Of a stretch of DNA of 32,000 bases, positions 1 to 32,000 are shown piece after piece. How positions within the stretch are numbered: position 1 is the first letter of the stretch; each line of letters starts with the position of its first letter. The stretch covers positions 1,349 through 33,348 of the forward strand of contig JAVBJS010000017.1 in the NCBI GenBank assembly GCA_031546885.1, in the 5' to 3' direction. The DNA is from Desulfovibrio sp. Lineage in GTDB: Bacteria; Desulfobacterota; Desulfovibrionia; Desulfovibrionales; Desulfovibrionaceae. The notes below the pieces were generated by a model that was not told the DNA's origin, did not search any database, and saw nothing but the letters and a program-made list of their open reading frames with translations. The position numbers and the translations under genes were made by a program.

Positions 1-1264
1 CTTGAGTATCATCGCTAGAGCCATCATCGGCGATGATATGCTGAATGGGAAAATCAACGTCTTGCTCAAGCACGCTGCGCATATTATCTTCAATAAATTT
101 TTCATGATTATAGGTAAGGGTAAGGACGGAAAGCTTGGGGACAGGGCGGGGCATACGTATAATGCCCACAGGATGGGGGGCAATGGCGTCGCGTAACGCC
201 TGATGCACGATGCGCTGCTCGCGGGTGTAATACTGAACGGGAGCGGCCTCGAACTCCGCAAGCTGCGCTTCTGCAAAATCACGATCCAATCGCTCGGCAA
301 TGCGAAAAGCGACTTCTTCGGTAAGGCCGGTGAAAGGCTCCCAGTCAGGATCAGGATCAGGGAAGAGGCGTTCCATGCCGAATTGCTTGGCGAGGCTTGC
401 ATTGGATGCAGAATAATGGGTTACAATCGAGCGCCGGGTGCTGTAATCTAGAGAACATGCATTTGCCATCAGATTCGGGTAATCCTGCGCAAAACGGATG
501 GCGGGTTCTGCCCAGGGCGTCAGGCCGCTGGTAGACAGGGGAGAATGGCGCACCGCGCTGCATCCATATACGAAATCCCAGAAACTGCGGGGCATTATAA
601 CATTGAGCAAAGAAGGGGTAAAACGGAAATAGTCGCTCTCTATTTCTGCTGGTAAAAGCCCCGCTGCCCGGAATGATTCTTTTTGTGCTGCTAAAGTACT
701 GTCCAGCAAAGTGTCGTCAATATAACAATGCACATTCTTCTGCCCAAAAATGGTGTGCAATTGATCAATATACTTGCTATACCCCTCCAGCCTTGCAAGG
801 CAAAAAGAAACAAGATTCGTATGCAATGCCTTATTGTGCAGTAATCTATATGTGCCGTACTGAGCCTCTATTTCTCTATCCTGGCGAGAGAGGGTGAAAA
901 ATGCGGCACACTCAACGTTCGGGAATACGCGGTTAACCGCCGCATGGAGAACGGTCAATACATCAGGGGTTTGAAAGGCCAAAAAGGCAGAAAAGACAAG
1001 AGTTCTTTGGGGAAAGTGAGAATCTTCCGTCTTGATTTCGATTTTTCTCAGCAGTATATCGAGTGAAAGCGGCGCATCGGGGGCTTGTGCTAAGGAAAAT
1101 AGTTGCCCATGGTTTGCTATTCCAGGCGCCAGAACATTTGTAGAAAGATCGTCAGGATACAAAACTCCATGCTGCTTGAGGTTTGCCCGGTTCACACAAT
1201 ATGCACTTGCTATATCAGGCCCTTGCTTGCATGTTCCAACGAGGAAGAGTATTTTTGAAATCAT
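1..1264 (-). CDS. Partial two-domain protein: N-terminal domain of unknown function fused to a family-2 glycosyltransferase domain (3' end runs off the window)
   Basis: Absent from the ORF track because no stop lies in the window. My reverse-strand translation from ATG at 1264 (MISKILFLVGTCKQGPDIASAYCVNRANLKQHGVLYPDD...) stays open for about 421 codons to the window edge. It ends in a typical GT2 N-terminus (LSVLTLTYNHEKFIEDNMRSVLEQDVDFPIQHIIADDGSSDDT). A frame check (ATG at 376 is in phase with 1264) is consistent. Confidence 0.65.
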   Translation of the reverse strand, partial: MISKILFLVGTCKQGPDIASAYCVNRANLKQHGVLYPDDLSTNVLAPGIANHGQLFSLAQAPDAPLSLDILLRKIEIKTEDSHFPQRTLVFSAFLAFQTPDVLTVLHAAVNRVFPNVECAAFFTLSRQDREIEAQYGTYRLLHNKALHTNLVSFCLARLEGYSKYIDQLHTIFGQKNVHCYIDDTLLDSTLAAQKESFRAAGLLPAEIESDYFRFTPSLLNVIMPRSFWDFVYGCSAVRHSPLSTSGLTPWAEPAIRFAQDYPNLMANACSLDYSTRRSIVTHYSASNASLAKQFGMERLFPDPDPDWEPFTGLTEEVAFRIAERLDRDFAEAQLAEFEAAPVQYYTREQRIVHQALRDAIAPHPVGIIRMPRPVPKLSVLTLTYNHEKFIEDNMRSVLEQDVDFPIQHIIADDGSSDDTQ

Positions 1265-1336
1265 ATATAGTCCTTGTAACTTACTGTGGTACTCGCATAC
1301 TTATCGCCGATAAATCGGCGCTACTCTTGGAATGTT

Positions 1337-1900
1337 ATGGAAAACAACTCCACGTCGGGTGTTTTTATTCTAGTTTATGACAGGCAAGGAAGGCTCTTCC
1401 AACTTCGGCCAATCGCGGAAAAGCATCTTGCGCAAACACGAATGTGGGCTAATGATTCAGTGTTGCAGCACTGTATGTGCCGCTCTTCCTATGTTTCCGC
1501 AGACGATCAAGGCCGTTGGTTTCAAAAACTGAACGAAGACTCTTCGTGCATTGTTTTTGCCATTGAAGAAGCCAAATCGCAGCGTCATGTGGGCAATACC
1601 GGCCTGTATTCTCTCTCGTGGGAGCATAAACGGGCAGAATTTTGGATCGTACTGGCTCCGGAGGCCCAAGCGCACGGTCTTGGAAGCGCCGTGACGAAGA
1701 GCATGCTGCACTATGCTTTCCGCACCTGCTCTTTGAACCGGGTAGAAGCACTCGTTCGTGTGGATAACCACATTTCCATGCGCCTTTTTCTGCGGTCAGG
1801 CTTTATTCAGGAGGGATTGCTGCGCGAACACCACCAGGTACATGGATATCCTGTTGATATGGTTATACTGTCTTTCCTCGCGCGGCAATTTCGCGAATAG
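1337..1900 (+). CDS. GNAT-family N-acetyltransferase (WecD/PseH-like sugar N-acetyltransferase candidate)
   Basis: Track ORF 1286..1900 begins at a GTG; the first ATG is at 1337 (MENNSTS). The layout is GNAT-like: LRPIAEKHLAQTRMWANDSVL..., HVGNTGLYSLSWEHKRAEFWIVLAPEAQAHGLGSAV, RVEALVRVDNHISMRLFLRSGF. It is the only plus-strand gene inside the island. Confidence 0.75.
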   Translation: MENNSTSGVFILVYDRQGRLFQLRPIAEKHLAQTRMWANDSVLQHCMCRSSYVSADDQGRWFQKLNEDSSCIVFAIEEAKSQRHVGNTGLYSLSWEHKRAEFWIVLAPEAQAHGLGSAVTKSMLHYAFRTCSLNRVEALVRVDNHISMRLFLRSGFIQEGLLREHHQVHGYPVDMVILSFLARQFRE

Positions 1901-1966
1901 CTCTGACTGTAAACCTCCCTGTGGTTTGCAAGAGGGTTTTCCTCTGCCAAAACCTTTGATCTCGAT

Positions 1967-3085
1967 TTATGAAAAAAGTCGAAACAGGTGTTCGTCATTT
2001 TTTTTCTGCCCGTATGCCGTTGTAATAAATAGCTGCTGACGGGCTTTTTCTTCTTCGGTGAGTGGAGTTAAAAGGGCGGCGGGTGTGAGTTCTTCAAAAT
2101 TTCCTATGCTGTCCAAGCTCTCTTTGTAGCTGCCGAACATGGGGTTTTGGGAGGAAAGAAAAACTTTTTTTCCATAGTACAGAAGCTTTTTAATGGTCAG
2201 CCCCCCGAGATGATAATATCCAGCCATTATTGCTGCTGTTGAATTGCGCAGTAGTGTATTATGCAGTGGCTCTGAGAGTGCTTCCTGCATGGGAATAAAC
2301 GTTTCCCCAAGGTGTTCTTTTCCATATTGCGTAATTGGACAAGTCATGGTGTCCGCACCATATGCCAATTGCGCTACAAAAATAACATCTGAAGGAAATT
2401 TCATGTTTTTGAGCATGTCGATGATATCAATATAATTATTATATATAACTGATGAATTTCCCAACAAAATAATACGGACACTTTTATCGCATATAAAGGA
2501 TAGGTGCTGTGGAAAAGAGTTGTCTTGTTCCGTGGCAGACTGTACAGAAAATGGGAATGAAAAATCATATGTTTTGGGAGTTTCAATTCCAAAATCTGTG
2601 CGGATATCATTTATGCTGTGCGCATCTGAAAGAGTAAACGCATCAACCCGCGCTATGGCTCTGCGCTGTATGTCCGGAATGGATTTCGGAGCAAGCGGAA
2701 CACAGTTCCGCCGCTCGGCCCATGAACTCGTTCGTGGGCCGAGAAGATTATTGAATCGAGAAGCCATGCTCATATATGCGGGTTCAAAAATACCCCAGAT
2801 AACTTCTGGCCCCTTGGGAATAGCTGCCACCCAAGGTGCCAGATTAGGATACAGATTAAACAGAATAATCTTTTTATAGTCAGTGGCAGGCCTGGGAAGT
2901 TGGCTATGCGGCGCTTCCGCAAGCGGAATAAAGGGGATCTGTTCTTCGTGTGCGTCAAGGTGGGTATACTGATTCTTGGAGCGATATGTACAAACGATCT
3001 GGTTCTTGGCGGAGAGGCCGAGTTGTCGTAAGCGCTGTACCATAGACGCGGAAAAAAAATTATCGCCAATGAGCAACAGGTTCAT
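1967..3085 (-). CDS. Putative glycosyltransferase resembling WecF / GT56 (TDP-Fuc4NAc transferase family), tentative
   Basis: 372-aa ORF whose start overlaps the upstream stop by 1 nt. By-eye collinear resemblance to my recollection of E. coli WecF: PEVIWGIFEPAY vs FFWHIWGADLY, RIILLGNSSVIYNNY vs MTILVGNSGDRSNEH, GGLTIKKLLYYGKKVFLSSQNPMF vs [24 protein letters not shown]. No profile search was run. Confidence 0.5.
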   Translation of the reverse strand: MNLLLIGDNFFSASMVQRLRQLGLSAKNQIVCTYRSKNQYTHLDAHEEQIPFIPLAEAPHSQLPRPATDYKKIILFNLYPNLAPWVAAIPKGPEVIWGIFEPAYMSMASRFNNLLGPRTSSWAERRNCVPLAPKSIPDIQRRAIARVDAFTLSDAHSINDIRTDFGIETPKTYDFSFPFSVQSATEQDNSFPQHLSFICDKSVRIILLGNSSVIYNNYIDIIDMLKNMKFPSDVIFVAQLAYGADTMTCPITQYGKEHLGETFIPMQEALSEPLHNTLLRNSTAAIMAGYYHLGGLTIKKLLYYGKKVFLSSQNPMFGSYKESLDSIGNFEELTPAALLTPLTEEEKARQQLFITTAYGQKKNDEHLFRLFS

Positions 3086-4023
3086 CAGGCCTTCTCTTTG
3101 TTAGGTAGATGGAAGTCCGCGTAGGCAGACTGCCAATCCATGCACTGGCGGCATATATCCGGAAGTTTTTCATAGTCGCCACCAAGATGCATGTGTCGGT
3201 AAGAGGCCAGCGGCCCGTTCTGCCATAGTTCTTTCATGCTGTGGCTGAGTACGGAGCCACAGAGAACGCGCCCATGCACATCGACAGCACAGAGGTGTAC
3301 AGAGCCATCGCTGCCCACCACCATTGTGTGCAGCATCCAGTAACAGGGCAGACGGTGCGCCTGTAGAGAGGCATTGAGATTGCCCGCATCTACCAATCCG
3401 CCCCAACTCACTTTCGGGCGGACTTTGACCGCAATGTTGTGCGCGGCCCAGAAGGCTTTAAAGTCTGTGACCTCATGAGCATTATGTTCTGTAGTGATAA
3501 ATTGCACAAAAATTTTTTGTTCCGGCTTGCCTGCCTTTTGCAGTAGTTCGGCGTAAAGCTGGACGTTGCTGATCACGGATGCGAGATTACCGCCGATACG
3601 CATTTTTGCGTATGTTTCCTGTGTAAGCGCATCCACCCCGACATACAGGGCGTCAAGGCCGGCTTCAATATAGGCGCGGGCCTTTTGCTCTGTAATCAAG
3701 GTACCGTTGGAATTTAGTACAACATCTTGTAACCCCTGTTTTTTTGCATAGGCGATACGCTGCGGCATGTCCTGGCACAGAAAAGGTTCACCGAAAAAAA
3801 CAAGCCAGACACGCGACTGTGGACGCTCTGTGGCAATTTCATCAATGAGCCGTGTATAGAGCGCAAAAGGCATGGTTTCAATTTTTCTATATTCCTTAAT
3901 ATGTACATGGTCGCACATTGAGCAACGAAGGTTGCAAGCACTGGTAGAATCGATGCTAATACTATGAGGAAATTCTTTGCAATCTTCAAATACTCTTGTC
4001 CGAAGTGAACTAAATGACGTCAT
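3085..4023 (-). CDS. Radical SAM enzyme with SPASM/twitch-type C-terminal Cys motifs
   Basis: CxxxCxxC motif (CNLRCSMC) near the N-terminus. C-terminal C-x13(G)-x4-C (CYWMLHTMVVGSDGSVHLC) followed by CRQC. I chose the start at ATG 4023 (MTSFSS); 4044 or 4125 are also possible. It overlaps the upstream gene by 14 nt. Confidence 0.85.
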   Translation of the reverse strand: MTSFSSLRTRVFEDCKEFPHSISIDSTSACNLRCSMCDHVHIKEYRKIETMPFALYTRLIDEIATERPQSRVWLVFFGEPFLCQDMPQRIAYAKKQGLQDVVLNSNGTLITEQKARAYIEAGLDALYVGVDALTQETYAKMRIGGNLASVISNVQLYAELLQKAGKPEQKIFVQFITTEHNAHEVTDFKAFWAAHNIAVKVRPKVSWGGLVDAGNLNASLQAHRLPCYWMLHTMVVGSDGSVHLCAVDVHGRVLCGSVLSHSMKELWQNGPLASYRHMHLGGDYEKLPDICRQCMDWQSAYADFHLPNKEKA

Positions 4024-5065
4024 CACATTTCCCTTGGCTACCATCACTATCTTGAATGATCTTCCAAAAATTATAGTTCCAGGAACGGTATGCGCGATCT
4101 GGACAATTGTTGCAGGGCGGAACATCGTGCGCCATCCCCTTGAGGTGGAGCTCGCGAGCGTGCTGATACACTTTCCCTGACCAAATTTCTTGAAGCGTAT
4201 GCTCTGTTAAGGAGCCTGCCGAGTACGTATTATATCGGTCAACACCGCAAAAATTCACTTCGCCCCGAGGAGTAACCATGGTTCGCTCAAACAGCAGCGG
4301 GCACGGAATATTTTCTTCCGGCGGCAGATAGGGCGTAGGGTCTGCGGACTGCCCTGGGTCATTCACTCGCCACGTCAAAAATTTACGCACCTGCACAACA
4401 TCGGCATACGGCTCCCAATATTGCTTCGCCTGCTCCACATCGACATTGGCCTGGTTAATAATGCTGCAAATAATCCGCGTGCCGCTTTTGTGTTTTTCCC
4501 GCAGTTCCATCGCCATTTGTACATTCTCGTTCAGCTTGCGCCAATCCAGGCCGGCCCGGGCATAGGCATAGTCTATGGGGTTGCCCGCATCCACACTGAA
4601 TTCAAGGGTGTCGACTCCCGCAAGGATCAAACGCTCCAGCTTGGTCCGGTCATAGCACGAACCGTTGCTGATGACGCCCAGCTTGCAGCCCTGGCTTTTG
4701 GCGTACTCGAACAGCTCCATGGCCTGGGGGTGGAGCAGTGGCTCGCCCCCTCCGGTGATGCGCAAAAAGCTGTTATGCTTGCCGGTTTCATCCGCCAGTT
4801 TTTTGAACAGTTCCGTCGGCATAAACGGCACATCGGCAAAATGCTTCCTGACATCCCCAGCGGTAAACGCGCAATTGGGGCAGCGGGCGTTGCATACATA
4901 GCTAAAGGCCACAATAACCATAAGGGGAAATATTTCGGCCCCAGGGCGCATTCCATACTTTTCCCAGGTATGACAAATAGGAGTATTATTCATGCTATCT
5001 CTCTGCATGTGTAAAGCATGCATATCTGTTACAGGATGACGGTCAAACCTCGGGGCAAAAGTCAA
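4010..5065 (-). CDS. Radical SAM enzyme with SPASM/twitch-type C-terminal Cys motifs (paralog of 3085-4023)
   Basis: CNARCPNC motif, GGGEPLL glycine-rich SAM motif, C-terminal CPLLFERTMVTPRGEVNFC plus CNNC. ATGA overlap with the upstream aminotransferase. Confidence 0.85.
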   Translation of the reverse strand: MTFAPRFDRHPVTDMHALHMQRDSMNNTPICHTWEKYGMRPGAEIFPLMVIVAFSYVCNARCPNCAFTAGDVRKHFADVPFMPTELFKKLADETGKHNSFLRITGGGEPLLHPQAMELFEYAKSQGCKLGVISNGSCYDRTKLERLILAGVDTLEFSVDAGNPIDYAYARAGLDWRKLNENVQMAMELREKHKSGTRIICSIINQANVDVEQAKQYWEPYADVVQVRKFLTWRVNDPGQSADPTPYLPPEENIPCPLLFERTMVTPRGEVNFCGVDRYNTYSAGSLTEHTLQEIWSGKVYQHARELHLKGMAHDVPPCNNCPDRAYRSWNYNFWKIIQDSDGSQGKCDDVI

Positions 5066-6186
5066 AAACTCTTTACGACTTCTCTAAGGGCGGCAATTAC
5101 GGCGTTCTGCTCTTCATCGCGCAAGCCGGGGTACAGCGGGAGCGAGAGCGTGCGCTTGCCGATAGATGCGGCCACAGGGGTATCGTCTTCCCTGAATCCC
5201 TGTGCCCGGAAAAAGTTCAATTCCGGTAGTGCGCGATAGTTGACTGCAACGCCGATACCCCGCTGCTGCAAAGCCGACAGGACGGCATCACGTTGGGTAG
5301 CATCAACCCATACGGTCTGCAAGTGCCGGGCGCTGACGCTGTTTGGCGGAACTACCGGCGCGGCAAGGCTCAGGCGAGCAAGTACCTCTTCATACCGTTT
5401 GCAGAGGACTTCTCTCCGCTCCCGTTTTTCTTTGATCTGCGGTATCTGCGGGAGCAAAAGAGATGCCCGCAGGTTGTCTAGATTGTACTTCCAGCCTAAT
5501 TCAAGCATGTCCCAATGTTGGTAGGCCTTGCCGTACCGATCATAGGCATTGCGATCTATGCCGTGGCAGGAGAGTCTGCGCACCCGGGCGACCAGTTCCG
5601 CGTTGTTACTGGCCAGCATGCCCCCCTCGCCGCAGGTGACGTTCTTTGTCGCATAAAAGGAAAAACAGGCGCTGTCGCCAAGTTCGCCAGGACTGTAGCC
5701 ATCACGGGAACCCTCAAGACAGTGCGCGGCGTCTTCGATAAGGGCAAGGTCATACCGATCCGCCAGATCTCGCAGCATGCGCATATCACACATCGCTCCG
5801 TAAAGGTGCACGGGCAGAATGGCTTTGGTGTGCGACGTCACTGCGGCTTCTACCAGCGAGGCGTCCAGATTGCCTGTGTCCGGCTCCACATCCACAAATA
5901 CCGGTCGCCCGCCCGCCATGAATATGGCATTGGCCGTGGCAACGAAGGTCAGCGGGGTCGTGATAACCTCATCCCCAGGTCCGATTCCGGCGGCAAGCAG
6001 GGCAAGATGCAGGGCGGCTGTGCAGGAATCCAGAGCCACAGCATGTTGCAATCCCAGAAAAGTTGCAAAAGTGGCTTCAGCCTCCTGCACATAGTTGCCG
6101 GTGGTCAAAATGGGGCCAGCCAGCACTTGCGCAATGCGGGAGGCGCACTCAGGGCCAAGCTGATGCCGATAAAAGGGGACATGCAT
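5062..6186 (-). CDS. DegT/DnrJ/EryC1/StrS-family PLP sugar aminotransferase
   Basis: Family-typical sequence: HVPFYRHQLG..., ALDSCTAALHLALLAAGIGPGDEVITTPLTF, DAAHCLEG, FSFYATKNVTCGEGG (Lys for the PLP Schiff base). I chose the start at ATG 6186 (MHVPF), giving a 1-nt overlap with the rfbB stop. The track start at 6258 would lie inside rfbB. Confidence 0.9.
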   Translation of the reverse strand: MHVPFYRHQLGPECASRIAQVLAGPILTTGNYVQEAEATFATFLGLQHAVALDSCTAALHLALLAAGIGPGDEVITTPLTFVATANAIFMAGGRPVFVDVEPDTGNLDASLVEAAVTSHTKAILPVHLYGAMCDMRMLRDLADRYDLALIEDAAHCLEGSRDGYSPGELGDSACFSFYATKNVTCGEGGMLASNNAELVARVRRLSCHGIDRNAYDRYGKAYQHWDMLELGWKYNLDNLRASLLLPQIPQIKEKRERREVLCKRYEEVLARLSLAAPVVPPNSVSARHLQTVWVDATQRDAVLSALQQRGIGVAVNYRALPELNFFRAQGFREDDTPVAASIGKRTLSLPLYPGLRDEEQNAVIAALREVVKSF

Positions 6187-7235
6187 TAGTGAAGCTCCTT
6201 GTTTCCCTCTGAAGTAATGATGGGAATCTCGTGCATCCAGCATTGGGCCTGCCACCACTCTTGGTGGGTTGTATACCAGTCAATGGTGGCAGGCAGCCCT
6301 TCTTCCCAGGATATTTGAGGTTCCCAGCCCAGGGCGCGGTGAATTTTTTCCCAGTTGCAGGTATGGCGGATGACCTGACCCGGTCGATCGCCCACGAAGG
6401 TCCGGGCATTGGTCTTGTCCGGGCAAAGACGGGTACAAATGTCCTCGGCAATGGAAAGAATGTCCCGCTCCTGCCCGCTGCCGATGTTAAACGTTTCACC
6501 AATCACAGCGTCCTGCGGGGCATGAAGAATCAAATCCAGGGCCCGGCAAGTGTCCTGCACATGCACAAAATCGCGCGCGCTCCGGCCGTTTCCGTGTATG
6601 CGCATGGGAATGCCGAGTACGGCATTGGTAATGAAGCGGGGAACAAGTTTTTCCAAATGTTGGCGCGGCCCGTAATTATTGAAAGGGCGGACGATAACGG
6701 CGGGAATGTGGTAGGTCTGCCAATACGCGAACACAAGCCTGTCTGCGCCGCATTTTGCAGCGGCGTAGGGGCTCATCGGCATGAGGGGATGCTGTTCGTC
6801 CATGGCCGGGTACTGAGCGGAGCCGTACACTTCCGAGGTGGAGATATGAATGAACCGGCGAATGCGATTCCTGTTACTTAGTACCGCGTTGGCCAATACC
6901 TGGGTGCCCAGCACATCCGTACGGAAAAATTCGCTGCTGTCATAAATGGAGCGGGTCACATGGCTTTCAGCGGCGAAATGGACAACCATATCCGCCCGTG
7001 CCGTCAGATCGTTCACCAATTGGGCGTTGAGGATATTCCCATACCAGAACTCCAGCTGAGGGTGATCTCGCAGGGCGTTATAAGCCTCAGGCAAGTTTGC
7101 GACATTACCCGCATAGGTCAGGGCGTCAAGAATGAGGATTTTATACTGAGGATAGTGTTCATACATATAATGGACAAAATTGGAGCCTATGAATCCGGCT
7201 CCTCCTGTCACAAGTATATTTTTTTGGTGGCGCAT
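6186..7235 (-). CDS. rfbB: dTDP-glucose 4,6-dehydratase
   Basis: ILVTGGAGFIGSNFV Rossmann motif, LDALTYAGN, HFAAESHVTRS, STSEVYG and YAAAKCGADRL (YxxxK). Length is typical of RmlB/RfbB. Confidence 0.9.
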   Translation of the reverse strand: MRHQKNILVTGGAGFIGSNFVHYMYEHYPQYKILILDALTYAGNVANLPEAYNALRDHPQLEFWYGNILNAQLVNDLTARADMVVHFAAESHVTRSIYDSSEFFRTDVLGTQVLANAVLSNRNRIRRFIHISTSEVYGSAQYPAMDEQHPLMPMSPYAAAKCGADRLVFAYWQTYHIPAVIVRPFNNYGPRQHLEKLVPRFITNAVLGIPMRIHGNGRSARDFVHVQDTCRALDLILHAPQDAVIGETFNIGSGQERDILSIAEDICTRLCPDKTNARTFVGDRPGQVIRHTCNWEKIHRALGWEPQISWEEGLPATIDWYTTHQEWWQAQCWMHEIPIITSEGNKELH

Positions 7236-7266
7236 AGCATATTCCCATGATATTTAATTGTGCAAA

Positions 7267-8004
7267 TTATATACCAGACAACTCCCCCGCAATGAAGTCT
7301 TTTGCCTGCGGGCCGCAATTGAATAGCAGATCCAGCGCCGAAAGGTAAGGAGCAAAGGTGCCGTGCAACTGGGGATATTCGCGTGGCAGGTACGCTTGAA
7401 ACATAAGGTCAATCCCGTGTGCCGCAAACAACTTACGGTCGATATAGTTCTTGCCTGCCGCTCCTTCGTAAAAACATGTTCCTCCAAGGGCGGTGACAAT
7501 ATTGATCAGCCGCTCGTTCTTTCCGCCGTGAACCCCCAGTTGCGAAGAGCGAACAAGAGGGGTGCGGATATCAAAGGATTGACACATCCATTCCAAAATT
7601 GCGATAGTTAAATCGCTTAAAAAGCTCCAGGGCTGATCCAAAATGGCAAAAAAGTCCGGTGCATACTGGGAGAACCAAAGGCTTTTTTTGTAGCTCTGCT
7701 CTAATGTAGCCCTATGTTTTTTTTTCCATTTTGCGGCATCCGCGCAAATAGAAATGCTGTTGAGCCTCTGTTCTGCACAAGCCATTGATGCATGCACGGG
7801 AACAGTCAACCAGCGGACTCCCTGATCTGTTTTTATTCTGTTTCTATTACGCCACCCATGCTTATCAAATGGCACGTCATCATAGAAAACGAAAACATCA
7901 GCACGGGCAATCTGCTCAAAATATCCAATCCATGGGATGTAACTTGGTTGCAAAATACCGATTGTTTTTGCGTTTATTCGTAACGCTGCGTGGTTTTTAA
8001 TCAT
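7267..8004 (-). CDS. WbqC-family protein (glycan-cluster protein of unclear function)
   Basis: IGILQPSYIPWIGYFEQIARADVFVFYDDVPFDKHGWRNRNRI is the characteristic WbqC-like N-terminus. The track start at 8028 is a TTG; the first ATG is 8004. Confidence 0.75.
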   Translation of the reverse strand: MIKNHAALRINAKTIGILQPSYIPWIGYFEQIARADVFVFYDDVPFDKHGWRNRNRIKTDQGVRWLTVPVHASMACAEQRLNSISICADAAKWKKKHRATLEQSYKKSLWFSQYAPDFFAILDQPWSFLSDLTIAILEWMCQSFDIRTPLVRSSQLGVHGGKNERLINIVTALGGTCFYEGAAGKNYIDRKLFAAHGIDLMFQAYLPREYPQLHGTFAPYLSALDLLFNCGPQAKDFIAGELSGI

Positions 8005-8458
8005 ATGTTTTTTTTTAAATTTTCTCAAGCATCTTTACCAGTTCAATCCTGGGCAGCGCCCCCTTCTCAGGCGGGTAAGGACGATCTGGGCAGGCGGTAC
8101 CCCCGTTGACAATGCGTAGTGAAGGGTTTTTGGACGGGCGCAGCATATTACCTAGAGCAATGAATCACTGAAAATTGCAGTTTGTTGAAGCCAAATAAGA
8201 ATCATTTCGGGCTCTGCCCAAACCCGACAGGGACTGTAAAGAGGGCTGCGTAAGGTGCCATTCAGCAATCGTATAGTGTTTCGTGGGTCACTCTACAGCA
8301 AAGCGCGCCACACCTGCACCCGGAATTTTTTGTTTTCTGCAAATAAAAACGCAAGGTTAAGTGTTATATGGCACTAGGCTACGTTGTCGATTTTCCAAAG
8401 CCTTGACGATATATTTTTATGTTGCAATTTAGACTGAAAGTCATACATATCAGCTTTT

Positions 8459-9628
8459 TCACCAAGCATAAAAGACCATTTCAGCCATAAACGGATAGCT
8501 GGTCGCAAAACCCAGTTTGTAGGATGGTTCGATTTGCAGAATTTTTTCAGGCACAGCCACGAGGTCTTTATTGCTGTTGTGGTATCCGGAAATCATGAGT
8601 CGCGGCTTCCATCTTCGCAGCGTGCGCGTGGCTCCGCACAGACATGAAACTTCCGCTCCTTCAATGTCCAATTTCAACACATCCACACGGGATAAATCCC
8701 GTTCTTCAACAAAACTGTCCAAGTCCGTGACTTGGCATGGCGCAGTATCTGCTGTGGAGAACTCACGGAGGCAAGAACTTCCTTGCTTGAGAAAAAGGGG
8801 CATGCTCTGTTGTTTGGAAAAAAGTCCTTGGGGTATGAGCTCCACAACATCCGACCAGGGTGATTTAGTAAGCTCCGCGGCTGCCATAACAAAATTCTCT
8901 TGATTAGGCTCAAAGCCATAAACTTTACCGAAAGGGCCGACGGCATCGGCAAAATGTGCCACTTCGTATAGCCTGGAAGCTATTCCGCCATCTATCACAA
9001 TATCGCCTGGTTGGGGCCAAGTGGCAGGGTGCCGGTAATGCCTGAACGGGGCAAGCTGGATGTAGCCGATATTTCCGGTAATCATCGCTTTGATTGTACC
9101 TGCAAAAGAGGCTTTGCTTTCCTGGTCGTAAAGATTGGAATACACCCACTCCAATGCCGCAGCATGTTTTGAAAAAAAATCTGCATCCTGGCGCGTGCAA
9201 GATGCATCGCTTCGCCGTTCAGGATACATGAAAATATCTTTTCTGTGTTGCAAGACGTGGAACAGAAGAGAGCCAAACAAGGGTTGCTGAAATTCTTTTT
9301 CCCGCTGCATAAAATAGACTAATATATCTGCTTCAGGAGATTCTGCAATGGCGGAAAGAGGTATGATAGGGGCTGGAGGCCGATGAATGCTGTCTGCCAA
9401 AGCGGCAGCACTCTCCGGGTTTATGCATTGGGGAAAGATTACAATGCCCGCCAATGTTGCGTGAGGAGCTTGCTGCGAAATGTATGACAGGGCCGTATCC
9501 AGTTCGGGCAGGCCGACAACGAGTAAAACTCGTTGAGTGCCGGCGTCAAGGCCAAAAGAGACAGACGATTGGCACACGGTAAGGTGCGCTTTCAGAGATG
9601 GGCATTTGTGGGGGTATGTATAGTGCAT
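8459..9628 (-). CDS. FkbM-family SAM methyltransferase with a roughly 190-aa N-terminal domain of unknown function
   Basis: C-terminal half: VIDGGIASRLYEVAHFADAVGPFGKVYGFEPNQENF ... VDVLKLDIEGAEVSCL ... RLMISGYH (FkbM signature). Collinear paralog of 15601-16773. Confidence 0.8.
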   Translation of the reverse strand: MHYTYPHKCPSLKAHLTVCQSSVSFGLDAGTQRVLLVVGLPELDTALSYISQQAPHATLAGIVIFPQCINPESAAALADSIHRPPAPIIPLSAIAESPEADILVYFMQREKEFQQPLFGSLLFHVLQHRKDIFMYPERRSDASCTRQDADFFSKHAAALEWVYSNLYDQESKASFAGTIKAMITGNIGYIQLAPFRHYRHPATWPQPGDIVIDGGIASRLYEVAHFADAVGPFGKVYGFEPNQENFVMAAAELTKSPWSDVVELIPQGLFSKQQSMPLFLKQGSSCLREFSTADTAPCQVTDLDSFVEERDLSRVDVLKLDIEGAEVSCLCGATRTLRRWKPRLMISGYHNSNKDLVAVPEKILQIEPSYKLGFATSYPFMAEMVFYAW

Positions 9629-9887
9629 GTGGCTTCCTTAAAGAATGATCTTTTATTTCAAAGACTTTTTCAGTGGGCTGGTAGACAGGAAGAGAGAGGC
9701 TGTTTAGTGGAATAGCATGAGTCTCCACGGTCAAATGACGTCATAACCCACATATTTCACAAGTACGAACAAGTTCTTGAGATTTTACCTGTATTATTAG
9801 CAATTAACACAATTTCAACCTTACACTTCGCCATACAAATTGCGGATCAGGGGGGAGGGGGTCTGGGGTCGAGGACACAGGCCCTAT

Positions 9888-9927
9888 GGAGGGAAACTCA
9901 AGGGGATCATCCCTTGGGGTTCCCTCC
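9888..9927. repeat. Imperfect 17-18 bp hairpin in a G-rich stretch of an AT-rich spacer
   Basis: GGAGGGAAACTCAAGGGGAT / ATCCCTTGGGGTTCCCTCC are near reverse complements. They are preceded by G6-A-G5-TCT-G4 at 9850-9868. Confidence 0.5.
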
Positions 9928-10123
9928 CCCAGTCTCTCATGAAATATACGGCTAATTACATAGTAAAATTACATAGCAAGCAACGTTGTAATTTGTACTA
10001 AATAATTCCAAACAGAAGCTGCCTTAAAATAAAAGTGCATTACTTTGCTCACTTGCGAGCAAAACCATGAGTAGCGCGCTCCATATGTTATTTTGTAGAG
10101 TAGATAAGTTTATTCTTCTAAAA

Positions 10124-10982
10124 TTAAGGCGCGTTGGCGGGGAATCGCAGACTTTTGAAATCAAAAAGAATGCCATGCCACCCCTGCGCAGCGATATACT
10201 GTGTTGAATCTGTGTATTTACAAAAGGCTTTGGTCAGTCCCTCAATAGAAAATAATACTCTGTGCCCTGGGAAATACCTGTAAATATTAGTTACATCTTG
10301 CGGGTCAGCGTAGAGCAGGTGCTTCCAAGAAGACGCGGATGCGATGGGAAGAGAAACAAAGAGCAACGACTGATTAGAGCAATATGTTGCAAGCTCGTGC
10401 ACCATCAATAGAGGAGTTGCAAGGTGCTCAAGAACATGTATTGCTTAGAACCAGATCATATTTATCCAGCACTATAGAGCTGTTCCACTCCAAGGCCTGC
10501 AGTGCAATGGCATACGCTTCGCAGCCATGCGCAATGGAGACAGGATCGGTGTCGTACCCACAGACTTTTTTTCCCAGATTCGCAGCTACTTTGAGGGCCG
10601 TACCCGTTCCACAACCAATCTCAAGCACAGAAGAAAAATTCTTATAGGCTGCTATCTTGGTAAAAAGATCCTGTGCGTAGCCGATATTTCTTTCCTCTAC
10701 ATTTTTATGATGTGGCAGCCAATTTGAGGGTGAGGGCTTCTCGGAGTGAGCTGGAGCTGGTACAATCCAAAAAGAACGACAGTCGATACAGCAACGAAGC
10801 AATAAACGTGACGCGAGGCTATCAGTAAAAACATACCTGACAGGAACAACATAGGGGCTCTCGCAAGCAGGACATGCTTCTTTGCCTAACAAAAATGCAT
10901 TATCCATATCTCCCAGAGTGACACCAGAAATAGGACTGTGCAGTGAAGCCAGCATAGCGTTGCGATCCAAATCACTATTCAT
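10124..10982 (-). pseudogene. Frameshifted class I SAM methyltransferase with an N-terminal 4-Cys (zinc-ribbon-like) region
   Basis: ORF 10428..10982 carries CPACE...CCIDC and the SAM-binding motif VLEIGCGTGTALK, then stops after DLVLSNTCS. Shifting one nucleotide reads AIHVLEHLATPLLMVHELA..., the classic post-motif-II HVLEH box, and continues as track ORF 10124..10408. The frame break must lie within about 10431-10444. Confidence 0.6.
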
Positions 10983-11133
10983 TACACTTTGCTCATCATT
11001 AAATAGAGAAAAGTCATTTTGAGTCTAGATCAAATTTCAAAACAAACTTGATTTAGAATCAGAATTATAACATTAGAGTAGTTTAACTATGAAATAGGTG
11101 AACTGCTCTGGTAGGTGAAGATACCCTCCTCGG

Positions 11134-11898
11134 TTACGGCGTCATAGCCGCAGGCACAAGGTATAACCTGCCTCCACAAAAATTGGTTTCTTGAACGCTT
11201 AATCCTTTGCAACGGTAGGCTACATAACCATATTCCGAGAATAAATCAGATAGTACTTTCATGCCCCCCGGCAAAAGCGCCTCAATTTGAGGAGGATGAA
11301 CCTCAAGAAATATGCGTGTCCTTTGTTTCGCTAAAATCTCTTTCATTCCTGGCACAGCAAAGACCTCTGCACCTTCTATATCCATTTTGAGAATATCAAT
11401 TTCTTCATCAGCAAAATGAGCGGCAAGCGTTGTGCAAGGCACTACAAACGACGAAATTTCCTCCTGGAAAGAGGAAGAAAGAAAAGCCGCATCAATGGAG
11501 CCTGAACGAGAATATAAAGATTTCCAGAAAGTTACTTCTCCTTCATGTCCCGCAACTGCGCAATTACTATAAAATATCCGTTCACGTAAATCAGGATCAG
11601 ATGTAACTGCGGCTTGCAGTGCTGCAAATCTTGGTGGATCTGGCTCAAATGCGTGAATTCTAGCTGTTTTGGTCATTTCTCTGCTTGCGAGGAACATATA
11701 GAGCCCATACTCAGTTCCTACATCAACAAATACAGATGCCTGAGATATATATTGAATAAACTTTGCTGTAAACTCTTCAAACCAGAACAGCTTTGCCTCA
11801 TCGCGCGTCTGAACGTTGCTTTGGATTATTTTGATTGTGCTTGCAGCATGGTCATACGCTTCTTTAAATCCTGGGCGCGATTCTTCTTGTCCACTCAT
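11134..11898 (-). CDS. FkbM-family SAM methyltransferase (short form)
   Basis: FVDVGTEYGLYMFLASRE...IHAFEPDPPRFAAL ... IDILKMDIEGAEVFAV ... RIFLEVHP. Confidence 0.85.
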   Translation of the reverse strand: MSGQEESRPGFKEAYDHAASTIKIIQSNVQTRDEAKLFWFEEFTAKFIQYISQASVFVDVGTEYGLYMFLASREMTKTARIHAFEPDPPRFAALQAAVTSDPDLRERIFYSNCAVAGHEGEVTFWKSLYSRSGSIDAAFLSSSFQEEISSFVVPCTTLAAHFADEEIDILKMDIEGAEVFAVPGMKEILAKQRTRIFLEVHPPQIEALLPGGMKVLSDLFSEYGYVAYRCKGLSVQETNFCGGRLYLVPAAMTP

Positions 11899-11983
11899 TT
11901 TTGCATAACCTTGTCTTTTTGTACTGTTTCATCGGCGTAGCAATAGCCAAAACTCTTCACAAGGGTATATTTTCCCCTTTGCT

Positions 11984-12880
11984 TCACCCACCTGGACTGA
12001 TGCATCGTTTGCAAATAAAGTTTTCATCTGAGGCGCACTCTCCGGTGATTTTATCAGCCAAGCTCAAAAATTCGCTGCCCTTCAATATTTCGTGCAGGCC
12101 TGCCTTAGTGATATCGCCAAAAACAGTTTCCCGCTGGTAGTCCATACAGCAAAGTATGAGTTCACCCGTGTAAAGAAAATGTAGCCAATCCGTAACACGT
12201 ACACAGGAAAATCCCGTCAGGTCGGGCCGCACATTTTCCACCGTGTGAATATCATTGCGGTGGATGCTGCGTGCTCTGTCGTGGTAGGTAAAAAAGTGAA
12301 TGCTGTGTTTTTTTGTGATGCCGTTTTGTTGAAAAATTTCATTCCAAAAGCACAGATATTCTTCCTTGGAGAAAGAAAAATCGTGCTTAAGCTCAGGCAC
12401 TCTTCCTTCGCCCGCCCCATGAATGCGTATGGTCAGGGGGTGAGACTCTGCTTCTTTCAGCAAGTGAATAATATTACTCAAGCATTGCTCAAAGGGGATG
12501 CCCATGATTCCTTCAAAACTGCGCTTGTCAATGCCGTGAAAACTAAGCCAGATGTCATGCGGCCCCCCCTGCAAGGCAGCAATGAGCTTACGCGCTGCGG
12601 CTTTATCCAAAGCCAGAGCATTGGTGGAAACTTCAATAAGCACCGCTGGAAATGCTTCGCGAATCATTACGATGCGCTCAAATATTTGAGGATCGGCCAG
12701 CGGCTCATTTTCCAGATACGGGCAAATTTTTCTGATAGGCAGCGGCTTGAGCTCTCCCAGAATGCGTCGGAAAACCTGATCTGTCATGCGCCCAGGATTT
12801 TTTTTGTGCCAACTTTCCGGGTATGGGCACATTATGCAGCTGCCCGTGCAGACAGATGTAGTTTGAATTTGTATGTTCAT
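11984..12880 (-). CDS. Radical SAM enzyme with SPASM/twitch-type C-terminal Cys motifs (third paralog)
   Basis: CTGSCIMC eleven residues from the N-terminus. C-terminal CVRVTDWLHFLYTGELILC (C-x13(G)-x4-C) and CKRC. ATGA overlap with the upstream methyltransferase. Confidence 0.85.
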   Translation of the reverse strand: MNIQIQTTSVCTGSCIMCPYPESWHKKNPGRMTDQVFRRILGELKPLPIRKICPYLENEPLADPQIFERIVMIREAFPAVLIEVSTNALALDKAAARKLIAALQGGPHDIWLSFHGIDKRSFEGIMGIPFEQCLSNIIHLLKEAESHPLTIRIHGAGEGRVPELKHDFSFSKEEYLCFWNEIFQQNGITKKHSIHFFTYHDRARSIHRNDIHTVENVRPDLTGFSCVRVTDWLHFLYTGELILCCMDYQRETVFGDITKAGLHEILKGSEFLSLADKITGECASDENFICKRCISPGG

Positions 12881-13707
12881 AACGGTTTTGTGTGCTGCGA
12901 ATAAAAGGTCAAAGGCACGGGCGGCTTTTGCAGGCGCTCGTGCATGTTTGTTTTTGTATGCACGGAATCATAAACACCCAGTATCCAGGGCGATGGCGTC
13001 ATAGGGAACGATGCAAAATCTTTTTGAGCCAGCGCGTCATTTTCGAGCTTTTCAAGAACGATAACCATATTACGCACGGGATCGCGCAAGTCGCAGGAAA
13101 TTTCGCGAATAGTGAACGGGCAGGATTGTAATGCTTCGTTCAACAGTGCCGCATCAATTCGCGCACCATGTTGGCCCTCTCCTACTGCGTGTACTCGTGT
13201 TCCTTCAAACTGGAACAAAAAAAGCCCCCCTGGCTTTAATACCCTTAAGGCTTCTTTGATGTATGCAATAACGACACCCTGATCTATAATATGCTGAAAT
13301 ACACCCGCAGAAACAACAAATTCAACGGTGCTATCTGTAACGTCGTGCAACGAATTTCCATTTGTTAATACATAGCTGACGTTGGGCATGCAGCAACAGT
13401 AACTTTGTGCATTTTCAAGCATGGCGGCAGAGATGTCAACCCCAATGGCTTTCTTAAAATGGCAGGCAAGAATTTTCAAGAATCTTCCAATACCACACCC
13501 AATTTCTAAAACGGCAGAATCCGCACTCTTATAGCTGCCATACAGAGAATATCGCCGCAGCATCTGCTCAACAAAGCGCACTCCCACATTATGAAATTCT
13601 TCAAGATTCCAGCTTGCCCCAGCTTGTAAATGGCTTATGTAATTATATTGACTTTTGGCTGCAAGGGAGTCCCAGGTATTGCGCATTTCATGCAAGGTGT
13701 TTTTCAT
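12877..13707 (-). CDS. Class I SAM-dependent methyltransferase
   Basis: VLEIGCGIGRFLKILA...AIGVDISAAMLENA and LRVLKPGGLFLF motifs. The track ORF extends to 13986 but overlaps the upstream gene, whose stop is at 13724. I chose ATG 13707 (MKNTLHEMRNTWDSLA); 13785 is an alternative. Confidence 0.8.
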   Translation of the reverse strand: MKNTLHEMRNTWDSLAAKSQYNYISHLQAGASWNLEEFHNVGVRFVEQMLRRYSLYGSYKSADSAVLEIGCGIGRFLKILACHFKKAIGVDISAAMLENAQSYCCCMPNVSYVLTNGNSLHDVTDSTVEFVVSAGVFQHIIDQGVVIAYIKEALRVLKPGGLFLFQFEGTRVHAVGEGQHGARIDAALLNEALQSCPFTIREISCDLRDPVRNMVIVLEKLENDALAQKDFASFPMTPSPWILGVYDSVHTKTNMHERLQKPPVPLTFYSQHTKPL

Positions 13708-13723
13708 GGTATCGAGTTTGGCC

Positions 13724-15592
13724 TTAAAATAAAGAATTGTAGTCTGTTCGTTCAAATATGGTGAGATCTCCACCAATGGAGGCATTATGTATTTTTCTTC
13801 CTGCCGCTTCAAATGTTTCTCGTGCAAGTTTAAAATTACGCTCAACATGATAAAGCTGCGGATCATGCCATATTTTATTTTTAAAGTACTCAGGATGAAA
13901 GTGATTTGGATCGTCCTGCTCCGAGCATATTTGGTTCCCAGTAATATGCGCTCCAGAGGGGATAACATAGCGGTGATCCATTCCAATCAAGTACACTTCA
14001 CGGCACCCCAGCCAATAGGCCAGTTGCATATTAGTATAGGATATTGTGTGCCCGCTATATGATCTTTCCGCAAAGCATGTGGAAAAATGAGGTTGATGAT
14101 ACAGAGGTGAACTTTGACTGTAAAAACCTAAATTCAAGCGAAACCAATAGGAGTTGCTCCTATTGCTAATGCTGTCCCAATATTTGGTTGGAATGACGCG
14201 AGTGGCGACGGTATAAGCGTTAATAGCCGCAACATTCGCTTTAACAAATTCTGGGTCTTCCACAGTATAGAACGTGGGGATAAACCCTGTTTCTTCTGTT
14301 TTATAAAATATTCCATTACATGCGATGGTTATATCATCCTGTAGCAGACTAAGGTCATGCAAATTAAGAGACGGCCCGTTCCCTATAATAAAACAGCGCC
14401 TGTTGGCGTACAAGTTTTTCAAAGGCAACAGATCATTCCCATCAATAGGCCAAGGGCCGGGCTCTTCAAAGGTGCCCTGTTTCTCAGTTTTGGCAGACCT
14501 GCTGCCTTCAGCTTTTGCCGATGGGCAAACAGAAATGTGTGACTCTGACAACGTTATTTTTTCAAGCTCATGACGGAGCAGAAGATTCTCTTCTTTCAGA
14601 AGCCGTATTGTTTCTTCATGTTGCAAACGCAAGTACTTTTGTCTATCAAAAAAATGTAGTGCTTGCTGATACGCCACCAACATTGTTTTTGCCAAAGAAT
14701 CTAGGCTTACATTTTTCGTAGATGCAGCCAGCAAAGCAGCCAGATCCTCATCTGGAGATTCTGGCAAAGCGTCTGTGGCCATTGTGCGGAGGTTGCTGTA
14801 GAGTCGCGCTAAAAAACTTGTCTTCATTCGCTCTATCAGTTCATCCGGTACACCCTTTGTCCTGGCATAGGGGAGAAATTCCCTGAGCATCAACCCCATG
14901 GCTTCCACGGTTTCGGCTTTTTCACGCGATGCATTGTTGCACCAGTGGTGCCCATAAGCCATATGTTCAGTGCCTGCGTAACGGGTAGCATGTAGCAGAT
15001 AATGCGAAACCAGCAGTAAATCTTCCCGCCAGTGGCGTACTCCACTTGCTTGTGCACCCTCAAGTATTTTGAGCCACAGATCTCGCGAATACAGTTTGTT
15101 GTAAACGACATGCGCCCGCATGTCGGCATGTACGTAGGTAGAAAAAATATCGGGAGCTAGGAGGCGATCGTTGTAGGGGTGCGCCCATATCCATTCTCCC
15201 CGAAAACTGTGATCTTCGCCCAACATGGCAATGGGAAAATGAACAACATCGGCTTGCTCGTGCAGCATCACTTCTATATTTTTCGCCAACTCCTGTGTTC
15301 CCCACAGAATATCGTCAGCGTCCGCAAAAGCGATAATGCCCCCCCGTGCCTCTTTAATGCCAGTAAGGCGAGCATTTTTTGTGTATTGCCTGGTCGTATG
15401 TTCAATACATCGAATATTCAACCCTTTATCCAAATATTCAATAATAATATCCATGCAATGTTCATCAGAGGCATCATCAACAACGATAACTTCCATAGAA
15501 TGCACGTCTTGCGCAAGAATACTGTCAAGCAGACGCGGCAAAAGGTGCTTATGGTTATAATTGGCAATAACAATAGTAATTATTGGTGGCAT
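13724..15592 (-). CDS. Bifunctional glycosyltransferase: N-terminal GT2 domain, coiled-coil linker, C-terminal DUF115 (MptE-like / Maf-type) domain
   Basis: N-terminus: ITIVIANYNHKHLLPRLLDSILAQ...VIVVDDASDE...AFADADD. Linker: LRLQHEETIRLLKEENLLLRHELEKI. C-terminus: RRCFIIGNGPSLNLHDLSLLQDDITIACNG ... QLAYWLGCREVYLIGMDH. The GNGPSL box and the G-x-D box are the hallmarks I associate with DUF115/motility-accessory-factor and sialyltransferase-like proteins. Confidence 0.8.
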   Translation of the reverse strand: MPPIITIVIANYNHKHLLPRLLDSILAQDVHSMEVIVVDDASDEHCMDIIIEYLDKGLNIRCIEHTTRQYTKNARLTGIKEARGGIIAFADADDILWGTQELAKNIEVMLHEQADVVHFPIAMLGEDHSFRGEWIWAHPYNDRLLAPDIFSTYVHADMRAHVVYNKLYSRDLWLKILEGAQASGVRHWREDLLLVSHYLLHATRYAGTEHMAYGHHWCNNASREKAETVEAMGLMLREFLPYARTKGVPDELIERMKTSFLARLYSNLRTMATDALPESPDEDLAALLAASTKNVSLDSLAKTMLVAYQQALHFFDRQKYLRLQHEETIRLLKEENLLLRHELEKITLSESHISVCPSAKAEGSRSAKTEKQGTFEEPGPWPIDGNDLLPLKNLYANRRCFIIGNGPSLNLHDLSLLQDDITIACNGIFYKTEETGFIPTFYTVEDPEFVKANVAAINAYTVATRVIPTKYWDSISNRSNSYWFRLNLGFYSQSSPLYHQPHFSTCFAERSYSGHTISYTNMQLAYWLGCREVYLIGMDHRYVIPSGAHITGNQICSEQDDPNHFHPEYFKNKIWHDPQLYHVERNFKLARETFEAAGRKIHNASIGGDLTIFERTDYNSLF

Positions 15593-15600
15593 GGGATATT

Positions 15601-16773
15601 CTATGGCTCCACAATTGCATAAATAACAGTTTCACTAAAGTTGGGGAAATGATTCAATAGATATAATTTATATTCTGGAACATATTGTTTTATTATTCCA
15701 GGGAGATGAAGAAGATCCTGGTAAGAATTGTGATACGTGGAAATCATGAGTCTTGGCTTCCATTTCCGCAGGGTTTGTTGCGCTCCATGCAGGCACTCTG
15801 CTTCTGATCCTTCAATGTCGAGCTTAATAACATCAATTCGGGGAATGTTATGCTCACGCACGAATGAGTCTACATCAATCAGGCGGCATGTTGCTGTATT
15901 TTCGTTTTGCTGACTAACTACGCGAGAGCCACCAGCATTTGCGGTGATATGGGCTGAACCTTGCACGGAAGACAGGCCAAAGTTTTGCAGAGAAATAAGA
16001 TCTTTTAACTCACAATTACTGTGCTCTTTTATAAGCTGTTGAAAAAAAGATGGCTCTGGTTCAAAAGCGTACACTTTACCATTTGGTGCGGCAGCCTGCG
16101 CAAAGGCAACGACCTCGAGCAATCGTTCCGATATCCCCCCATCAATGACGATATCGCCCTGGCGTATCCAAGTCAGAGGAAATCTGTAGTTACGGTGTGT
16201 TGGCAGCTTAATAAAGCCGGGATCACCGGTAATGATTCCTTTGATCATTGAGGCCATGGCCGCTTTGCTTTCTGCATCAGAAAAAGCTTCGTATGAATAT
16301 TCCAGCTTACGAGAGTTATTGCGAAAAAAATCAGGTTGGGGATGTGTATACCAGAGAGTATTAGGAATTTCTGGATATATAGCGAAACTCTCTACAATCC
16401 CTGCAAGGGTTCGAATGGCGGCAAAATGATTGTTTGAGGCCTGCGGTGAAGCGGGATCTTCAAGATATACAAGCACGCGAGCGTCTGGATAGTCTATAAT
16501 ATCTTCATAATCAAGTACAGGAATAATAAATTTTCCAGCATCGGACTCTATATGTACAGCGGGAATGACAGCTTTCTTGCAGTCTGGAAACAGAATAATT
16601 CCACAAATTTTTACGTCATGGCATGTTGAACCAATATAAGAGATGGCCTCAGCTACAGCATTTTTTGATGTAACCAGCAAGACGTTCTTTGTATATTTAC
16701 TTAACCCACGCGATATATAAAGTGGGCACTTCAATAGTTGTTCTCTAAGTGTTCCGGCAACGTTTGTTTGCAT
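15601..16773 (-). CDS. FkbM-family SAM methyltransferase with a roughly 190-aa N-terminal domain of unknown function (paralog of 8459-9628)
   Basis: VIDGGISERLLEVVAFAQAAAPNGKVYAFEPEPSFF ... IDVIKLDIEGSEAECL ... RLMISTYH. The track start at 16827 is a TTG. ATG 16773 (MQTNVAG) gives an N-terminus collinear with the paralog. Confidence 0.8.
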   Translation of the reverse strand: MQTNVAGTLREQLLKCPLYISRGLSKYTKNVLLVTSKNAVAEAISYIGSTCHDVKICGIILFPDCKKAVIPAVHIESDAGKFIIPVLDYEDIIDYPDARVLVYLEDPASPQASNNHFAAIRTLAGIVESFAIYPEIPNTLWYTHPQPDFFRNNSRKLEYSYEAFSDAESKAAMASMIKGIITGDPGFIKLPTHRNYRFPLTWIRQGDIVIDGGISERLLEVVAFAQAAAPNGKVYAFEPEPSFFQQLIKEHSNCELKDLISLQNFGLSSVQGSAHITANAGGSRVVSQQNENTATCRLIDVDSFVREHNIPRIDVIKLDIEGSEAECLHGAQQTLRKWKPRLMISTYHNSYQDLLHLPGIIKQYVPEYKLYLLNHFPNFSETVIYAIVEP

Positions 16774-16843
16774 CAAATTATCCAGGTAAAAAAAACATAT
16801 GTAAAAGCTAATCCTCCCTAGCCACAAATACGCCTTTGTATAT

Positions 16844-17812
16844 TTATAATTGCAGAGATTTTATGGTATCTCTTACAACTTCTGCGTTGAGTGCAGTGGC
16901 AACAATCATGGCTTTAGTAAGTGTTTTTTTGTCAAAAAGCCGTAGGGCCTCTTTAAATAGGAGCCCTTGTGGATCAAAACCTTCCGACGCTGCAAGAGAG
17001 AGCCTCCCTGCGGCAACGCGCAATATTTTCAGGTACTTTTCCGAGAAAAGACGCAGTGTTTCCTCTGAGCAGCCCTGCTTTGCATAGTAGGGTAACACTT
17101 CTTCCAGCATGAGATAGGCATAAATGGTTCGCTCCGCCGTGTCTTGATTTCGCTTGCTGACGAAGCGGTAACCGTAGCCAACGTGCTCGCTCCCCGCGTA
17201 TTTGCGCGCATGGAAAAGAAAAAGGGGTGTCAAGTACGTATCTTCCGCATATCGGTAAAACCTGGTCTTCCAGGCCGTGTCAAGAACTTCCAGCCACTTC
17301 GCACGGGAATACAGTTTGTTCCAAACGACATCGCTTGCGTATGGCGTGCGCAGATAGGTGGTAAAGATATTTTCATTGCAGCCAGCAGGCATAAAAGGGT
17401 TGCCAAAATTAAAGTAAGAAGTAAAATCCCCGTGCGCATCGATTATCCCCGAGCGAAATTGCAGCACATCCAAATCGTTGTCGATAAATTGTCTTACGTG
17501 CTTTTCCAGCACCTCGGTACCCCATAGCAGGTCATCGGCATCCGCAAAGGCTATAATATCCGCCGTACTTGCTTTTATTCCAGCCAGTCGCGCGTTCTTG
17601 GTATATAACCGCTGAGGTGCGGTGATAAAGCGTATATTCAGCCCCTTGCTTCTGTAGGCTTCCAGCACATCAGTATAGGGGATGTCAGAATAGTCGTCTG
17701 ACACTACCACTTCCACCTCTCGCAGGGTCTGTGCTAGGATACTATCGAACAACATAGGCAGTGCATGCCCATGATTTCGGTTCGGAATAATTATGGAAAT
17801 AAGCGGCTTCAT
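16844..17812 (-). CDS. Family-2 glycosyltransferase
   Basis: LISIIIPNRNHGHALPMLFDSILAQTLREVEVVVSDDYSD ... IIAFADADDLLWG. Close paralog of 18506-19495 and of the N-terminal domain of 13724-15592. Confidence 0.85.
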   Translation of the reverse strand: MKPLISIIIPNRNHGHALPMLFDSILAQTLREVEVVVSDDYSDIPYTDVLEAYRSKGLNIRFITAPQRLYTKNARLAGIKASTADIIAFADADDLLWGTEVLEKHVRQFIDNDLDVLQFRSGIIDAHGDFTSYFNFGNPFMPAGCNENIFTTYLRTPYASDVVWNKLYSRAKWLEVLDTAWKTRFYRYAEDTYLTPLFLFHARKYAGSEHVGYGYRFVSKRNQDTAERTIYAYLMLEEVLPYYAKQGCSEETLRLFSEKYLKILRVAAGRLSLAASEGFDPQGLLFKEALRLFDKKTLTKAMIVATALNAEVVRDTIKSLQL

Positions 17813-18501
17813 ATAGGACTTCCTTCTGGAAACGCTTGCCAGGCAACCTCCGCCAAGCGGAAATCATCTTCTGTGTCGATATCCAGAGATTCTAGCCTGG
17901 ACATAGGGAAAAGATAAGGTGCTTTCCCTATTCTATTATGCCCATTTTGAAAAAATGATGCGGCTGAGAAGACATAGAGACAACTGTTTTCTTCATATAG
18001 CGGGGCAAGATCCTGGGTGTTCAGCAGGACTGCTGGGTCATGATTTAGCGGAGTAAAATCCGTCTTATAAAAACGGCTCTGATAGGAGAGCACAGAAAAA
18101 AGGGAGTCATAGTTATCCAGCCCATACATATAAGAGCTGATAGCGTTGGCAACAGTACCCGCCCGCAGCATCGGGTTAGTCACATGAGTTTGCAAATAAT
18201 GTCCTTCCCCTAAAAGTTGCAGGTCATAGGCGATAATGCTGTTCATGGAAATAGTATGTCCGCATAAATGCTGCGGACGCTCGTGTATTACAACCTTATC
18301 GTACTGCCTTGCGAGTTTTTCAACAGTACTGCTATCGGTATTAACAACAATGCTGCTGATACATGCTGTGAGCTGCAAGGTTGCCAACACTCGGCATAGC
18401 AATGGCTGTCCGCAGAAATTACGTGTGTTTTTCCCGTGAACCCGTTCCGAGGAGCCTTTAATCGGCACAAGTGCGGAAATTGATGTATGATTCATTTGCA
18501 C
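17809..18501 (-). CDS. Acylneuraminate cytidylyltransferase-family CMP-sugar synthetase
   Basis: ISALVPIKGSSERVHGKNTRNFCGQPLL (the P-x-K-G-S-x-R-x-x-x-KN box of the NeuA/KdsB-like family) and C-terminal LDIDTEDDFRLAE. Confidence 0.8.
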   Translation of the reverse strand: MQMNHTSISALVPIKGSSERVHGKNTRNFCGQPLLCRVLATLQLTACISSIVVNTDSSTVEKLARQYDKVVIHERPQHLCGHTISMNSIIAYDLQLLGEGHYLQTHVTNPMLRAGTVANAISSYMYGLDNYDSLFSVLSYQSRFYKTDFTPLNHDPAVLLNTQDLAPLYEENSCLYVFSAASFFQNGHNRIGKAPYLFPMSRLESLDIDTEDDFRLAEVAWQAFPEGSPI

Positions 18502-18505
18502 GCCC

Positions 18506-19495
18506 TTACGCAGGTTTGGGGAGCACGCCCCTGAGACTGTTTAAGATTTTTTCCGCATTTAACCGATTGCCAAGGAGTAATACGTTGAGCAGTGTATCTT
18601 CATCCGCATGAGTCAGTAATCGCGCGTATGCCTCTTCTGTCAGGGGTGTTATTTTATCACCCACTGCCGCAATGCTTATTTGGCCTGCACGATAACATAA
18701 CTGATGTTCCAAAATGTGCCTGCATAACAAAATCAGATCTTCAGGGCAATTTTTTTTCCTAAGATAGGGTAGTAATTCGTATATGGCATGATAAAAATAT
18801 ATTGCCCGACCGTTAGATTCGGCAATGCGCTCTTCGTAATAGTATGCATACCCAACAGCGGTACTCCCAATATACTTCTTGGCACTATACATAGCCAATA
18901 TAAGTAAGTAGGCATCTTCAATATAACACTTAACCAAAGATGTTGCGGCTCTTTCGTAATTTTCCAGTAAAAGTTTTTTGGAAAAAAGCTTATTCCAGAG
19001 ACTCGAACTTGCCCAAAAAGGAGCTTTTTTAAGGTAGCTACAGAAAATATCTTTTCCCTCAAGCCGTGGAGCAAAAGGGTCCGAATCAGCCGTATACTGT
19101 AGAAATTCACCATTTGCATCAACAATAATCGTTCTAAAATGCACAATATCCGCTTTTTCTTTCAGGAAAAGTAATACATTATACTCTAAAGCATCTGTAC
19201 CCCAAAAAAAATCGTCAGCATCAGCAAAGGCTATGATCTCCGCCTTTGCTGCCATTATACCTGTAAGGCGTGCTTTCATGGTATAAACGCGCTCATGGTG
19301 AGCGATGAAGGTGATACTTAGCCCTTTCCTTCTATATGCTTCAACAATACTGTCACAGGATTTCGCGGAACAGTCGTCAACAAGAATAACTTCTATTTGT
19401 TTTAATGTTTGCGCCAATATACTGTCAAGTAATCTTGACAAGGTTGCATTATGATTGCAGTGAGGAATAATGATGGAGAGGAGTGGGTCTGTCAT
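18506..19495 (-). CDS. Family-2 glycosyltransferase
   Basis: LLSIIIPHCNHNATLSRLLDSILAQTLKQIEVILVDDCS ... IIAFADADDFFWG. Confidence 0.85.
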   Translation of the reverse strand: MTDPLLSIIIPHCNHNATLSRLLDSILAQTLKQIEVILVDDCSAKSCDSIVEAYRRKGLSITFIAHHERVYTMKARLTGIMAAKAEIIAFADADDFFWGTDALEYNVLLFLKEKADIVHFRTIIVDANGEFLQYTADSDPFAPRLEGKDIFCSYLKKAPFWASSSLWNKLFSKKLLLENYERAATSLVKCYIEDAYLLILAMYSAKKYIGSTAVGYAYYYEERIAESNGRAIYFYHAIYELLPYLRKKNCPEDLILLCRHILEHQLCYRAGQISIAAVGDKITPLTEEAYARLLTHADEDTLLNVLLLGNRLNAEKILNSLRGVLPKPA

Positions 19496-19516
19496 TTGTC
19501 AACCTTGCGTAAAGAC

Positions 19517-20200
19517 TTATTTATAAACAGATACTGTACCATTGTCGTGATCAATATTGGTGTCAACACTTAACGCCGGGTTTCCGGCCATAATCTTGTT
19601 GTCACGACACCCCTTATATAGGAAAGCGCCAGGCGCAATTATATTGCCACTGCCGATTCGCGCATTTGCCAATATGACGGAGCGTACCCCAAGGCTATTT
19701 TGCGACCCTATCTGCACATTACCCAATACCAGGCTGAACGGGCCAAAAAAATTTGCGTCACCTACGGTAACATCGTGTCCAATAGTTACTGAGCCATTCA
19801 TATAATTTGCATTGCCAATGACTGTATTGCAGGAAATATATGTCGCACAAGCAAATATATTGGCTTCGCCAATGATTGCTCCAGGCAATATAGTCGTGAC
19901 TGGGTGGATTAACGTAAGAAATTCTACACCTTTTGCCTTCCATTTGTGAAAAGCCTTTGCCCGTAGTGCAGGTAAGCCCAGGCCAAGTACAAAGATGTCA
20001 TTCTGATTCGATGTATACTCGTCATCGATGCCCAATTGCAAATGGGCCAGCTCATGCAGCTCACCAGCGTGCCCTTCAAAGGACAGGAATCCCTTAAAAG
20101 CAAGATCCTTTCGTTGCCGCATGACTTCACACAGTAGCCAATAGCACTCGCGCGCCGCTCCCGCATTCCCAATGATAAGCACATTTCGCATACCGCTCAT
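19517..20200 (-). CDS. NeuD/PglD-family hexapeptide-repeat sugar N/O-acyltransferase
   Basis: N-terminal Rossmann-like VLIIGNAGAARE followed by left-handed beta-helix hexapeptide repeats (IGEANIFACATYISCNTVIGNANYMNGSVTIGHDVTVGDANFFG...). ATGA overlap with the SDR gene. Confidence 0.8.
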   Translation of the reverse strand: MSGMRNVLIIGNAGAARECYWLLCEVMRQRKDLAFKGFLSFEGHAGELHELAHLQLGIDDEYTSNQNDIFVLGLGLPALRAKAFHKWKAKGVEFLTLIHPVTTILPGAIIGEANIFACATYISCNTVIGNANYMNGSVTIGHDVTVGDANFFGPFSLVLGNVQIGSQNSLGVRSVILANARIGSGNIIAPGAFLYKGCRDNKIMAGNPALSVDTNIDHDNGTVSVYK

Positions 20201-20952
20201 TCAAAACCACCAGTCATCAACAAATTTTGGCCTGTAATCCAACGTGATGCAGAGGAAAGCAGATAGGTGGCCGCACCGGCCACATCGTCCGGCGCCCCAA
20301 GCCCCAAGGGATATGTTTGCTCCAACTCGGCAAGGGCACCAGCGCCCAACAGGCCTGCGTATTGCTCTGCCATAGGGGTTGCAACGAGAGCGGGGGAAAT
20401 AGAATTTACGCGCAACCCCGCAGGGGCGAGCTCTTTGCTGATATTGCGAGAGGCGGTTAGCAAAGCCCCCTTCGCCGCACTATAGATAAGTAGTGAGGCT
20501 GTTGGTGTGATGGCTCCAGCCGCAGCAATAAAAACAACAGCCGCGCCTTTGCCCACATTATTACGCCGATCTACAAACCCTTTTGTTAGTAGCATAGGAA
20601 CATGAAACAACAAATCAAACATCCTGTGTGCCGTATTCAAATCGTACTCACGCAGGGGGGCTGTAAGTGTAATTCCTGCGCAAGGCACTAGCCCACTTAG
20701 TTTTCCGTATTTTTCACGCAAAGATTTTATCCAGGCGGGCAGTGCCTCCATATCTTCCATCAACTCGCGTGGCTCTGCATGAAAGCGTTCTGGGCAGGTG
20801 GCACGGATTTTGTTGACCTCCAATCTTTCCCGGTTGCGCCCGCTAGCTATGACGGTTGCACCCAGGGCATTGCACTGCAAGGCAATTGCTTCGCCAATTC
20901 CAGAGCTTGCGCCGGTTACAAGAATACACTGCTCCGCAGTGAAGGAGATCAT
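20197..20952 (-). CDS. Short-chain dehydrogenase/reductase, FabG-like (3-oxoacyl-ACP reductase candidate)
   Basis: ILVTGASSGIGEAIA cofactor motif, YSAAKGAL (YxxxK), 251 aa. ATGA overlap with the ACP gene. Confidence 0.85.
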   Translation of the reverse strand: MISFTAEQCILVTGASSGIGEAIALQCNALGATVIASGRNRERLEVNKIRATCPERFHAEPRELMEDMEALPAWIKSLREKYGKLSGLVPCAGITLTAPLREYDLNTAHRMFDLLFHVPMLLTKGFVDRRNNVGKGAAVVFIAAAGAITPTASLLIYSAAKGALLTASRNISKELAPAGLRVNSISPALVATPMAEQYAGLLGAGALAELEQTYPLGLGAPDDVAGAATYLLSSASRWITGQNLLMTGGFE

Positions 20953-21176
20953 GCCACAGCGCCTTTTGTTAAGGCAACAATATCTGCGACAGTTTGTAAT
21001 GGCTTGAAATCTTTGAATGTCGTTTTTACTTTGAACTTTTTGTCAAGATAGGCAATACACGCCATGACAGCAAGAGAATCCCACTCTTCCATGTCACTTA
21101 AAACAGAATCCAGCGTAATAGATCCTTCCCGTTGTAAAACATCCTGAAATTCTTCCAAAAATTGTGCTGTTGTCAT
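20949..21176 (-). CDS. Acyl carrier protein
   Basis: Small acidic protein with EEWDSLAVMACIAYL (the DSL phosphopantetheine-attachment serine context). I chose ATG 21176 (MTTAQFLEEF), which is preceded by GGAAAG. ATG 21198-21200 is an alternative start. Confidence 0.7.
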   Translation of the reverse strand: MTTAQFLEEFQDVLQREGSITLDSVLSDMEEWDSLAVMACIAYLDKKFKVKTTFKDFKPLQTVADIVALTKGAVA

Positions 21177-21201
21177 AATTCTTTCCACTGTAATAAACAT
21201 A

Positions 21202-22365
21202 TTACGCTGTTGTTTTTCCAGAAATTTTCTTCTGCCAATACTGCAAAACCTGTTCAGAGGTGGGGTGCCCTGCCGGCATTACAAAATCACGCACCCCAGA
21301 GCACCAGATGTTATCCAACGCGACAATGCCGGAAGCCCAAGCAAGCCCCACTCCGTAGCCGGAGAGCAATACCTGCACAGATGAGGTTGTTACTGCCTCA
21401 GTGAGGGTATCACAAATGGCGGAAGGGATGGAGGCCCCGGCCTGGTTGCCATATTTACTGAAAGTCTCATATGAAGCTTTTTCCAGAGGAAATCCAGCAT
21501 TTTCGGCAATTGCCAAGATAATTTGCTTGTTCGCCTGATGAAGAATAAGCTTGTCTATGTCTTCTGGGGTTTTGTTGGCGTAGCATAAGAGATCACGTAT
21601 ATGCACTGGTATCATCGTCATGGTAAACTCAAAGACAGCCCCACCGTCCATATACGTCGAAACCAAGCGCCAAGGAGTACCATTTGGATCGTATATACGC
21701 TCACAGTAGGGGGAAAACTCTTCCATTTTCTTAGGCAATGGCAGACGAGCTCCACCTGCAGGAATCATTAAGGCTTCCGCTCCGCTTCCGTCAGAACCCA
21801 GCACAAACCACGAAGGAGTCGGTTTCGCTGCATACTCAACAAGCGTAGCCGTACCACAATCGCCAAAAATAGGAGTAGTTATTCTATTGTCCTTGTCATC
21901 CAGACGGGCAAGCCCTTCGCCAACAAGAAGAAGTACGCGGGAGCACGCACGCGACTCTAGCAGTGAAGAAGCCAACCATAAGCCATAGGTGAACCCGGCG
22001 CAGCCTTGGTTTACGTCAAAGGCGGCACATGCTTGCGACAATGACAGCTTATGCTGCAATATACACGCCGTTGCAGGTAAGTAATGATCTGGCCCTTGCG
22101 ATACAAATATGATGGCATCAATACTAGCCTTATCAATTTTCATGCCTTCCAGAAGATTTTCCGCCGCCTGCTGACAAAGATCTGCCGCGGTAACACCCTC
22201 TTCCGCAATACGCCGTCGGTCTATACCAACCATTTTCGTGGCGCGTTGAGCTTTTTTAATGTTTCCGTCAAAATATTGAAGTTCATCCAGCAAGCTAATT
22301 TCGTGCGGAGGGACTACGGTGCTAATGCCGCGGATCTGTGCATGTTGAAAGGTAGATTTTGCCAT
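21202..22365 (-). CDS. KAS III (FabH-like) 3-oxoacyl-ACP synthase
   Basis: AFDVNQGCAGFTYGLWLA (active-site Cys), LILHQANKQI (His), KYGNQAGASIPSAI (Asn). This is a complete Cys-His-Asn triad context, as in FabH. Confidence 0.85.
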   Translation of the reverse strand: MAKSTFQHAQIRGISTVVPPHEISLLDELQYFDGNIKKAQRATKMVGIDRRRIAEEGVTAADLCQQAAENLLEGMKIDKASIDAIIFVSQGPDHYLPATACILQHKLSLSQACAAFDVNQGCAGFTYGLWLASSLLESRACSRVLLLVGEGLARLDDKDNRITTPIFGDCGTATLVEYAAKPTPSWFVLGSDGSGAEALMIPAGGARLPLPKKMEEFSPYCERIYDPNGTPWRLVSTYMDGGAVFEFTMTMIPVHIRDLLCYANKTPEDIDKLILHQANKQIILAIAENAGFPLEKASYETFSKYGNQAGASIPSAICDTLTEAVTTSSVQVLLSGYGVGLAWASGIVALDNIWCSGVRDFVMPAGHPTSEQVLQYWQKKISGKTTA

Positions 22366-22371
22366 ATACTC

Positions 22372-23511
22372 TCATTTTACAGATTTTTTAACAATCTGCA
22401 TAATCCGTTCCACAATTCCCTCTTCAAGGTCTGCATACAAAGGCAAACTAAGAACTCGTGTACATATGCTTTCTGCTACCGGGCAGTGGGTACGGCTTGT
22501 CAGATAAGGTAATGTATTAAGAGCGGGGTAAAAATAGCGGCGAGGGAAAATATTTTCTTGATTCATGCTCACCAAGGCCCGTTGCATGGCGTTGGTATCA
22601 TCAAAGATTACAGGGTAATAGGCATAGTTATAGGTAATGTCGCTGTGCAGGCGTGGTTTGCGCACTCCATGGGAAGGGAAAAAAGAATCATATAGCTGGC
22701 TAATCTTTTTTCTGTCCGCAATGTTTTGAGTGACTTTATCCAATAAACAGAGCCCCATTGCCGCATGCGGCTCTGTGAGTTTGGCATTGATGCCAAGTGT
22801 ATGGTGAGTATCGTTTGTATGTCCAAAAGCCCGCAACAATGCTAAATAATCATACGATGCCTGAGTGCGGCTAACAATACCGCCACCTTCAACTGTATGA
22901 AACACCTTAGTGGCGTGAAAGCTCACTGTTGAAAAATCTCCATACGAGAGTAGACTTTTCCCTTTATAAAGCGTTCCAAAAGCCTGAGCTGCATCATAAA
23001 GAGTCGTCAGGTTATTGCGTGCGGCAATTTTTTCAATGGCCTCCACATCACAAGCGTTGCCATAAACATGTACAGGCAATATCGCACCTGTAGCATCAGA
23101 GCAAAGGTTTTCCAGGTTGCCAGGGTCGAGGCAGAGCGTTTCTTCGTCAATATCCGCAAAAATAGGGGTACACCCTTCCCATAAAACGGCGGAAACAGAA
23201 GCCACATAACTGAACGGTGTAGTGATAATTTCCCGACCTACCAAGCCACCTGCCCGCAAGCTGAGTTGAAGAGCAAGTGTCCCATTAGTACACAACGCCA
23301 AAAAAGGAATATCCAAAAATTTACAGAGCTCTTGTTCAAGCCTGGCCGTGTGCTCTCCCATGTTAGTGAGATGACGCGAGGAGAGAATGCGTGAAATACA
23401 TTCGGCGTATTCCACTGGGTCAGGAATAATCGCTCTGGTAACATGAATGGCTTGTTGGGATCGATTGCCATCACAACAAGGTACTGCATTTTCCGGCGTA
23501 GATTCTATCAC
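22372..23511 (-). CDS. DegT/DnrJ/EryC1/StrS-family PLP sugar aminotransferase (first gene of the island operon)
   Basis: LALCTNGTLALQLSLRAGGLVGREIITTPFSY, DAAQAFG, VSFHATKVFHTVEGG. GTG start at 23511 preceded by AAGGAA 6-7 nt upstream. Confidence 0.9.
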   Translation of the reverse strand: MIESTPENAVPCCDGNRSQQAIHVTRAIIPDPVEYAECISRILSSRHLTNMGEHTARLEQELCKFLDIPFLALCTNGTLALQLSLRAGGLVGREIITTPFSYVASVSAVLWEGCTPIFADIDEETLCLDPGNLENLCSDATGAILPVHVYGNACDVEAIEKIAARNNLTTLYDAAQAFGTLYKGKSLLSYGDFSTVSFHATKVFHTVEGGGIVSRTQASYDYLALLRAFGHTNDTHHTLGINAKLTEPHAAMGLCLLDKVTQNIADRKKISQLYDSFFPSHGVRKPRLHSDITYNYAYYPVIFDDTNAMQRALVSMNQENIFPRRYFYPALNTLPYLTSRTHCPVAESICTRVLSLPLYADLEEGIVERIMQIVKKSVK

Positions 23512-23632
23512 GCAGTTTCCTTTGTGTTTCTGGCTCTGGGAATCAAGAAAATCCCTTCCGCACCGAAACGTAATTATGTGAGCGTAAAAGCCTTGAAGAG
23601 CGGCCTAAGATTATGGTCTGCCTGTTGTGATG

Positions 23633-23659
23633 ATTATACTTTTTTTCTGATTATTTCAA
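23633..23659 (-). promoter_or_regulatory. Candidate sigma70-type promoter for the minus-strand island operon
   Basis: On the minus strand: TTGAAA (23659-23654), a 15-nt spacer, then a perfect TATAAT (23638-23633). It lies about 120 nt upstream of the GTG at 23511. The spacer is shorter than optimal. Confidence 0.4.
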
Positions 23660-23782
23660 GCCTGTGGGGGCATACCCTCAGAGCAAGGGCAGAAAGAGAT
23701 TTGCACCTGAATTTTACTAGAAACCCAAAAAATGAGTTCGTTGCACATTGCAACGAGCTCTGGCGATTGCGCAGCAAACGCC

Positions 23783-23938
23783 CGCAAGCGGACAGCGTAG
23801 CGTGCCTTTCTTTCAAAATTCGTAGCGGATTTTGAAAGCTTGTTGGAAAATTATGCCTTATTTTTCAGCAAGATAAAACGATACATTTTCTTATCCAGTG
23901 AAGATAAAGAGAAAGGCACGCTGCGCTGTTCGCTTGCG
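23783..23938. repeat. 30-bp imperfect inverted repeat pair (27/30) enclosing a 96-bp segment
   Basis: Left arm, 23783-23812: CGCAAGCGGACAGCGTAGCGTGCCTTTCTT. The reverse complement of the right arm, 23909-23938, is CGCAAGCGAACAGCGCAGCGTGCCTTTCTC. Confidence 0.8.
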
Positions 23939-24060
23939 AGCACCTGCTACGCAGTTGCCAGAGGCCATTGTGCAATGGCCTCTGCCTTGTGAAATTTGCA
24001 GCGAATTTTGAAAGCCTGTTAAAACTTTAGATATTTATTTTCAGCTAGATGCAAGAACGA
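23803..24060 (+). repeat. Two diverged copies of a roughly 80-nt direct repeat (23803-23881 and 23977-24060)
   Basis: Shared blocks are GCG(G/A)ATTTTGAAAGC(T/C)TGTT and TATTTT(T/-)CAGC(A/T)AGAT...AACGA, about 176 nt apart. Each copy carries a TTGAAA box (23832-23837; 24008-24013). Copy 2 has GATATT 16 nt downstream. Confidence 0.65.
23959..23984. repeat. 26-nt near-perfect palindrome
   Basis: CAGAGGCCATTG TG CAATGGCCTCTG: 12-bp arms, with only the central dinucleotide breaking the symmetry. Confidence 0.85.
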
Positions 24061-24351
24061 CTTTACTCCCGCGGAAGCGAAAAAATAGATTGCTTGTTGA
24101 ATGTTTAATAAAATCAGTTGAGCGGCTGCCATTAAACAGAGATATTTCTTTTTTTCTAGACTTATGTTAGAGAGCGGCGTCAATTACTACTATTTTCTGA
24201 TAGACTGTTTCATATTTGAAATTGTTGAAATTATCCAGACCTACCATATCAGAAGAAATGTTTTCTACAGATGCAGGTGTAAGGGATTGCGTTGTCACAA
24301 AGCAATTGCCTGAACAGGCGGGCTGCATAAATTTTGAGGGAGAAAAAGCTC

Positions 24352-25608
24352 ATGCAAGGACAGAGTATTCCTATAGGCGTAGAATCGCTTGCTCAAGAAG
24401 AAGACTGGCGTGAGCCGGGCGTGCTCTATGCAGATGCGCCCGACCTGCTCGATATGTGGTATGGTATGGCTATGGCAGACTATGTAGCCGGAGGTTTTCG
24501 CAGTGATGACCCACGAGCTATCATGCAAGGGCCGCAGGAAACAAACGCTCTGGAGCAATTTTACAGCGAAGACTTGGCCCTTGGTAGAACCGCAGGAGCC
24601 GCTAGCGTCTATGGTAATGAATCTGCCCATTCACCCTCAGCACCTTTGGCGCAAGAATATATGCAGCCCGCCCCCATGGCACAGGCTCCGCAAGCCCCTA
24701 TTATGCAGCCGACCCCGATGATGCAAACTCCGCAAGCTCCTATTATGCAGCCGACCCCGATGATGCAAACTCCGCAAGCGCCATACACCGCTCCGGTCAT
24801 GCAGGCAGCTCCCACGATGCAAGCTCCGCATACTGTTTCGGATCTGCAACCTGCTCTCATGATGCAGGCTTCGCAACTTCCGCAGGCTCCGTATAGTGCT
24901 CCACCTATGCAGCCAGCTTCCATGATGCAAGCCCCACAGGCACAGTACATAGCTCCGGCCATGCAGCCTGCGTCTACGATGCAGGCCCAGTACATAGTTC
25001 CGGTTATGCCGCCTGTGCCTACGATGCAGGCTCAGTTCATAGCTCCGGCCATGCAGCCTGTGCCTATTGCACAGGTGGTGCAAACTCCTTACAGCGCCCC
25101 GGCGATGCAACCGGCATCTGTAGTGTCGGCTCCGCAAGCTGCGCATCCCGTTTTGGCCATGCAGCCAGCCCCTGCGATGCAGGTAGCCCCGGCAGCGATT
25201 ACGGCGCCGAATGCCGGAGGAGATGACGTGGCAGTGGTTGAGGCTGAATTGCGTGCGGAATTTGAAAATATTCTGTTAGCCATGCGCAGTGATAGCGCTA
25301 TGGATATTTCTTCCGCTCTTGCAACGATTTTTTCGCGGCGGCATCTGCTGACGCGGCGACAAAAGCATATGTTTTCGGAATTTGGCGCAACGCTTCGCCG
25401 CGAGCGCCAGCATAAGCATTCGCTTGCCTGCCATATGCAGGCTTTGCTTCTTGCCCCTGGTGATGGGCATATACTGTTTAATATAGCGCGGGCTAAATAT
25501 GATCTGGGCGATATTCCTTCTGCCAAGACATACTTGGAACAGGCCCTTGCGGCTTCGCCGGATTTTGCTGTAGCTCAGAATTTTTTGGACTTTTTGAATA
25601 GTAACTAA
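24352..25608 (+). CDS. Met/Gln/Pro/Ala-rich tandem-repeat protein with a TPR-like C-terminus, function unknown
   Basis: The track ORF starts at TTG 24334. ATG 24352 is preceded by GAGGGAG 9 nt upstream. The central region of about 190 aa is a degenerate array of MQ(P/A)xP...MQAPQAPY units. The C-terminus (HILFNIARAKYDLGDIPSAKTYLEQALAASPDFAVAQNFL) looks TPR-like. No obvious signal peptide. Confidence 0.7.
   Translation: MQGQSIPIGVESLAQEEDWREPGVLYADAPDLLDMWYGMAMADYVAGGFRSDDPRAIMQGPQETNALEQFYSEDLALGRTAGAASVYGNESAHSPSAPLAQEYMQPAPMAQAPQAPIMQPTPMMQTPQAPIMQPTPMMQTPQAPYTAPVMQAAPTMQAPHTVSDLQPALMMQASQLPQAPYSAPPMQPASMMQAPQAQYIAPAMQPASTMQAQYIVPVMPPVPTMQAQFIAPAMQPVPIAQVVQTPYSAPAMQPASVVSAPQAAHPVLAMQPAPAMQVAPAAITAPNAGGDDVAVVEAELRAEFENILLAMRSDSAMDISSALATIFSRRHLLTRRQKHMFSEFGATLRRERQHKHSLACHMQALLLAPGDGHILFNIARAKYDLGDIPSAKTYLEQALAASPDFAVAQNFLDFLNSN
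24688..24771 (+). repeat. 42-bp tandem duplication (2 copies, 1 mismatch) inside the repeat-protein gene
   Basis: 24688-24729 and 24730-24771 are CCGCAAGC(C/T)CCTATTATGCAGCCGACCCCGATGATGCAAACT, encoding PQAPIMQPTPMMQT twice. Confidence 0.9.
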
Positions 25609-25706
25609 GCAATTTAACTATGAAAGCCTCACTACGCCAGCAGGTGCTCGCGTAGCATGTCGATTCTTTACTATTATGGGATATCCCAAAGATTACGGGA
25701 GTTTTT

Positions 25707-26651
25707 ATGAACAAGGGAATTACCATAGCTGTTTTGGGTGTACTTTTATGTGCTATGGGATTGGTTTTTTATACACAGATGCAGCAGCCGCCTACCTTGT
25801 CCGGGCCGGTATTGGGTGGTTCTGTGCCTGAGCCCACTGGGCCGACTGTTTACACCTTGACGCCTCAGAGTATAGGGCAAAGCCCTTCCGTAAATACAAC
25901 TGGGGGGGGGCCTGCTCCTGTTGTTGTGAGTACGGGGACAAATAGTGAGTTGCCCAAGCTTTATCCGCCTGTAGTTTCCAGTGCTGCCCCAGTGGAAACT
26001 GAGCCGAAAGCGGTAGAAGCGCCAAAGCCGCCAAGTGCTTTTGCGGGAGCGAGCCTTACGCCTATTCCGATGGAAGGGAAAAAGCCGGAAGAAGCCCCCA
26101 AGGCTCCAGTGATCCCTATTGCTTCTGCCGGGGGCAAAACGGAACCTGCAAAGCCTGCTGTGAAGCCGGAGGATCCCAAAGTCCCTGCTAAGCCGACGGA
26201 TGATAAAACTCCCGCCAAACCAGGGACAGAAGGGGCGAAGCCACCTGTAAAGCCTACTGCGGATACCCAGAAAACTCCAGTAAAACCTGGAGCGGAAGGG
26301 TCAAAGGTAGCTTCTACAGAGCGCCCTGTCATTGATCCGGCGGGCAAGCGCACGCTGAAGGATATTTCTCTGCAAATCTCCGGGAAACAGGTTACCTTAT
26401 ATATCGAGGCAGATACTGCCATGATTAGTAAAACCTTTGCCCTTGTTGCTCCAGACAGGTTGGTTGTTGATTTGCCGGGGACATGGCAGGGAATGCGGGC
26501 TCCGGCTGTTCCCAAGAATAATATTGTGAAGTCTGCTCGTGTGGGAAGTCAACCTTCAGGCCCGCGGTTGGTGTTGGATTTGGAGCGTCCCAGCAAATTT
26601 GAAACAGCTACCAAGCAGGGTGAAAAAGTAGTGGAAATTCGGCTGCAATAG
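25707..26651 (+). CDS. Membrane-anchored AMIN-domain protein with a Pro/Lys/Ala-rich linker
   Basis: GGGAG RBS 6 nt upstream. N-terminal hydrophobic helix (ITIAVLGVLLCAMGLVFY), a PxKP-type linker, and a C-terminal AMIN-like beta domain (LQISGKQVTLYIEADTAM...LVVDLPG...GPRLVLDLERP). Confidence 0.75.
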   Translation: MNKGITIAVLGVLLCAMGLVFYTQMQQPPTLSGPVLGGSVPEPTGPTVYTLTPQSIGQSPSVNTTGGGPAPVVVSTGTNSELPKLYPPVVSSAAPVETEPKAVEAPKPPSAFAGASLTPIPMEGKKPEEAPKAPVIPIASAGGKTEPAKPAVKPEDPKVPAKPTDDKTPAKPGTEGAKPPVKPTADTQKTPVKPGAEGSKVASTERPVIDPAGKRTLKDISLQISGKQVTLYIEADTAMISKTFALVAPDRLVVDLPGTWQGMRAPAVPKNNIVKSARVGSQPSGPRLVLDLERPSKFETATKQGEKVVEIRLQ

Positions 26652-26653
26652 TC

Positions 26654-28324
26654 GTGTCTGTTTCTGCCCCATGTCCTTCCCGCTCCCTTGTCGTTGTGGG
26701 AGGCGGTATGCTGCTTTCACGGCTGCTTGGGTTTGTGCGGGATGTTCTTATTGCGCACCTGCTGGGGCCGGGGGCGGATGCTTTTTTGGTGGTTTTTCGG
26801 GTACCGCATTTTTTTAGACGACTTTTGGCGGAGGGCTCGCTTGGCATTGCCCATTCCGTTGCGTGTTCCCGCATTTTTGCACAGCAGGGGGCTTTGGCTG
26901 TGCTTGGTTTTTCCCGCCATGTTTGGGGCATGGCCTTGTTGGCGTCTTTGTCGCTCACAGGATTGCTTATGCTTGGGGCACAGCCCTTGCTGTTGTTGAT
27001 GGCACCCGGTCTTGGAAGTTTTCCTGAAATTGCGGAACAGGCCACGGGGTTTTTGCGCATCTGTCTCTTATATCTTCCACTCAGTGTGGTGTGTGCCGTA
27101 GCCTATGCCAGTCGCAGTGCGACAGGTGATTTTATTCCACAGGCCTATGGCTCGACACTGCTTAACCTTGCCATTATTTCCACTACCCTCGCGGTTTTTT
27201 TTCTTCTGCATATTGATCCCACAACATCAACCTACACCGCACAGCGTTTTCTATGCTTCGGCATTGTTGCGGGAGGGATTCTCCAGGTTCTTTTTTCTGG
27301 GGGCATACCGCGCGGAGTACGGCATATCCCTTTTTTTCACGATGGTGAGGCCTTTGCTGTTGTCAGGAAAACGCCCGGTCTGGCTTTGGGAGCTGCGGCA
27401 CACCAATTGCAGGTGATAGCAGGAACAATGATAGCCTCCTTCCTTGCGCAGGGAAGTATCAGTGCTCTTTATTTTGCGGAGCGTCTGCTGGAACTTCCGC
27501 TGGGGCTGGCAGGGGCCGCCATTGGTGTGGCTGTATTGCCAAAACTTGCTGTGCAGTATCAAGCTGAAAAACATGAAGATTTTTCAGTAACCTTAGGTTT
27601 TGGATTGCGCTTGAGTGCCTTTGTAAGTCTGCCAGCGGCTGTGGGACTGTTGGTTTTGGCGCATCCCCTTGCCCTTTTGCTTTTTGGGCATGGCGCTTAC
27701 GAGCAGGCTACTCTTGGCAGTATCAGTGGTTGTCTTGCTGCCTATGCGCCTGCCTTGCCTGCCCTGTGTGCCGCTCGCATTCTGCTTTCTGCCGTGGCCC
27801 TTGTGGAAAAAGATATTTTGGAAAAGCCTGAGGGGCGGGCTGCCGGGCCCTCTTCTGATATGGCTGCGGGGGCGGATGCTGCTGGTATGAGATTTGTTCC
27901 TGCACAAGTGGTGCTGATTAGCTTGGCTGTGGCTGTGGGGGCGGGTATTGTGTGTGTTCCCTTTATGGGGGTTGCGGGTGTGGCTCTTGGCAGTTCCCTT
28001 GGGGCGTGGTGCAATGTTCTGCTTTTAGTAAGACAATTGCGGAATCGAGGTGTTGCTTGCCCTTTTCGACAAAATTTCAGAGCGTTTCTCATGTATGCGC
28101 TGGGAGCACTGTGCATGGGTAGGGGAATACAGGGGTTGCTTATTTTGTTTTCGCCGCAAGGTAAAATAGCTCTTGCCATATTTTTCAGTGTGACTATAGT
28201 TTTTTGTATGATTTTCTGGTGCGGGGGATGGTTTTTTGCGGGTAATAGTGATTTGCATGGCATCATAACCTCCCTGAAAAAACAGATACCGGAGAGAGCA
28301 AGCTCTGATACCGGGTTGGATTAA
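26654..28324 (+). CDS. murJ: Lipid II flippase MurJ (MviN family)
   Basis: N-terminus LSRLLGFVRDVLIAHLLGPGADAFLVVFRVPHFFRRLLAEGSL matches the conserved MurJ opening. Multi-pass hydrophobic protein. GTG start 3 nt after the upstream stop. Confidence 0.85.
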   Translation: MSVSAPCPSRSLVVVGGGMLLSRLLGFVRDVLIAHLLGPGADAFLVVFRVPHFFRRLLAEGSLGIAHSVACSRIFAQQGALAVLGFSRHVWGMALLASLSLTGLLMLGAQPLLLLMAPGLGSFPEIAEQATGFLRICLLYLPLSVVCAVAYASRSATGDFIPQAYGSTLLNLAIISTTLAVFFLLHIDPTTSTYTAQRFLCFGIVAGGILQVLFSGGIPRGVRHIPFFHDGEAFAVVRKTPGLALGAAAHQLQVIAGTMIASFLAQGSISALYFAERLLELPLGLAGAAIGVAVLPKLAVQYQAEKHEDFSVTLGFGLRLSAFVSLPAAVGLLVLAHPLALLLFGHGAYEQATLGSISGCLAAYAPALPALCAARILLSAVALVEKDILEKPEGRAAGPSSDMAAGADAAGMRFVPAQVVLISLAVAVGAGIVCVPFMGVAGVALGSSLGAWCNVLLLVRQLRNRGVACPFRQNFRAFLMYALGALCMGRGIQGLLILFSPQGKIALAIFFSVTIVFCMIFWCGGWFFAGNSDLHGIITSLKKQIPERASSDTGLD

Positions 28325-28389
28325 ATGAAATATTCTGATTGTTGGGGCACCGCTCCAAACTCCCCCAACTTGCGCACCCGAAGCGATAA

Positions 28390-28415
28390 GGCTTCCCAAA
28401 GGGGTAAGCCCTTTT
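28390..28415 (+). terminator. Candidate intrinsic terminator after murJ
   Basis: GGCTTCCC-AAAG-GGG(T)AAGCC stem (8 bp, one bulge) followed by CTTTT. It lies about 66 nt downstream of the murJ stop. Confidence 0.45.
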
Positions 28416-28517
28416 GGCGAGGCGGCTTGGAGGAGTGAAGTTCCTTTAAAAATCAACAATAAAAATTGCACTTATTGATTTTGACTAGTTCCTCAAAAAT
28501 TTGACACGAGTACATAT

Positions 28518-28958
28518 ATGCCCCCCTTTCGTTTTCGCCTTGAACAGGTACTTGATTACCGCAAGCAGCTTGAAGATCAAGCTATTCAGGCTCTCGCCGC
28601 TGCGACTGCCGAGCGTGACGCGGCGAAGGAGCAGGCAGAGAGGCTTCGTGCGGAAATAGTTGAGCAGCGGGAGCGGATTTATAGAGCCGATTCTTTGACA
28701 AGCGCGGAGCTTTGGTTGGCCCAAAGCTATGAAAGCGCACTACGAGAAGACTTGGAACGTATTTTGCTTAAGATAGCCCAGTTAGAAGAGGAAGTGGATC
28801 ATTGTCGAGTGGATCTTGTGGCCAAGGCGCAAGAGCGAGGGCTTCTGGAAAAACTTAAAGAAAAACAGGCAGTGCGTCATGCCCAAAATGAACGGATTAT
28901 TGAACAGCGAGTCTACGATGAAACAGCAACATTGCGCTTCAAGCCTGCGTCCTTCTAG
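28518..28958 (+). CDS. fliJ: Flagellar export protein FliJ
   Basis: 146-aa all-helical, charged protein beginning PFRFRLEQVLDYRKQLEDQA. This is the typical F-x-F-R-L-x-x-V-L-x-x-R opening of the FliJ family. Confidence 0.7.
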   Translation: MPPFRFRLEQVLDYRKQLEDQAIQALAAATAERDAAKEQAERLRAEIVEQRERIYRADSLTSAELWLAQSYESALREDLERILLKIAQLEEEVDHCRVDLVAKAQERGLLEKLKEKQAVRHAQNERIIEQRVYDETATLRFKPASF

Positions 28959-29847
28959 GCTTTGTCGAATACTTCTCCTTGCGCTCGGGCTTAAGCTTAC
29001 TGTGCTTGGTTTTATGATGTGTGAGCCTCTAACAGCCTCCTTTGTGGGTGCTGTTACGGGTACGCCTGTGTCAGCAGCGCCCGGGGTTGCTCTTGCGGCC
29101 AATTCTAAGGCCGCTGCCGCTGCCGCCCCTGTTGCTCCCCCTGTTCTTGCTCCACCACCGGCTCAGGCCCTGCCGGACGGCAATTTGCCTGACGTAGGCA
29201 TTCAGCGCCCCACTCCCGGCAAGCTGTCAAATCAACTTACGCCAGGAGCTATTCCTGGTGTTGCAGCGCAGCCTGCTGTTCCTGTTGTACCTGTAACAAT
29301 ACCGAACACCACGCCGCGTACCCTGCCTGCCATTAACCGCAGCCTAGCTGCCCCCACTGCAATGACGCCTTCCATTGGCGGCACTCCGACTCCAGGCGCT
29401 CCTGGCGCAACGGGTGCTCCTGGCGATGTTGACGCCACAAGTGTGGCAAGTGCCGGGCCATCTTCAGTTGCGCCTGATATTGCCCGTGATACTTTGACCC
29501 GCAAGCAGGACGACCTTGCCCGCAAAGAGCAGGAGTTGCGCTCCCTTGAAGGCGATCTTTCCGCAAAGCTTGAAAAGATGCAAATTTTGGAAAACCGTTT
29601 GAAGACAATGGTACAAGATGCGGAAGAAACGCGTGATGCCAAATTTCGTCACCTTGTTGACGTTCTTGCCAACATGAAGGGCAAGAACGCCGCAGCCATG
29701 TTGGAAACGCTGGATCAGCGTGTAGCTGTCAAACTTTTGGCAGGCATGCGTGGCCGTCAGGCTGGTGAAATTCTTACCTTTGTTAAGCCAGAGGTTGCGG
29801 CGCACCTTACAGAGGCTCTGGCTCGCATGCAGTTGCCCCTTGAATAA
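28918..29847 (+). CDS. MotE / MgtE_N-like flagellar protein (membrane anchor, Pro/Ala-rich region, coiled coil)
   Basis: C-terminus FRHLVDVLANMKGKNAAAMLETLDQRVAVKLLAGMRGRQAGEILTFVKPEVAAHLTEAL is the MgtE_N/FlbB/MotE-type repeat commonly encoded after fliJ. The start is uncertain (28879, 28888 or 28918). I chose 28918 (MKQQHC...), just ahead of the hydrophobic LCRILLLALGLKLTVLGFMM. Confidence 0.65.
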   Translation: MKQQHCASSLRPSRLCRILLLALGLKLTVLGFMMCEPLTASFVGAVTGTPVSAAPGVALAANSKAAAAAAPVAPPVLAPPPAQALPDGNLPDVGIQRPTPGKLSNQLTPGAIPGVAAQPAVPVVPVTIPNTTPRTLPAINRSLAAPTAMTPSIGGTPTPGAPGATGAPGDVDATSVASAGPSSVAPDIARDTLTRKQDDLARKEQELRSLEGDLSAKLEKMQILENRLKTMVQDAEETRDAKFRHLVDVLANMKGKNAAAMLETLDQRVAVKLLAGMRGRQAGEILTFVKPEVAAHLTEALARMQLPLE

Positions 29848-30628
29848 AAATCGACTTAAGATTCGTTTGGCTTACGAGGGAACACGTTTTGCGGGGTGGC
29901 AGTTGCAGGCTTTTCGCCTCAAGAGCCGCCCCGTAACTGTTCAAGGGGAGCTTGAGCGTGTTTTTGCTACCATGATTGGCGAGCGCATACCTGTCATTGG
30001 AGCTGGCCGCACAGATGCAGGGGTACATGCCGAAGCTCAGGTCTGTCATGTAGATATTCCAGAAGCCTTCGCAGGCGTAAACTGGTTGCGAGCGCTCAAT
30101 GCGCAGCTTCCTCCCGATATTCGCGTGCTTGCGGTTGAGCCTGTACCGGCCACCTTTCATGCGCGAAAGTCGGCCCTTGTCAAAGAGTATGCGTATTCCC
30201 TTTGGATGCATGAAACACGCCCTCTCCCGCGTGTTCAATCTTTTATTTGGGGTGTCTCCCAGCTTGATGTGCAGGCAATGCAGGTTGCAGCGGGCTACTT
30301 AACGGGGCAGCATGACTTTGCTTCCTTTCAAAATTCTGGCACGCCTGGGCGGAACACTGTTCGCACTATTTTTTCCATTACAGCACGGGCAGGAACGGTA
30401 GGCCCCCTGGCGGTTCCCGCAGATTGGCCCGTGCTCACCTGGTGTGTGGAAGGAGAGGGCTTTCTTAAGCAGATGGTACGGAATATTATGGGGTTGCTTG
30501 TCTGGGTTGGGCAGCATAAACTCTCGGCAGAAGCTATTCCGCATATTCTTGCTGCCAAGGATAGAAGTTCCTTGCCAAGTCCCTCTGCACCCGCCAAGGG
30601 ACTGACTTTGCTTAATATTCGATATTAA
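29840..30628 (+). CDS. truA: tRNA pseudouridine(38-40) synthase TruA
   Basis: RLKIRLAYEGTRFAGWQLQ and GAGRTDAGVHAEAQV (catalytic Asp motif). I propose a TTG start at 29840 (8-nt overlap with the upstream gene). ATG 29750 would overlap it by 98 nt. Confidence 0.8.
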   Translation: MNKNRLKIRLAYEGTRFAGWQLQAFRLKSRPVTVQGELERVFATMIGERIPVIGAGRTDAGVHAEAQVCHVDIPEAFAGVNWLRALNAQLPPDIRVLAVEPVPATFHARKSALVKEYAYSLWMHETRPLPRVQSFIWGVSQLDVQAMQVAAGYLTGQHDFASFQNSGTPGRNTVRTIFSITARAGTVGPLAVPADWPVLTWCVEGEGFLKQMVRNIMGLLVWVGQHKLSAEAIPHILAAKDRSSLPSPSAPAKGLTLLNIRY

Positions 30629-30790
30629 GGCATATAGCGAATGAAAAGATTTTAGTACCCTGCTGGGCGCGGTAGCGGATACCCGCTTAGTGGGCCGTTT
30701 TATTGGTATTTGAAGAACGGATAAATAAGTTCTTAGACGCATCTTTTTAGTGCAAGAGGCTCCAGTCAGGGTATTTTGATGCTAAGGGTT

Positions 30791-30796
30791 TATAAT
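30791..30796 (+). promoter_or_regulatory. Possible -10 box upstream of manB
   Basis: Perfect TATAAT 35 nt upstream of the manB ATG. No convincing -35 at 16-18 nt spacing. Confidence 0.25.
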
Positions 30797-30830
30797 TGTT
30801 TGTAATTTTGCAGTATATTGCGAGGTTTCT

Positions 30831-32000
30831 ATGGTAAGTAACTCTGCTGCTTGTTTTAAAGCCTATGATATACGAGGGCGTGTTCCTGATGAATTGCATG
30901 CTGACCTTGCCGTAAAAATAGGTTTAGCTTTGGGGGTAGAGCTTGCGGCAAAGCGTATGGTCGTGGGGCACGACATGCGCCTTTCCAGCCCTGGCCTCTG
31001 CGCTGCTATTACGCAAGGACTGCGTGAAGCCGGTGTGAATGTTACCGACATAGGGCTTTGCGGTACCGAAGAGATATACCATGCCACCTTCTCTCAAGAT
31101 TTTGACGGGGGGGTTATTGTCACTGCGAGTCACAATCCGGCAGATTATAATGGTATGAAATTTGTGCGTAAAGGTGCGGCCCCCATAAGTGGTGATAGTG
31201 GGCTTTTTGCCATACGAGATCGGGTACTTACAGATAACCTTCCAAAAGCATCTGCTTTGGGCCGTTATGAACAGGCCAGCTATCGTGCGGAATATGTGCA
31301 GCATCTTCTTGGCTATGTGAACCCCACTGGTTTGCGCCCCATGCATATACTGGTGGATCCCGGCCATGGTTGTGCCGGCCCGGTGATACAGGCGCTTGCT
31401 CCGCACCTTCCCTTTGTTTTCAGCTATATGAGAGAAACGCCGGATGGAACCCTGCCGACGGGTGTGCCCAATCCGCTCTTGCCGGAAAATCGCGCTCACA
31501 CCATTGCCGCTATGAAAGCAACGGGTGCGGATATGGGAATTGCCTGGGACGGCGACTTTGATCGCTGTTTCTTTTATGATGCCCAGGGAAATTTTATTGA
31601 GGGGTATTACATTGTCGGCTTGCTCGCTCAGAGTATGCTTCACGCCCATGCTGGCGCAAAAATTATTCACGATCCACGCCTTGTCTGGAATACGCAGGAG
31701 TTGGTGCAAGAAGCAGGCGGCATTGCTGTGGAATCCAAAACAGGCCATGCTTTTATCAAGGAGCGAATGCGCCTTGAAGATGCCTGGTATGGCGGAGAAA
31801 TGAGCGCGCATCATTACTTTAAGCGTTTTGCTTATTGTGATAGCGGTATGATTCCATGGTTGCTGGTAGCAGAGCTTATGTGCCGCCGGGGAAGAACCCT
31901 TGCGGATCTGGTGCGGGAGCGGATGGAGAAATTTCCCTGTAGCGGCGAAATTAACCGGGCTGTCAATTGCCCGCAGGACGCTGTGGATGCTGTGCGTAAA
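30831..32000 (+). CDS. manB: Phosphomannomutase/phosphoglucomutase (3' end runs off the window)
   Basis: Absent from the ORF track because it has no stop in the window. ATG 30831 is preceded by GAGG. My translation MVSNSAACFKAYDIRGRVPDEL...VTASHNPADYNGMKFV... contains the phosphohexomutase active-site TASHNP loop and is collinear with E. coli CpsG/ManB as I recall it. The frame stays open for 390 codons to 32000. Confidence 0.9.
   Translation, partial: MVSNSAACFKAYDIRGRVPDELHADLAVKIGLALGVELAAKRMVVGHDMRLSSPGLCAAITQGLREAGVNVTDIGLCGTEEIYHATFSQDFDGGVIVTASHNPADYNGMKFVRKGAAPISGDSGLFAIRDRVLTDNLPKASALGRYEQASYRAEYVQHLLGYVNPTGLRPMHILVDPGHGCAGPVIQALAPHLPFVFSYMRETPDGTLPTGVPNPLLPENRAHTIAAMKATGADMGIAWDGDFDRCFFYDAQGNFIEGYYIVGLLAQSMLHAHAGAKIIHDPRLVWNTQELVQEAGGIAVESKTGHAFIKERMRLEDAWYGGEMSAHHYFKRFAYCDSGMIPWLLVAELMCRRGRTLADLVRERMEKFPCSGEINRAVNCPQDAVDAVRK

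Follow-up and report, generated by a model that had tools for sequence, protein, structure and literature searches.

The paired radical SAM proteins of Desulfovibrio sp. that we call rSAM-A and rSAM-B are well supported, on the sequence-based evidence presented here, as tailoring enzymes whose substrate is not a peptide but an activated amino-sugar destined for a surface or flagellar glycan. We favor this reading because the neighbors of the two genes belong to sugar pathways, because BtrN is their best solved relative and because natural fusions with sugar N-acyltransferases exist. The same observations support the original prediction of radical SAM chemistry on an NDP-4-amino-4,6-dideoxyhexose. 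The twitch-type pair belongs to a conserved module of seven nucleotide-sugar genes, found in mostly anaerobic bacteria. Our analysis considered a 32,000-nucleotide stretch of contig JAVBJS010000017.1, referred to below as the window, and the genomic setting of the two genes resembles an island for glycosylation of flagellin or of the cell surface.

rSAM-B (called gene P0001) lies at 3085..4023 on the minus strand and encodes a 312-residue radical SAM protein of predicted twitch type, while its 327-residue paralog rSAM-A (called product P0121) lies at 4010..4993 on the same strand. The SAM-cluster motif reads CNLRCSMC in rSAM-B (3936..3913, minus strand) and CNARCPNC in rSAM-A (4894..4871, minus strand), followed in each protein by a C-terminal PC-x12-G-x4-C...C-x2-C motif. 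With 28% identity over 286 residues (BLASTP, E 3e-28) and family profiles that align at a probability of 100% (hhalign, E 4.5e-38), the two proteins are, as judged from these alignments, paralogs. The original prediction also had stop and start codons overlapping along the operon, and this should be considered junction by junction. The rfbB/degT junction is a TAATG overlap (ATG at 6186, with GGAG 9 nt upstream), rSAM-A ends 14 nt into rSAM-B (ATG at 4023, with AAGGG upstream) and a TGATG overlap joins the rSAM-B stop to the start of the following glycosyltransferase gene. An overlap between degT and rSAM-A, on the other hand, needs the TTG at 5065 with which the longest open reading frame would start. 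As the called product and the N-termini of homologs favor the ATG at 4993, which leaves a 69-nt gap after degT, this overlap is improbable.

Both proteins match the Pfam models Radical_SAM (PF04055) and SPASM above the gathering scores, with E values of 4e-18 and 2.6e-9 for rSAM-B and of 3.6e-14 and 2e-10 for rSAM-A. Together with the CxxxCxxC motif and a predicted fold that matches radical SAM structures, this places them in the radical SAM superfamily, and the tandem paralogs that had been predicted are borne out by Pfam, motifs, BLASTP and profile alignment alike. A twitch domain is a shortened SPASM domain, with three to four cysteines for one auxiliary cluster. The auxiliary-cluster cysteines are C227, C245, C291 and C294 in rSAM-B (within 3345..3142, minus strand) and C231, C249, C294 and C297 in rSAM-A (within 4303..4103, minus strand); all 120 homologs of the respective family retain these four. 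Among the 120 top homologs per family, at least 119 keep all seven cluster cysteines, a motif that is not due to chance. A full SPASM domain has seven to eight C-terminal cysteines, arranged as C-x9-15-G-x4-C, C-x2-C-x5-C-x3-C and a final C, and binds two auxiliary clusters (PMC10452713). Despite the Pfam match, rSAM-A has only four conserved C-terminal cysteines, and the window's rSAM-B, which has C255 besides its four, lacks the C-x2-C-x5-C-x3-C block. The four cysteines of each protein align with the twitch domain of BtrN, whose fold rSAM-B is predicted to share at a TM score of 0.81. The C-terminal domain of both proteins is thus assigned as a BtrN-type twitch domain with a single predicted auxiliary cluster, such that the predicted auxiliary signature stands as to its conserved cysteines and not as to its SPASM type. 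No curated NCBIfam model reaches its cutoff for either protein, including the twitch subfamily model NF033640 (63 bits, where 170 are required), and no description of the pair was found in curated families or in the literature searched.

The genes around the pair encode what a route to an NDP-4-amino-4,6-dideoxyhexose calls for, namely, an RmlB-type dehydratase, a DegT-type C4 transaminase and an N-acyltransferase. The dehydratase gene (rfbB; 6186..7235, minus strand) scores 348 bits against the TIGR01181 cutoff of 365, and all ten PDB matches listed at E ≤ 1e-40 are dTDP-glucose 4,6-dehydratases (best E 6e-83). It carries the motif STSEVYG where RmlB has STDEVYG, with Ser replacing the catalytic Asp, a motif that was compared across the subfamily of the module; no RmlA gene is found within the window. 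The DegT-family PLP aminotransferase (5062..6186, minus strand; Pfam DegT_DnrJ_EryC1, E 1e-106) has as its nearest solved relatives ArnB (E 1e-70) and perosamine synthetase (E 6e-65), both of which are C4 aminotransferases; its predicted role is the amination of a 4-keto sugar nucleotide at C4. The WbqC-family protein (7267..8004, minus strand; called product P0241, 245 residues; Pfam PF08889, E 4e-75) yields an AF2 model with a pLDDT of 92 and no PDB fold match. The glycosyltransferase at 1967..3085 (minus strand) is WecF-like in its C-terminal half (NCBIfam NF002756, E 2e-15, residues 204-369), WecF being the TDP-Fuc4NAc:lipid II transferase, and a 33% identical homolog lies beside the DegT gene of the module in Maridesulfovibrio (locus L057), with WbqC and rSAM-A nearby. 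Convergent with the operon, at 1337..1900 on the plus strand, is a PseH-like GNAT N-acetyltransferase gene (TIGR03585, E 1e-15), the product of which is 36-43% identical to the GNAT encoded directly before rSAM-B in most of the 21 GNAT-bearing loci described below and is, from this resemblance, assigned as the N-acyltransferase of the module. No peptidase, exporter or precursor-like family was found among the Pfam-annotated open reading frames of the island, in agreement with what had first been noted. A third, distant radical SAM gene of the island, rSAM-C (11984..12880, minus strand; Pfam Radical_SAM and SPASM), is flanked by FkbM methyltransferases outside the conserved module; its product has a SPASM/twitch-type C-terminal domain (CxxxCxxC plus C...C...CxxC), shares 16% identity with rSAM-B and finds BtrN as its sole PDB sequence match (E 3e-4).

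BtrN, the 2-deoxy-scyllo-inosamine dehydrogenase of butirosin synthesis (PDB 4M7T), is the best PDB match of both family profiles (E 1.3e-13 for rSAM-B and 1.2e-14, twitch domain included, for rSAM-A), and the twitch-region cysteines of both families align with its auxiliary-cluster ligands, with an identity of only 17-18%. It is also the top fold match (4m7t) of the AF2 model of rSAM-B (pLDDT 83). BtrN shares with the pair a compact radical SAM core, a C-terminal twitch domain and four auxiliary cysteines in the same order (C...G-x4-C...CxxC), its substrate has a carbinol beside an amine and a DegT-family aminotransferase acts in its pathway. It differs in that its substrate is a free aminocyclitol of antibiotic synthesis, whereas a nucleotide sugar in a surface-glycan locus is proposed here, and in that rSAM-A and rSAM-B are 40-60 residues longer, are paired and have WbqC and AsnB-like partners. 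DesII (TDP-4-amino-4,6-dideoxy-D-glucose deaminase of desosamine synthesis; PDB 8HZV/8HZY), the precedent on which the original prediction leaned alongside BtrN, takes substrates of exactly the class proposed here, once a 4,6-dehydratase and then a C4 aminotransferase have acted, and is the second-best fold match of rSAM-B. It is, however, much larger (about 490 residues), its sequence matches are marginal and limited to rSAM-A (E 0.0056-0.0058), and the NCBIfam matches include no DesII model. The profile searches returned a Pfam SPASM match and BtrN, membership in the DesII family was not found, and BtrN is the better analog of the two.

SpeY, BlsE and AbmM are among the sequence and fold matches of the pair, ranking in the rSAM-B fold comparison after SuiB, MoaA, SkfB and anSME. 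These enzymes, along with HygY and NeoN, are twitch radical SAM proteins that act on carbohydrates (dehydrogenation, epimerization, decarboxylation and sulfur insertion), yet their similarity to the pair is low and all come from actinomycete secondary-metabolite clusters; we know of none from an O-antigen or flagellin-type locus whose substrate is an NDP-hexose. At the level of the pathway, the Arn (L-Ara4N) route bears resemblance, as many related loci combine an ArnB-like C4 aminotransferase with a formyltransferase (or GNAT) and carry a GT2 with weak similarity to ArnC and other polyprenyl-phosphate glycosyltransferases; an LPG_synthase_TM protein is sometimes present as well. Where the Arn route has the ArnA oxidative decarboxylase, a 4,6-dehydratase is found here, the module adds two radical SAM enzymes, WbqC and an AsnB-like amidotransferase, and the window has a WecF-like glycosyltransferase in place of an ArnC-like one.

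To follow the module across genomes, we surveyed what lies beside rSAM-B in 50 non-redundant loci, which represent more than ten phyla; at E ≤ 1e-30, a profile search yielded 1,267 cluster representatives. The most frequent neighbor is an AsnB-like amidotransferase (37 of 50 loci), followed by rSAM-A (33), WbqC (29), an RmlB-like 4,6-dehydratase (26) and an ArnB/Per-like DegT C4 aminotransferase (25). An N-acyltransferase is encoded in 31 loci (a GNAT in 21 or a formyltransferase in 10) and an ArnC-like GT2 in 20. Where full 10-kb flanks were available, 21 of 25 loci encode at least one of WbqC, the dehydratase and the aminotransferase; a single locus of the 50 (L048) has no glycan genes nearby. 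The module is found in Desulfovibrionaceae, Geobacterales, Negativicutes, Nitrospirota, Planctomycetota, Omnitrophota and CPR bacteria, among others, and in Trichlorobacter lovleyi forms a tight operon in the order AsnB, rSAM, GNAT, rSAM, WbqC, dehydratase and DegT. GNAT, formyl-, hexapeptide- and small-GNAT transferases interchange at the same place in the module, and natural fusions join a GNAT to rSAM-A (P0218), an rSAM-B-like protein to a GNAT (P0371) and a NeuD/PglB/VioB-type acetyltransferase to an rSAM-B-like protein (P0505). It had been asked whether homologs consistently adjoin RiPP precursors rather than sugar genes: the homologs of more than ten phyla adjoin sugar genes, all recurrent neighbor families belong to sugar pathways, and a RiPP or peptide-maturation context was found in none of the 50 loci. 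The dehydratase, aminotransferase, radical SAM gene order, which had been likened to the DesIV/DesI/DesII logic, is not conserved, as the radical SAM genes of other genomes come before the WbqC, dehydratase and aminotransferase genes, and DesII is a weak analog.

We propose, with somewhat better than even confidence, that rSAM-A and rSAM-B are cytoplasmic BtrN-like twitch enzymes that would tailor a nucleotide-activated 4-amino(acylamido)-4,6-dideoxyhexose. From homology, the RmlB-like dehydratase would make an NDP-4-keto-6-deoxyhexose, which the ArnB/Per-like transaminase would aminate at C4, and the conserved linkage and the fusions suggest that the GNAT of the module would acylate the resulting amine. 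SAM would then be reductively cleaved at the CxxxCxxC cluster of each radical SAM enzyme, and the 5'-deoxyadenosyl radical would take a ring hydrogen. Our favored guess is a BtrN-like abstraction from the carbinol C-H beside the nitrogen-bearing carbon, most likely C3-H, in which the ketyl radical would pass its electron to the four-cysteine auxiliary cluster to give a keto-sugar. The paralog would perform a second radical step at another position. That two paralogs perform two radical steps is plausible from the gene content, and the steps would be separable, since each family also occurs without the other (loci L005, L006 and L020; locus L057). WbqC and the WecF-like glycosyltransferase would finally complete and transfer the sugar. 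As the AsnB-like enzyme needs a carboxylate or amide substrate, simple dehydrogenation leaves this partner unexplained. That rSAM-A, rSAM-B and WbqC, with the AsnB-like enzyme in most genomes, form an undescribed pathway from an NDP-4-amino-6-deoxyhexose to a sugar new to glycobiology is a tentative proposal, to which we give slightly less than an even chance, and its chemistry might go beyond simple oxidation, for example, to two ring positions or to a new carbon or amide function.

Several other chemistries should be considered. The two proteins could be radical SAM epimerases that remove a ring hydrogen, after which a hydrogen would be returned to the opposite face, with two paralogs inverting two stereocenters of the NDP-4-amino-6-deoxyhexose. 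We regard this as unlikely, though it is the most probable of the alternatives: epimerases of the twitch/SPASM type are known for sugars (NeoN/HygY) and for peptides (EpeE), EpeE is among the rSAM-B fold matches and no external electron acceptor would be necessary. Moreover, most rSAM-B homologs have two or three cysteines that BtrN lacks (C237, C251 and C255), and the near-invariant C237 (118 of 120) and C251 (117 of 120) could donate the hydrogen. However, the rSAM-B of the window retains C255 and has Gly at both position 237 and position 251, and a subclade with Thr or Ala at these positions keeps the same neighborhood. The rSAM-A family, with exactly four C-terminal cysteines in 120 of 120 homologs, has no conserved cysteine beyond the seven cluster ligands, though a Tyr might serve as the donor.

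Slightly less probable is a new chemistry, in which the sugar would be joined through a C-C bond to a small carboxylate co-substrate bound at the auxiliary cluster, or the N-acyl group would be worked upon, with the new carboxyl group then being amidated by the AsnB-like enzyme. This would give the most frequent neighbor a substrate, as a plain 4-acylamido-6-deoxyhexose has no carboxylate; the fusions with N-acyltransferases also point this way, and the extra cysteines of most rSAM-B proteins might form a further cluster site. Against this, the AsnB-like amidotransferase is absent from the window, although both radical SAM genes are present, and no conserved gene supplies a co-substrate. The acyltransferase types, furthermore, replace one another at the same place, and the acyl group is therefore unlikely to be the radical target.

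A DesII-like lyase, by which one of the enzymes would convert the NDP-4-amino-4,6-dideoxyhexose by deamination into a 3-keto-4,6-dideoxy sugar, or would remove water from a vicinal diol, with the deoxygenated sugar reduced afterward, appears improbable. DesII acts on exactly such substrates, and in several WbqC-less loci a short-chain reductase (SDR) gene directly follows the radical SAM gene, as in AprD4/AprD3; oxidation/reduction and dehydration/reduction fit this arrangement equally. Yet AprD4 belongs to the B12-domain radical SAM class (NF033070 match), and not to the twitch class, and DesII is only a marginal match in sequence (E 0.006). To our knowledge, DesII has no auxiliary cluster, whereas four auxiliary cysteines are invariant here. 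The conserved N-acyltransferase, the usually single aminotransferase and the likeness of the window's glycosyltransferase to a Fuc4NAc transferase indicate that the C4 nitrogen is retained, and N-acylation would disfavor a DesII-type loss of the amine.

Very improbable is that the two are RiPP or anSME-like maturases that merely reside in a glycan locus: SPASM maturases (AlbA, PqqE, anSME, MftC) do share the Pfam SPASM match, the C-x9-15-G-x4-C half-motif and the later CxxC, and many weak NCBIfam matches fall on peptide maturase families, but all of these stay below cutoff, the maturases have seven to eight cysteines and two auxiliary clusters where rSAM-A has strictly four cysteines and the window's rSAM-B four BtrN-equivalent ones, peptide substrate genes and a maturase context are absent from the surveyed loci, and BtrN is the best match by both structure and profile.

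The known radical SAM chemistry on sugars comes almost entirely from antibiotic pathways (BtrN, DesII, SpeY, BlsE). If true, the tailoring reaction proposed here would be the first such chemistry known to us in the synthesis of cell-surface or flagellar glycan precursors, as opposed to antibiotics. A SPASM match with only four C-terminal cysteines, when encoded beside dehydratase and aminotransferase genes, should accordingly not be annotated as a peptide maturase. If confirmed, our reading would provide functions for two large families annotated only as "radical SAM/SPASM protein", a handle on the WbqC family and a new oxygen-independent route by which mostly anaerobic bacteria diversify the sugars of their surface glycans.

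According to Pfam and NCBIfam annotation, the minus strand of the window carries, in order of transcription, a WbqC-family gene (8004..7267), an RmlB-like 4,6-dehydratase gene (rfbB; 7235..6186), a DegT-family aminotransferase gene (degT; 6186..5062), two radical SAM genes referred to here as rSAM-A (4993..4010, with the longest ORF starting from TTG 5065) and rSAM-B (4023..3085), and a glycosyltransferase gene with a WecF-like C-terminal half (3085..1967). A PseH-like GNAT gene on the plus strand (1337..1900) is convergent with these genes. TAATG is common to the rfbB/degT junction, with GGAG upstream, while the rSAM-A stop and the rSAM-B start overlap by 14 nt, preceded by AAGGG, and TGATG is common to the rSAM-B stop and the glycosyltransferase start. 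The overlapping junctions of the original prediction thus hold for rfbB/degT but not for degT/rSAM-A, where overlap requires the TTG start, as ATG 4993 gives a 69-nt gap. The called rSAM-A product (P0121, 327 aa) starts from ATG 4993, with which the N-termini of its homologs are consistent. Promoter and terminator scans gave nothing above shuffle expectation.

Both rSAM-A and rSAM-B match the Radical_SAM and SPASM Pfam models above threshold. The two proteins are 28% identical (E 3e-28) and hhalign of their family profiles gives a probability of 100%, such that the pair represents real tandem paralogs, as had been proposed. The proposed SPASM-type signature, in contrast, was not retained. Invariant cysteines, read from alignments of 26 and of 120 homologs per family, are C34, C38 and C41 plus exactly four in the C-terminal part (C231, C249, C294 and C297) in rSAM-A, and C30, C34 and C37 plus C227, C245, C291 and C294 in rSAM-B, the C-terminal pattern in both families being C-x12-G-x4-C...C-x2-C. 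A C-x2-C-x5-C-x3-C block is absent from all of these alignments. As a SPASM domain is defined by 7-8 cysteines and two auxiliary clusters and the truncated twitch form by 3-4 cysteines and one cluster (PMC10452713), the four C-terminal cysteines place both proteins in the twitch type. Additional cysteines are common among the 120 rSAM-B homologs (C237 in 118, C251 in 117 and C255 in 109), with the window rSAM-B having Gly at both 237 and 251. Thr or Ala occupies these two positions in a more distant rSAM-B subclade (L047-L051) whose gene neighbourhood is the same, so the extra cysteines should be considered dispensable for the shared role of the family. Loss of C237/C251 was also considered in relation to the absence of an AsnB-like gene, and this link was rejected, as the subclade lacking those cysteines keeps AsnB.

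BtrN, an aminocyclitol radical SAM dehydrogenase (PDB 4m7t), is the closest solved relative of the pair. In single-sequence searches it was the best PDB-chain match of rSAM-B (E 1e-11, covering the core and the C-terminal domain), while rSAM-A matched SpeY (7wzv), BlsE and, weakly, DesII, a TDP-amino-sugar deaminase. When family profiles were used, BtrN ranked top for both (E 1.3e-13 and 1.2e-14), and as the profile alignment spans the twitch domain, the four cysteines line up with the auxiliary-cluster ligands of BtrN. The AF2 model of rSAM-B (pLDDT 83, pTM 0.85) likewise had BtrN as its best fold match (E 4e-13, TM 0.81 on BtrN, rmsd 3.6 Å), followed by DesII, SuiB, MoaA, SkfB, anSME, SpeY, BlsE and AbmM. 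The best analogue is BtrN and not DesII, which is weak by sequence and comes after BtrN by fold; the original emphasis on DesII is corrected accordingly.

Searches detected 645 homologs for rSAM-B and 784 for rSAM-A, and 1,267 relatives at E <= 1e-30 were obtained when 1.84 billion cluster representatives were searched by profile. The best 120 homologs per family show 46-59% identity, measure about 305-345 aa and have generic names only. For the window proteins and homologs, no NCBIfam model reached its cutoff, with spiro-SPASM, tungsten-cofactor maturase, MoaA and others remaining sub-threshold; both families are thus uncurated and without an assignable family name. They are also not described in the literature searched in full text, where WbqC appears only in passing mentions or as unrelated uses of the string.

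The neighbouring genes point to the substrate. The ten best solved relatives of the window dehydratase are all dTDP-glucose 4,6-dehydratases (best E 6e-83). Where RmlB has STDEVYG, the window enzyme has STSEVYG, as do most module dehydratases, and S(T/S)SEVYG is found in 22 among the long members of the dehydratase ORF cluster (cluster 2) from related loci. GDP-mannose dehydratase likewise has Ser in place of the catalytic Asp of RmlB. As no RmlA gene is found near the window dehydratase, the nucleotide carrier of the pathway is uncertain, although it is probably dTDP. Among solved proteins, the DegT aminotransferase is nearest to ArnB (E 1e-70) and perosamine synthetase, two enzymes that place an amino group on C4 of 4-keto sugar nucleotides, and the glycosyltransferase downstream of rSAM-B resembles WecF, a TDP-Fuc4NAc transferase. 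Read from these gene relationships, the substrate would most simply be an NDP-4-amino or 4-acylamido-4,6-dideoxyhexose, whose nucleotide and stereochemistry we infer.

One genome was scanned per species, with loci annotated by tblastn with the window proteins and by clustering of all ORFs, which gave 52 loci in Bacteroidota, Negativicutes (Sporomusa ovata), Thermodesulfobacteriota, Planctomycetota, Lentisphaerota, Omnitrophota, Nitrospirota, Nitrospinota, Chloroflexota, one CPR bacterium and others. Together with contigs encoding homologs, these yielded 50 non-redundant loci for rSAM-B, of which many lie on short contigs. Neighbours of rSAM-B include an AsnB-like glutamine amidotransferase (37/50), rSAM-A (33/50), WbqC (29/50), the RmlB-like dehydratase (26/50, 50-64% identical), DegT (25/50, 47-56% identical), a PseH-like GNAT (21/50), a GT2 with weak similarity to polyprenyl-phosphate glycosyltransferases such as ArnC (20/50) and a formyltransferase (10/50). 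Complete 10-kb flanks were available for 25 loci, and WbqC, the dehydratase or the aminotransferase was present in 21 of these. The commonest order is AsnB, N-acyltransferase, rSAM-B, rSAM-A, (GT2), WbqC, dehydratase and aminotransferase; the window order differs and is thus a rearrangement. In Trichlorobacter lovleyi (CP058409.1, near 3.43 Mb), AsnB, rSAM, GNAT, rSAM, WbqC, dehydratase and DegT are tightly packed. Fundidesulfovibrio agrisoli SG106 is a further cultured carrier. The AsnB-like protein (L001-L053, L058) is TIGR01536-positive with a Cys2 nucleophile, and is absent from the window. One locus (L048), in which the module genes are absent and the neighbours, on reading the sequences, resemble NirK and a NirJ-like radical SAM protein, was set aside as an outlier. 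No peptide-maturation context was seen in any of the 50 rSAM-B loci, in agreement with what had been noted for the window.

The WbqC protein itself has no relative in a PDB sequence search, and its AF2 model (pLDDT 92, pTM 0.88) found no match in the PDB by Foldseek (best TM 0.24), such that, judged from the model, it may represent a fold without a solved representative. Many aromatic and basic residues are invariant in the WbqC-family alignment (A4), including a WRNRN motif.

The radical SAM step is linked to amino-sugar N-acylation by three naturally occurring fusion proteins. P0218 joins a GNAT to an rSAM-A that is 49% identical, P0371 is rSAM-B-like and has a GNAT at its C-terminus, and P0505 joins a sugar N-acetyltransferase of the NeuD/PglB/VioB type to an rSAM-B-like protein. 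Two further proteins, P0418 (784 aa) and P0469 (795 aa), were rejected as fusions of rSAM-A and rSAM-B, being too distant (about 23% identity). In each, a single chain comprises two units that are both complete with radical SAM and SPASM/twitch parts, from which it can be seen that tandem paralog pairs of the superfamily can become single proteins.

Considering motifs, fold, family relationships, linkage and fusions, the interpretation that the radical SAM pair tailors a sugar is well supported. By analogy to BtrN, rSAM-A and rSAM-B would each cleave SAM and abstract a ring hydrogen, with the auxiliary cluster taking the second electron to give a keto sugar; the favoured site would be C3-H, adjoining the C4 nitrogen. 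Four kinds of N-acyltransferase (PseH-like GNAT, small GNAT, formyltransferase and hexapeptide transferase) interchange in the module, which speaks for the acyl group serving as a handle or protecting group and against its being the radical target. In several genomes, that of the cultured Sporomusa ovata DSM 2662 included, rSAM-B is found without rSAM-A, and one Maridesulfovibrio genome has rSAM-A (56% identical) without rSAM-B, together with WbqC, dehydratase, DegT and a WecF-like glycosyltransferase. As the families thus occur apart, their steps are separable and the two proteins are not obliged to form a heterodimer.

Alternatively, the enzymes could be lyases of the DesII or dehydratase type whose product is then reduced, a reduction for which the extended SDR (~300 aa) encoded directly after the rSAM gene in WbqC-less loci (L031, L036, L039, L041, L042 and L046) could account; N-acylation at C4, on the other hand, would suppress amine elimination, the reaction of DesII on the free amine. 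These loci, from Nitrospirota, Nitrospinota, Omnitrophota and Planctomycetota, often also contain an ATP-grasp ligase, a hexapeptide transferase and AsnB, and their SDR may replace WbqC non-orthologously or belong to a variant pathway. Carbon-carbon or other new chemistry is another alternative, and would account for the AsnB-like enzyme. Finally, rSAM-A and rSAM-B could act as epimerases.

The module lies within a glycan island of ~23 kb. A third radical SAM gene, rSAM-C (11984..12880, minus strand, 298 aa), has FkbM-type methyltransferases on both sides, 16% identity to rSAM-B, BtrN as its sole PDB sequence match (E 3e-4) and a CxxxCxxC motif with a C...C...CxxC C-terminal pattern, bringing to three the radical SAM genes of the island whose C-terminal domain is of SPASM/twitch type. 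Also encoded in the island are three methyltransferases of the FkbM type and two of class I. Two of the FkbM-domain proteins (8459..9628 and 15601..16827, both minus strand) are paralogs (39% identical, E 5e-84) with N-terminal extensions of ~200 aa, and the three paralogous GT2 genes (13724.., 16844.. and 18506..) have similar N-terminal starts by eye, which suggests internal duplication of a glycosyltransferase-methyltransferase unit. A minus-strand cassette (19517..23511) encodes a hexapeptide acyltransferase, a FabG-like SDR, a KAS-III-like condensing enzyme and a second DegT aminotransferase; it resembles a pathway in which an amino sugar receives a short (hydroxy)acyl chain on its nitrogen. 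Further along, a 424-aa protein (24334..25608, plus strand) has a long repeat region rich in Pro, Gln, Met and Ala and a TPR at its C-terminus. Tandem repeats in the DNA lie at 24660..24779 and 24937..25066 (periods of 42 and 45 nt), and the next protein (25707..26651) has an AMIN domain and a linker rich in Pro and Lys.

MurJ, FliJ (28518..28958) and TruA genes lie beyond the island. One of the three GT2 genes encodes a 622-aa protein (13724..15592, minus strand) in which an N-terminal GT2 is fused to a C-terminal MptE/Maf-like domain (PF01973), the family to which flagellin glycosyltransferases belong. This protein, FliJ and a CMP-sugar-type cytidylyltransferase (17809..18501) suggest a flagellin glycosylation island, and the island likely serves glycosylation of flagellin or of other proteins or the cell surface.

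Follow-up and report, generated by a model that had tools for sequence, protein, structure and literature searches.

A GT2–DUF115 fusion protein from Desulfovibrio, best read as a two-headed NDP-sugar/CMP-acid-sugar transferase

Introduction

Proteins of the Maf type transfer CMP-activated Pse, Leg, Neu5Ac or Kdo, and in MmMaf the catalytic residues are E324 and D415, the latter being essential (bioRxiv 10.1101/2020.06.03.131540). Maf needs an N-terminal domain together with a C-terminal helical-bundle/TPR flagellin-binding domain or a cis-encoded adaptor, GlfM (PMC11339370; bioRxiv 10.1101/2023.12.03.569772). Cst-II of C. jejuni (GT42; PDB 1RO7/1RO8) is a single-domain, membrane-associated LOS enzyme, with His188 as catalytic base and Tyr156/Tyr162 binding phosphate. 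WaaZ, named KdoIII transferase by NCBIfam (TIGR04437/WaaZ_KDO_III), is needed for the third Kdo of the E. coli K-12 LPS core; it too is a single domain, encoded in the waa core locus. The Pfam family PF01973, to which the protein described here belongs by its C-terminal domain, is named after still another enzyme, MptE, a 6-hydroxymethylpterin pyrophosphokinase; in one paper, an MptE-like annotation of Campylobacter has been taken as that of a folate-pathway enzyme (PMC12102941).

Two further groups serve for comparison. TarS, TarP and RmlT, soluble GT2 (GT-A) enzymes of the DxD type, glycosylate wall teichoic acid, a polymer made beforehand, and have C-terminal extensions for oligomerisation. 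The capsule polymerases of N. meningitidis W/Y are said to be built of GT4 and GT97 domains, families other than those found here, and resemble our protein by their layout. They join an NDP-hexose head and a CMP-acid-sugar head with a linker between them (PMC6048754); they are proven polymerases, and their group-2 capsule locus also contains export genes.

We describe a protein that joins a GT2 domain to a DUF115/MptE-like domain, encoded in a stretch of 32,000 nucleotides from Desulfovibrio sp., hereafter the window. Neither a characterised GT2–DUF115 fusion nor a description of the gene cassette that accompanies its C-terminal domain was found in the literature surveyed, most subscription journals being outside its scope. 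The original prediction, made from this DNA alone, named no characterised example either; such fusions are nevertheless not rare, the architecture being abundant in sequence databases.

Results

Architecture of the fusion protein

The open reading frame, the Pfam matches, the motifs and the AlphaFold2 (AF2) model agree on what had been proposed, that is a GT2 domain, a linker and a C-terminal domain with GNGPSL and LIGMD boxes in one chain of 622 residues (Table 1). The order is an N-terminal GT2/GT-A domain, a long helix with a disordered linker, and a C-terminal PF01973 (DUF115/MptE-like) domain, called below the C-domain. The model of the full fusion has a mean pLDDT of 89 and displays a GT-A domain, a helix, a disordered segment and a compact C-domain: each of the two catalytic-type domains folds independently, with a helix and a flexible linker between them. 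Full-length orthologs, that of D. desulfuricans included, are 46–49% identical to it.

Table 1. Features of the fusion gene and of its surroundings, in window coordinates.
Feature	Position	Strand	Basis or remark
Bifunctional GT ORF (fusion)	13724..15592	-	622 aa, ATG start; ORF list, Pfam, AF2
GT2/GT-A domain, about residues 1–275	14768..15592	-	PF00535, fold matches, paralogs
DADD (D91–D94), DxD metal/NDP-sugar motif of the GT2 domain	15311..15322	-	Motif position
Long alpha-helix, residues 297–352	14537..14704	-	DSSP on AF2 model
Flexible interdomain linker, about residues 353–385	14438..14536	-	pLDDT and composition
C-terminal DUF115/MptE-like, sialyltransferase-like domain, residues 390–622	13727..14425	-	Pfam, AF2, Foldseek, profile
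GNGPSL box, residues 404–409	14366..14383	-	Aligned to Cst-II G8–L13 (nucleotide-binding loop)
LIGMD box, residues 535–539	13976..13990	-	G537/D539 invariant
DDPNHFH box, residues 560–566	13895..13915	-	Family-invariant; putative catalytic-base region
Stand-alone GT2 paralog, 322 aa	16844..17812	-	Pfam; 37% identity to N-domain
Cytidylyltransferase, CTP_transf_3, NeuA/PseF-like	17809..18501	-	Two genes upstream of fusion; Pfam
Stand-alone GT2 paralog, 329 aa	18506..19495	-	Pfam; 35% identity to N-domain
Glycan-biosynthesis island	2..23511	-	Pfam and NCBIfam scans; continues past left window edge
fliJ	28518-28958	opposite to fusion	TIGR02473, 70.8 bits vs cutoff 50.45

The N-terminal domain is a GT-A/GT2 enzyme of the DxD type: PF00535 (Glycos_transf_2) covers residues 6–121 with 75.8 bits for a cutoff of 23.3, the DxD motif is present and the fold is GT-A. 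It is paralogous to the two stand-alone GT2s of the cluster (35–37% identity); FADADD is invariant in all three sequences, which also have an ED motif in common. Its closest PDB folds are TarS, CgT, TarP and RmlT (E about 1e-14 to 1e-13). The identity to TarS, TarP and RmlT is however just 16–20%, and the C-terminal extension is here a second catalytic-type domain, not a trimerisation domain.

The segment between the two domains had been called heptad-like. A helix is indeed present; in the alignment its beginning is common to the fusion and the stand-alone GT2 paralogs, and its extension is specific to the fusion. The heptad itself is weak, the a/d positions being 62–69% hydrophobic versus 43% overall. 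The linker is rich in Ser, Lys and Glu, and pLDDT falls below 50 at residues 352–374.

The C-terminal domain

PF01973 (MptE-like/DUF115/MAF_flag10) matches residues 390–542 with 67.1 bits, above the cutoff of 34.6, so that the C-terminal half is a DUF115 domain as anticipated. The isolated C-domain gives 69.1 bits, and PF01973 is then the only Pfam family found at E<=1. The model of the C-domain alone reaches a pLDDT of 93 and a pTM of 0.92 (AF2). A fold akin to those of Maf and of sialyltransferases had also been predicted, and this is what Foldseek returns: the top match is Maf 5MU5 (E=7e-7, 247 aligned columns, TMq 0.57, 16% identity), the second is archaeal MptE 8SD5 (E=1.6e-4, 18% identity), the third is human ST8SiaIII with CTP (5BO7, E=6e-4), and thiamin pyrophosphokinases appear further down the list.

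A similarity to GT42 is visible in part of the comparisons only. A single-sequence phmmer search of the C-domain against PDB sequences gave no match, the family profile being needed; the best PDB match of this profile is Cst-II, with a marginal E of 3e-4 over about 190 columns, that is nearly the whole Cst-II catalytic domain. On the other hand, the CST-I family gave no match in the Pfam scan of the isolated C-domain and Cst-II is absent from the top 50 Foldseek matches. The profile matches Maf more weakly than Cst-II (E=0.34), and archaeal MptE weakly as well. WaaZ is a remote homolog of the C-domain (hhalign: 88% probability, E=3e-6, 159 columns) and itself matches PF01973, below threshold; the same fold thus also serves the addition of Kdo to a glycolipid, not to flagellin. 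WaaZ has SGPTSQ in place of GNGPSL. With 19.8 bits for TIGR04437, whose cutoff is 200, the C-domain was rejected as a WaaZ ortholog.

The C-domain belongs to the DUF115/Maf/GT42-like superfamily and has kept all the family-invariant motifs. In the profile alignment with Cst-II the boxes GNGPSL, CN(Q/G)xxY, (N/G)Q(R/S)xT and G(I/M)D line up. GNGPSL is invariant in 23/23 sequences and nearly so (>=90%) among 63. D539 of LIGMD aligns with D154 of Cst-II, and the LIGMD segment (profile positions 136–183) matches, in the E=0.34 alignment, residues 389–436 of 5MU5, which include D415; as judged from this alignment, the acidic residue of the GxD box is probably the equivalent of the essential Maf D415. 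The invariant E445/D446 are candidates for the equivalent of E324 of MmMaf. In DDPNHFH, D561, N563, H564 and F565 are invariant, H566 being likewise given as invariant. His188 of Cst-II is not clearly conserved in register: it stands opposite a Lys, in a stretch aligned with low confidence, and the invariant His564/His566 lie 7–9 residues upstream.

Gene neighbourhood

The gene immediately upstream of the fusion encodes an FkbM protein and stops 8 nt before the fusion ATG. Two genes upstream, where a CMP-sugar synthetase had been announced, CTP_transf_3 does identify a cytidylyltransferase. Its nearest PDB entries are CMP-Neu5Ac synthetases; the PseF model gives 83 bits, below the cutoff of 205. 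It shares 62% identity with the enzymes of D. desulfuricans type and 46% with those of C. coli and of one further locus (L088). In three D. desulfuricans-type orthologous loci (L001, L086, L087), which also contain the 329-aa GT2, the cytidylyltransferase adjoins the fusion directly upstream; in the C. coli and L088 loci it is a few genes from the C-domain gene. The link is conserved more widely: the same cytidylyltransferase subfamily occurs within 10 kb of the C-domain in 48 of 80 related loci. This enzyme is presumed to supply the CMP-activated donor to the C-domain.

Both genes are part of a glycan-biosynthesis island with a GC content of 41–48%, versus 52–57% in the flanks. The island encodes a dTDP-glucose 4,6-dehydratase, two DegT aminotransferases, WbqC, a WecF-like GT and further GT2s, a set of FabH-like, ACP, SDR and NeuD-type acyltransferase proteins, four FkbM and two to three class-I methyltransferases, and three rSAM-SPASM proteins. 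Its products are all soluble, none being TM-rich, and it holds no gene for an initiating phosphoglycosyltransferase, flippase, polymerase or ABC exporter. Weak PseC-, PseH- and PseF-like matches are all below the curated cutoffs. By Pfam and NCBIfam scans, the window contains no flagellin, NeuB/PseI or KdsA-type synthase; it also has no gene for the HpcH aldolase, the 2-hydroxyacid dehydrogenase or the HAD protein of the cassette described below. The 709-aa and 520-aa rSAM neighbours known from D. desulfuricans are absent from the window except for one marginal rSAM match (E ~1e-3). A TPR protein is encoded beside the island at 24334-25608.

Flagellar genes had been reported about 13 kb away from the fusion. 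This holds for fliJ, which is above its cutoff, but the adjoining “motE-like” ORF has just a weak FlbB match (29.6 bits for a cutoff of 110). Between fliJ and the island come the TPR, AMIN and MurJ genes, and the GC content around fliJ differs from that of the island. The ORF 30924-31814 (-) was rejected as spurious, the + strand holding there a phosphomannomutase-like gene.

The C-domain family

Relatives of the C-domain are numerous, 3446 (50%-identity clusters) at E<=1e-10, and lie mostly within multidomain proteins of 600–2500 aa, some of which contain 2–4 copies of it. In the genome-contig scan a single protein query gave no close relative, and an alignment query retrieved the wider C-domain family, with members in Mucilaginibacter, Flavobacterium, Anaerolineae and Mycobacteriales. 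Lineages generally described as non-flagellated are among these. The genes around the relatives encode GT2, GT1/GT4, epimerases, dehydratases, ABC_tran and a Wzy-like protein; the C-domain is a common module of multidomain polysaccharide-building enzymes.

The family associates with the cytidylyltransferase subfamily and with a D-2-hydroxyacid dehydrogenase. In Bacteroidota, in Bdellovibrionota-type MAGs and in Campylobacter coli, an HpcH/HpaI pyruvate aldolase, an NAD-epimerase and a HAD phosphatase are also found alongside. Since no characterised member was found in its subfamily, the use of a CMP-sugar by the C-domain is deduced from remote homology.

Discussion

A two-headed transferase for an NDP-sugar and a CMP-acid sugar is the best reading of the fusion; this part of the original prediction is retained, whereas its connection with Maf and flagellin is not supported. 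We incline, with moderate confidence, to see in the fusion a soluble bifunctional GT performing two different steps in the synthesis of a heavily methylated, N-acylated surface glycan, whose genes form a low-GC island of 23 kb or more. The GT2 head would be inverting and would use an NDP-sugar donor and a divalent metal. The C-head would take a CMP-activated 2-keto acid sugar (Kdo-, nonulosonate- or other ulosonate-type), made by the NeuA/PseF-like cytidylyltransferase two genes upstream, and would transfer it with inversion and without metal, as Cst-II and Maf do; candidates for the catalytic residues are D539 of LIGMD and the histidines of DDPNHFH. With Cst-II it would share not only the CMP-sugar donor but also an oligosaccharide acceptor. 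Both transfers may be consecutive on the same growing oligosaccharide or polysaccharide, so that the product of one head would be handed to the other, and the acceptor would more likely be a glycan intermediate than flagellin itself. The WecF-like GT of the island counts for a surface glycan, as its characterised homolog acts on a lipid-linked glycan. Against this reading count the marginal Cst-II match, in which His188 does not fall cleanly into register, the related MptE, which is a pyrophosphokinase and not a glycosyltransferase, and the lack of an ulosonic acid synthase gene in the window. Besides, a gene content that is soluble only and free of export genes is equally typical of cytoplasmic islands for the glycosylation of a protein such as flagellin.

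This last point leads to an alternative in which the C-domain, working like Maf, puts a CMP-nonulosonate or Kdo on flagellin, or on a sugar linked to it, and the GT2 domain extends what was added, the whole island being a cytoplasmic flagellin-glycosylation island. The FabH-like/ACP/SDR/DegT/acyltransferase and FkbM set presumably resembles the flagellin islands of P. aeruginosa and C. difficile. A fliJ gene 13 kb away marks the organism as flagellated, the weak Pse-type matches go in the same direction and a TPR protein adjoins the island. Maf 5MU5 is also the first structural match, the PF01973/MAF_flag10 core being common to the C-domain and to the Mafs of Magnetospirillum magneticum (5MU5), C. 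botulinum and G. kaustophilus, with the central catalytic fold matched; and some Mafs (Maf-2) have no flagellin-binding domain and work with a separate adaptor (bioRxiv 10.1101/2023.12.03.569772). However, the fusion has none of the Maf flanking domains: GT2 and linker precede the core in place of the Maf-type N-domain, and directly behind the core the chain stops, at residue 622. Unlike maf genes it does not lie beside genes for flagellin or nonulosonate synthesis, the window having neither flagellin nor NeuB/PseI/PseG. No flagellar gene, flagellin, NeuB, PseI or KdsA was found within 10 kb of the three orthologous clusters, flagellin was found in 0/80 related loci, and the C-domain family is common in lineages described as non-flagellated. 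Moreover all the Pse-type matches are under their cutoffs, the profile prefers Cst-II to Maf, and fliJ is on the other strand, past MurJ, in DNA of another GC content. Architecture, context and profile score (E=0.34) led us to reject the C-domain as a true Maf, and we consider the flagellin alternative as a whole rather unlikely.

The layout of the fusion calls to mind a heteropolymer polymerase, a special case of the surface-glycan reading, in which both heads alternate to make [hexose–acid sugar]n as in N. meningitidis W/Y, whose polymerases join a galactosyl- or glucosyltransferase through a linker to a sialyltransferase domain, the helix serving here for oligomerisation or length control. 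The succession of a hexosyltransferase, an intervening sequence and a CMP-sugar transferase is that of the NmW polymerase (PMC6048754), with a long helix separating the heads here; the relatives are typically large and multidomain, some with several C-domain copies, and ABC_tran genes are near some of them. But the window is devoid of KpsMT/KpsCS/Wzm-Wzt export genes, and at least five other GTs and many tailoring enzymes are encoded in the island, so that a complex oligosaccharide fits better than a simple disaccharide repeat; we regard the polymerase as quite unlikely. Even the transferase nature of the C-domain can be questioned: it could be an MptE-like nucleotide-dependent phospho- or pyrophosphotransferase, or else a dead scaffold or acceptor-binding module on an active GT2. 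The name of the Pfam family, the position of 8SD5 as second fold match (with a weak profile match), the thiamin pyrophosphokinases lower in the fold list and the lack of an ulosonate synthase gene nearby speak for it. At the opposite, some 50 positions do not vary among 23 diverse sequences and are grouped in motifs whose counterpart in Cst-II is the CMP-sugar site, which argues for an active sialyltransferase-type enzyme; the C-domain co-occurs tightly with a CMP-forming cytidylyltransferase and not with kinases or pterin genes, and the first fold match is a glycosyltransferase, Maf. This alternative seems to us highly improbable, and an identity with the MptE pyrophosphokinase itself was rejected, the likeness being at the level of the fold only (8SD5) and the gene context that of glycan biosynthesis throughout.

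Returning to a CMP-acid-sugar transferase acting on a surface glycan, a more specific reading is possible, which we put forward tentatively. The C-domain might define a very large family of CMP-dependent transferases (GNGPSL...VED...GMD...DDPNHFH), served by a pathway to a CMP-acid sugar distinct both from Kdo and from the classical nonulosonic acids, and the fusion might install this sugar beside a hexose in the surface glycan of Desulfovibrio-type bacteria. One candidate for the sugar would be a 3-deoxy-hex/hept-2-ulosonic or -ulosaric acid, formed through aldol condensation with pyruvate. Of the leads, the linkage across the family to the CMP-synthetase and the 2-hydroxyacid dehydrogenase is the best.

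If the C-domain is a CMP-acid-sugar transferase working on glycans, the chemistry of DUF115 would reach beyond flagellin (Maf) and the LPS inner core (WaaZ), and multidomain polysaccharide synthases of many phyla would use the C-domain as a mainstream module. Most of these proteins are annotated just “glycosyltransferase” or, misleadingly, “MptE-like pterin kinase”. A biochemically defined member would correct these annotations, give a handle on the CMP-synthetase/2-hydroxyacid dehydrogenase cassette and add a two-headed enzyme for the chemo-enzymatic synthesis of acidic glycans. At the present locus, it would help to establish which surface glycan this Desulfovibrio-type organism, from the gut or the environment, makes.

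The fusion protein and its two heads

The 622 aa protein associates a Glycos_transf_2 domain at residues 6-121 (75.8 bits for a Pfam cutoff of 23.3) with a PF01973 domain (MptE-like, formerly DUF115/MAF_flag10) at residues 390-542 (67.1 bits for a cutoff of 34.6), and carries the motifs DADD (91-94), GNGPSL (404-409) and LIGMD (535-539). ORF list, Pfam and motif positions agree with the fusion described in the original prediction, and the profile search confirms the family proposed there for the C-terminal half. In the AlphaFold2 model of the whole protein (63 homologs, mean pLDDT 89) a GT-A domain is followed by a helix (297-352), a disordered segment (352-374) and a compact C-domain; the latter, modelled in isolation, reaches a pTM of 0.92 and a pLDDT of 93. 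The heptad-like linker that had been proposed is thus present as a helix, but its heptad signal is weak. The gene lies within a long array of genes in the same direction, its ATG 8 nt from the stop of the upstream FkbM methyltransferase gene. The downstream methyltransferase ORF (12877-13986, minus strand) is listed with a TTG start that creates a 263-nt overlap with the fusion gene; most plausibly it starts at the ATG at 13707, 14 nt past the stop of the fusion.

The two stand-alone GT2s of the neighbourhood (16844-17812 and 18506-19495) are paralogs of the N-domain, with 35-37% identity on about 320 residues and the VVDD, FADADD and ED pair in common; compared to them the fusion has a terminal helix with an insertion and an extension, followed by linker and second domain. 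The closest folds to the N-domain are those of TarS, TarP, RmlT and CgT, with Foldseek E values of about 1e-15 to 1e-13; these soluble DxD GT-A enzymes attach single sugars to a polymer or oligosaccharide made beforehand.

For the C-domain (residues 390-622), a single-sequence search gave no match among PDB sequences. A profile of 23 sequences best matched Cst-II, the GT42 sialyltransferase of Campylobacter jejuni (E=3e-4, about 190 columns), with the GNGPSL loop, CN(G/Q)xxY, G(Q/H)xxT and G(M/I)D boxes aligned; weaker matches were a CMP-Neu5Ac:LOS sialyltransferase and archaeal MptE (E=0.035 each) and the motility accessory factor (Maf) 5MU5 (E=0.34). In the structural ranking, which differs, Maf 5MU5 leads with E=7e-7 (TMq 0.57, 16% identity), MptE 8SD5 is second and CTP-bound human ST8SiaIII third; the fold comparison suggested beforehand with Maf and Cst-II was answered by Maf and, further down, by this human sialyltransferase. 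Escherichia coli WaaZ is also distantly homologous, at 88% in hhalign (E=3e-6). Because of these profile, structural and WaaZ matches the C-domain belongs to the DUF115/Maf/GT42-like superfamily, whose characterised glycosyltransferases use the CMP-activated 2-keto acid sugars Pse, Leg, Neu5Ac and Kdo as donors (bioRxiv 10.1101/2020.06.03.131540). It does not appear to be a member of any named family within it. TIGR04437 (WaaZ; KdoIII transferase in NCBIfam naming) gives 19.8 bits, far under its cutoff of 200. About 50 positions are invariant among the 23 diverse sequences, including R399, G404-N410, N426, V444-E445-D446, G537/D539, D561, N563, H564 and F565; this invariance argues for the C-domain being an active enzyme. 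The two-headed glycosyltransferase is real, and its second head lies in the CMP-acid-sugar transferase superfamily.

A conserved cytidylyltransferase partner

The strongest functional clue turned out to be the CMP-sugar synthetase predicted two genes upstream, which Pfam recovers as CTP_transf_3 (17809-18501). Its nearest PDB entries are CMP-Neu5Ac synthetases (E about 1e-11); it is PseF-like below cutoff (83 for 205 bits), and the comparison with E. coli KdsB gives about 25% identity over 75 residues. In the three Desulfovibrio desulfuricans-type orthologous clusters the same gene is the next one upstream of the fusion. In a capsule-type locus of Campylobacter coli and a metagenomic locus it is a few genes from a C-domain homolog (51% identical to the target on the C-domain for the former, 31% full-length for the latter). 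The cytidylyltransferases of these loci are 46-62% identical to that of the window over their full length, and none of them reaches an NCBIfam equivalog cutoff. With a subfamily HMM, 48 of 80 related loci from GTDB species representatives show such a gene no more than 10 kb from that of the C-domain, several loci without it being very short contigs. As this linkage recurs, activating enzyme and transferase form a pair conserved across phyla.

In 46 of the 80 related loci there is a D-2-hydroxyacid dehydrogenase (PGDH/glyoxylate-reductase-like), as a rule directly next to the cytidylyltransferase, with an SDR and a GT2 alongside in the loci examined. An HpcH/HpaI aldolase, whose nearest relatives are the 2-keto-3-deoxy-sugar-acid aldolases YfaU, HpaI and GarL, also occurs in nine loci and C. 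coli, most aldolase-bearing loci having in addition an NAD-epimerase and a HAD phosphatase; these additions are seen in Bacteroidota, Bdellovibrionota-type MAGs and C. coli. No enzyme of this set is at an NCBIfam equivalog cutoff. The set resembles a route, perhaps an undescribed one, to a CMP-activated acid sugar outside current curated models. That the C-domain family defines a new CMP-sugar system is a tentative and rather doubtful proposal. The dehydrogenase/aldolase genes are not nearby in the window or in the Desulfovibrio-type orthologs, which may use the same donor or another. The C. coli locus also carries (L003:443-9996) a PAPS reductase-family protein, a GTPase subunit and an APS kinase for sulfate activation, a sulfotransferase and several DUF8374 proteins, which suggests a sulfated capsule containing the presumed acid sugar of the cassette.

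Features of the window and of related loci
Feature	Coordinates	Strand	Remarks
Long protein ending in another GT2 domain	2-1300	-	Cut by left window edge
WecF-like GT, 372 aa	1967-3085	-	Pfam none; C-terminal half vs NCBIfam WecF E=2e-15
Two rSAM-SPASM proteins		-	Island, left of target
PseC/ArnB/WecE-like aminotransferase		-	Island
dTDP-glucose 4,6-dehydratase		-	Island; 348 bits, cutoff 365
WbqC		-	Island
FkbM methyltransferases	8459, 11134, 15601	-	
Class-I methyltransferase	10127-10982	-	Apparently frameshifted
Another rSAM-SPASM, then class-I methyltransferase, then target		-	Island
GT2-PF01973 fusion (target), 622 aa	13724..15592	-	ATG start; mechanical ORF list
GT2, cytidylyltransferase, GT2	16844-19495	-	Upstream of target
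NeuD-type acyltransferase, SDR, 83-aa ACP (20949-21200), FabH-like KAS III	19517-22365	-	DSL motif in ACP
DesI-like aminotransferase		-	Island
Phosphomannomutase/phosphoglucomutase-like gene	30786-32000	+	TASHNP motif; runs off right edge
Cytidylyltransferase/dehydrogenase neighbour set	L003:13940-18942 (C. coli); L088:5639-9505 (metagenomic); L013:5401-9949 (related locus)		46 of the 80 related loci L005-L084

The surrounding island

The island lies wholly on the minus strand and reaches 23511 on the right. In the ORF cut by the left edge, some 385 N-terminal aa without annotation precede the start of a GT2 domain; the island therefore continues outside the window, with a further multidomain glycosyltransferase. 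WecF is the TDP-Fuc4NAc:lipid II transferase of family GT56, and its relative here hints at the transfer of a 4-acylamino-4,6-dideoxyhexose to a lipid-linked glycan. The FabH-like/ACP/SDR/NeuD-type block is conserved, recurring in the clusters of D. desulfuricans type; its probable product is a short 3-hydroxyacyl group with which an amino sugar is N-acylated. From its gene content the island reads as producing one or more dTDP-4-amino-4,6-dideoxyhexoses, N-acylated with this group, and a CMP-sugar, whose assembly would involve at least five GT domains, with extensive methylation. In the apparently split methyltransferase, the match of ORF 10428-10982 to methyltransferase models is limited to the N-terminal part and a second frame (10127-10444) continues it with a VLEHL-type motif: a frameshift is likely, through either a pseudogene or a sequencing error. 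Further right, a 296-aa minus-strand ORF (30924-31814) was rejected as spurious, the plus strand carrying the mutase-like gene there.

Transposase remnants flank the orthologous clusters; in two of them transposase/integrase remnants (HTH_Tnp_1, HTH_21, rve) are immediately downstream of the fusion gene (L001:16885-18000, L086:10997-11176). These remnants, and an island GC below that of the flanks, point to a surface-glycan island that is variable or mobile.

Flagellin or polysaccharide

The original prediction invoked flagellar genes about 13 kb away, the fold of Maf and possibly a protein acceptor. The fliJ gene (28518-28958) is a real FliJ, but the "motE-like" ORF beside it (28816-29847, plus strand), which has a long low-complexity Ala/Pro-rich middle, is a weak match to FlbB of the periplasmic flagellar collar (29.6 bits for a cutoff of 110). 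fliJ is on the strand opposite to the island, beyond TPR, AMIN and MurJ genes, in a region of 52-54% GC against 41-48% for the island. No flagellar gene is found within 10 kb of the three orthologous clusters. In characterised Mafs the MAF_flag10 core follows an N-terminal domain and is complemented by a C-terminal helical or TPR domain that binds flagellin, or by an adaptor encoded in cis, GlfM (PMC11339370; bioRxiv 10.1101/2023.12.03.569772), whereas in the target it follows a GT2 and closes the protein. This architecture speaks against a Maf role, as do the absence of flagellin and NeuB/PseI (KdsA is likewise absent) from the window and of flagellin from all 80 family loci. The evidence thus says that the target is not flagellar, or at least not as a Maf.

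That it nevertheless builds a flagellin glycan seems to us quite unlikely. Such a role would fit an island of soluble proteins only, without export or lipid-carrier genes, and flagellin glycosylation islands have a similar acyl-amino-sugar and FkbM content. Adaptor-dependent Mafs also exist, and a TPR protein is encoded beside the island, divergently (24334-25608, plus strand; 424 aa, C-terminal TPR repeats after 340 unannotated residues); since TPR domains bind flagellin in the Maf-1 and FlmG systems, it could be an acceptor adaptor. Against this, the target lacks the Maf flanking domains and the window a flagellin gene, and no evidence tying the target to flagellin was found. The C-domain family is present in Mucilaginibacter, Flavobacterium, Anaerolineae, Mycobacteriales and a cyanobacterium. 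Its neighbours (136 ORFs, 11 loci) are dominated by GT2, CTP_transf_3, further MptE-like genes, epimerases/dehydratases, 2-hydroxyacid dehydrogenases, SDRs, methyltransferases, GT1/GT4 and ABC_tran, and one locus has a Wzy-like gene. The two heads could also act iteratively as a polymerase, in the manner of the NmW/Y capsule polymerases (PMC6048754), though this is less likely because the island holds many other glycosyltransferases and no export genes.

The original reading, a two-headed transfer of a CMP-acid sugar, thus has support in part: two catalytic-type domains with intact motifs and a conserved partner cytidylyltransferase are established, a flagellin role is not. The GT2 head would transfer an NDP-sugar by a DxD, metal-dependent, inverting reaction; the C-head would transfer a CMP-activated 2-keto acid sugar in a Cst-II/Maf-like manner, inverting and metal-independent, with D539 and the histidines of DDPNHFH as candidate catalytic residues, and the flexible tether may let the product pass from one head to the other.

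A word-indexed search returned 87 homologs, seven of them full-length (606-615 aa, 46-49% identity, D. desulfuricans included) and dozens being 850-960-aa GT2+PF01973 proteins (Mesorhizobium, Frankiales, many MAGs); the others are GT4/GT1 or methyltransferase fusions, or stand-alone proteins of about 370 aa. Exhaustive phmmer of the C-domain against 1.84 billion cluster representatives gave 5892 matches at E<=1e-3, 3446 at E<=1e-10 and 493 at E<=1e-30. Among the best 150, about 11 fall below 450 aa, most have 600-2500 aa and about two dozen bear 2-4 copies of the C-domain. As in the original prediction, no characterised representative was found in the literature searchable here, where one paper interpreted an MptE-like annotation in Campylobacter as an enzyme of the folate pathway. 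From these counts and lengths, the GT2 + PF01973 architecture is a routine building block of multidomain glycosyltransferases. The target is a widespread polysaccharide-type module and not a Maf: an uncharacterised subfamily and architecture, inside a superfamily and a design principle that are both known.

Follow-up and report, generated by a model that had tools for sequence, protein, structure and literature searches.

The window analysed here, a 32-kb stretch of DNA from a gut Desulfovibrio-like bacterium, carries on its minus strand a block of five tightly packed ORFs (19517-23511; Table 1). An ORF check of the window confirmed their coordinates and upheld their description as five consecutive, partly overlapping genes, made in an earlier note on this DNA (hereafter the sequence-only reading). 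The gene for a sugar aminotransferase, which we call DegT1, comes first, and is followed by those for a KAS III-type condensing enzyme, an acyl carrier protein (ACP), a short-chain dehydrogenase/reductase (SDR) and an acyltransferase. DegT1 and KAS III are separated by 6 nt, KAS III and ACP by 1 nt (or by 25 nt with the alternative ACP start), and ATGA overlaps join the ACP to the SDR and the SDR to the acyltransferase. This spacing is operon-like and has the geometry of translational coupling. None of the five proteins reached an NCBIfam equivalog cut-off. Four of them (KAS III, ACP, DegT1 and the acyltransferase) have kept their catalytic residues.

Table 1. The five-gene cassette and its neighbours in the 32-kb window.
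Feature	Position	Strand	Supporting models
DegT/DnrJ/EryC1-family PLP sugar aminotransferase (DegT1), 379 aa	22372-23511	-	PF01041, E 1.3e-82
KAS III-type condensing enzyme, 387 aa	21202-22365	-	PF08545 + PF08541
Private acyl carrier protein, 83 aa as ORF	20949-21200	-	PF00550, 28 bits
Classical SDR, 251 aa	20197-20952	-	PF13561, 135 bits; PF00106, 113 bits
NeuD/PglB/VioB-type left-handed beta-helix N-acyltransferase, 227 aa	19517-20200	-	PF00132; TIGR03570 (NeuD/PglB/VioB), 120.7 bits, cut-off 160.8
GT2, directly downstream of the cassette in the same operon-like run	18506-19495	-	PF00535
CMP-sialic-acid-synthetase-like cytidylyltransferase	17809-18501	-	PF02348; PseF model, 83 bits, under cut-off
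GT2	16844-17812	-	PF00535
FkbM-type methyltransferase	15601-16827	-	PF05050
GT2 + MptE-like (Maf-type) fusion	13724-15592	-	PF00535 + PF01973, E 2.2e-18
dTDP-glucose 4,6-dehydratase-like (RmlB-like)	6186-7235	-	TIGR01181, 348 bits, cut-off 365.1

The Cys-His-Asn triad that the sequence-only reading had recognised in the KAS III is indeed intact: C122, H276 and N307 align to C112, H244 and N274 of FabH, and are invariant among 20 homologues. The protein is nevertheless not a housekeeping FabH, an assignment that we rejected since its fabH score (TIGR00747, 180 bits) lies below the cut-off of 292 and its best PDB match, 4efi (E 1.5e-64), is far better than E. coli FabH (only about 1e-30). It scores 233.7 bits on PRK12880, and compared with FabH it carries an insertion of ~23 aa and runs on for a further ~35 aa at the C-terminus. 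For the ACP, the likelier start is the ATG at 21176, which is preceded by the ribosome-binding site GGAAAG and gives a protein of 75 aa. Its scores on AcpP models are far under the cut-offs. The modifiable serine on which the earlier proposal depended is present, as Ser42 in the motif WDSL, and is invariant in all 52 aligned sequences (the window ACP and 51 orthologues).

The description of the SDR as FabG-like proved correct only in part. It is a classical SDR that keeps the cofactor motif (TGASSGIG, matching TGxxxGIG) and the YxxxK motif (Y157/K161), but compared with the N-S-Y-K tetrad of FabG it has Ala144 at the position of the catalytic Ser and Leu115 at that of the catalytic Asn. The FabG equivalog TIGR01830, whose cut-off is 297.75, gives it 93 bits. 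Six orthologues (L004, L008, L009, L012, L014 and L020) have lost the same two residues. Its role is presumed to be that of a 3-oxoacyl-ACP reductase, with an atypical active site.

DegT1 matched the DesI (221.6 bits), PseC (180.3 bits) and LegC (174.7 bits) models best, all under cut-off, and among PDB entries perosamine synthetase 3bn1 (E 7e-45). Its PLP lysine, K202 in SFHATK, is invariant in 21 of 21 sequences, and it shares 55% identity with the DegT protein of a Desulfovibrio sp. locus (L083). It presumably installs the C4 amine on an NDP-4-keto-6-deoxy sugar, for which the RmlB-like dehydratase is the sole source encoded in the window. The acyltransferase, presumed to place the acyl chain on the sugar amine, has VioB as its best PDB match (7txp, E 1.4e-13, residues 4-211), followed by PglB, PglD and PerB, and its catalytic base His142 is found in 43 of 44 sequences. 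Matches to LpxA and LpxD were weak (LpxD model, 38 bits; cut-off 207).

The genes that follow the cassette include two markers of flagellin glycosylation, the FkbM methyltransferase and the GT2/MptE-like (Maf-type) fusion, and FliJ and FlbB-like genes lie nearby. The cytidylyltransferase matched CMP-NeuAc synthetases in the PDB (E 1.6e-11) and is 65% identical to counterparts that occupy the same relative position in L004 and L083; the Desulfovibrio sp. locus L083 shares this flagellar glycosylation context and likewise has an MptE-like gene after its cassette. Taken together, the Maf-type domain, the CMP-sialic-acid-synthetase-like gene, the GT2s, the FkbM and RmlB-like genes and FliJ fit what would be expected of a flagellin glycosylation island.

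The sequence-only reading had proposed looking for the five genes together in other genomes, and the outcome favoured it. Among 67 informative related loci, each with at least 2.5 kb downstream of the KAS III gene, 39 have KAS III, ACP and SDR in the same order and 32 also the acyltransferase, with a DegT gene within 6 kb in 26 of these 32. Since the four-gene order recurs in so many loci and across many phyla, with Desulfovibrionaceae, Gastranaerophilales, Alphaproteobacteria, Opitutales and Campylobacterota among the groups represented, it is a real module, beyond what chance would give.

The cassette is, moreover, a further example of a known system and not a novel one: its gene set is that of the Pseudomonas flagellin viosamine island. 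The sequence-only reading had called an ACP-dependent route much less well characterised than acyl-CoA-dependent N-acylation, but the cassette is no little-known novelty: such sets are already described as orfA-E in P. aeruginosa PAK and as vioA/vioS/acp/vioR/vioB in P. syringae. The viosamine island of P. syringae makes N-(3-hydroxybutanoyl)-2-O-methyl-viosamine on flagellin, and vioA, vioB, vioR and vioT mutants have flagellin without N-(3-hydroxy-1-oxobutyl)-2-O-methylviosamine (PMC3927599). Going by its published description, the island of pv. tabaci (vioA, vioS, acp, vioR, vioB, vioM, vioT) encodes the same five functions, likewise with accompanying methyltransferases and glycosyltransferases and in a flagellin glycosylation setting. 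The proteins are of comparable size (VioA 372, VioS 338, ACP 69, VioR 253 and VioB 213 aa, against 379, 387, 75-83, 251 and 227 aa in the window), the window KAS III being ~50 aa longer than VioS. The two differ in gene order (vioA, vioM, vioT, vioS, vioB, vioR, acp in P. syringae; DegT, KAS III, ACP, SDR, transferase in the window), in the catalytic Ser and Asn missing from the window SDR, and in the Maf-type domain and CMP-sugar synthetase that the window adds, which point to a nonulosonic acid component.

The PAK island genes orfA-E are homologous to the viosamine island, with OrfA a DegT-type aminotransferase and OrfE VioB-like, and the published identities between P. syringae and PAK are 35%, 19% and 28% for KAS III, ACP and SDR, respectively (PMC3927599). 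As proxies for P. aeruginosa OrfC, OrfB and OrfD we used close homologues on the Rickettsia peacockii plasmid pRPR. The window proteins match or exceed the published values, with 36% (KAS III, E 1.5e-71), 30% (ACP, E 2e-8) and 37% identity (SDR, E 1e-41). The insertion that sets the window KAS III apart from FabH recurs in the KAS III of the PAK a-type island or its pRPR copy. In contrast to the window SDR, the OrfD-like SDR retains Ser and Asn and thus the full tetrad. Two further members of the PAK/pRPR set lack a counterpart in the window: OrfF, a Rieske/SRPBCC oxygenase without a significant BLASTP match among the window proteins, and OrfG, a hexapeptide transferase of another kind, which gave E = 0.22 against the NeuD-like protein.

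It is very unlikely, in our view, that the product of the KAS III, ACP and SDR is a small lipid or polyketide-like compound unrelated to the sugar, and that the NeuD-like enzyme does no more than acetylate the amino sugar. Seven of the 39 trios, and also L079/L080, do lack an adjoining hexapeptide transferase, and ACP, FabG and LuxC/E genes of unassigned role also occur in the flagellin glycosylation islands found in Aeromonas and Enterobacteriaceae. Those sets (in Aeromonas, group II) resemble the window in pairing a private ACP with a FabG-like SDR, beside pse and maf genes, but they use AMP-ligase/LuxE activation and a LuxC reductase and have neither KAS III nor a NeuD-type transferase. Against such a product, the acyltransferase directly follows the trio in the window, with a stop/start overlap, and in 32 loci; every copy of the module lies within a glycosyltransferase-rich locus; and P. 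syringae genetics link vioR to the N-acyl group.

We favour, with a probability of roughly 70%, the view that the cassette is a module devoted to making an N-acyl amino sugar, of the same type as the viosamine island, and that it heads a ~20-kb flagellin glycosylation operon in a Desulfovibrionaceae-like bacterium. The five genes, predicted to be co-transcribed, would most likely build a C4 acyl chain on the private ACP and deliver it to an amino sugar. Modelled step by step on homologous systems, the RmlB-like dehydratase would supply an NDP-4-keto-6-deoxyhexose, which DegT1 (Lys202-PLP) would convert to an NDP-4-amino-4,6-dideoxyhexose. The ACP would receive its phosphopantetheine, on Ser42, and its malonyl group from the housekeeping enzymes AcpS and FabD, encoded outside the window; within it no AcpS is encoded. 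The KAS III (Cys122/His276/Asn307) would then carry out a single condensation between malonyl-ACP and a short acyl-CoA primer, of which acetyl-CoA is the simplest, the SDR would reduce the resulting acetoacetyl-ACP to 3-hydroxybutanoyl-ACP, and the NeuD/VioB-type transferase (His142) would move the acyl group to the sugar amine. Finally, the downstream GT2, Maf-type and FkbM enzymes would attach the sugar to the flagellar glycan and methylate it. A Pfam scan of the annotated window ORFs gave no match to FabD, FabA/Z or an enoyl reductase, as the sequence-only reading had claimed, and with no elongating KAS, dehydratase or enoyl reductase present the chain should remain C4. The central proposal of that reading, in which a short beta-functionalised acyl chain is assembled on a dedicated ACP and passed to the DegT-derived amine, is partly supported. 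The intact residues in four of the five proteins, the conserved synteny and the P. syringae genetics favour it; the SDR fits it less well, and the ACP donor and the acceptor sugar are the parts that we infer.

For the transfer step LpxD offers the textbook precedent: it has the left-handed beta-helix fold and uses (R)-3-hydroxyacyl-ACP to acylate the amino group of a nucleotide sugar. Its chains are long ones supplied by housekeeping FAS and AcpP, and it has another domain architecture, the window protein belonging to the NeuD/PglD/VioB branch. Acyl-CoA-dependent N-acylation of dTDP amino sugars is known from the anthrose AntA-D pathway of Bacillus anthracis and from FdhC-type 3-hydroxybutanoyl-CoA transferases. 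There too a hexapeptide transferase forms a 3-hydroxyacyl amide on a 4- or 3-amino-dideoxyhexose, but the donor is a CoA thioester and there is no dedicated KAS III or ACP. In our cassette the donor is probably ACP rather than CoA. To our knowledge, all solved NeuD/PglD/VioB-family enzymes use acetyl-CoA, which counts against an acyl-ACP donor and would suit a sugar-first order. In that order, N-acetylation of the amino sugar by the VioB-like enzyme would come first, the KAS III and ACP would lengthen the N-acetyl group to N-acetoacetyl while it is attached to the nucleotide sugar, and reduction by the SDR would likewise take place on the sugar. We find this order hardly credible, since the Claisen condensation of a KAS III should require a thioester-activated acyl group on its cysteine, to which an amide-bound acetyl is unsuited, and since chain assembly on a carrier best explains why there is a dedicated ACP whose phosphopantetheine serine is invariant; it is, however, the pathway proposed for P. 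syringae, with dTDP-N-acetoacetylviosamine listed as an intermediate (PMC3927599).

Within the favoured carrier-bound route, the claim that the chain ends at the 3-hydroxy stage is not secure. As the SDR is without two of the four catalytic residues, this end point is uncertain and the reduction step may be weak, altered or absent; moreover, some cassettes elsewhere (L003, L015, L033, L054 and L084) have no SDR at all, so reduction is not obligatory for such cassettes. Both the SDR-less cassettes and the Ala144/Leu115 substitutions, shared by the six orthologues, would agree with an SDR that is impaired or otherwise employed, the group transferred being 3-oxobutanoyl (acetoacetyl) or another non-hydroxy C4 acyl. 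We regard this as unlikely: the ORF is still full-length, Tyr157 and Lys161 are retained along with the glycine-rich motif for the cofactor, all of them conserved features, the presence of the variant in several genomes suggests a working protein, and the P. syringae glycan needs vioR.

The acceptor of the C4 acyl group in the favoured module would be a viosamine-type hexose or, less probably, a nonulosonic-acid precursor. Against a firm choice between them stand the similar scores of DegT1 on DesI, PseC and LegC, the CMP-sialic-acid-synthetase-like gene in the operon, and the NeuB/PseI-like genes that neighbour the cassette elsewhere (six loci). In the second case DegT1 and the NeuD-like enzyme would act as LegC/LegH or PseC/PseH on a UDP/GDP-4-amino-4,6-dideoxy-HexNAc, and the C4 acyl would be found as the 7-N-acyl substituent in a legionaminic- or pseudaminic-type acid. 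The downstream cytidylyltransferase would activate this acid with CMP, and the Maf-type enzyme would transfer it. In favour of this reading, LegH is a hexapeptide transferase of the PglD type, the cytidylyltransferase, two genes beyond the cassette, is similar to CMP-NeuAc synthetases and weakly to PseF, an MptE/Maf domain lies within the operon, and on plasmid p3 of Azospirillum brasilense Sp7 pseG and pseI flank KAS III and SDR genes. This acceptor seems possible but on the doubtful side, since the 32-kb window yielded neither a NeuB/PseI/LegI synthase nor PseG nor an epimerase of the LegG type, its one 4,6-dehydratase has a far higher score as a dTDP-glucose dehydratase (348 bits) than on LegB (183 bits) or PseB (51 bits), and the best DegT1 model is DesI, a viosamine-forming enzyme.

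The cassette that heads the long minus-strand run carries the gene set of the viosamine island of Pseudomonas syringae. All five ORFs lie on the minus strand where the sequence-only reading had placed them, each assignment was backed by both Pfam and NCBIfam, and the spacing was operon-like throughout, with a gap of 6 nt between the DegT and KAS III genes and ATGA stop/start overlaps at the ACP/SDR and SDR/acyltransferase junctions. The coordinates are collected in the table, together with those of the other features discussed here.

Features of the gene run and its upstream flank (window positions)
Feature	Position	Strand	Remarks
DegT aminotransferase	22372-23511	minus	379 aa; first gene of the run
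KAS III	21202-22365	minus	387 aa
ACP	20949-21200	minus	83 aa as the listed ORF
SDR	20197-20952	minus	251 aa
Hexapeptide acyltransferase	19517-20200	minus	227 aa
GT2 and MptE-like (Maf-type, PF01973) fusion	13724-15592	minus	single ORF; GT2 N-terminal, MptE-like C-terminal
Methyltransferase ORF	12877-13986		annotated start overlapped by the fusion ORF
Two GT2 genes			in the run
Cytidylyltransferase			in the run; closest to CMP-NeuAc synthetases
Four FkbM-type methyltransferases and other methyltransferases			in the run
Three radical-SAM/SPASM proteins, WbqC, second DegT, WecF-like protein			in the run
RmlB-like dTDP-glucose 4,6-dehydratase			in the run; 348 bits vs cut-off of 365
Intergenic region with hairpin	23735-23980	minus	upstream of DegT
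Inverted-repeat arms	23751-23811 and 23910-23970		61 nt each
Terminator-like stem and T-run	23756-23738		after the hairpin
Direct repeat	23816-23874 and 23992-24050		59 nt
Divergent ORF	24334-25608	plus	protein with C-terminal TPR region

In P. syringae pv. tabaci the viosamine island encodes the aminotransferase VioA, the KAS III VioS, an ACP, the 3-oxoacyl-ACP reductase VioR and the acetyltransferase VioB, together with VioM and VioT, and its product is dTDP-N-(3-hydroxy-1-oxobutyl)-2-O-methylviosamine, which is destined for the flagellin glycan and is lost in vioA, vioB, vioR and vioT mutants (PMC3927599). Its counterpart in the P. aeruginosa PAK flagellin glycosylation island comprises the homologous orfA-E, G and N (PMC3927599). 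We made the comparison with PAK through the Rickettsia peacockii plasmid pRPR, where PAK orfs B, C, D, F and G each have a very similar copy (80-91% positives; PMC2791219); the proteins of this plasmid served as proxies. The window proteins were 36%, 30% and 37% identical to the OrfC (E 1.5e-71), OrfB (E 2e-8) and OrfD (E 1e-41) proxies, respectively, values equal to or above those published between P. syringae and PAK for the KAS III (35%), the ACP (19%) and the SDR (28%) (PMC3927599). Among the features expected of a module of this type, the cassette also has a DegT protein with its PLP lysine, a KAS III triad, an ACP serine and a hexapeptide transferase with its histidine. The ACP-dependent route had been described from sequence as much less characterised than acyl-CoA-dependent N-acylation; this needs correcting, since the same set is already known genetically from Pseudomonas. 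What is new here is that a gut Desulfovibrionaceae-like genome has a member of it whose reductase is slightly aberrant.

None of the five proteins reached a curated NCBIfam cut-off. The KAS III scored 180.3 bits against fabH (TIGR00747; cut-off 292.1), the SDR 93 bits against FabG (TIGR01830; cut-off 297.75), and the ACP 24.6 and 22.9 bits against two AcpP models (NF002147, cut-off 84; NF002150, cut-off 66), and the missed FabH, FabG and AcpP cut-offs suggest that the cassette stands apart from housekeeping type II fatty acid synthesis. The KAS III, which had 3011 matches at E ≤ 0.001 in the protein search, is one of a distinct clade whose members have about 385 aa and, compared with FabH, an insertion of about 23 residues; the family of the window's KAS III also has a C-terminal extension. 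The nearest relatives are in Desulfovibrionaceae MAGs (57-65% identity), and the closest solved structure is 4efi (E 1.5e-64; about 1e-30 for E. coli FabH). The intact Cys-His-Asn context proposed for this enzyme was borne out, as Cys122, His276 and Asn307 align to Cys112, His244 and Asn274 of E. coli FabH and do not vary among 20 homologues.

The ACP has a PF00550 domain and a modifiable serine, whose absence would have told against the proposed route: the phosphopantetheine Ser42, in a WDSL motif, is present in 52/52 aligned sequences, and the EWDSL motif is common to this protein and the OrfB-like ACP of pRPR. The listed ORF is probably too long, and ATG 21176 a likelier start than ATG 21200, because ATG 21176 is preceded by a GGAAAG ribosome-binding site and gives a product of 75 aa, the size of the orthologues; the 83-aa sequence is not in the protein collection, while the neighbouring proteins are. 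The DegT protein (PF01041, E 1.3e-82) has its PLP lysine at K202, as do all 21 sequences compared, and scored best with DesI (TIGR04427, 221.6 bits; cut-off 650), followed by PseC (TIGR03588, 180.3; cut-off 423.5) and LegC (TIGR04181, 174.7; cut-off 420). For the acyltransferase the top model was TIGR03570 (NeuD_NnaD/PglB/VioB), with 120.7 bits over residues 7-209 of 227; judged by this score, which lies below the curated threshold of 160.8, the protein is a divergent relative rather than a member of the subfamily. Its closest solved relative is VioB (7txp), aligned across both domains over residues 4-211, and His142, which aligns with a conserved histidine of VioB and PglB and is presumed to be the catalytic base, as in PglD-type enzymes, is present in 43 of 44 sequences.

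The SDR had been called FabG-like, a description that holds for the fold, the TGASSGIG cofactor motif and the tetrad residues Tyr157 and Lys161, and fails for the other two members of the N-S-Y-K tetrad: Ala144 occupies the position of the FabG catalytic Ser138, and Leu115 that of Asn110. Most members of the family retain both Ser and Asn, as does the OrfD proxy of the P. aeruginosa type, unlike the window SDR. The loss is common to six other orthologues (L004, L008, L009, L012, L014 and L020, all related loci from a genome scan with the KAS III profile), and a subclade that includes the window carries this incomplete tetrad. In this sub-group it is accompanied, in 7/7 members, by a Thr two residues past the 'AG' of the NNAG-like motif. 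Since the SDR is missing both residues, and since cassettes elsewhere have no SDR at all, the 3-hydroxy stage proposed as the end-point of the chain is uncertain.

The biosynthetic logic of the sequence-only reading was otherwise largely right. RmlB-like dehydration followed by DegT transamination would provide an NDP-4-amino-4,6-dideoxyhexose, while the private ACP would be primed by the housekeeping AcpS and malonylated by FabD. The KAS III could then perform a single condensation with a short acyl-CoA, giving 3-oxo-C4-ACP, the SDR would reduce this intermediate, and the VioB-like enzyme would move the acyl group, carried on ACP or possibly on CoA, to the sugar amine. For the last step LpxD is a precedent: this beta-helix enzyme uses 3-hydroxyacyl-ACP as donor in the N-acylation of a nucleotide amino sugar. 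The published P. syringae scheme has the opposite order, with acetylation preceding extension of the chain on the sugar (PMC3927599); because the substrate of a KAS III has to be a thioester, we regard this sugar-first order as chemically unlikely. Genetic support for the ACP-dependent route comes only from Pseudomonas, and in the literature searched we found neither a reconstitution of the route nor work on ACP-dependent viosamine N-acylation, a wider search returning only papers on lipid A.

The surroundings identify the run as a flagellin glycosylation island, with FliJ and an FlbB-like gene upstream on the opposite strand. Another Desulfovibrio sp. locus, L083, has a similar composition, in the order DegT, KAS III, ACP, SDR, hexapeptide transferase, FkbM, MptE-like, CTP_transf_3, FkbM and GT2. 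The RmlB-like gene and the best score of DegT with DesI lead us to favour a viosamine-type hexose as the probable acceptor, and the RmlB-like gene, the Maf domain and the nearby FliJ make N-(3-hydroxybutanoyl)-4-amino-4,6-dideoxyglucose on flagellin a candidate product. A nonulosonic-acid precursor is also in play as acceptor, since a CMP-sugar synthetase is adjacent, the run has a Maf domain, and KAS III and SDR genes occur inside pse clusters elsewhere; against it, no NeuB-type synthase was found in the window. A further and doubtful version is a module rewired in this Desulfovibrionaceae lineage, proposed from the SDR that lacks Ser and Asn and from the operon with CMP-sialic-acid-synthetase-like and Maf-type genes, which would make a legionaminic- or pseudaminic-type acid with an ACP-derived 7-N-acyl group, for instance 3-oxobutanoyl or another non-canonical C4 group. 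If true, this would be the first genetic route by which gut sulfate reducers put N-hydroxybutanoyl or oxobutanoyl nonulosonates on their flagella.

Co-occurrence of the cassette genes in other genomes, which had been proposed as a check, was borne out. The KAS III profile scan gave 78 loci, mostly in gut metagenome bins, spanning Desulfovibrionaceae, Gastranaerophilales/Melainabacteria, Alphaproteobacteria, Opitutales, Campylobacterota, Synergistaceae, Acidobacteria and others. Downstream sequence of 2.5 kb or more was available for 67 loci. Of these, 39 had KAS III, ACP and SDR in the same order and 32 had this trio with a NeuD-like transferase; a DegT gene lay within 6 kb at 26 loci. More than one KAS III was present at 18 loci, the SDR was missing from several (L003, L015, L033, L054 and L084), and the transferase from some (L079/L080). 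At L019, L043, L044, L047, L055, L057, L084 and others, KAS III is present as two or three paralogues, the KAS III-ACP-SDR set is duplicated, or additional SDRs occur, which suggests longer or differently processed acyl chains.

Acceptor-sugar markers at the related loci gave a mixed result, with NeuB/PseI-like genes at 6, cytidylyltransferases at 4, RmlB-like genes at 3 and FdtA at 1, FdtA being also annotated at L084. On plasmid p3 of Azospirillum brasilense Sp7 (L082; NZ_CP033315.1, 322183-341184), a KAS III of the same clade (38% identity) lies with two SDRs, an SRPBCC/Rieske-type protein and a GNAT between pseG and pseI, so that in this species the acyl module is linked to the biosynthesis of pseudaminic acid; an ACP is absent from the PLSDB gene table for this locus. 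The module is portable and combinatorial, with one to three KAS III genes, with or without an SDR, beside dTDP-hexose or nonulosonic-acid genes.

Should this mechanism hold, the cassette would account for short hydroxyacyl amides on the flagellar sugars of flagellated gut bacteria, including Desulfovibrionaceae, Gastranaerophilales, gut Alphaproteobacteria and Opitutales, and such decorations can alter antigenicity and flagellin recognition. For reconstitution biochemistry any member of the cassette would serve, and the window adds nothing there beyond the Pseudomonas genes; the two additions of the survey, the portability and combinations of the module and the SDR subclade with an incomplete tetrad, are modest.

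Elsewhere in the island, the GT2/MptE-like fusion ORF overlaps the annotated start of the neighbouring methyltransferase ORF by 263 nt, so the true start of the latter is probably further downstream. The distal end (3085-8028 and 1967-3085, minus strand) contains the RmlB-like dehydratase, the second DegT, WbqC, two radical-SAM/SPASM proteins and the weakly WecF-like protein, and is possibly a second amino-sugar branch; this DegT scored 314 bits with the PseC model and 299 bits with ArnB, both below cut-off. Two ORF-poor gaps (8029-8458 and 9629-10427) and a 184-aa methyltransferase fragment (10428-10982), whose SAM-binding domain reaches the end of the ORF, may be decayed genes.

Finally, the intergenic region upstream of DegT contains a very stable long hairpin, whose inverted-repeat arms are 80% complementary and which, as RNA, has a minimum free energy of -122 kcal/mol (z = -12.8 vs shuffles). 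It is followed by the terminator-like stem and T-run, and the copies of the direct repeat are 75% identical. The hairpin may represent a MITE, an sRNA, a leader or a recombination site; an Rfam search of the window, hairpin included, gave no family at gathering score. One sigma-54-like match with 3 mismatches precedes DegT (23945-23960), and since the window holds 42 such matches vs 40.9 expected by chance, it is no evidence for a promoter of this type; sigma-70 and terminator scans were near background. The centre of the divergent ORF consists of Pro/Gln/Met/Ala-rich tandem repeats of about 14-15 aa (24660-25179), which form 42- and 45-nt DNA families of 7-8 copies.

Follow-up and report, generated by a model that had tools for sequence, protein, structure and literature searches.

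Prokaryotic miniature inverted-repeat elements (MITEs) are short, intergenic and bounded by inverted repeats, and they give rise to stable stem-loop transcripts; their direct repeats decay over time, and a genome may contain as few as one copy (PMC10969869). The palindromic element described here resembles the Correia elements of Neisseria and the ERIC sequences of enterobacteria in being small, intergenic and non-coding, in carrying inverted-repeat arms around a distinct centre, in its predicted very stable stem-loop transcripts, in its position in a promoter region and in the occurrence of a copy in an unrelated context (PMC10969869). It differs from them in its arms, which are 73-78 nt long and each carry two hairpins kept by compensatory change, and in having neither a TA or other target-site duplication nor a known parent IS. 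Moreover, two loci are known here, compared to tens to hundreds of copies of Correia and ERIC. No match to the IHF site WATCAANNNNTTR was found in 23700-24060 when up to one mismatch was allowed.

Other described systems share parts of this architecture. Doublets of REP units (BIMEs, REPINs), which are mobilised by RAYT transposases, likewise consist of inverted hairpin units around a spacer, with compensated stems and no target-site duplication. REP units are about 20-40 nt long, occur in tens to hundreds of copies per genome and go along with a RAYT gene, whereas the arms of the present element measure about 75 nt, its copies are rare and no RAYT gene was seen. The PATEs derived from IS200/IS605 are non-coding, have hairpins at both ends and lack a target-site duplication. 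Their ends carry no long inverted repeats, the hairpins occupy subterminal positions, and specific cleavage takes place 10-20 nt beyond them, whereas homology here ends at the foot of the hairpin. Invertible promoters such as those of the Bacteroides capsule loci, fimS of E. coli and the flgB switch of Clostridioides difficile share with our locus the imperfect inverted repeats, a segment of roughly 100-300 bp and the position upstream of a surface or flagellar glycan locus. The recombinases acting on them need far shorter arms than those found here. A literature search returned nothing on Desulfovibrio MITEs or invertons.

The element lies in an 840-bp divergent intergenic region of the window, by which we mean the whole 32,000-nt stretch of Desulfovibrio sp. 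DNA that was analysed. To its left, a GTG-started gene for a DegT-family aminotransferase (22372-23511, minus strand) heads a long glycan operon, which further encodes KAS III, ACP, an SDR, a NeuD-like acetyltransferase, GT2 glycosyltransferases, a PseF-like cytidylyltransferase, a GT2 fused to an MptE-like domain (PF01973), several FkbM methyltransferases and three radical-SAM/SPASM proteins. We take PF01973 to be the domain found in Maf flagellin glycosyltransferases. Judged by sequence, the glycan locus may serve flagellin or nonulosonic-acid glycosylation rather than O-antigen. On the right, the plus strand carries the genes for a TPR protein (probable start 24352), an AMIN-domain protein and MurJ, the latter with a next best relative of 45% identity after the 100% matches that proteins of the window have in the protein database (P0001, P0121). 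The protein encoded downstream of murJ (28816-29847) showed a weak match to the flagellar-collar protein FlbB.

A sequence-only reading of this region had described a segment of 156 bp, 23783-23938, bounded by 30-bp arms. The inverted repeat is real, and its arms do match at 27 of 30 positions once position 23812/23909 is included, but these coordinates proved too narrow, as they represent the core of an element extending over 23734-23982 (Table 1). None of 100 dinucleotide-preserving shuffles of the window contained a comparable repeat. The inner 29-nt arms differ by two internal mismatches, both transitions (23791 and 23798) and both forming G.U pairs in the stem on the plus strand. Without gaps the inverted repeat reaches 61 nt at 80% (23751-23811 / 23910-23970), and the full arms including the terminal hairpins span 23734-23811 (78 nt) and 23910-23982 (73 nt). 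The left arm aligns with the reverse complement of the right arm with one 5-nt gap, which falls in a hairpin loop, and this alignment places the termini at GAG...CTC. The right boundary was set by comparison of two copies, with homology covering 23811-23982 at 98.3% and then ending, and the left boundary by arm symmetry.

Table 1 Features of the palindromic element and its surroundings (window coordinates).
Feature	Position	Strand	Description	Basis
Glycan operon region	1967-23511			
Operon promoter-like site	23633..23659	-	TTGAAA-15-TATAAT, 75 nt outside element	
T-run	23721..23733	-	ATTTTTTGGGTTT, directly outside left terminus	terminator scan, sequence
Whole palindromic element	23734..23982		249 bp; left arm, AT-rich centre, right arm	
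Terminal hairpin H1, left arm	23734..23760		12-bp stem, loop CAT, one T.G pair	repeat finder, pair list
Second hairpin of left arm, hp2-L	23762..23782		GGCG-A-TTGC GCA GCAA-A-CGCC	DNA fold, pair list
Inner inverted repeat, left copy	23783..23811	+	arm of the earlier reading	
AT-rich centre	23812..23909		98 nt, 31% GC; holds H2 palindrome, second hairpin, TTGAAA box	
H2 palindrome	23810-23838		within centre	
Second hairpin of centre	about 23838-23872		13 bp	
Inner inverted repeat, right copy	23910..23938	-		
Second hairpin of right arm, hp2-R	23939..23959			fold, pair list
Terminal hairpin H3, right arm	23961..23982			repeat finder, register with H1
C2 direct repeat	23992..24050	+	75% identical to first 59 nt of centre (23816-23874)	
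End sequence of element			GAGTTCGTTGCA...	
Junction expected if centre were inverted	23812-23909		AGCGTGCCTTTCT joined to CTTTATCTTCACTGG	

Each arm consists of three parts, namely a terminal hairpin of 10-12 bp, a second hairpin (hp2) with a 9-bp stem and one internal mismatch in both arms, and the near-identical 29-nt repeat. The GC content follows the same division, with 0.59, 0.31 and 0.60 for left arm, centre and right arm, respectively. In the window, H3 is lengthened by two flank bases per side to a perfect 12-bp stem (23959-23984). The dyad previously noted in the centre turned out to be longer than claimed (CTTTCAAAATTCG-TAG-CGGATTTTGAAAG, 23810-23838), with 13-nt arms of 92% complementarity according to the repeat finder, and the reported TTGAAA box was recovered at 23831-23836. 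The whole unit folds with -144.5 kcal/mol as plus-strand RNA (z = -14.6 in comparison to shuffles), with -127.8 kcal/mol as minus-strand RNA (z = -9.1) and with z = -11.1 as DNA. Together with the adjoining T-run, H1 forms a terminator-like site on the minus strand for leftward transcripts, which the terminator scan reported as an 8-12 bp stem followed by ATTTTTT. The T-run lies outside the arm symmetry and therefore may be a property of the locus rather than of the element.

Comparison of the two arms revealed a pattern of change that follows the hairpins. In the outer arm halves, 13 of 41 aligned positions differ between left and right, with transitions accounting for 11 of the 13, and all nine arm differences within the 51 nt adjoining the centre are transitions as well. 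All 18 local base pairs remain intact in the left as well as the right arm, and five pairs carry changes in both partners (such as U-A to C-G or G-C to A-U); between hp2-L and hp2-R, two pairs are changed in this way. An alignment of the left arm, the right arm and the right arm of the second copy (see below) holds standard pairs in 54 of 54 cells, compared to 28-54% paired cells and 0-1 double changes in slid controls with the 3' partners moved by 1-3 columns. In neutral simulations with 13 random substitutions, all pairs survived with P = 1.8e-4 at a ts:tv ratio of 2:1 and with P = 0.01 if only transitions were allowed, values that concern hairpins read from the same sequences as those tested, albeit called independently by the repeat finder and the folding tool. 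With 13 differences, no broken pair and five double-sided changes, hairpin formation at the element ends therefore appears to be under selection, and the ends are therefore functional structures and not decaying repeats. The same 13 differences weaken the long-range pairing between the arms, so that the outer 49 nt of each arm are conserved as local hairpins and not as one long inter-arm stem. Compensatory changes, which the sequence-only reading had named as the mark of a conserved RNA stem, are thus present, but they keep the hairpins of each arm and not the long stem. All three wobble pairs (in H1 of the window, in hp2 of the right arm and in H3 of the second copy) are standard on the strand that is read from the terminus inward, which is a weak hint that this is the folding strand.

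Next to this structural evidence stands a second copy of the element. An exact 22-mer of the inner repeat was scanned over 185,579 species-representative genomes, one per species, and gave a single hit, at the start (172 nt) of contig JAVBSC010000054.1, which belongs to a Desulfovibrionaceae MAG (L001). This copy comprises the centre and the right arm and is 98.3% identical over the 172 nt, with three differences; the right inner repeat is the same in both. In the region of H3, L001 departs from the window at 23978 and at 23983-84. The first nucleotide of the contig corresponds to position 23811 of the window, where the left repeat ends towards the centre. At the other end, the homology stops abruptly at 23982-84, which is at most 2 nt from the terminus predicted by arm symmetry. 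Due to this coincidence, the element can be regarded as a discrete unit. The flank of L001 is unrelated to the window and contains a pseudo-tRNA-Ser, HicB, ParE/Phd, an intact tRNA-Ser, pepA and an MCP gene. GC content and tetranucleotide use of window and L001 (r = 0.6-0.7) are compatible with one genome, which is not decisive. If the collection holds one genome per species, we infer that L001 does not represent the orthologous locus but an additional copy, residing either in the genome of the window or in that of a different species.

The flank of this second copy shows a rearrangement of its own. Positions 275-385 and 3316-3410 of L001 hold a tRNA-Ser(GCT) on the minus strand and its diverged partial duplicate, which is about 80% identical, comprises the 3' part of the tRNA with the downstream terminator and lies 3 kb apart from the original. 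Between the two lies a segment of low GC content that encodes HicB, ParE/Phd and an unknown protein of 184 aa, and the arrangement resembles a decayed tRNA-integrated islet. The element copy is located about 100 nt beyond the tRNA duplicate.

Wider searches returned little more. An exact 20-mer scan of 241 million metagenome records yielded only one isolated 20-nt match (L002), and viral contigs, plasmids and phages contained no copy in exact-word scans or, for plasmids and phages, in BLAST searches. Exact-word scans of the genome, metagenome and viral collections gave no copy beyond the partial L001, and the element family is therefore rare or has diverged past exact-word detection. The single 22-mer locus among the species-representative genomes argues against a copy number as high as that of REP sequences. 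A covariance model of the arms detected no further arms in the window or in loci L001-L005. L002 shares the 20-mer ACAGCGCAGCGTGCCTTTCT without extended similarity and was taken as a chance match; a few such matches are expected for a 20-mer, as a rough figure from an assumed collection size. In L002 itself (3032-3170), ACAGCGCAGCGTGCCTTTCT lies inside separate 27-nt inverted repeats (AAAATGCGATGCGTTTGGATTTTAAT / ATTAAAATCCAAACGTATCGCATTTT) enclosing about 85 nt, and the sharing of the 20-mer with this unit is probably a coincidence. A match of 23790-23821 to 30305-30336 falls into a TruA-like ORF (29750-30628, pseudouridine synthase domain) and was likewise taken as chance.

The element is non-coding. 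Within the only long ORF running across it, all three differences between the copies are non-synonymous, and peptides translated across it retrieved no homologues from protein databases, with one junk repeat protein as the only match. A further locus (L005; GCA_031551765.1, JAVBNC010000168.1, 4001-9105) carries a syntenic block of DegT, KASIII, ACP, SDR, GT2 and hexapeptide transferase genes with a DegT of 68% identity. It has different upstream neighbours, and its upstream region of 154 nt is GC-rich and does not contain the element. The control region of this operon therefore does not include the element as a conserved component. The accession of the L005 MAG is close to that of L001, and both possibly stem from the same study.

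Taken together, our best, if tentative, explanation is that the element is a low-copy MITE-like (foldback-type) palindromic repeat that occupies a region of divergent promoters. It bears more resemblance to a small repeat of the mobile or dispersed kind than to a proven on/off switch. The sequence-only reading had preferred an invertible switch and listed a MITE and an RNA stem as alternatives; of these three, the MITE gains most from our analysis, owing to the 98% identical partial copy with unrelated flanks and a homology ending within 2 nt of the predicted terminus, whereas the switch gains nothing. At 249 bp the element is below about 500 bp in size, and it combines its non-coding nature with terminal inverted repeats. 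Against membership in the plain MITE class stand the two known loci, the lack of a known parent IS, the lack of a transposase in the 32-kb window and in the 8-kb L001 locus, and the lack of a target-site duplication. As had already been noted, no such duplication is discernible: flanking direct repeats do not exceed 3-4 nt at any plausible boundary, and the longest, of 4 nt, is out of register for boundaries within about 10 nt of the predicted ends. Furthermore, the arms are conserved most strongly in their inner 29 nt and not at the extreme termini, a pattern more typically seen in recombination sites or RNA stems than in termini bound by a transposase.

If the MITE-like reading holds, a protein encoded at another place would have moved the whole 249-bp element or made copies of it, and the element ends would need to fold into hairpins, either as single-stranded DNA or as RNA. 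Its local role at the glycan/TPR locus would most likely be passive, in that it would separate two divergent promoter regions and put a hairpin and a T-run in the path of any leftward transcript. While anatomy, hairpin conservation and the sharp homology boundary of the second copy are direct observations, we infer mobility, a mobilising enzyme and any regulatory effect. A MITE-like repeat would be a routine annotation item, representing a new rare family in an uncultured sulfate-reducer lineage, and its main value would be to caution against equating every inverted repeat upstream of a glycan operon with a phase switch. The unusual feature is the double-hairpin ends kept by compensatory change. 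They are the one feature that merits specialist attention, as they imply that the ends act in folded form, and this restricts the range of conceivable mechanisms of mobilisation or RNA function.

Several of these observations also bear on a phase-variable segment, in which a distant site-specific recombinase would flip 23812-23909 within the 29-nt repeats and thereby re-aim a weak promoter or operator of the centre at the glycan operon or the TPR gene. We consider such a switch unlikely and place it behind the structured RNA discussed below. The near-perfect match of the inverted repeats exactly at the inner 29 nt is what would be expected of recombination sites, the model predicts no target-site duplication, in agreement with the sequence, and the segment separates a glycan operon, surface or flagellar, from a gene in divergent orientation. 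Moreover, a Correia element, and thus a MITE, has been reported to invert (PMC10969869), and the two readings are therefore not exclusive. However, no recombinase or transposase domain was detected in any ORF of at least 150 aa in the 32-kb window, for recombinases in agreement with the earlier reading, nor among the six scanned ORFs of the 8-kb L001 locus. A switch would also leave unexplained the 49 nt of compensated hairpin structure outside the supposed recombination sites.

A consensus scan found no sigma-70-like site inside the segment; a relaxed scan of the centre returned a minus-strand match, TTTATC-16-CATAAT (23877..23850, 8/12), which speaks for the switch, but better promoter-like sites for both neighbours lie outside. 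For the operon, these are the site listed in Table 1 and an alternative, TTGAAA-18-AATCAT, with the second hexamer ending at 23630; the best plus-strand site, TTGAAA-16-GATATT (24008-24035), faces the TPR gene from within the C2 repeat. In contrast to the established invertible promoters, two hairpins (hp2 and H1) and the T-run separate the centre from the glycan operon, and no second orientation was observed. With the right arm, which can be told apart, as reference, the centre points the same way in the window and in L001, which as one comparison is weak evidence against a switch. The end of the L001 contig falls precisely on the inner border of the expected left repeat. Assemblies often break at such places, and the break might reflect heterogeneity, but the collapse of an inverted repeat in the assembly graph explains it more simply. 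On these sequences, inversion thus appears unsupported by the present findings. Three further regulatory readings were dropped. A sigma-54 reading of TGGCAACTGCGTAGCA (23959..23944, 9/12) was rejected as the motif is the hairpin hp2, with bases that co-vary between the arms, and a sigma-28 reading of the centre as well as a reading of the H2/H4 palindromes as hix sites of the Hin type were rejected by eye due to misfits in spacing and symmetry.

The conserved folds raise the alternative of a structured-RNA module in the form of one or two small RNAs or a cis-acting RNA. We regard it as unlikely, albeit as the first among the rivals to the MITE-like repeat. As small RNAs, a pair would be read outward from the centre, each with 29 nt starting with AGAAAGG and followed by two hairpins, the last of which would act as terminator; as a cis-acting RNA, the 29-bp stem would close a three-way junction. 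An unpaired conserved stretch followed by two hairpins is a common layout of small RNAs, and the conserved 29 nt with their two hairpins resemble it. The five double-sided changes that preserve the hairpins of both arms without a broken pair, the very stable folds and the G.U nature of both inner-stem mismatches on the plus strand argue for an RNA as well, as does the T-run after H1 on the strand reading outward, and the model requires neither a target-site duplication nor a transposase. On the other hand, no T-run follows H3 on the plus strand in the window or in the L001 copy, no convincing promoter was found for either RNA, and neither neighbouring gene transcribes into the element. The three wobble pairs, which fit the strand reading inward, become C.A mismatches in RNAs read outward. 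Searches against Rfam 15 gave no family at gathering score in the 32 kb and only sub-threshold hits to generic hairpins in 23500-24400. In addition, an identity of 98% between two copies in different contexts would be unusual for paralogous sRNA genes.

The C2 repeat just past the right arm is one feature that a simple insertion of a MITE-like repeat does not explain. It lies outside the element, had escaped the sequence-only reading and is absent from the right flank of L001. The local alignment of C2 with the corresponding part of the centre (C1) scores 29, compared to a maximum of 17 in 300 shuffles, and the two start 176 bp apart. In C2, the H2 palindrome is retained in sequence in its 3' half, as is the block TTATTTTCAGC-AGAT, while the hairpins are not kept; this pattern resembles DNA-level conservation or the decayed remains of an older copy. 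Decayed older arms were detected neither beside C2 nor in the left flank by local alignment or covariance model, and the similarity between the left flank and C2 did not exceed that of shuffles.

A direct repeat with a spacing of 176 bp and 75% identity would be odd for a clean insertion and speaks for a functionless relic of a local rearrangement, in which tandem duplication of an ancestral unit, made up of an arm and a centre-like sequence, with a period of 176 bp was followed by inversion of one arm, giving the order A-C1-A'-C2. Such a relic is very improbable, as C1 and A' occur in nearly identical form elsewhere without C2 (L001), the arm hairpins are structurally constrained and no further arm-like sequence adjoins C2.

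The double-hairpin ends would also fit an element class that has not been described so far, in which structure-specific ends of this kind flank a 29-nt recombination or seed sequence. This suggestion is more doubtful than either the switch or the RNA module, by whichever of two routes it would operate. The element could be moved or flipped as folded single-stranded DNA by a distal enzyme of the HUH or tyrosine type, or it could consist of two sRNA genes in mirror image that spread together as a cassette. If the former were true, its orientation or presence would phase-vary the glycan locus, perhaps for flagellin glycosylation, in an uncultured Desulfovibrionaceae lineage.

The composition of the window differs between the two sides of the element. 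The glycan half (1-23500) has a GC content of mostly 0.41-0.48, with a block of 0.56-0.57 at 5-7 kb, and the core-gene half (24350-32000) one of 0.49-0.56; the tetranucleotide correlation between the halves is 0.65-0.84. This contrast fits a horizontally acquired glycan island, while a chimeric MAG join at the repeat element is an alternative source that should be ruled out. Within the glycan half, two different GT2 glycosyltransferase genes share a 52-nt direct repeat of 77% identity (15060-15111 / 17280-17331), which indicates that their N-terminal domains are paralogous. In the other half, the TPR gene (24352-25608) contains in-frame tandem repeats of 42 and 45 nt (24660-25179) in 8 and 7 copies, respectively, with 60-100% identity. 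They are predicted to encode a repetitive region rich in Pro, Met, Gln and Ala, N-terminal to the TPR domain, and are a candidate for length variation.
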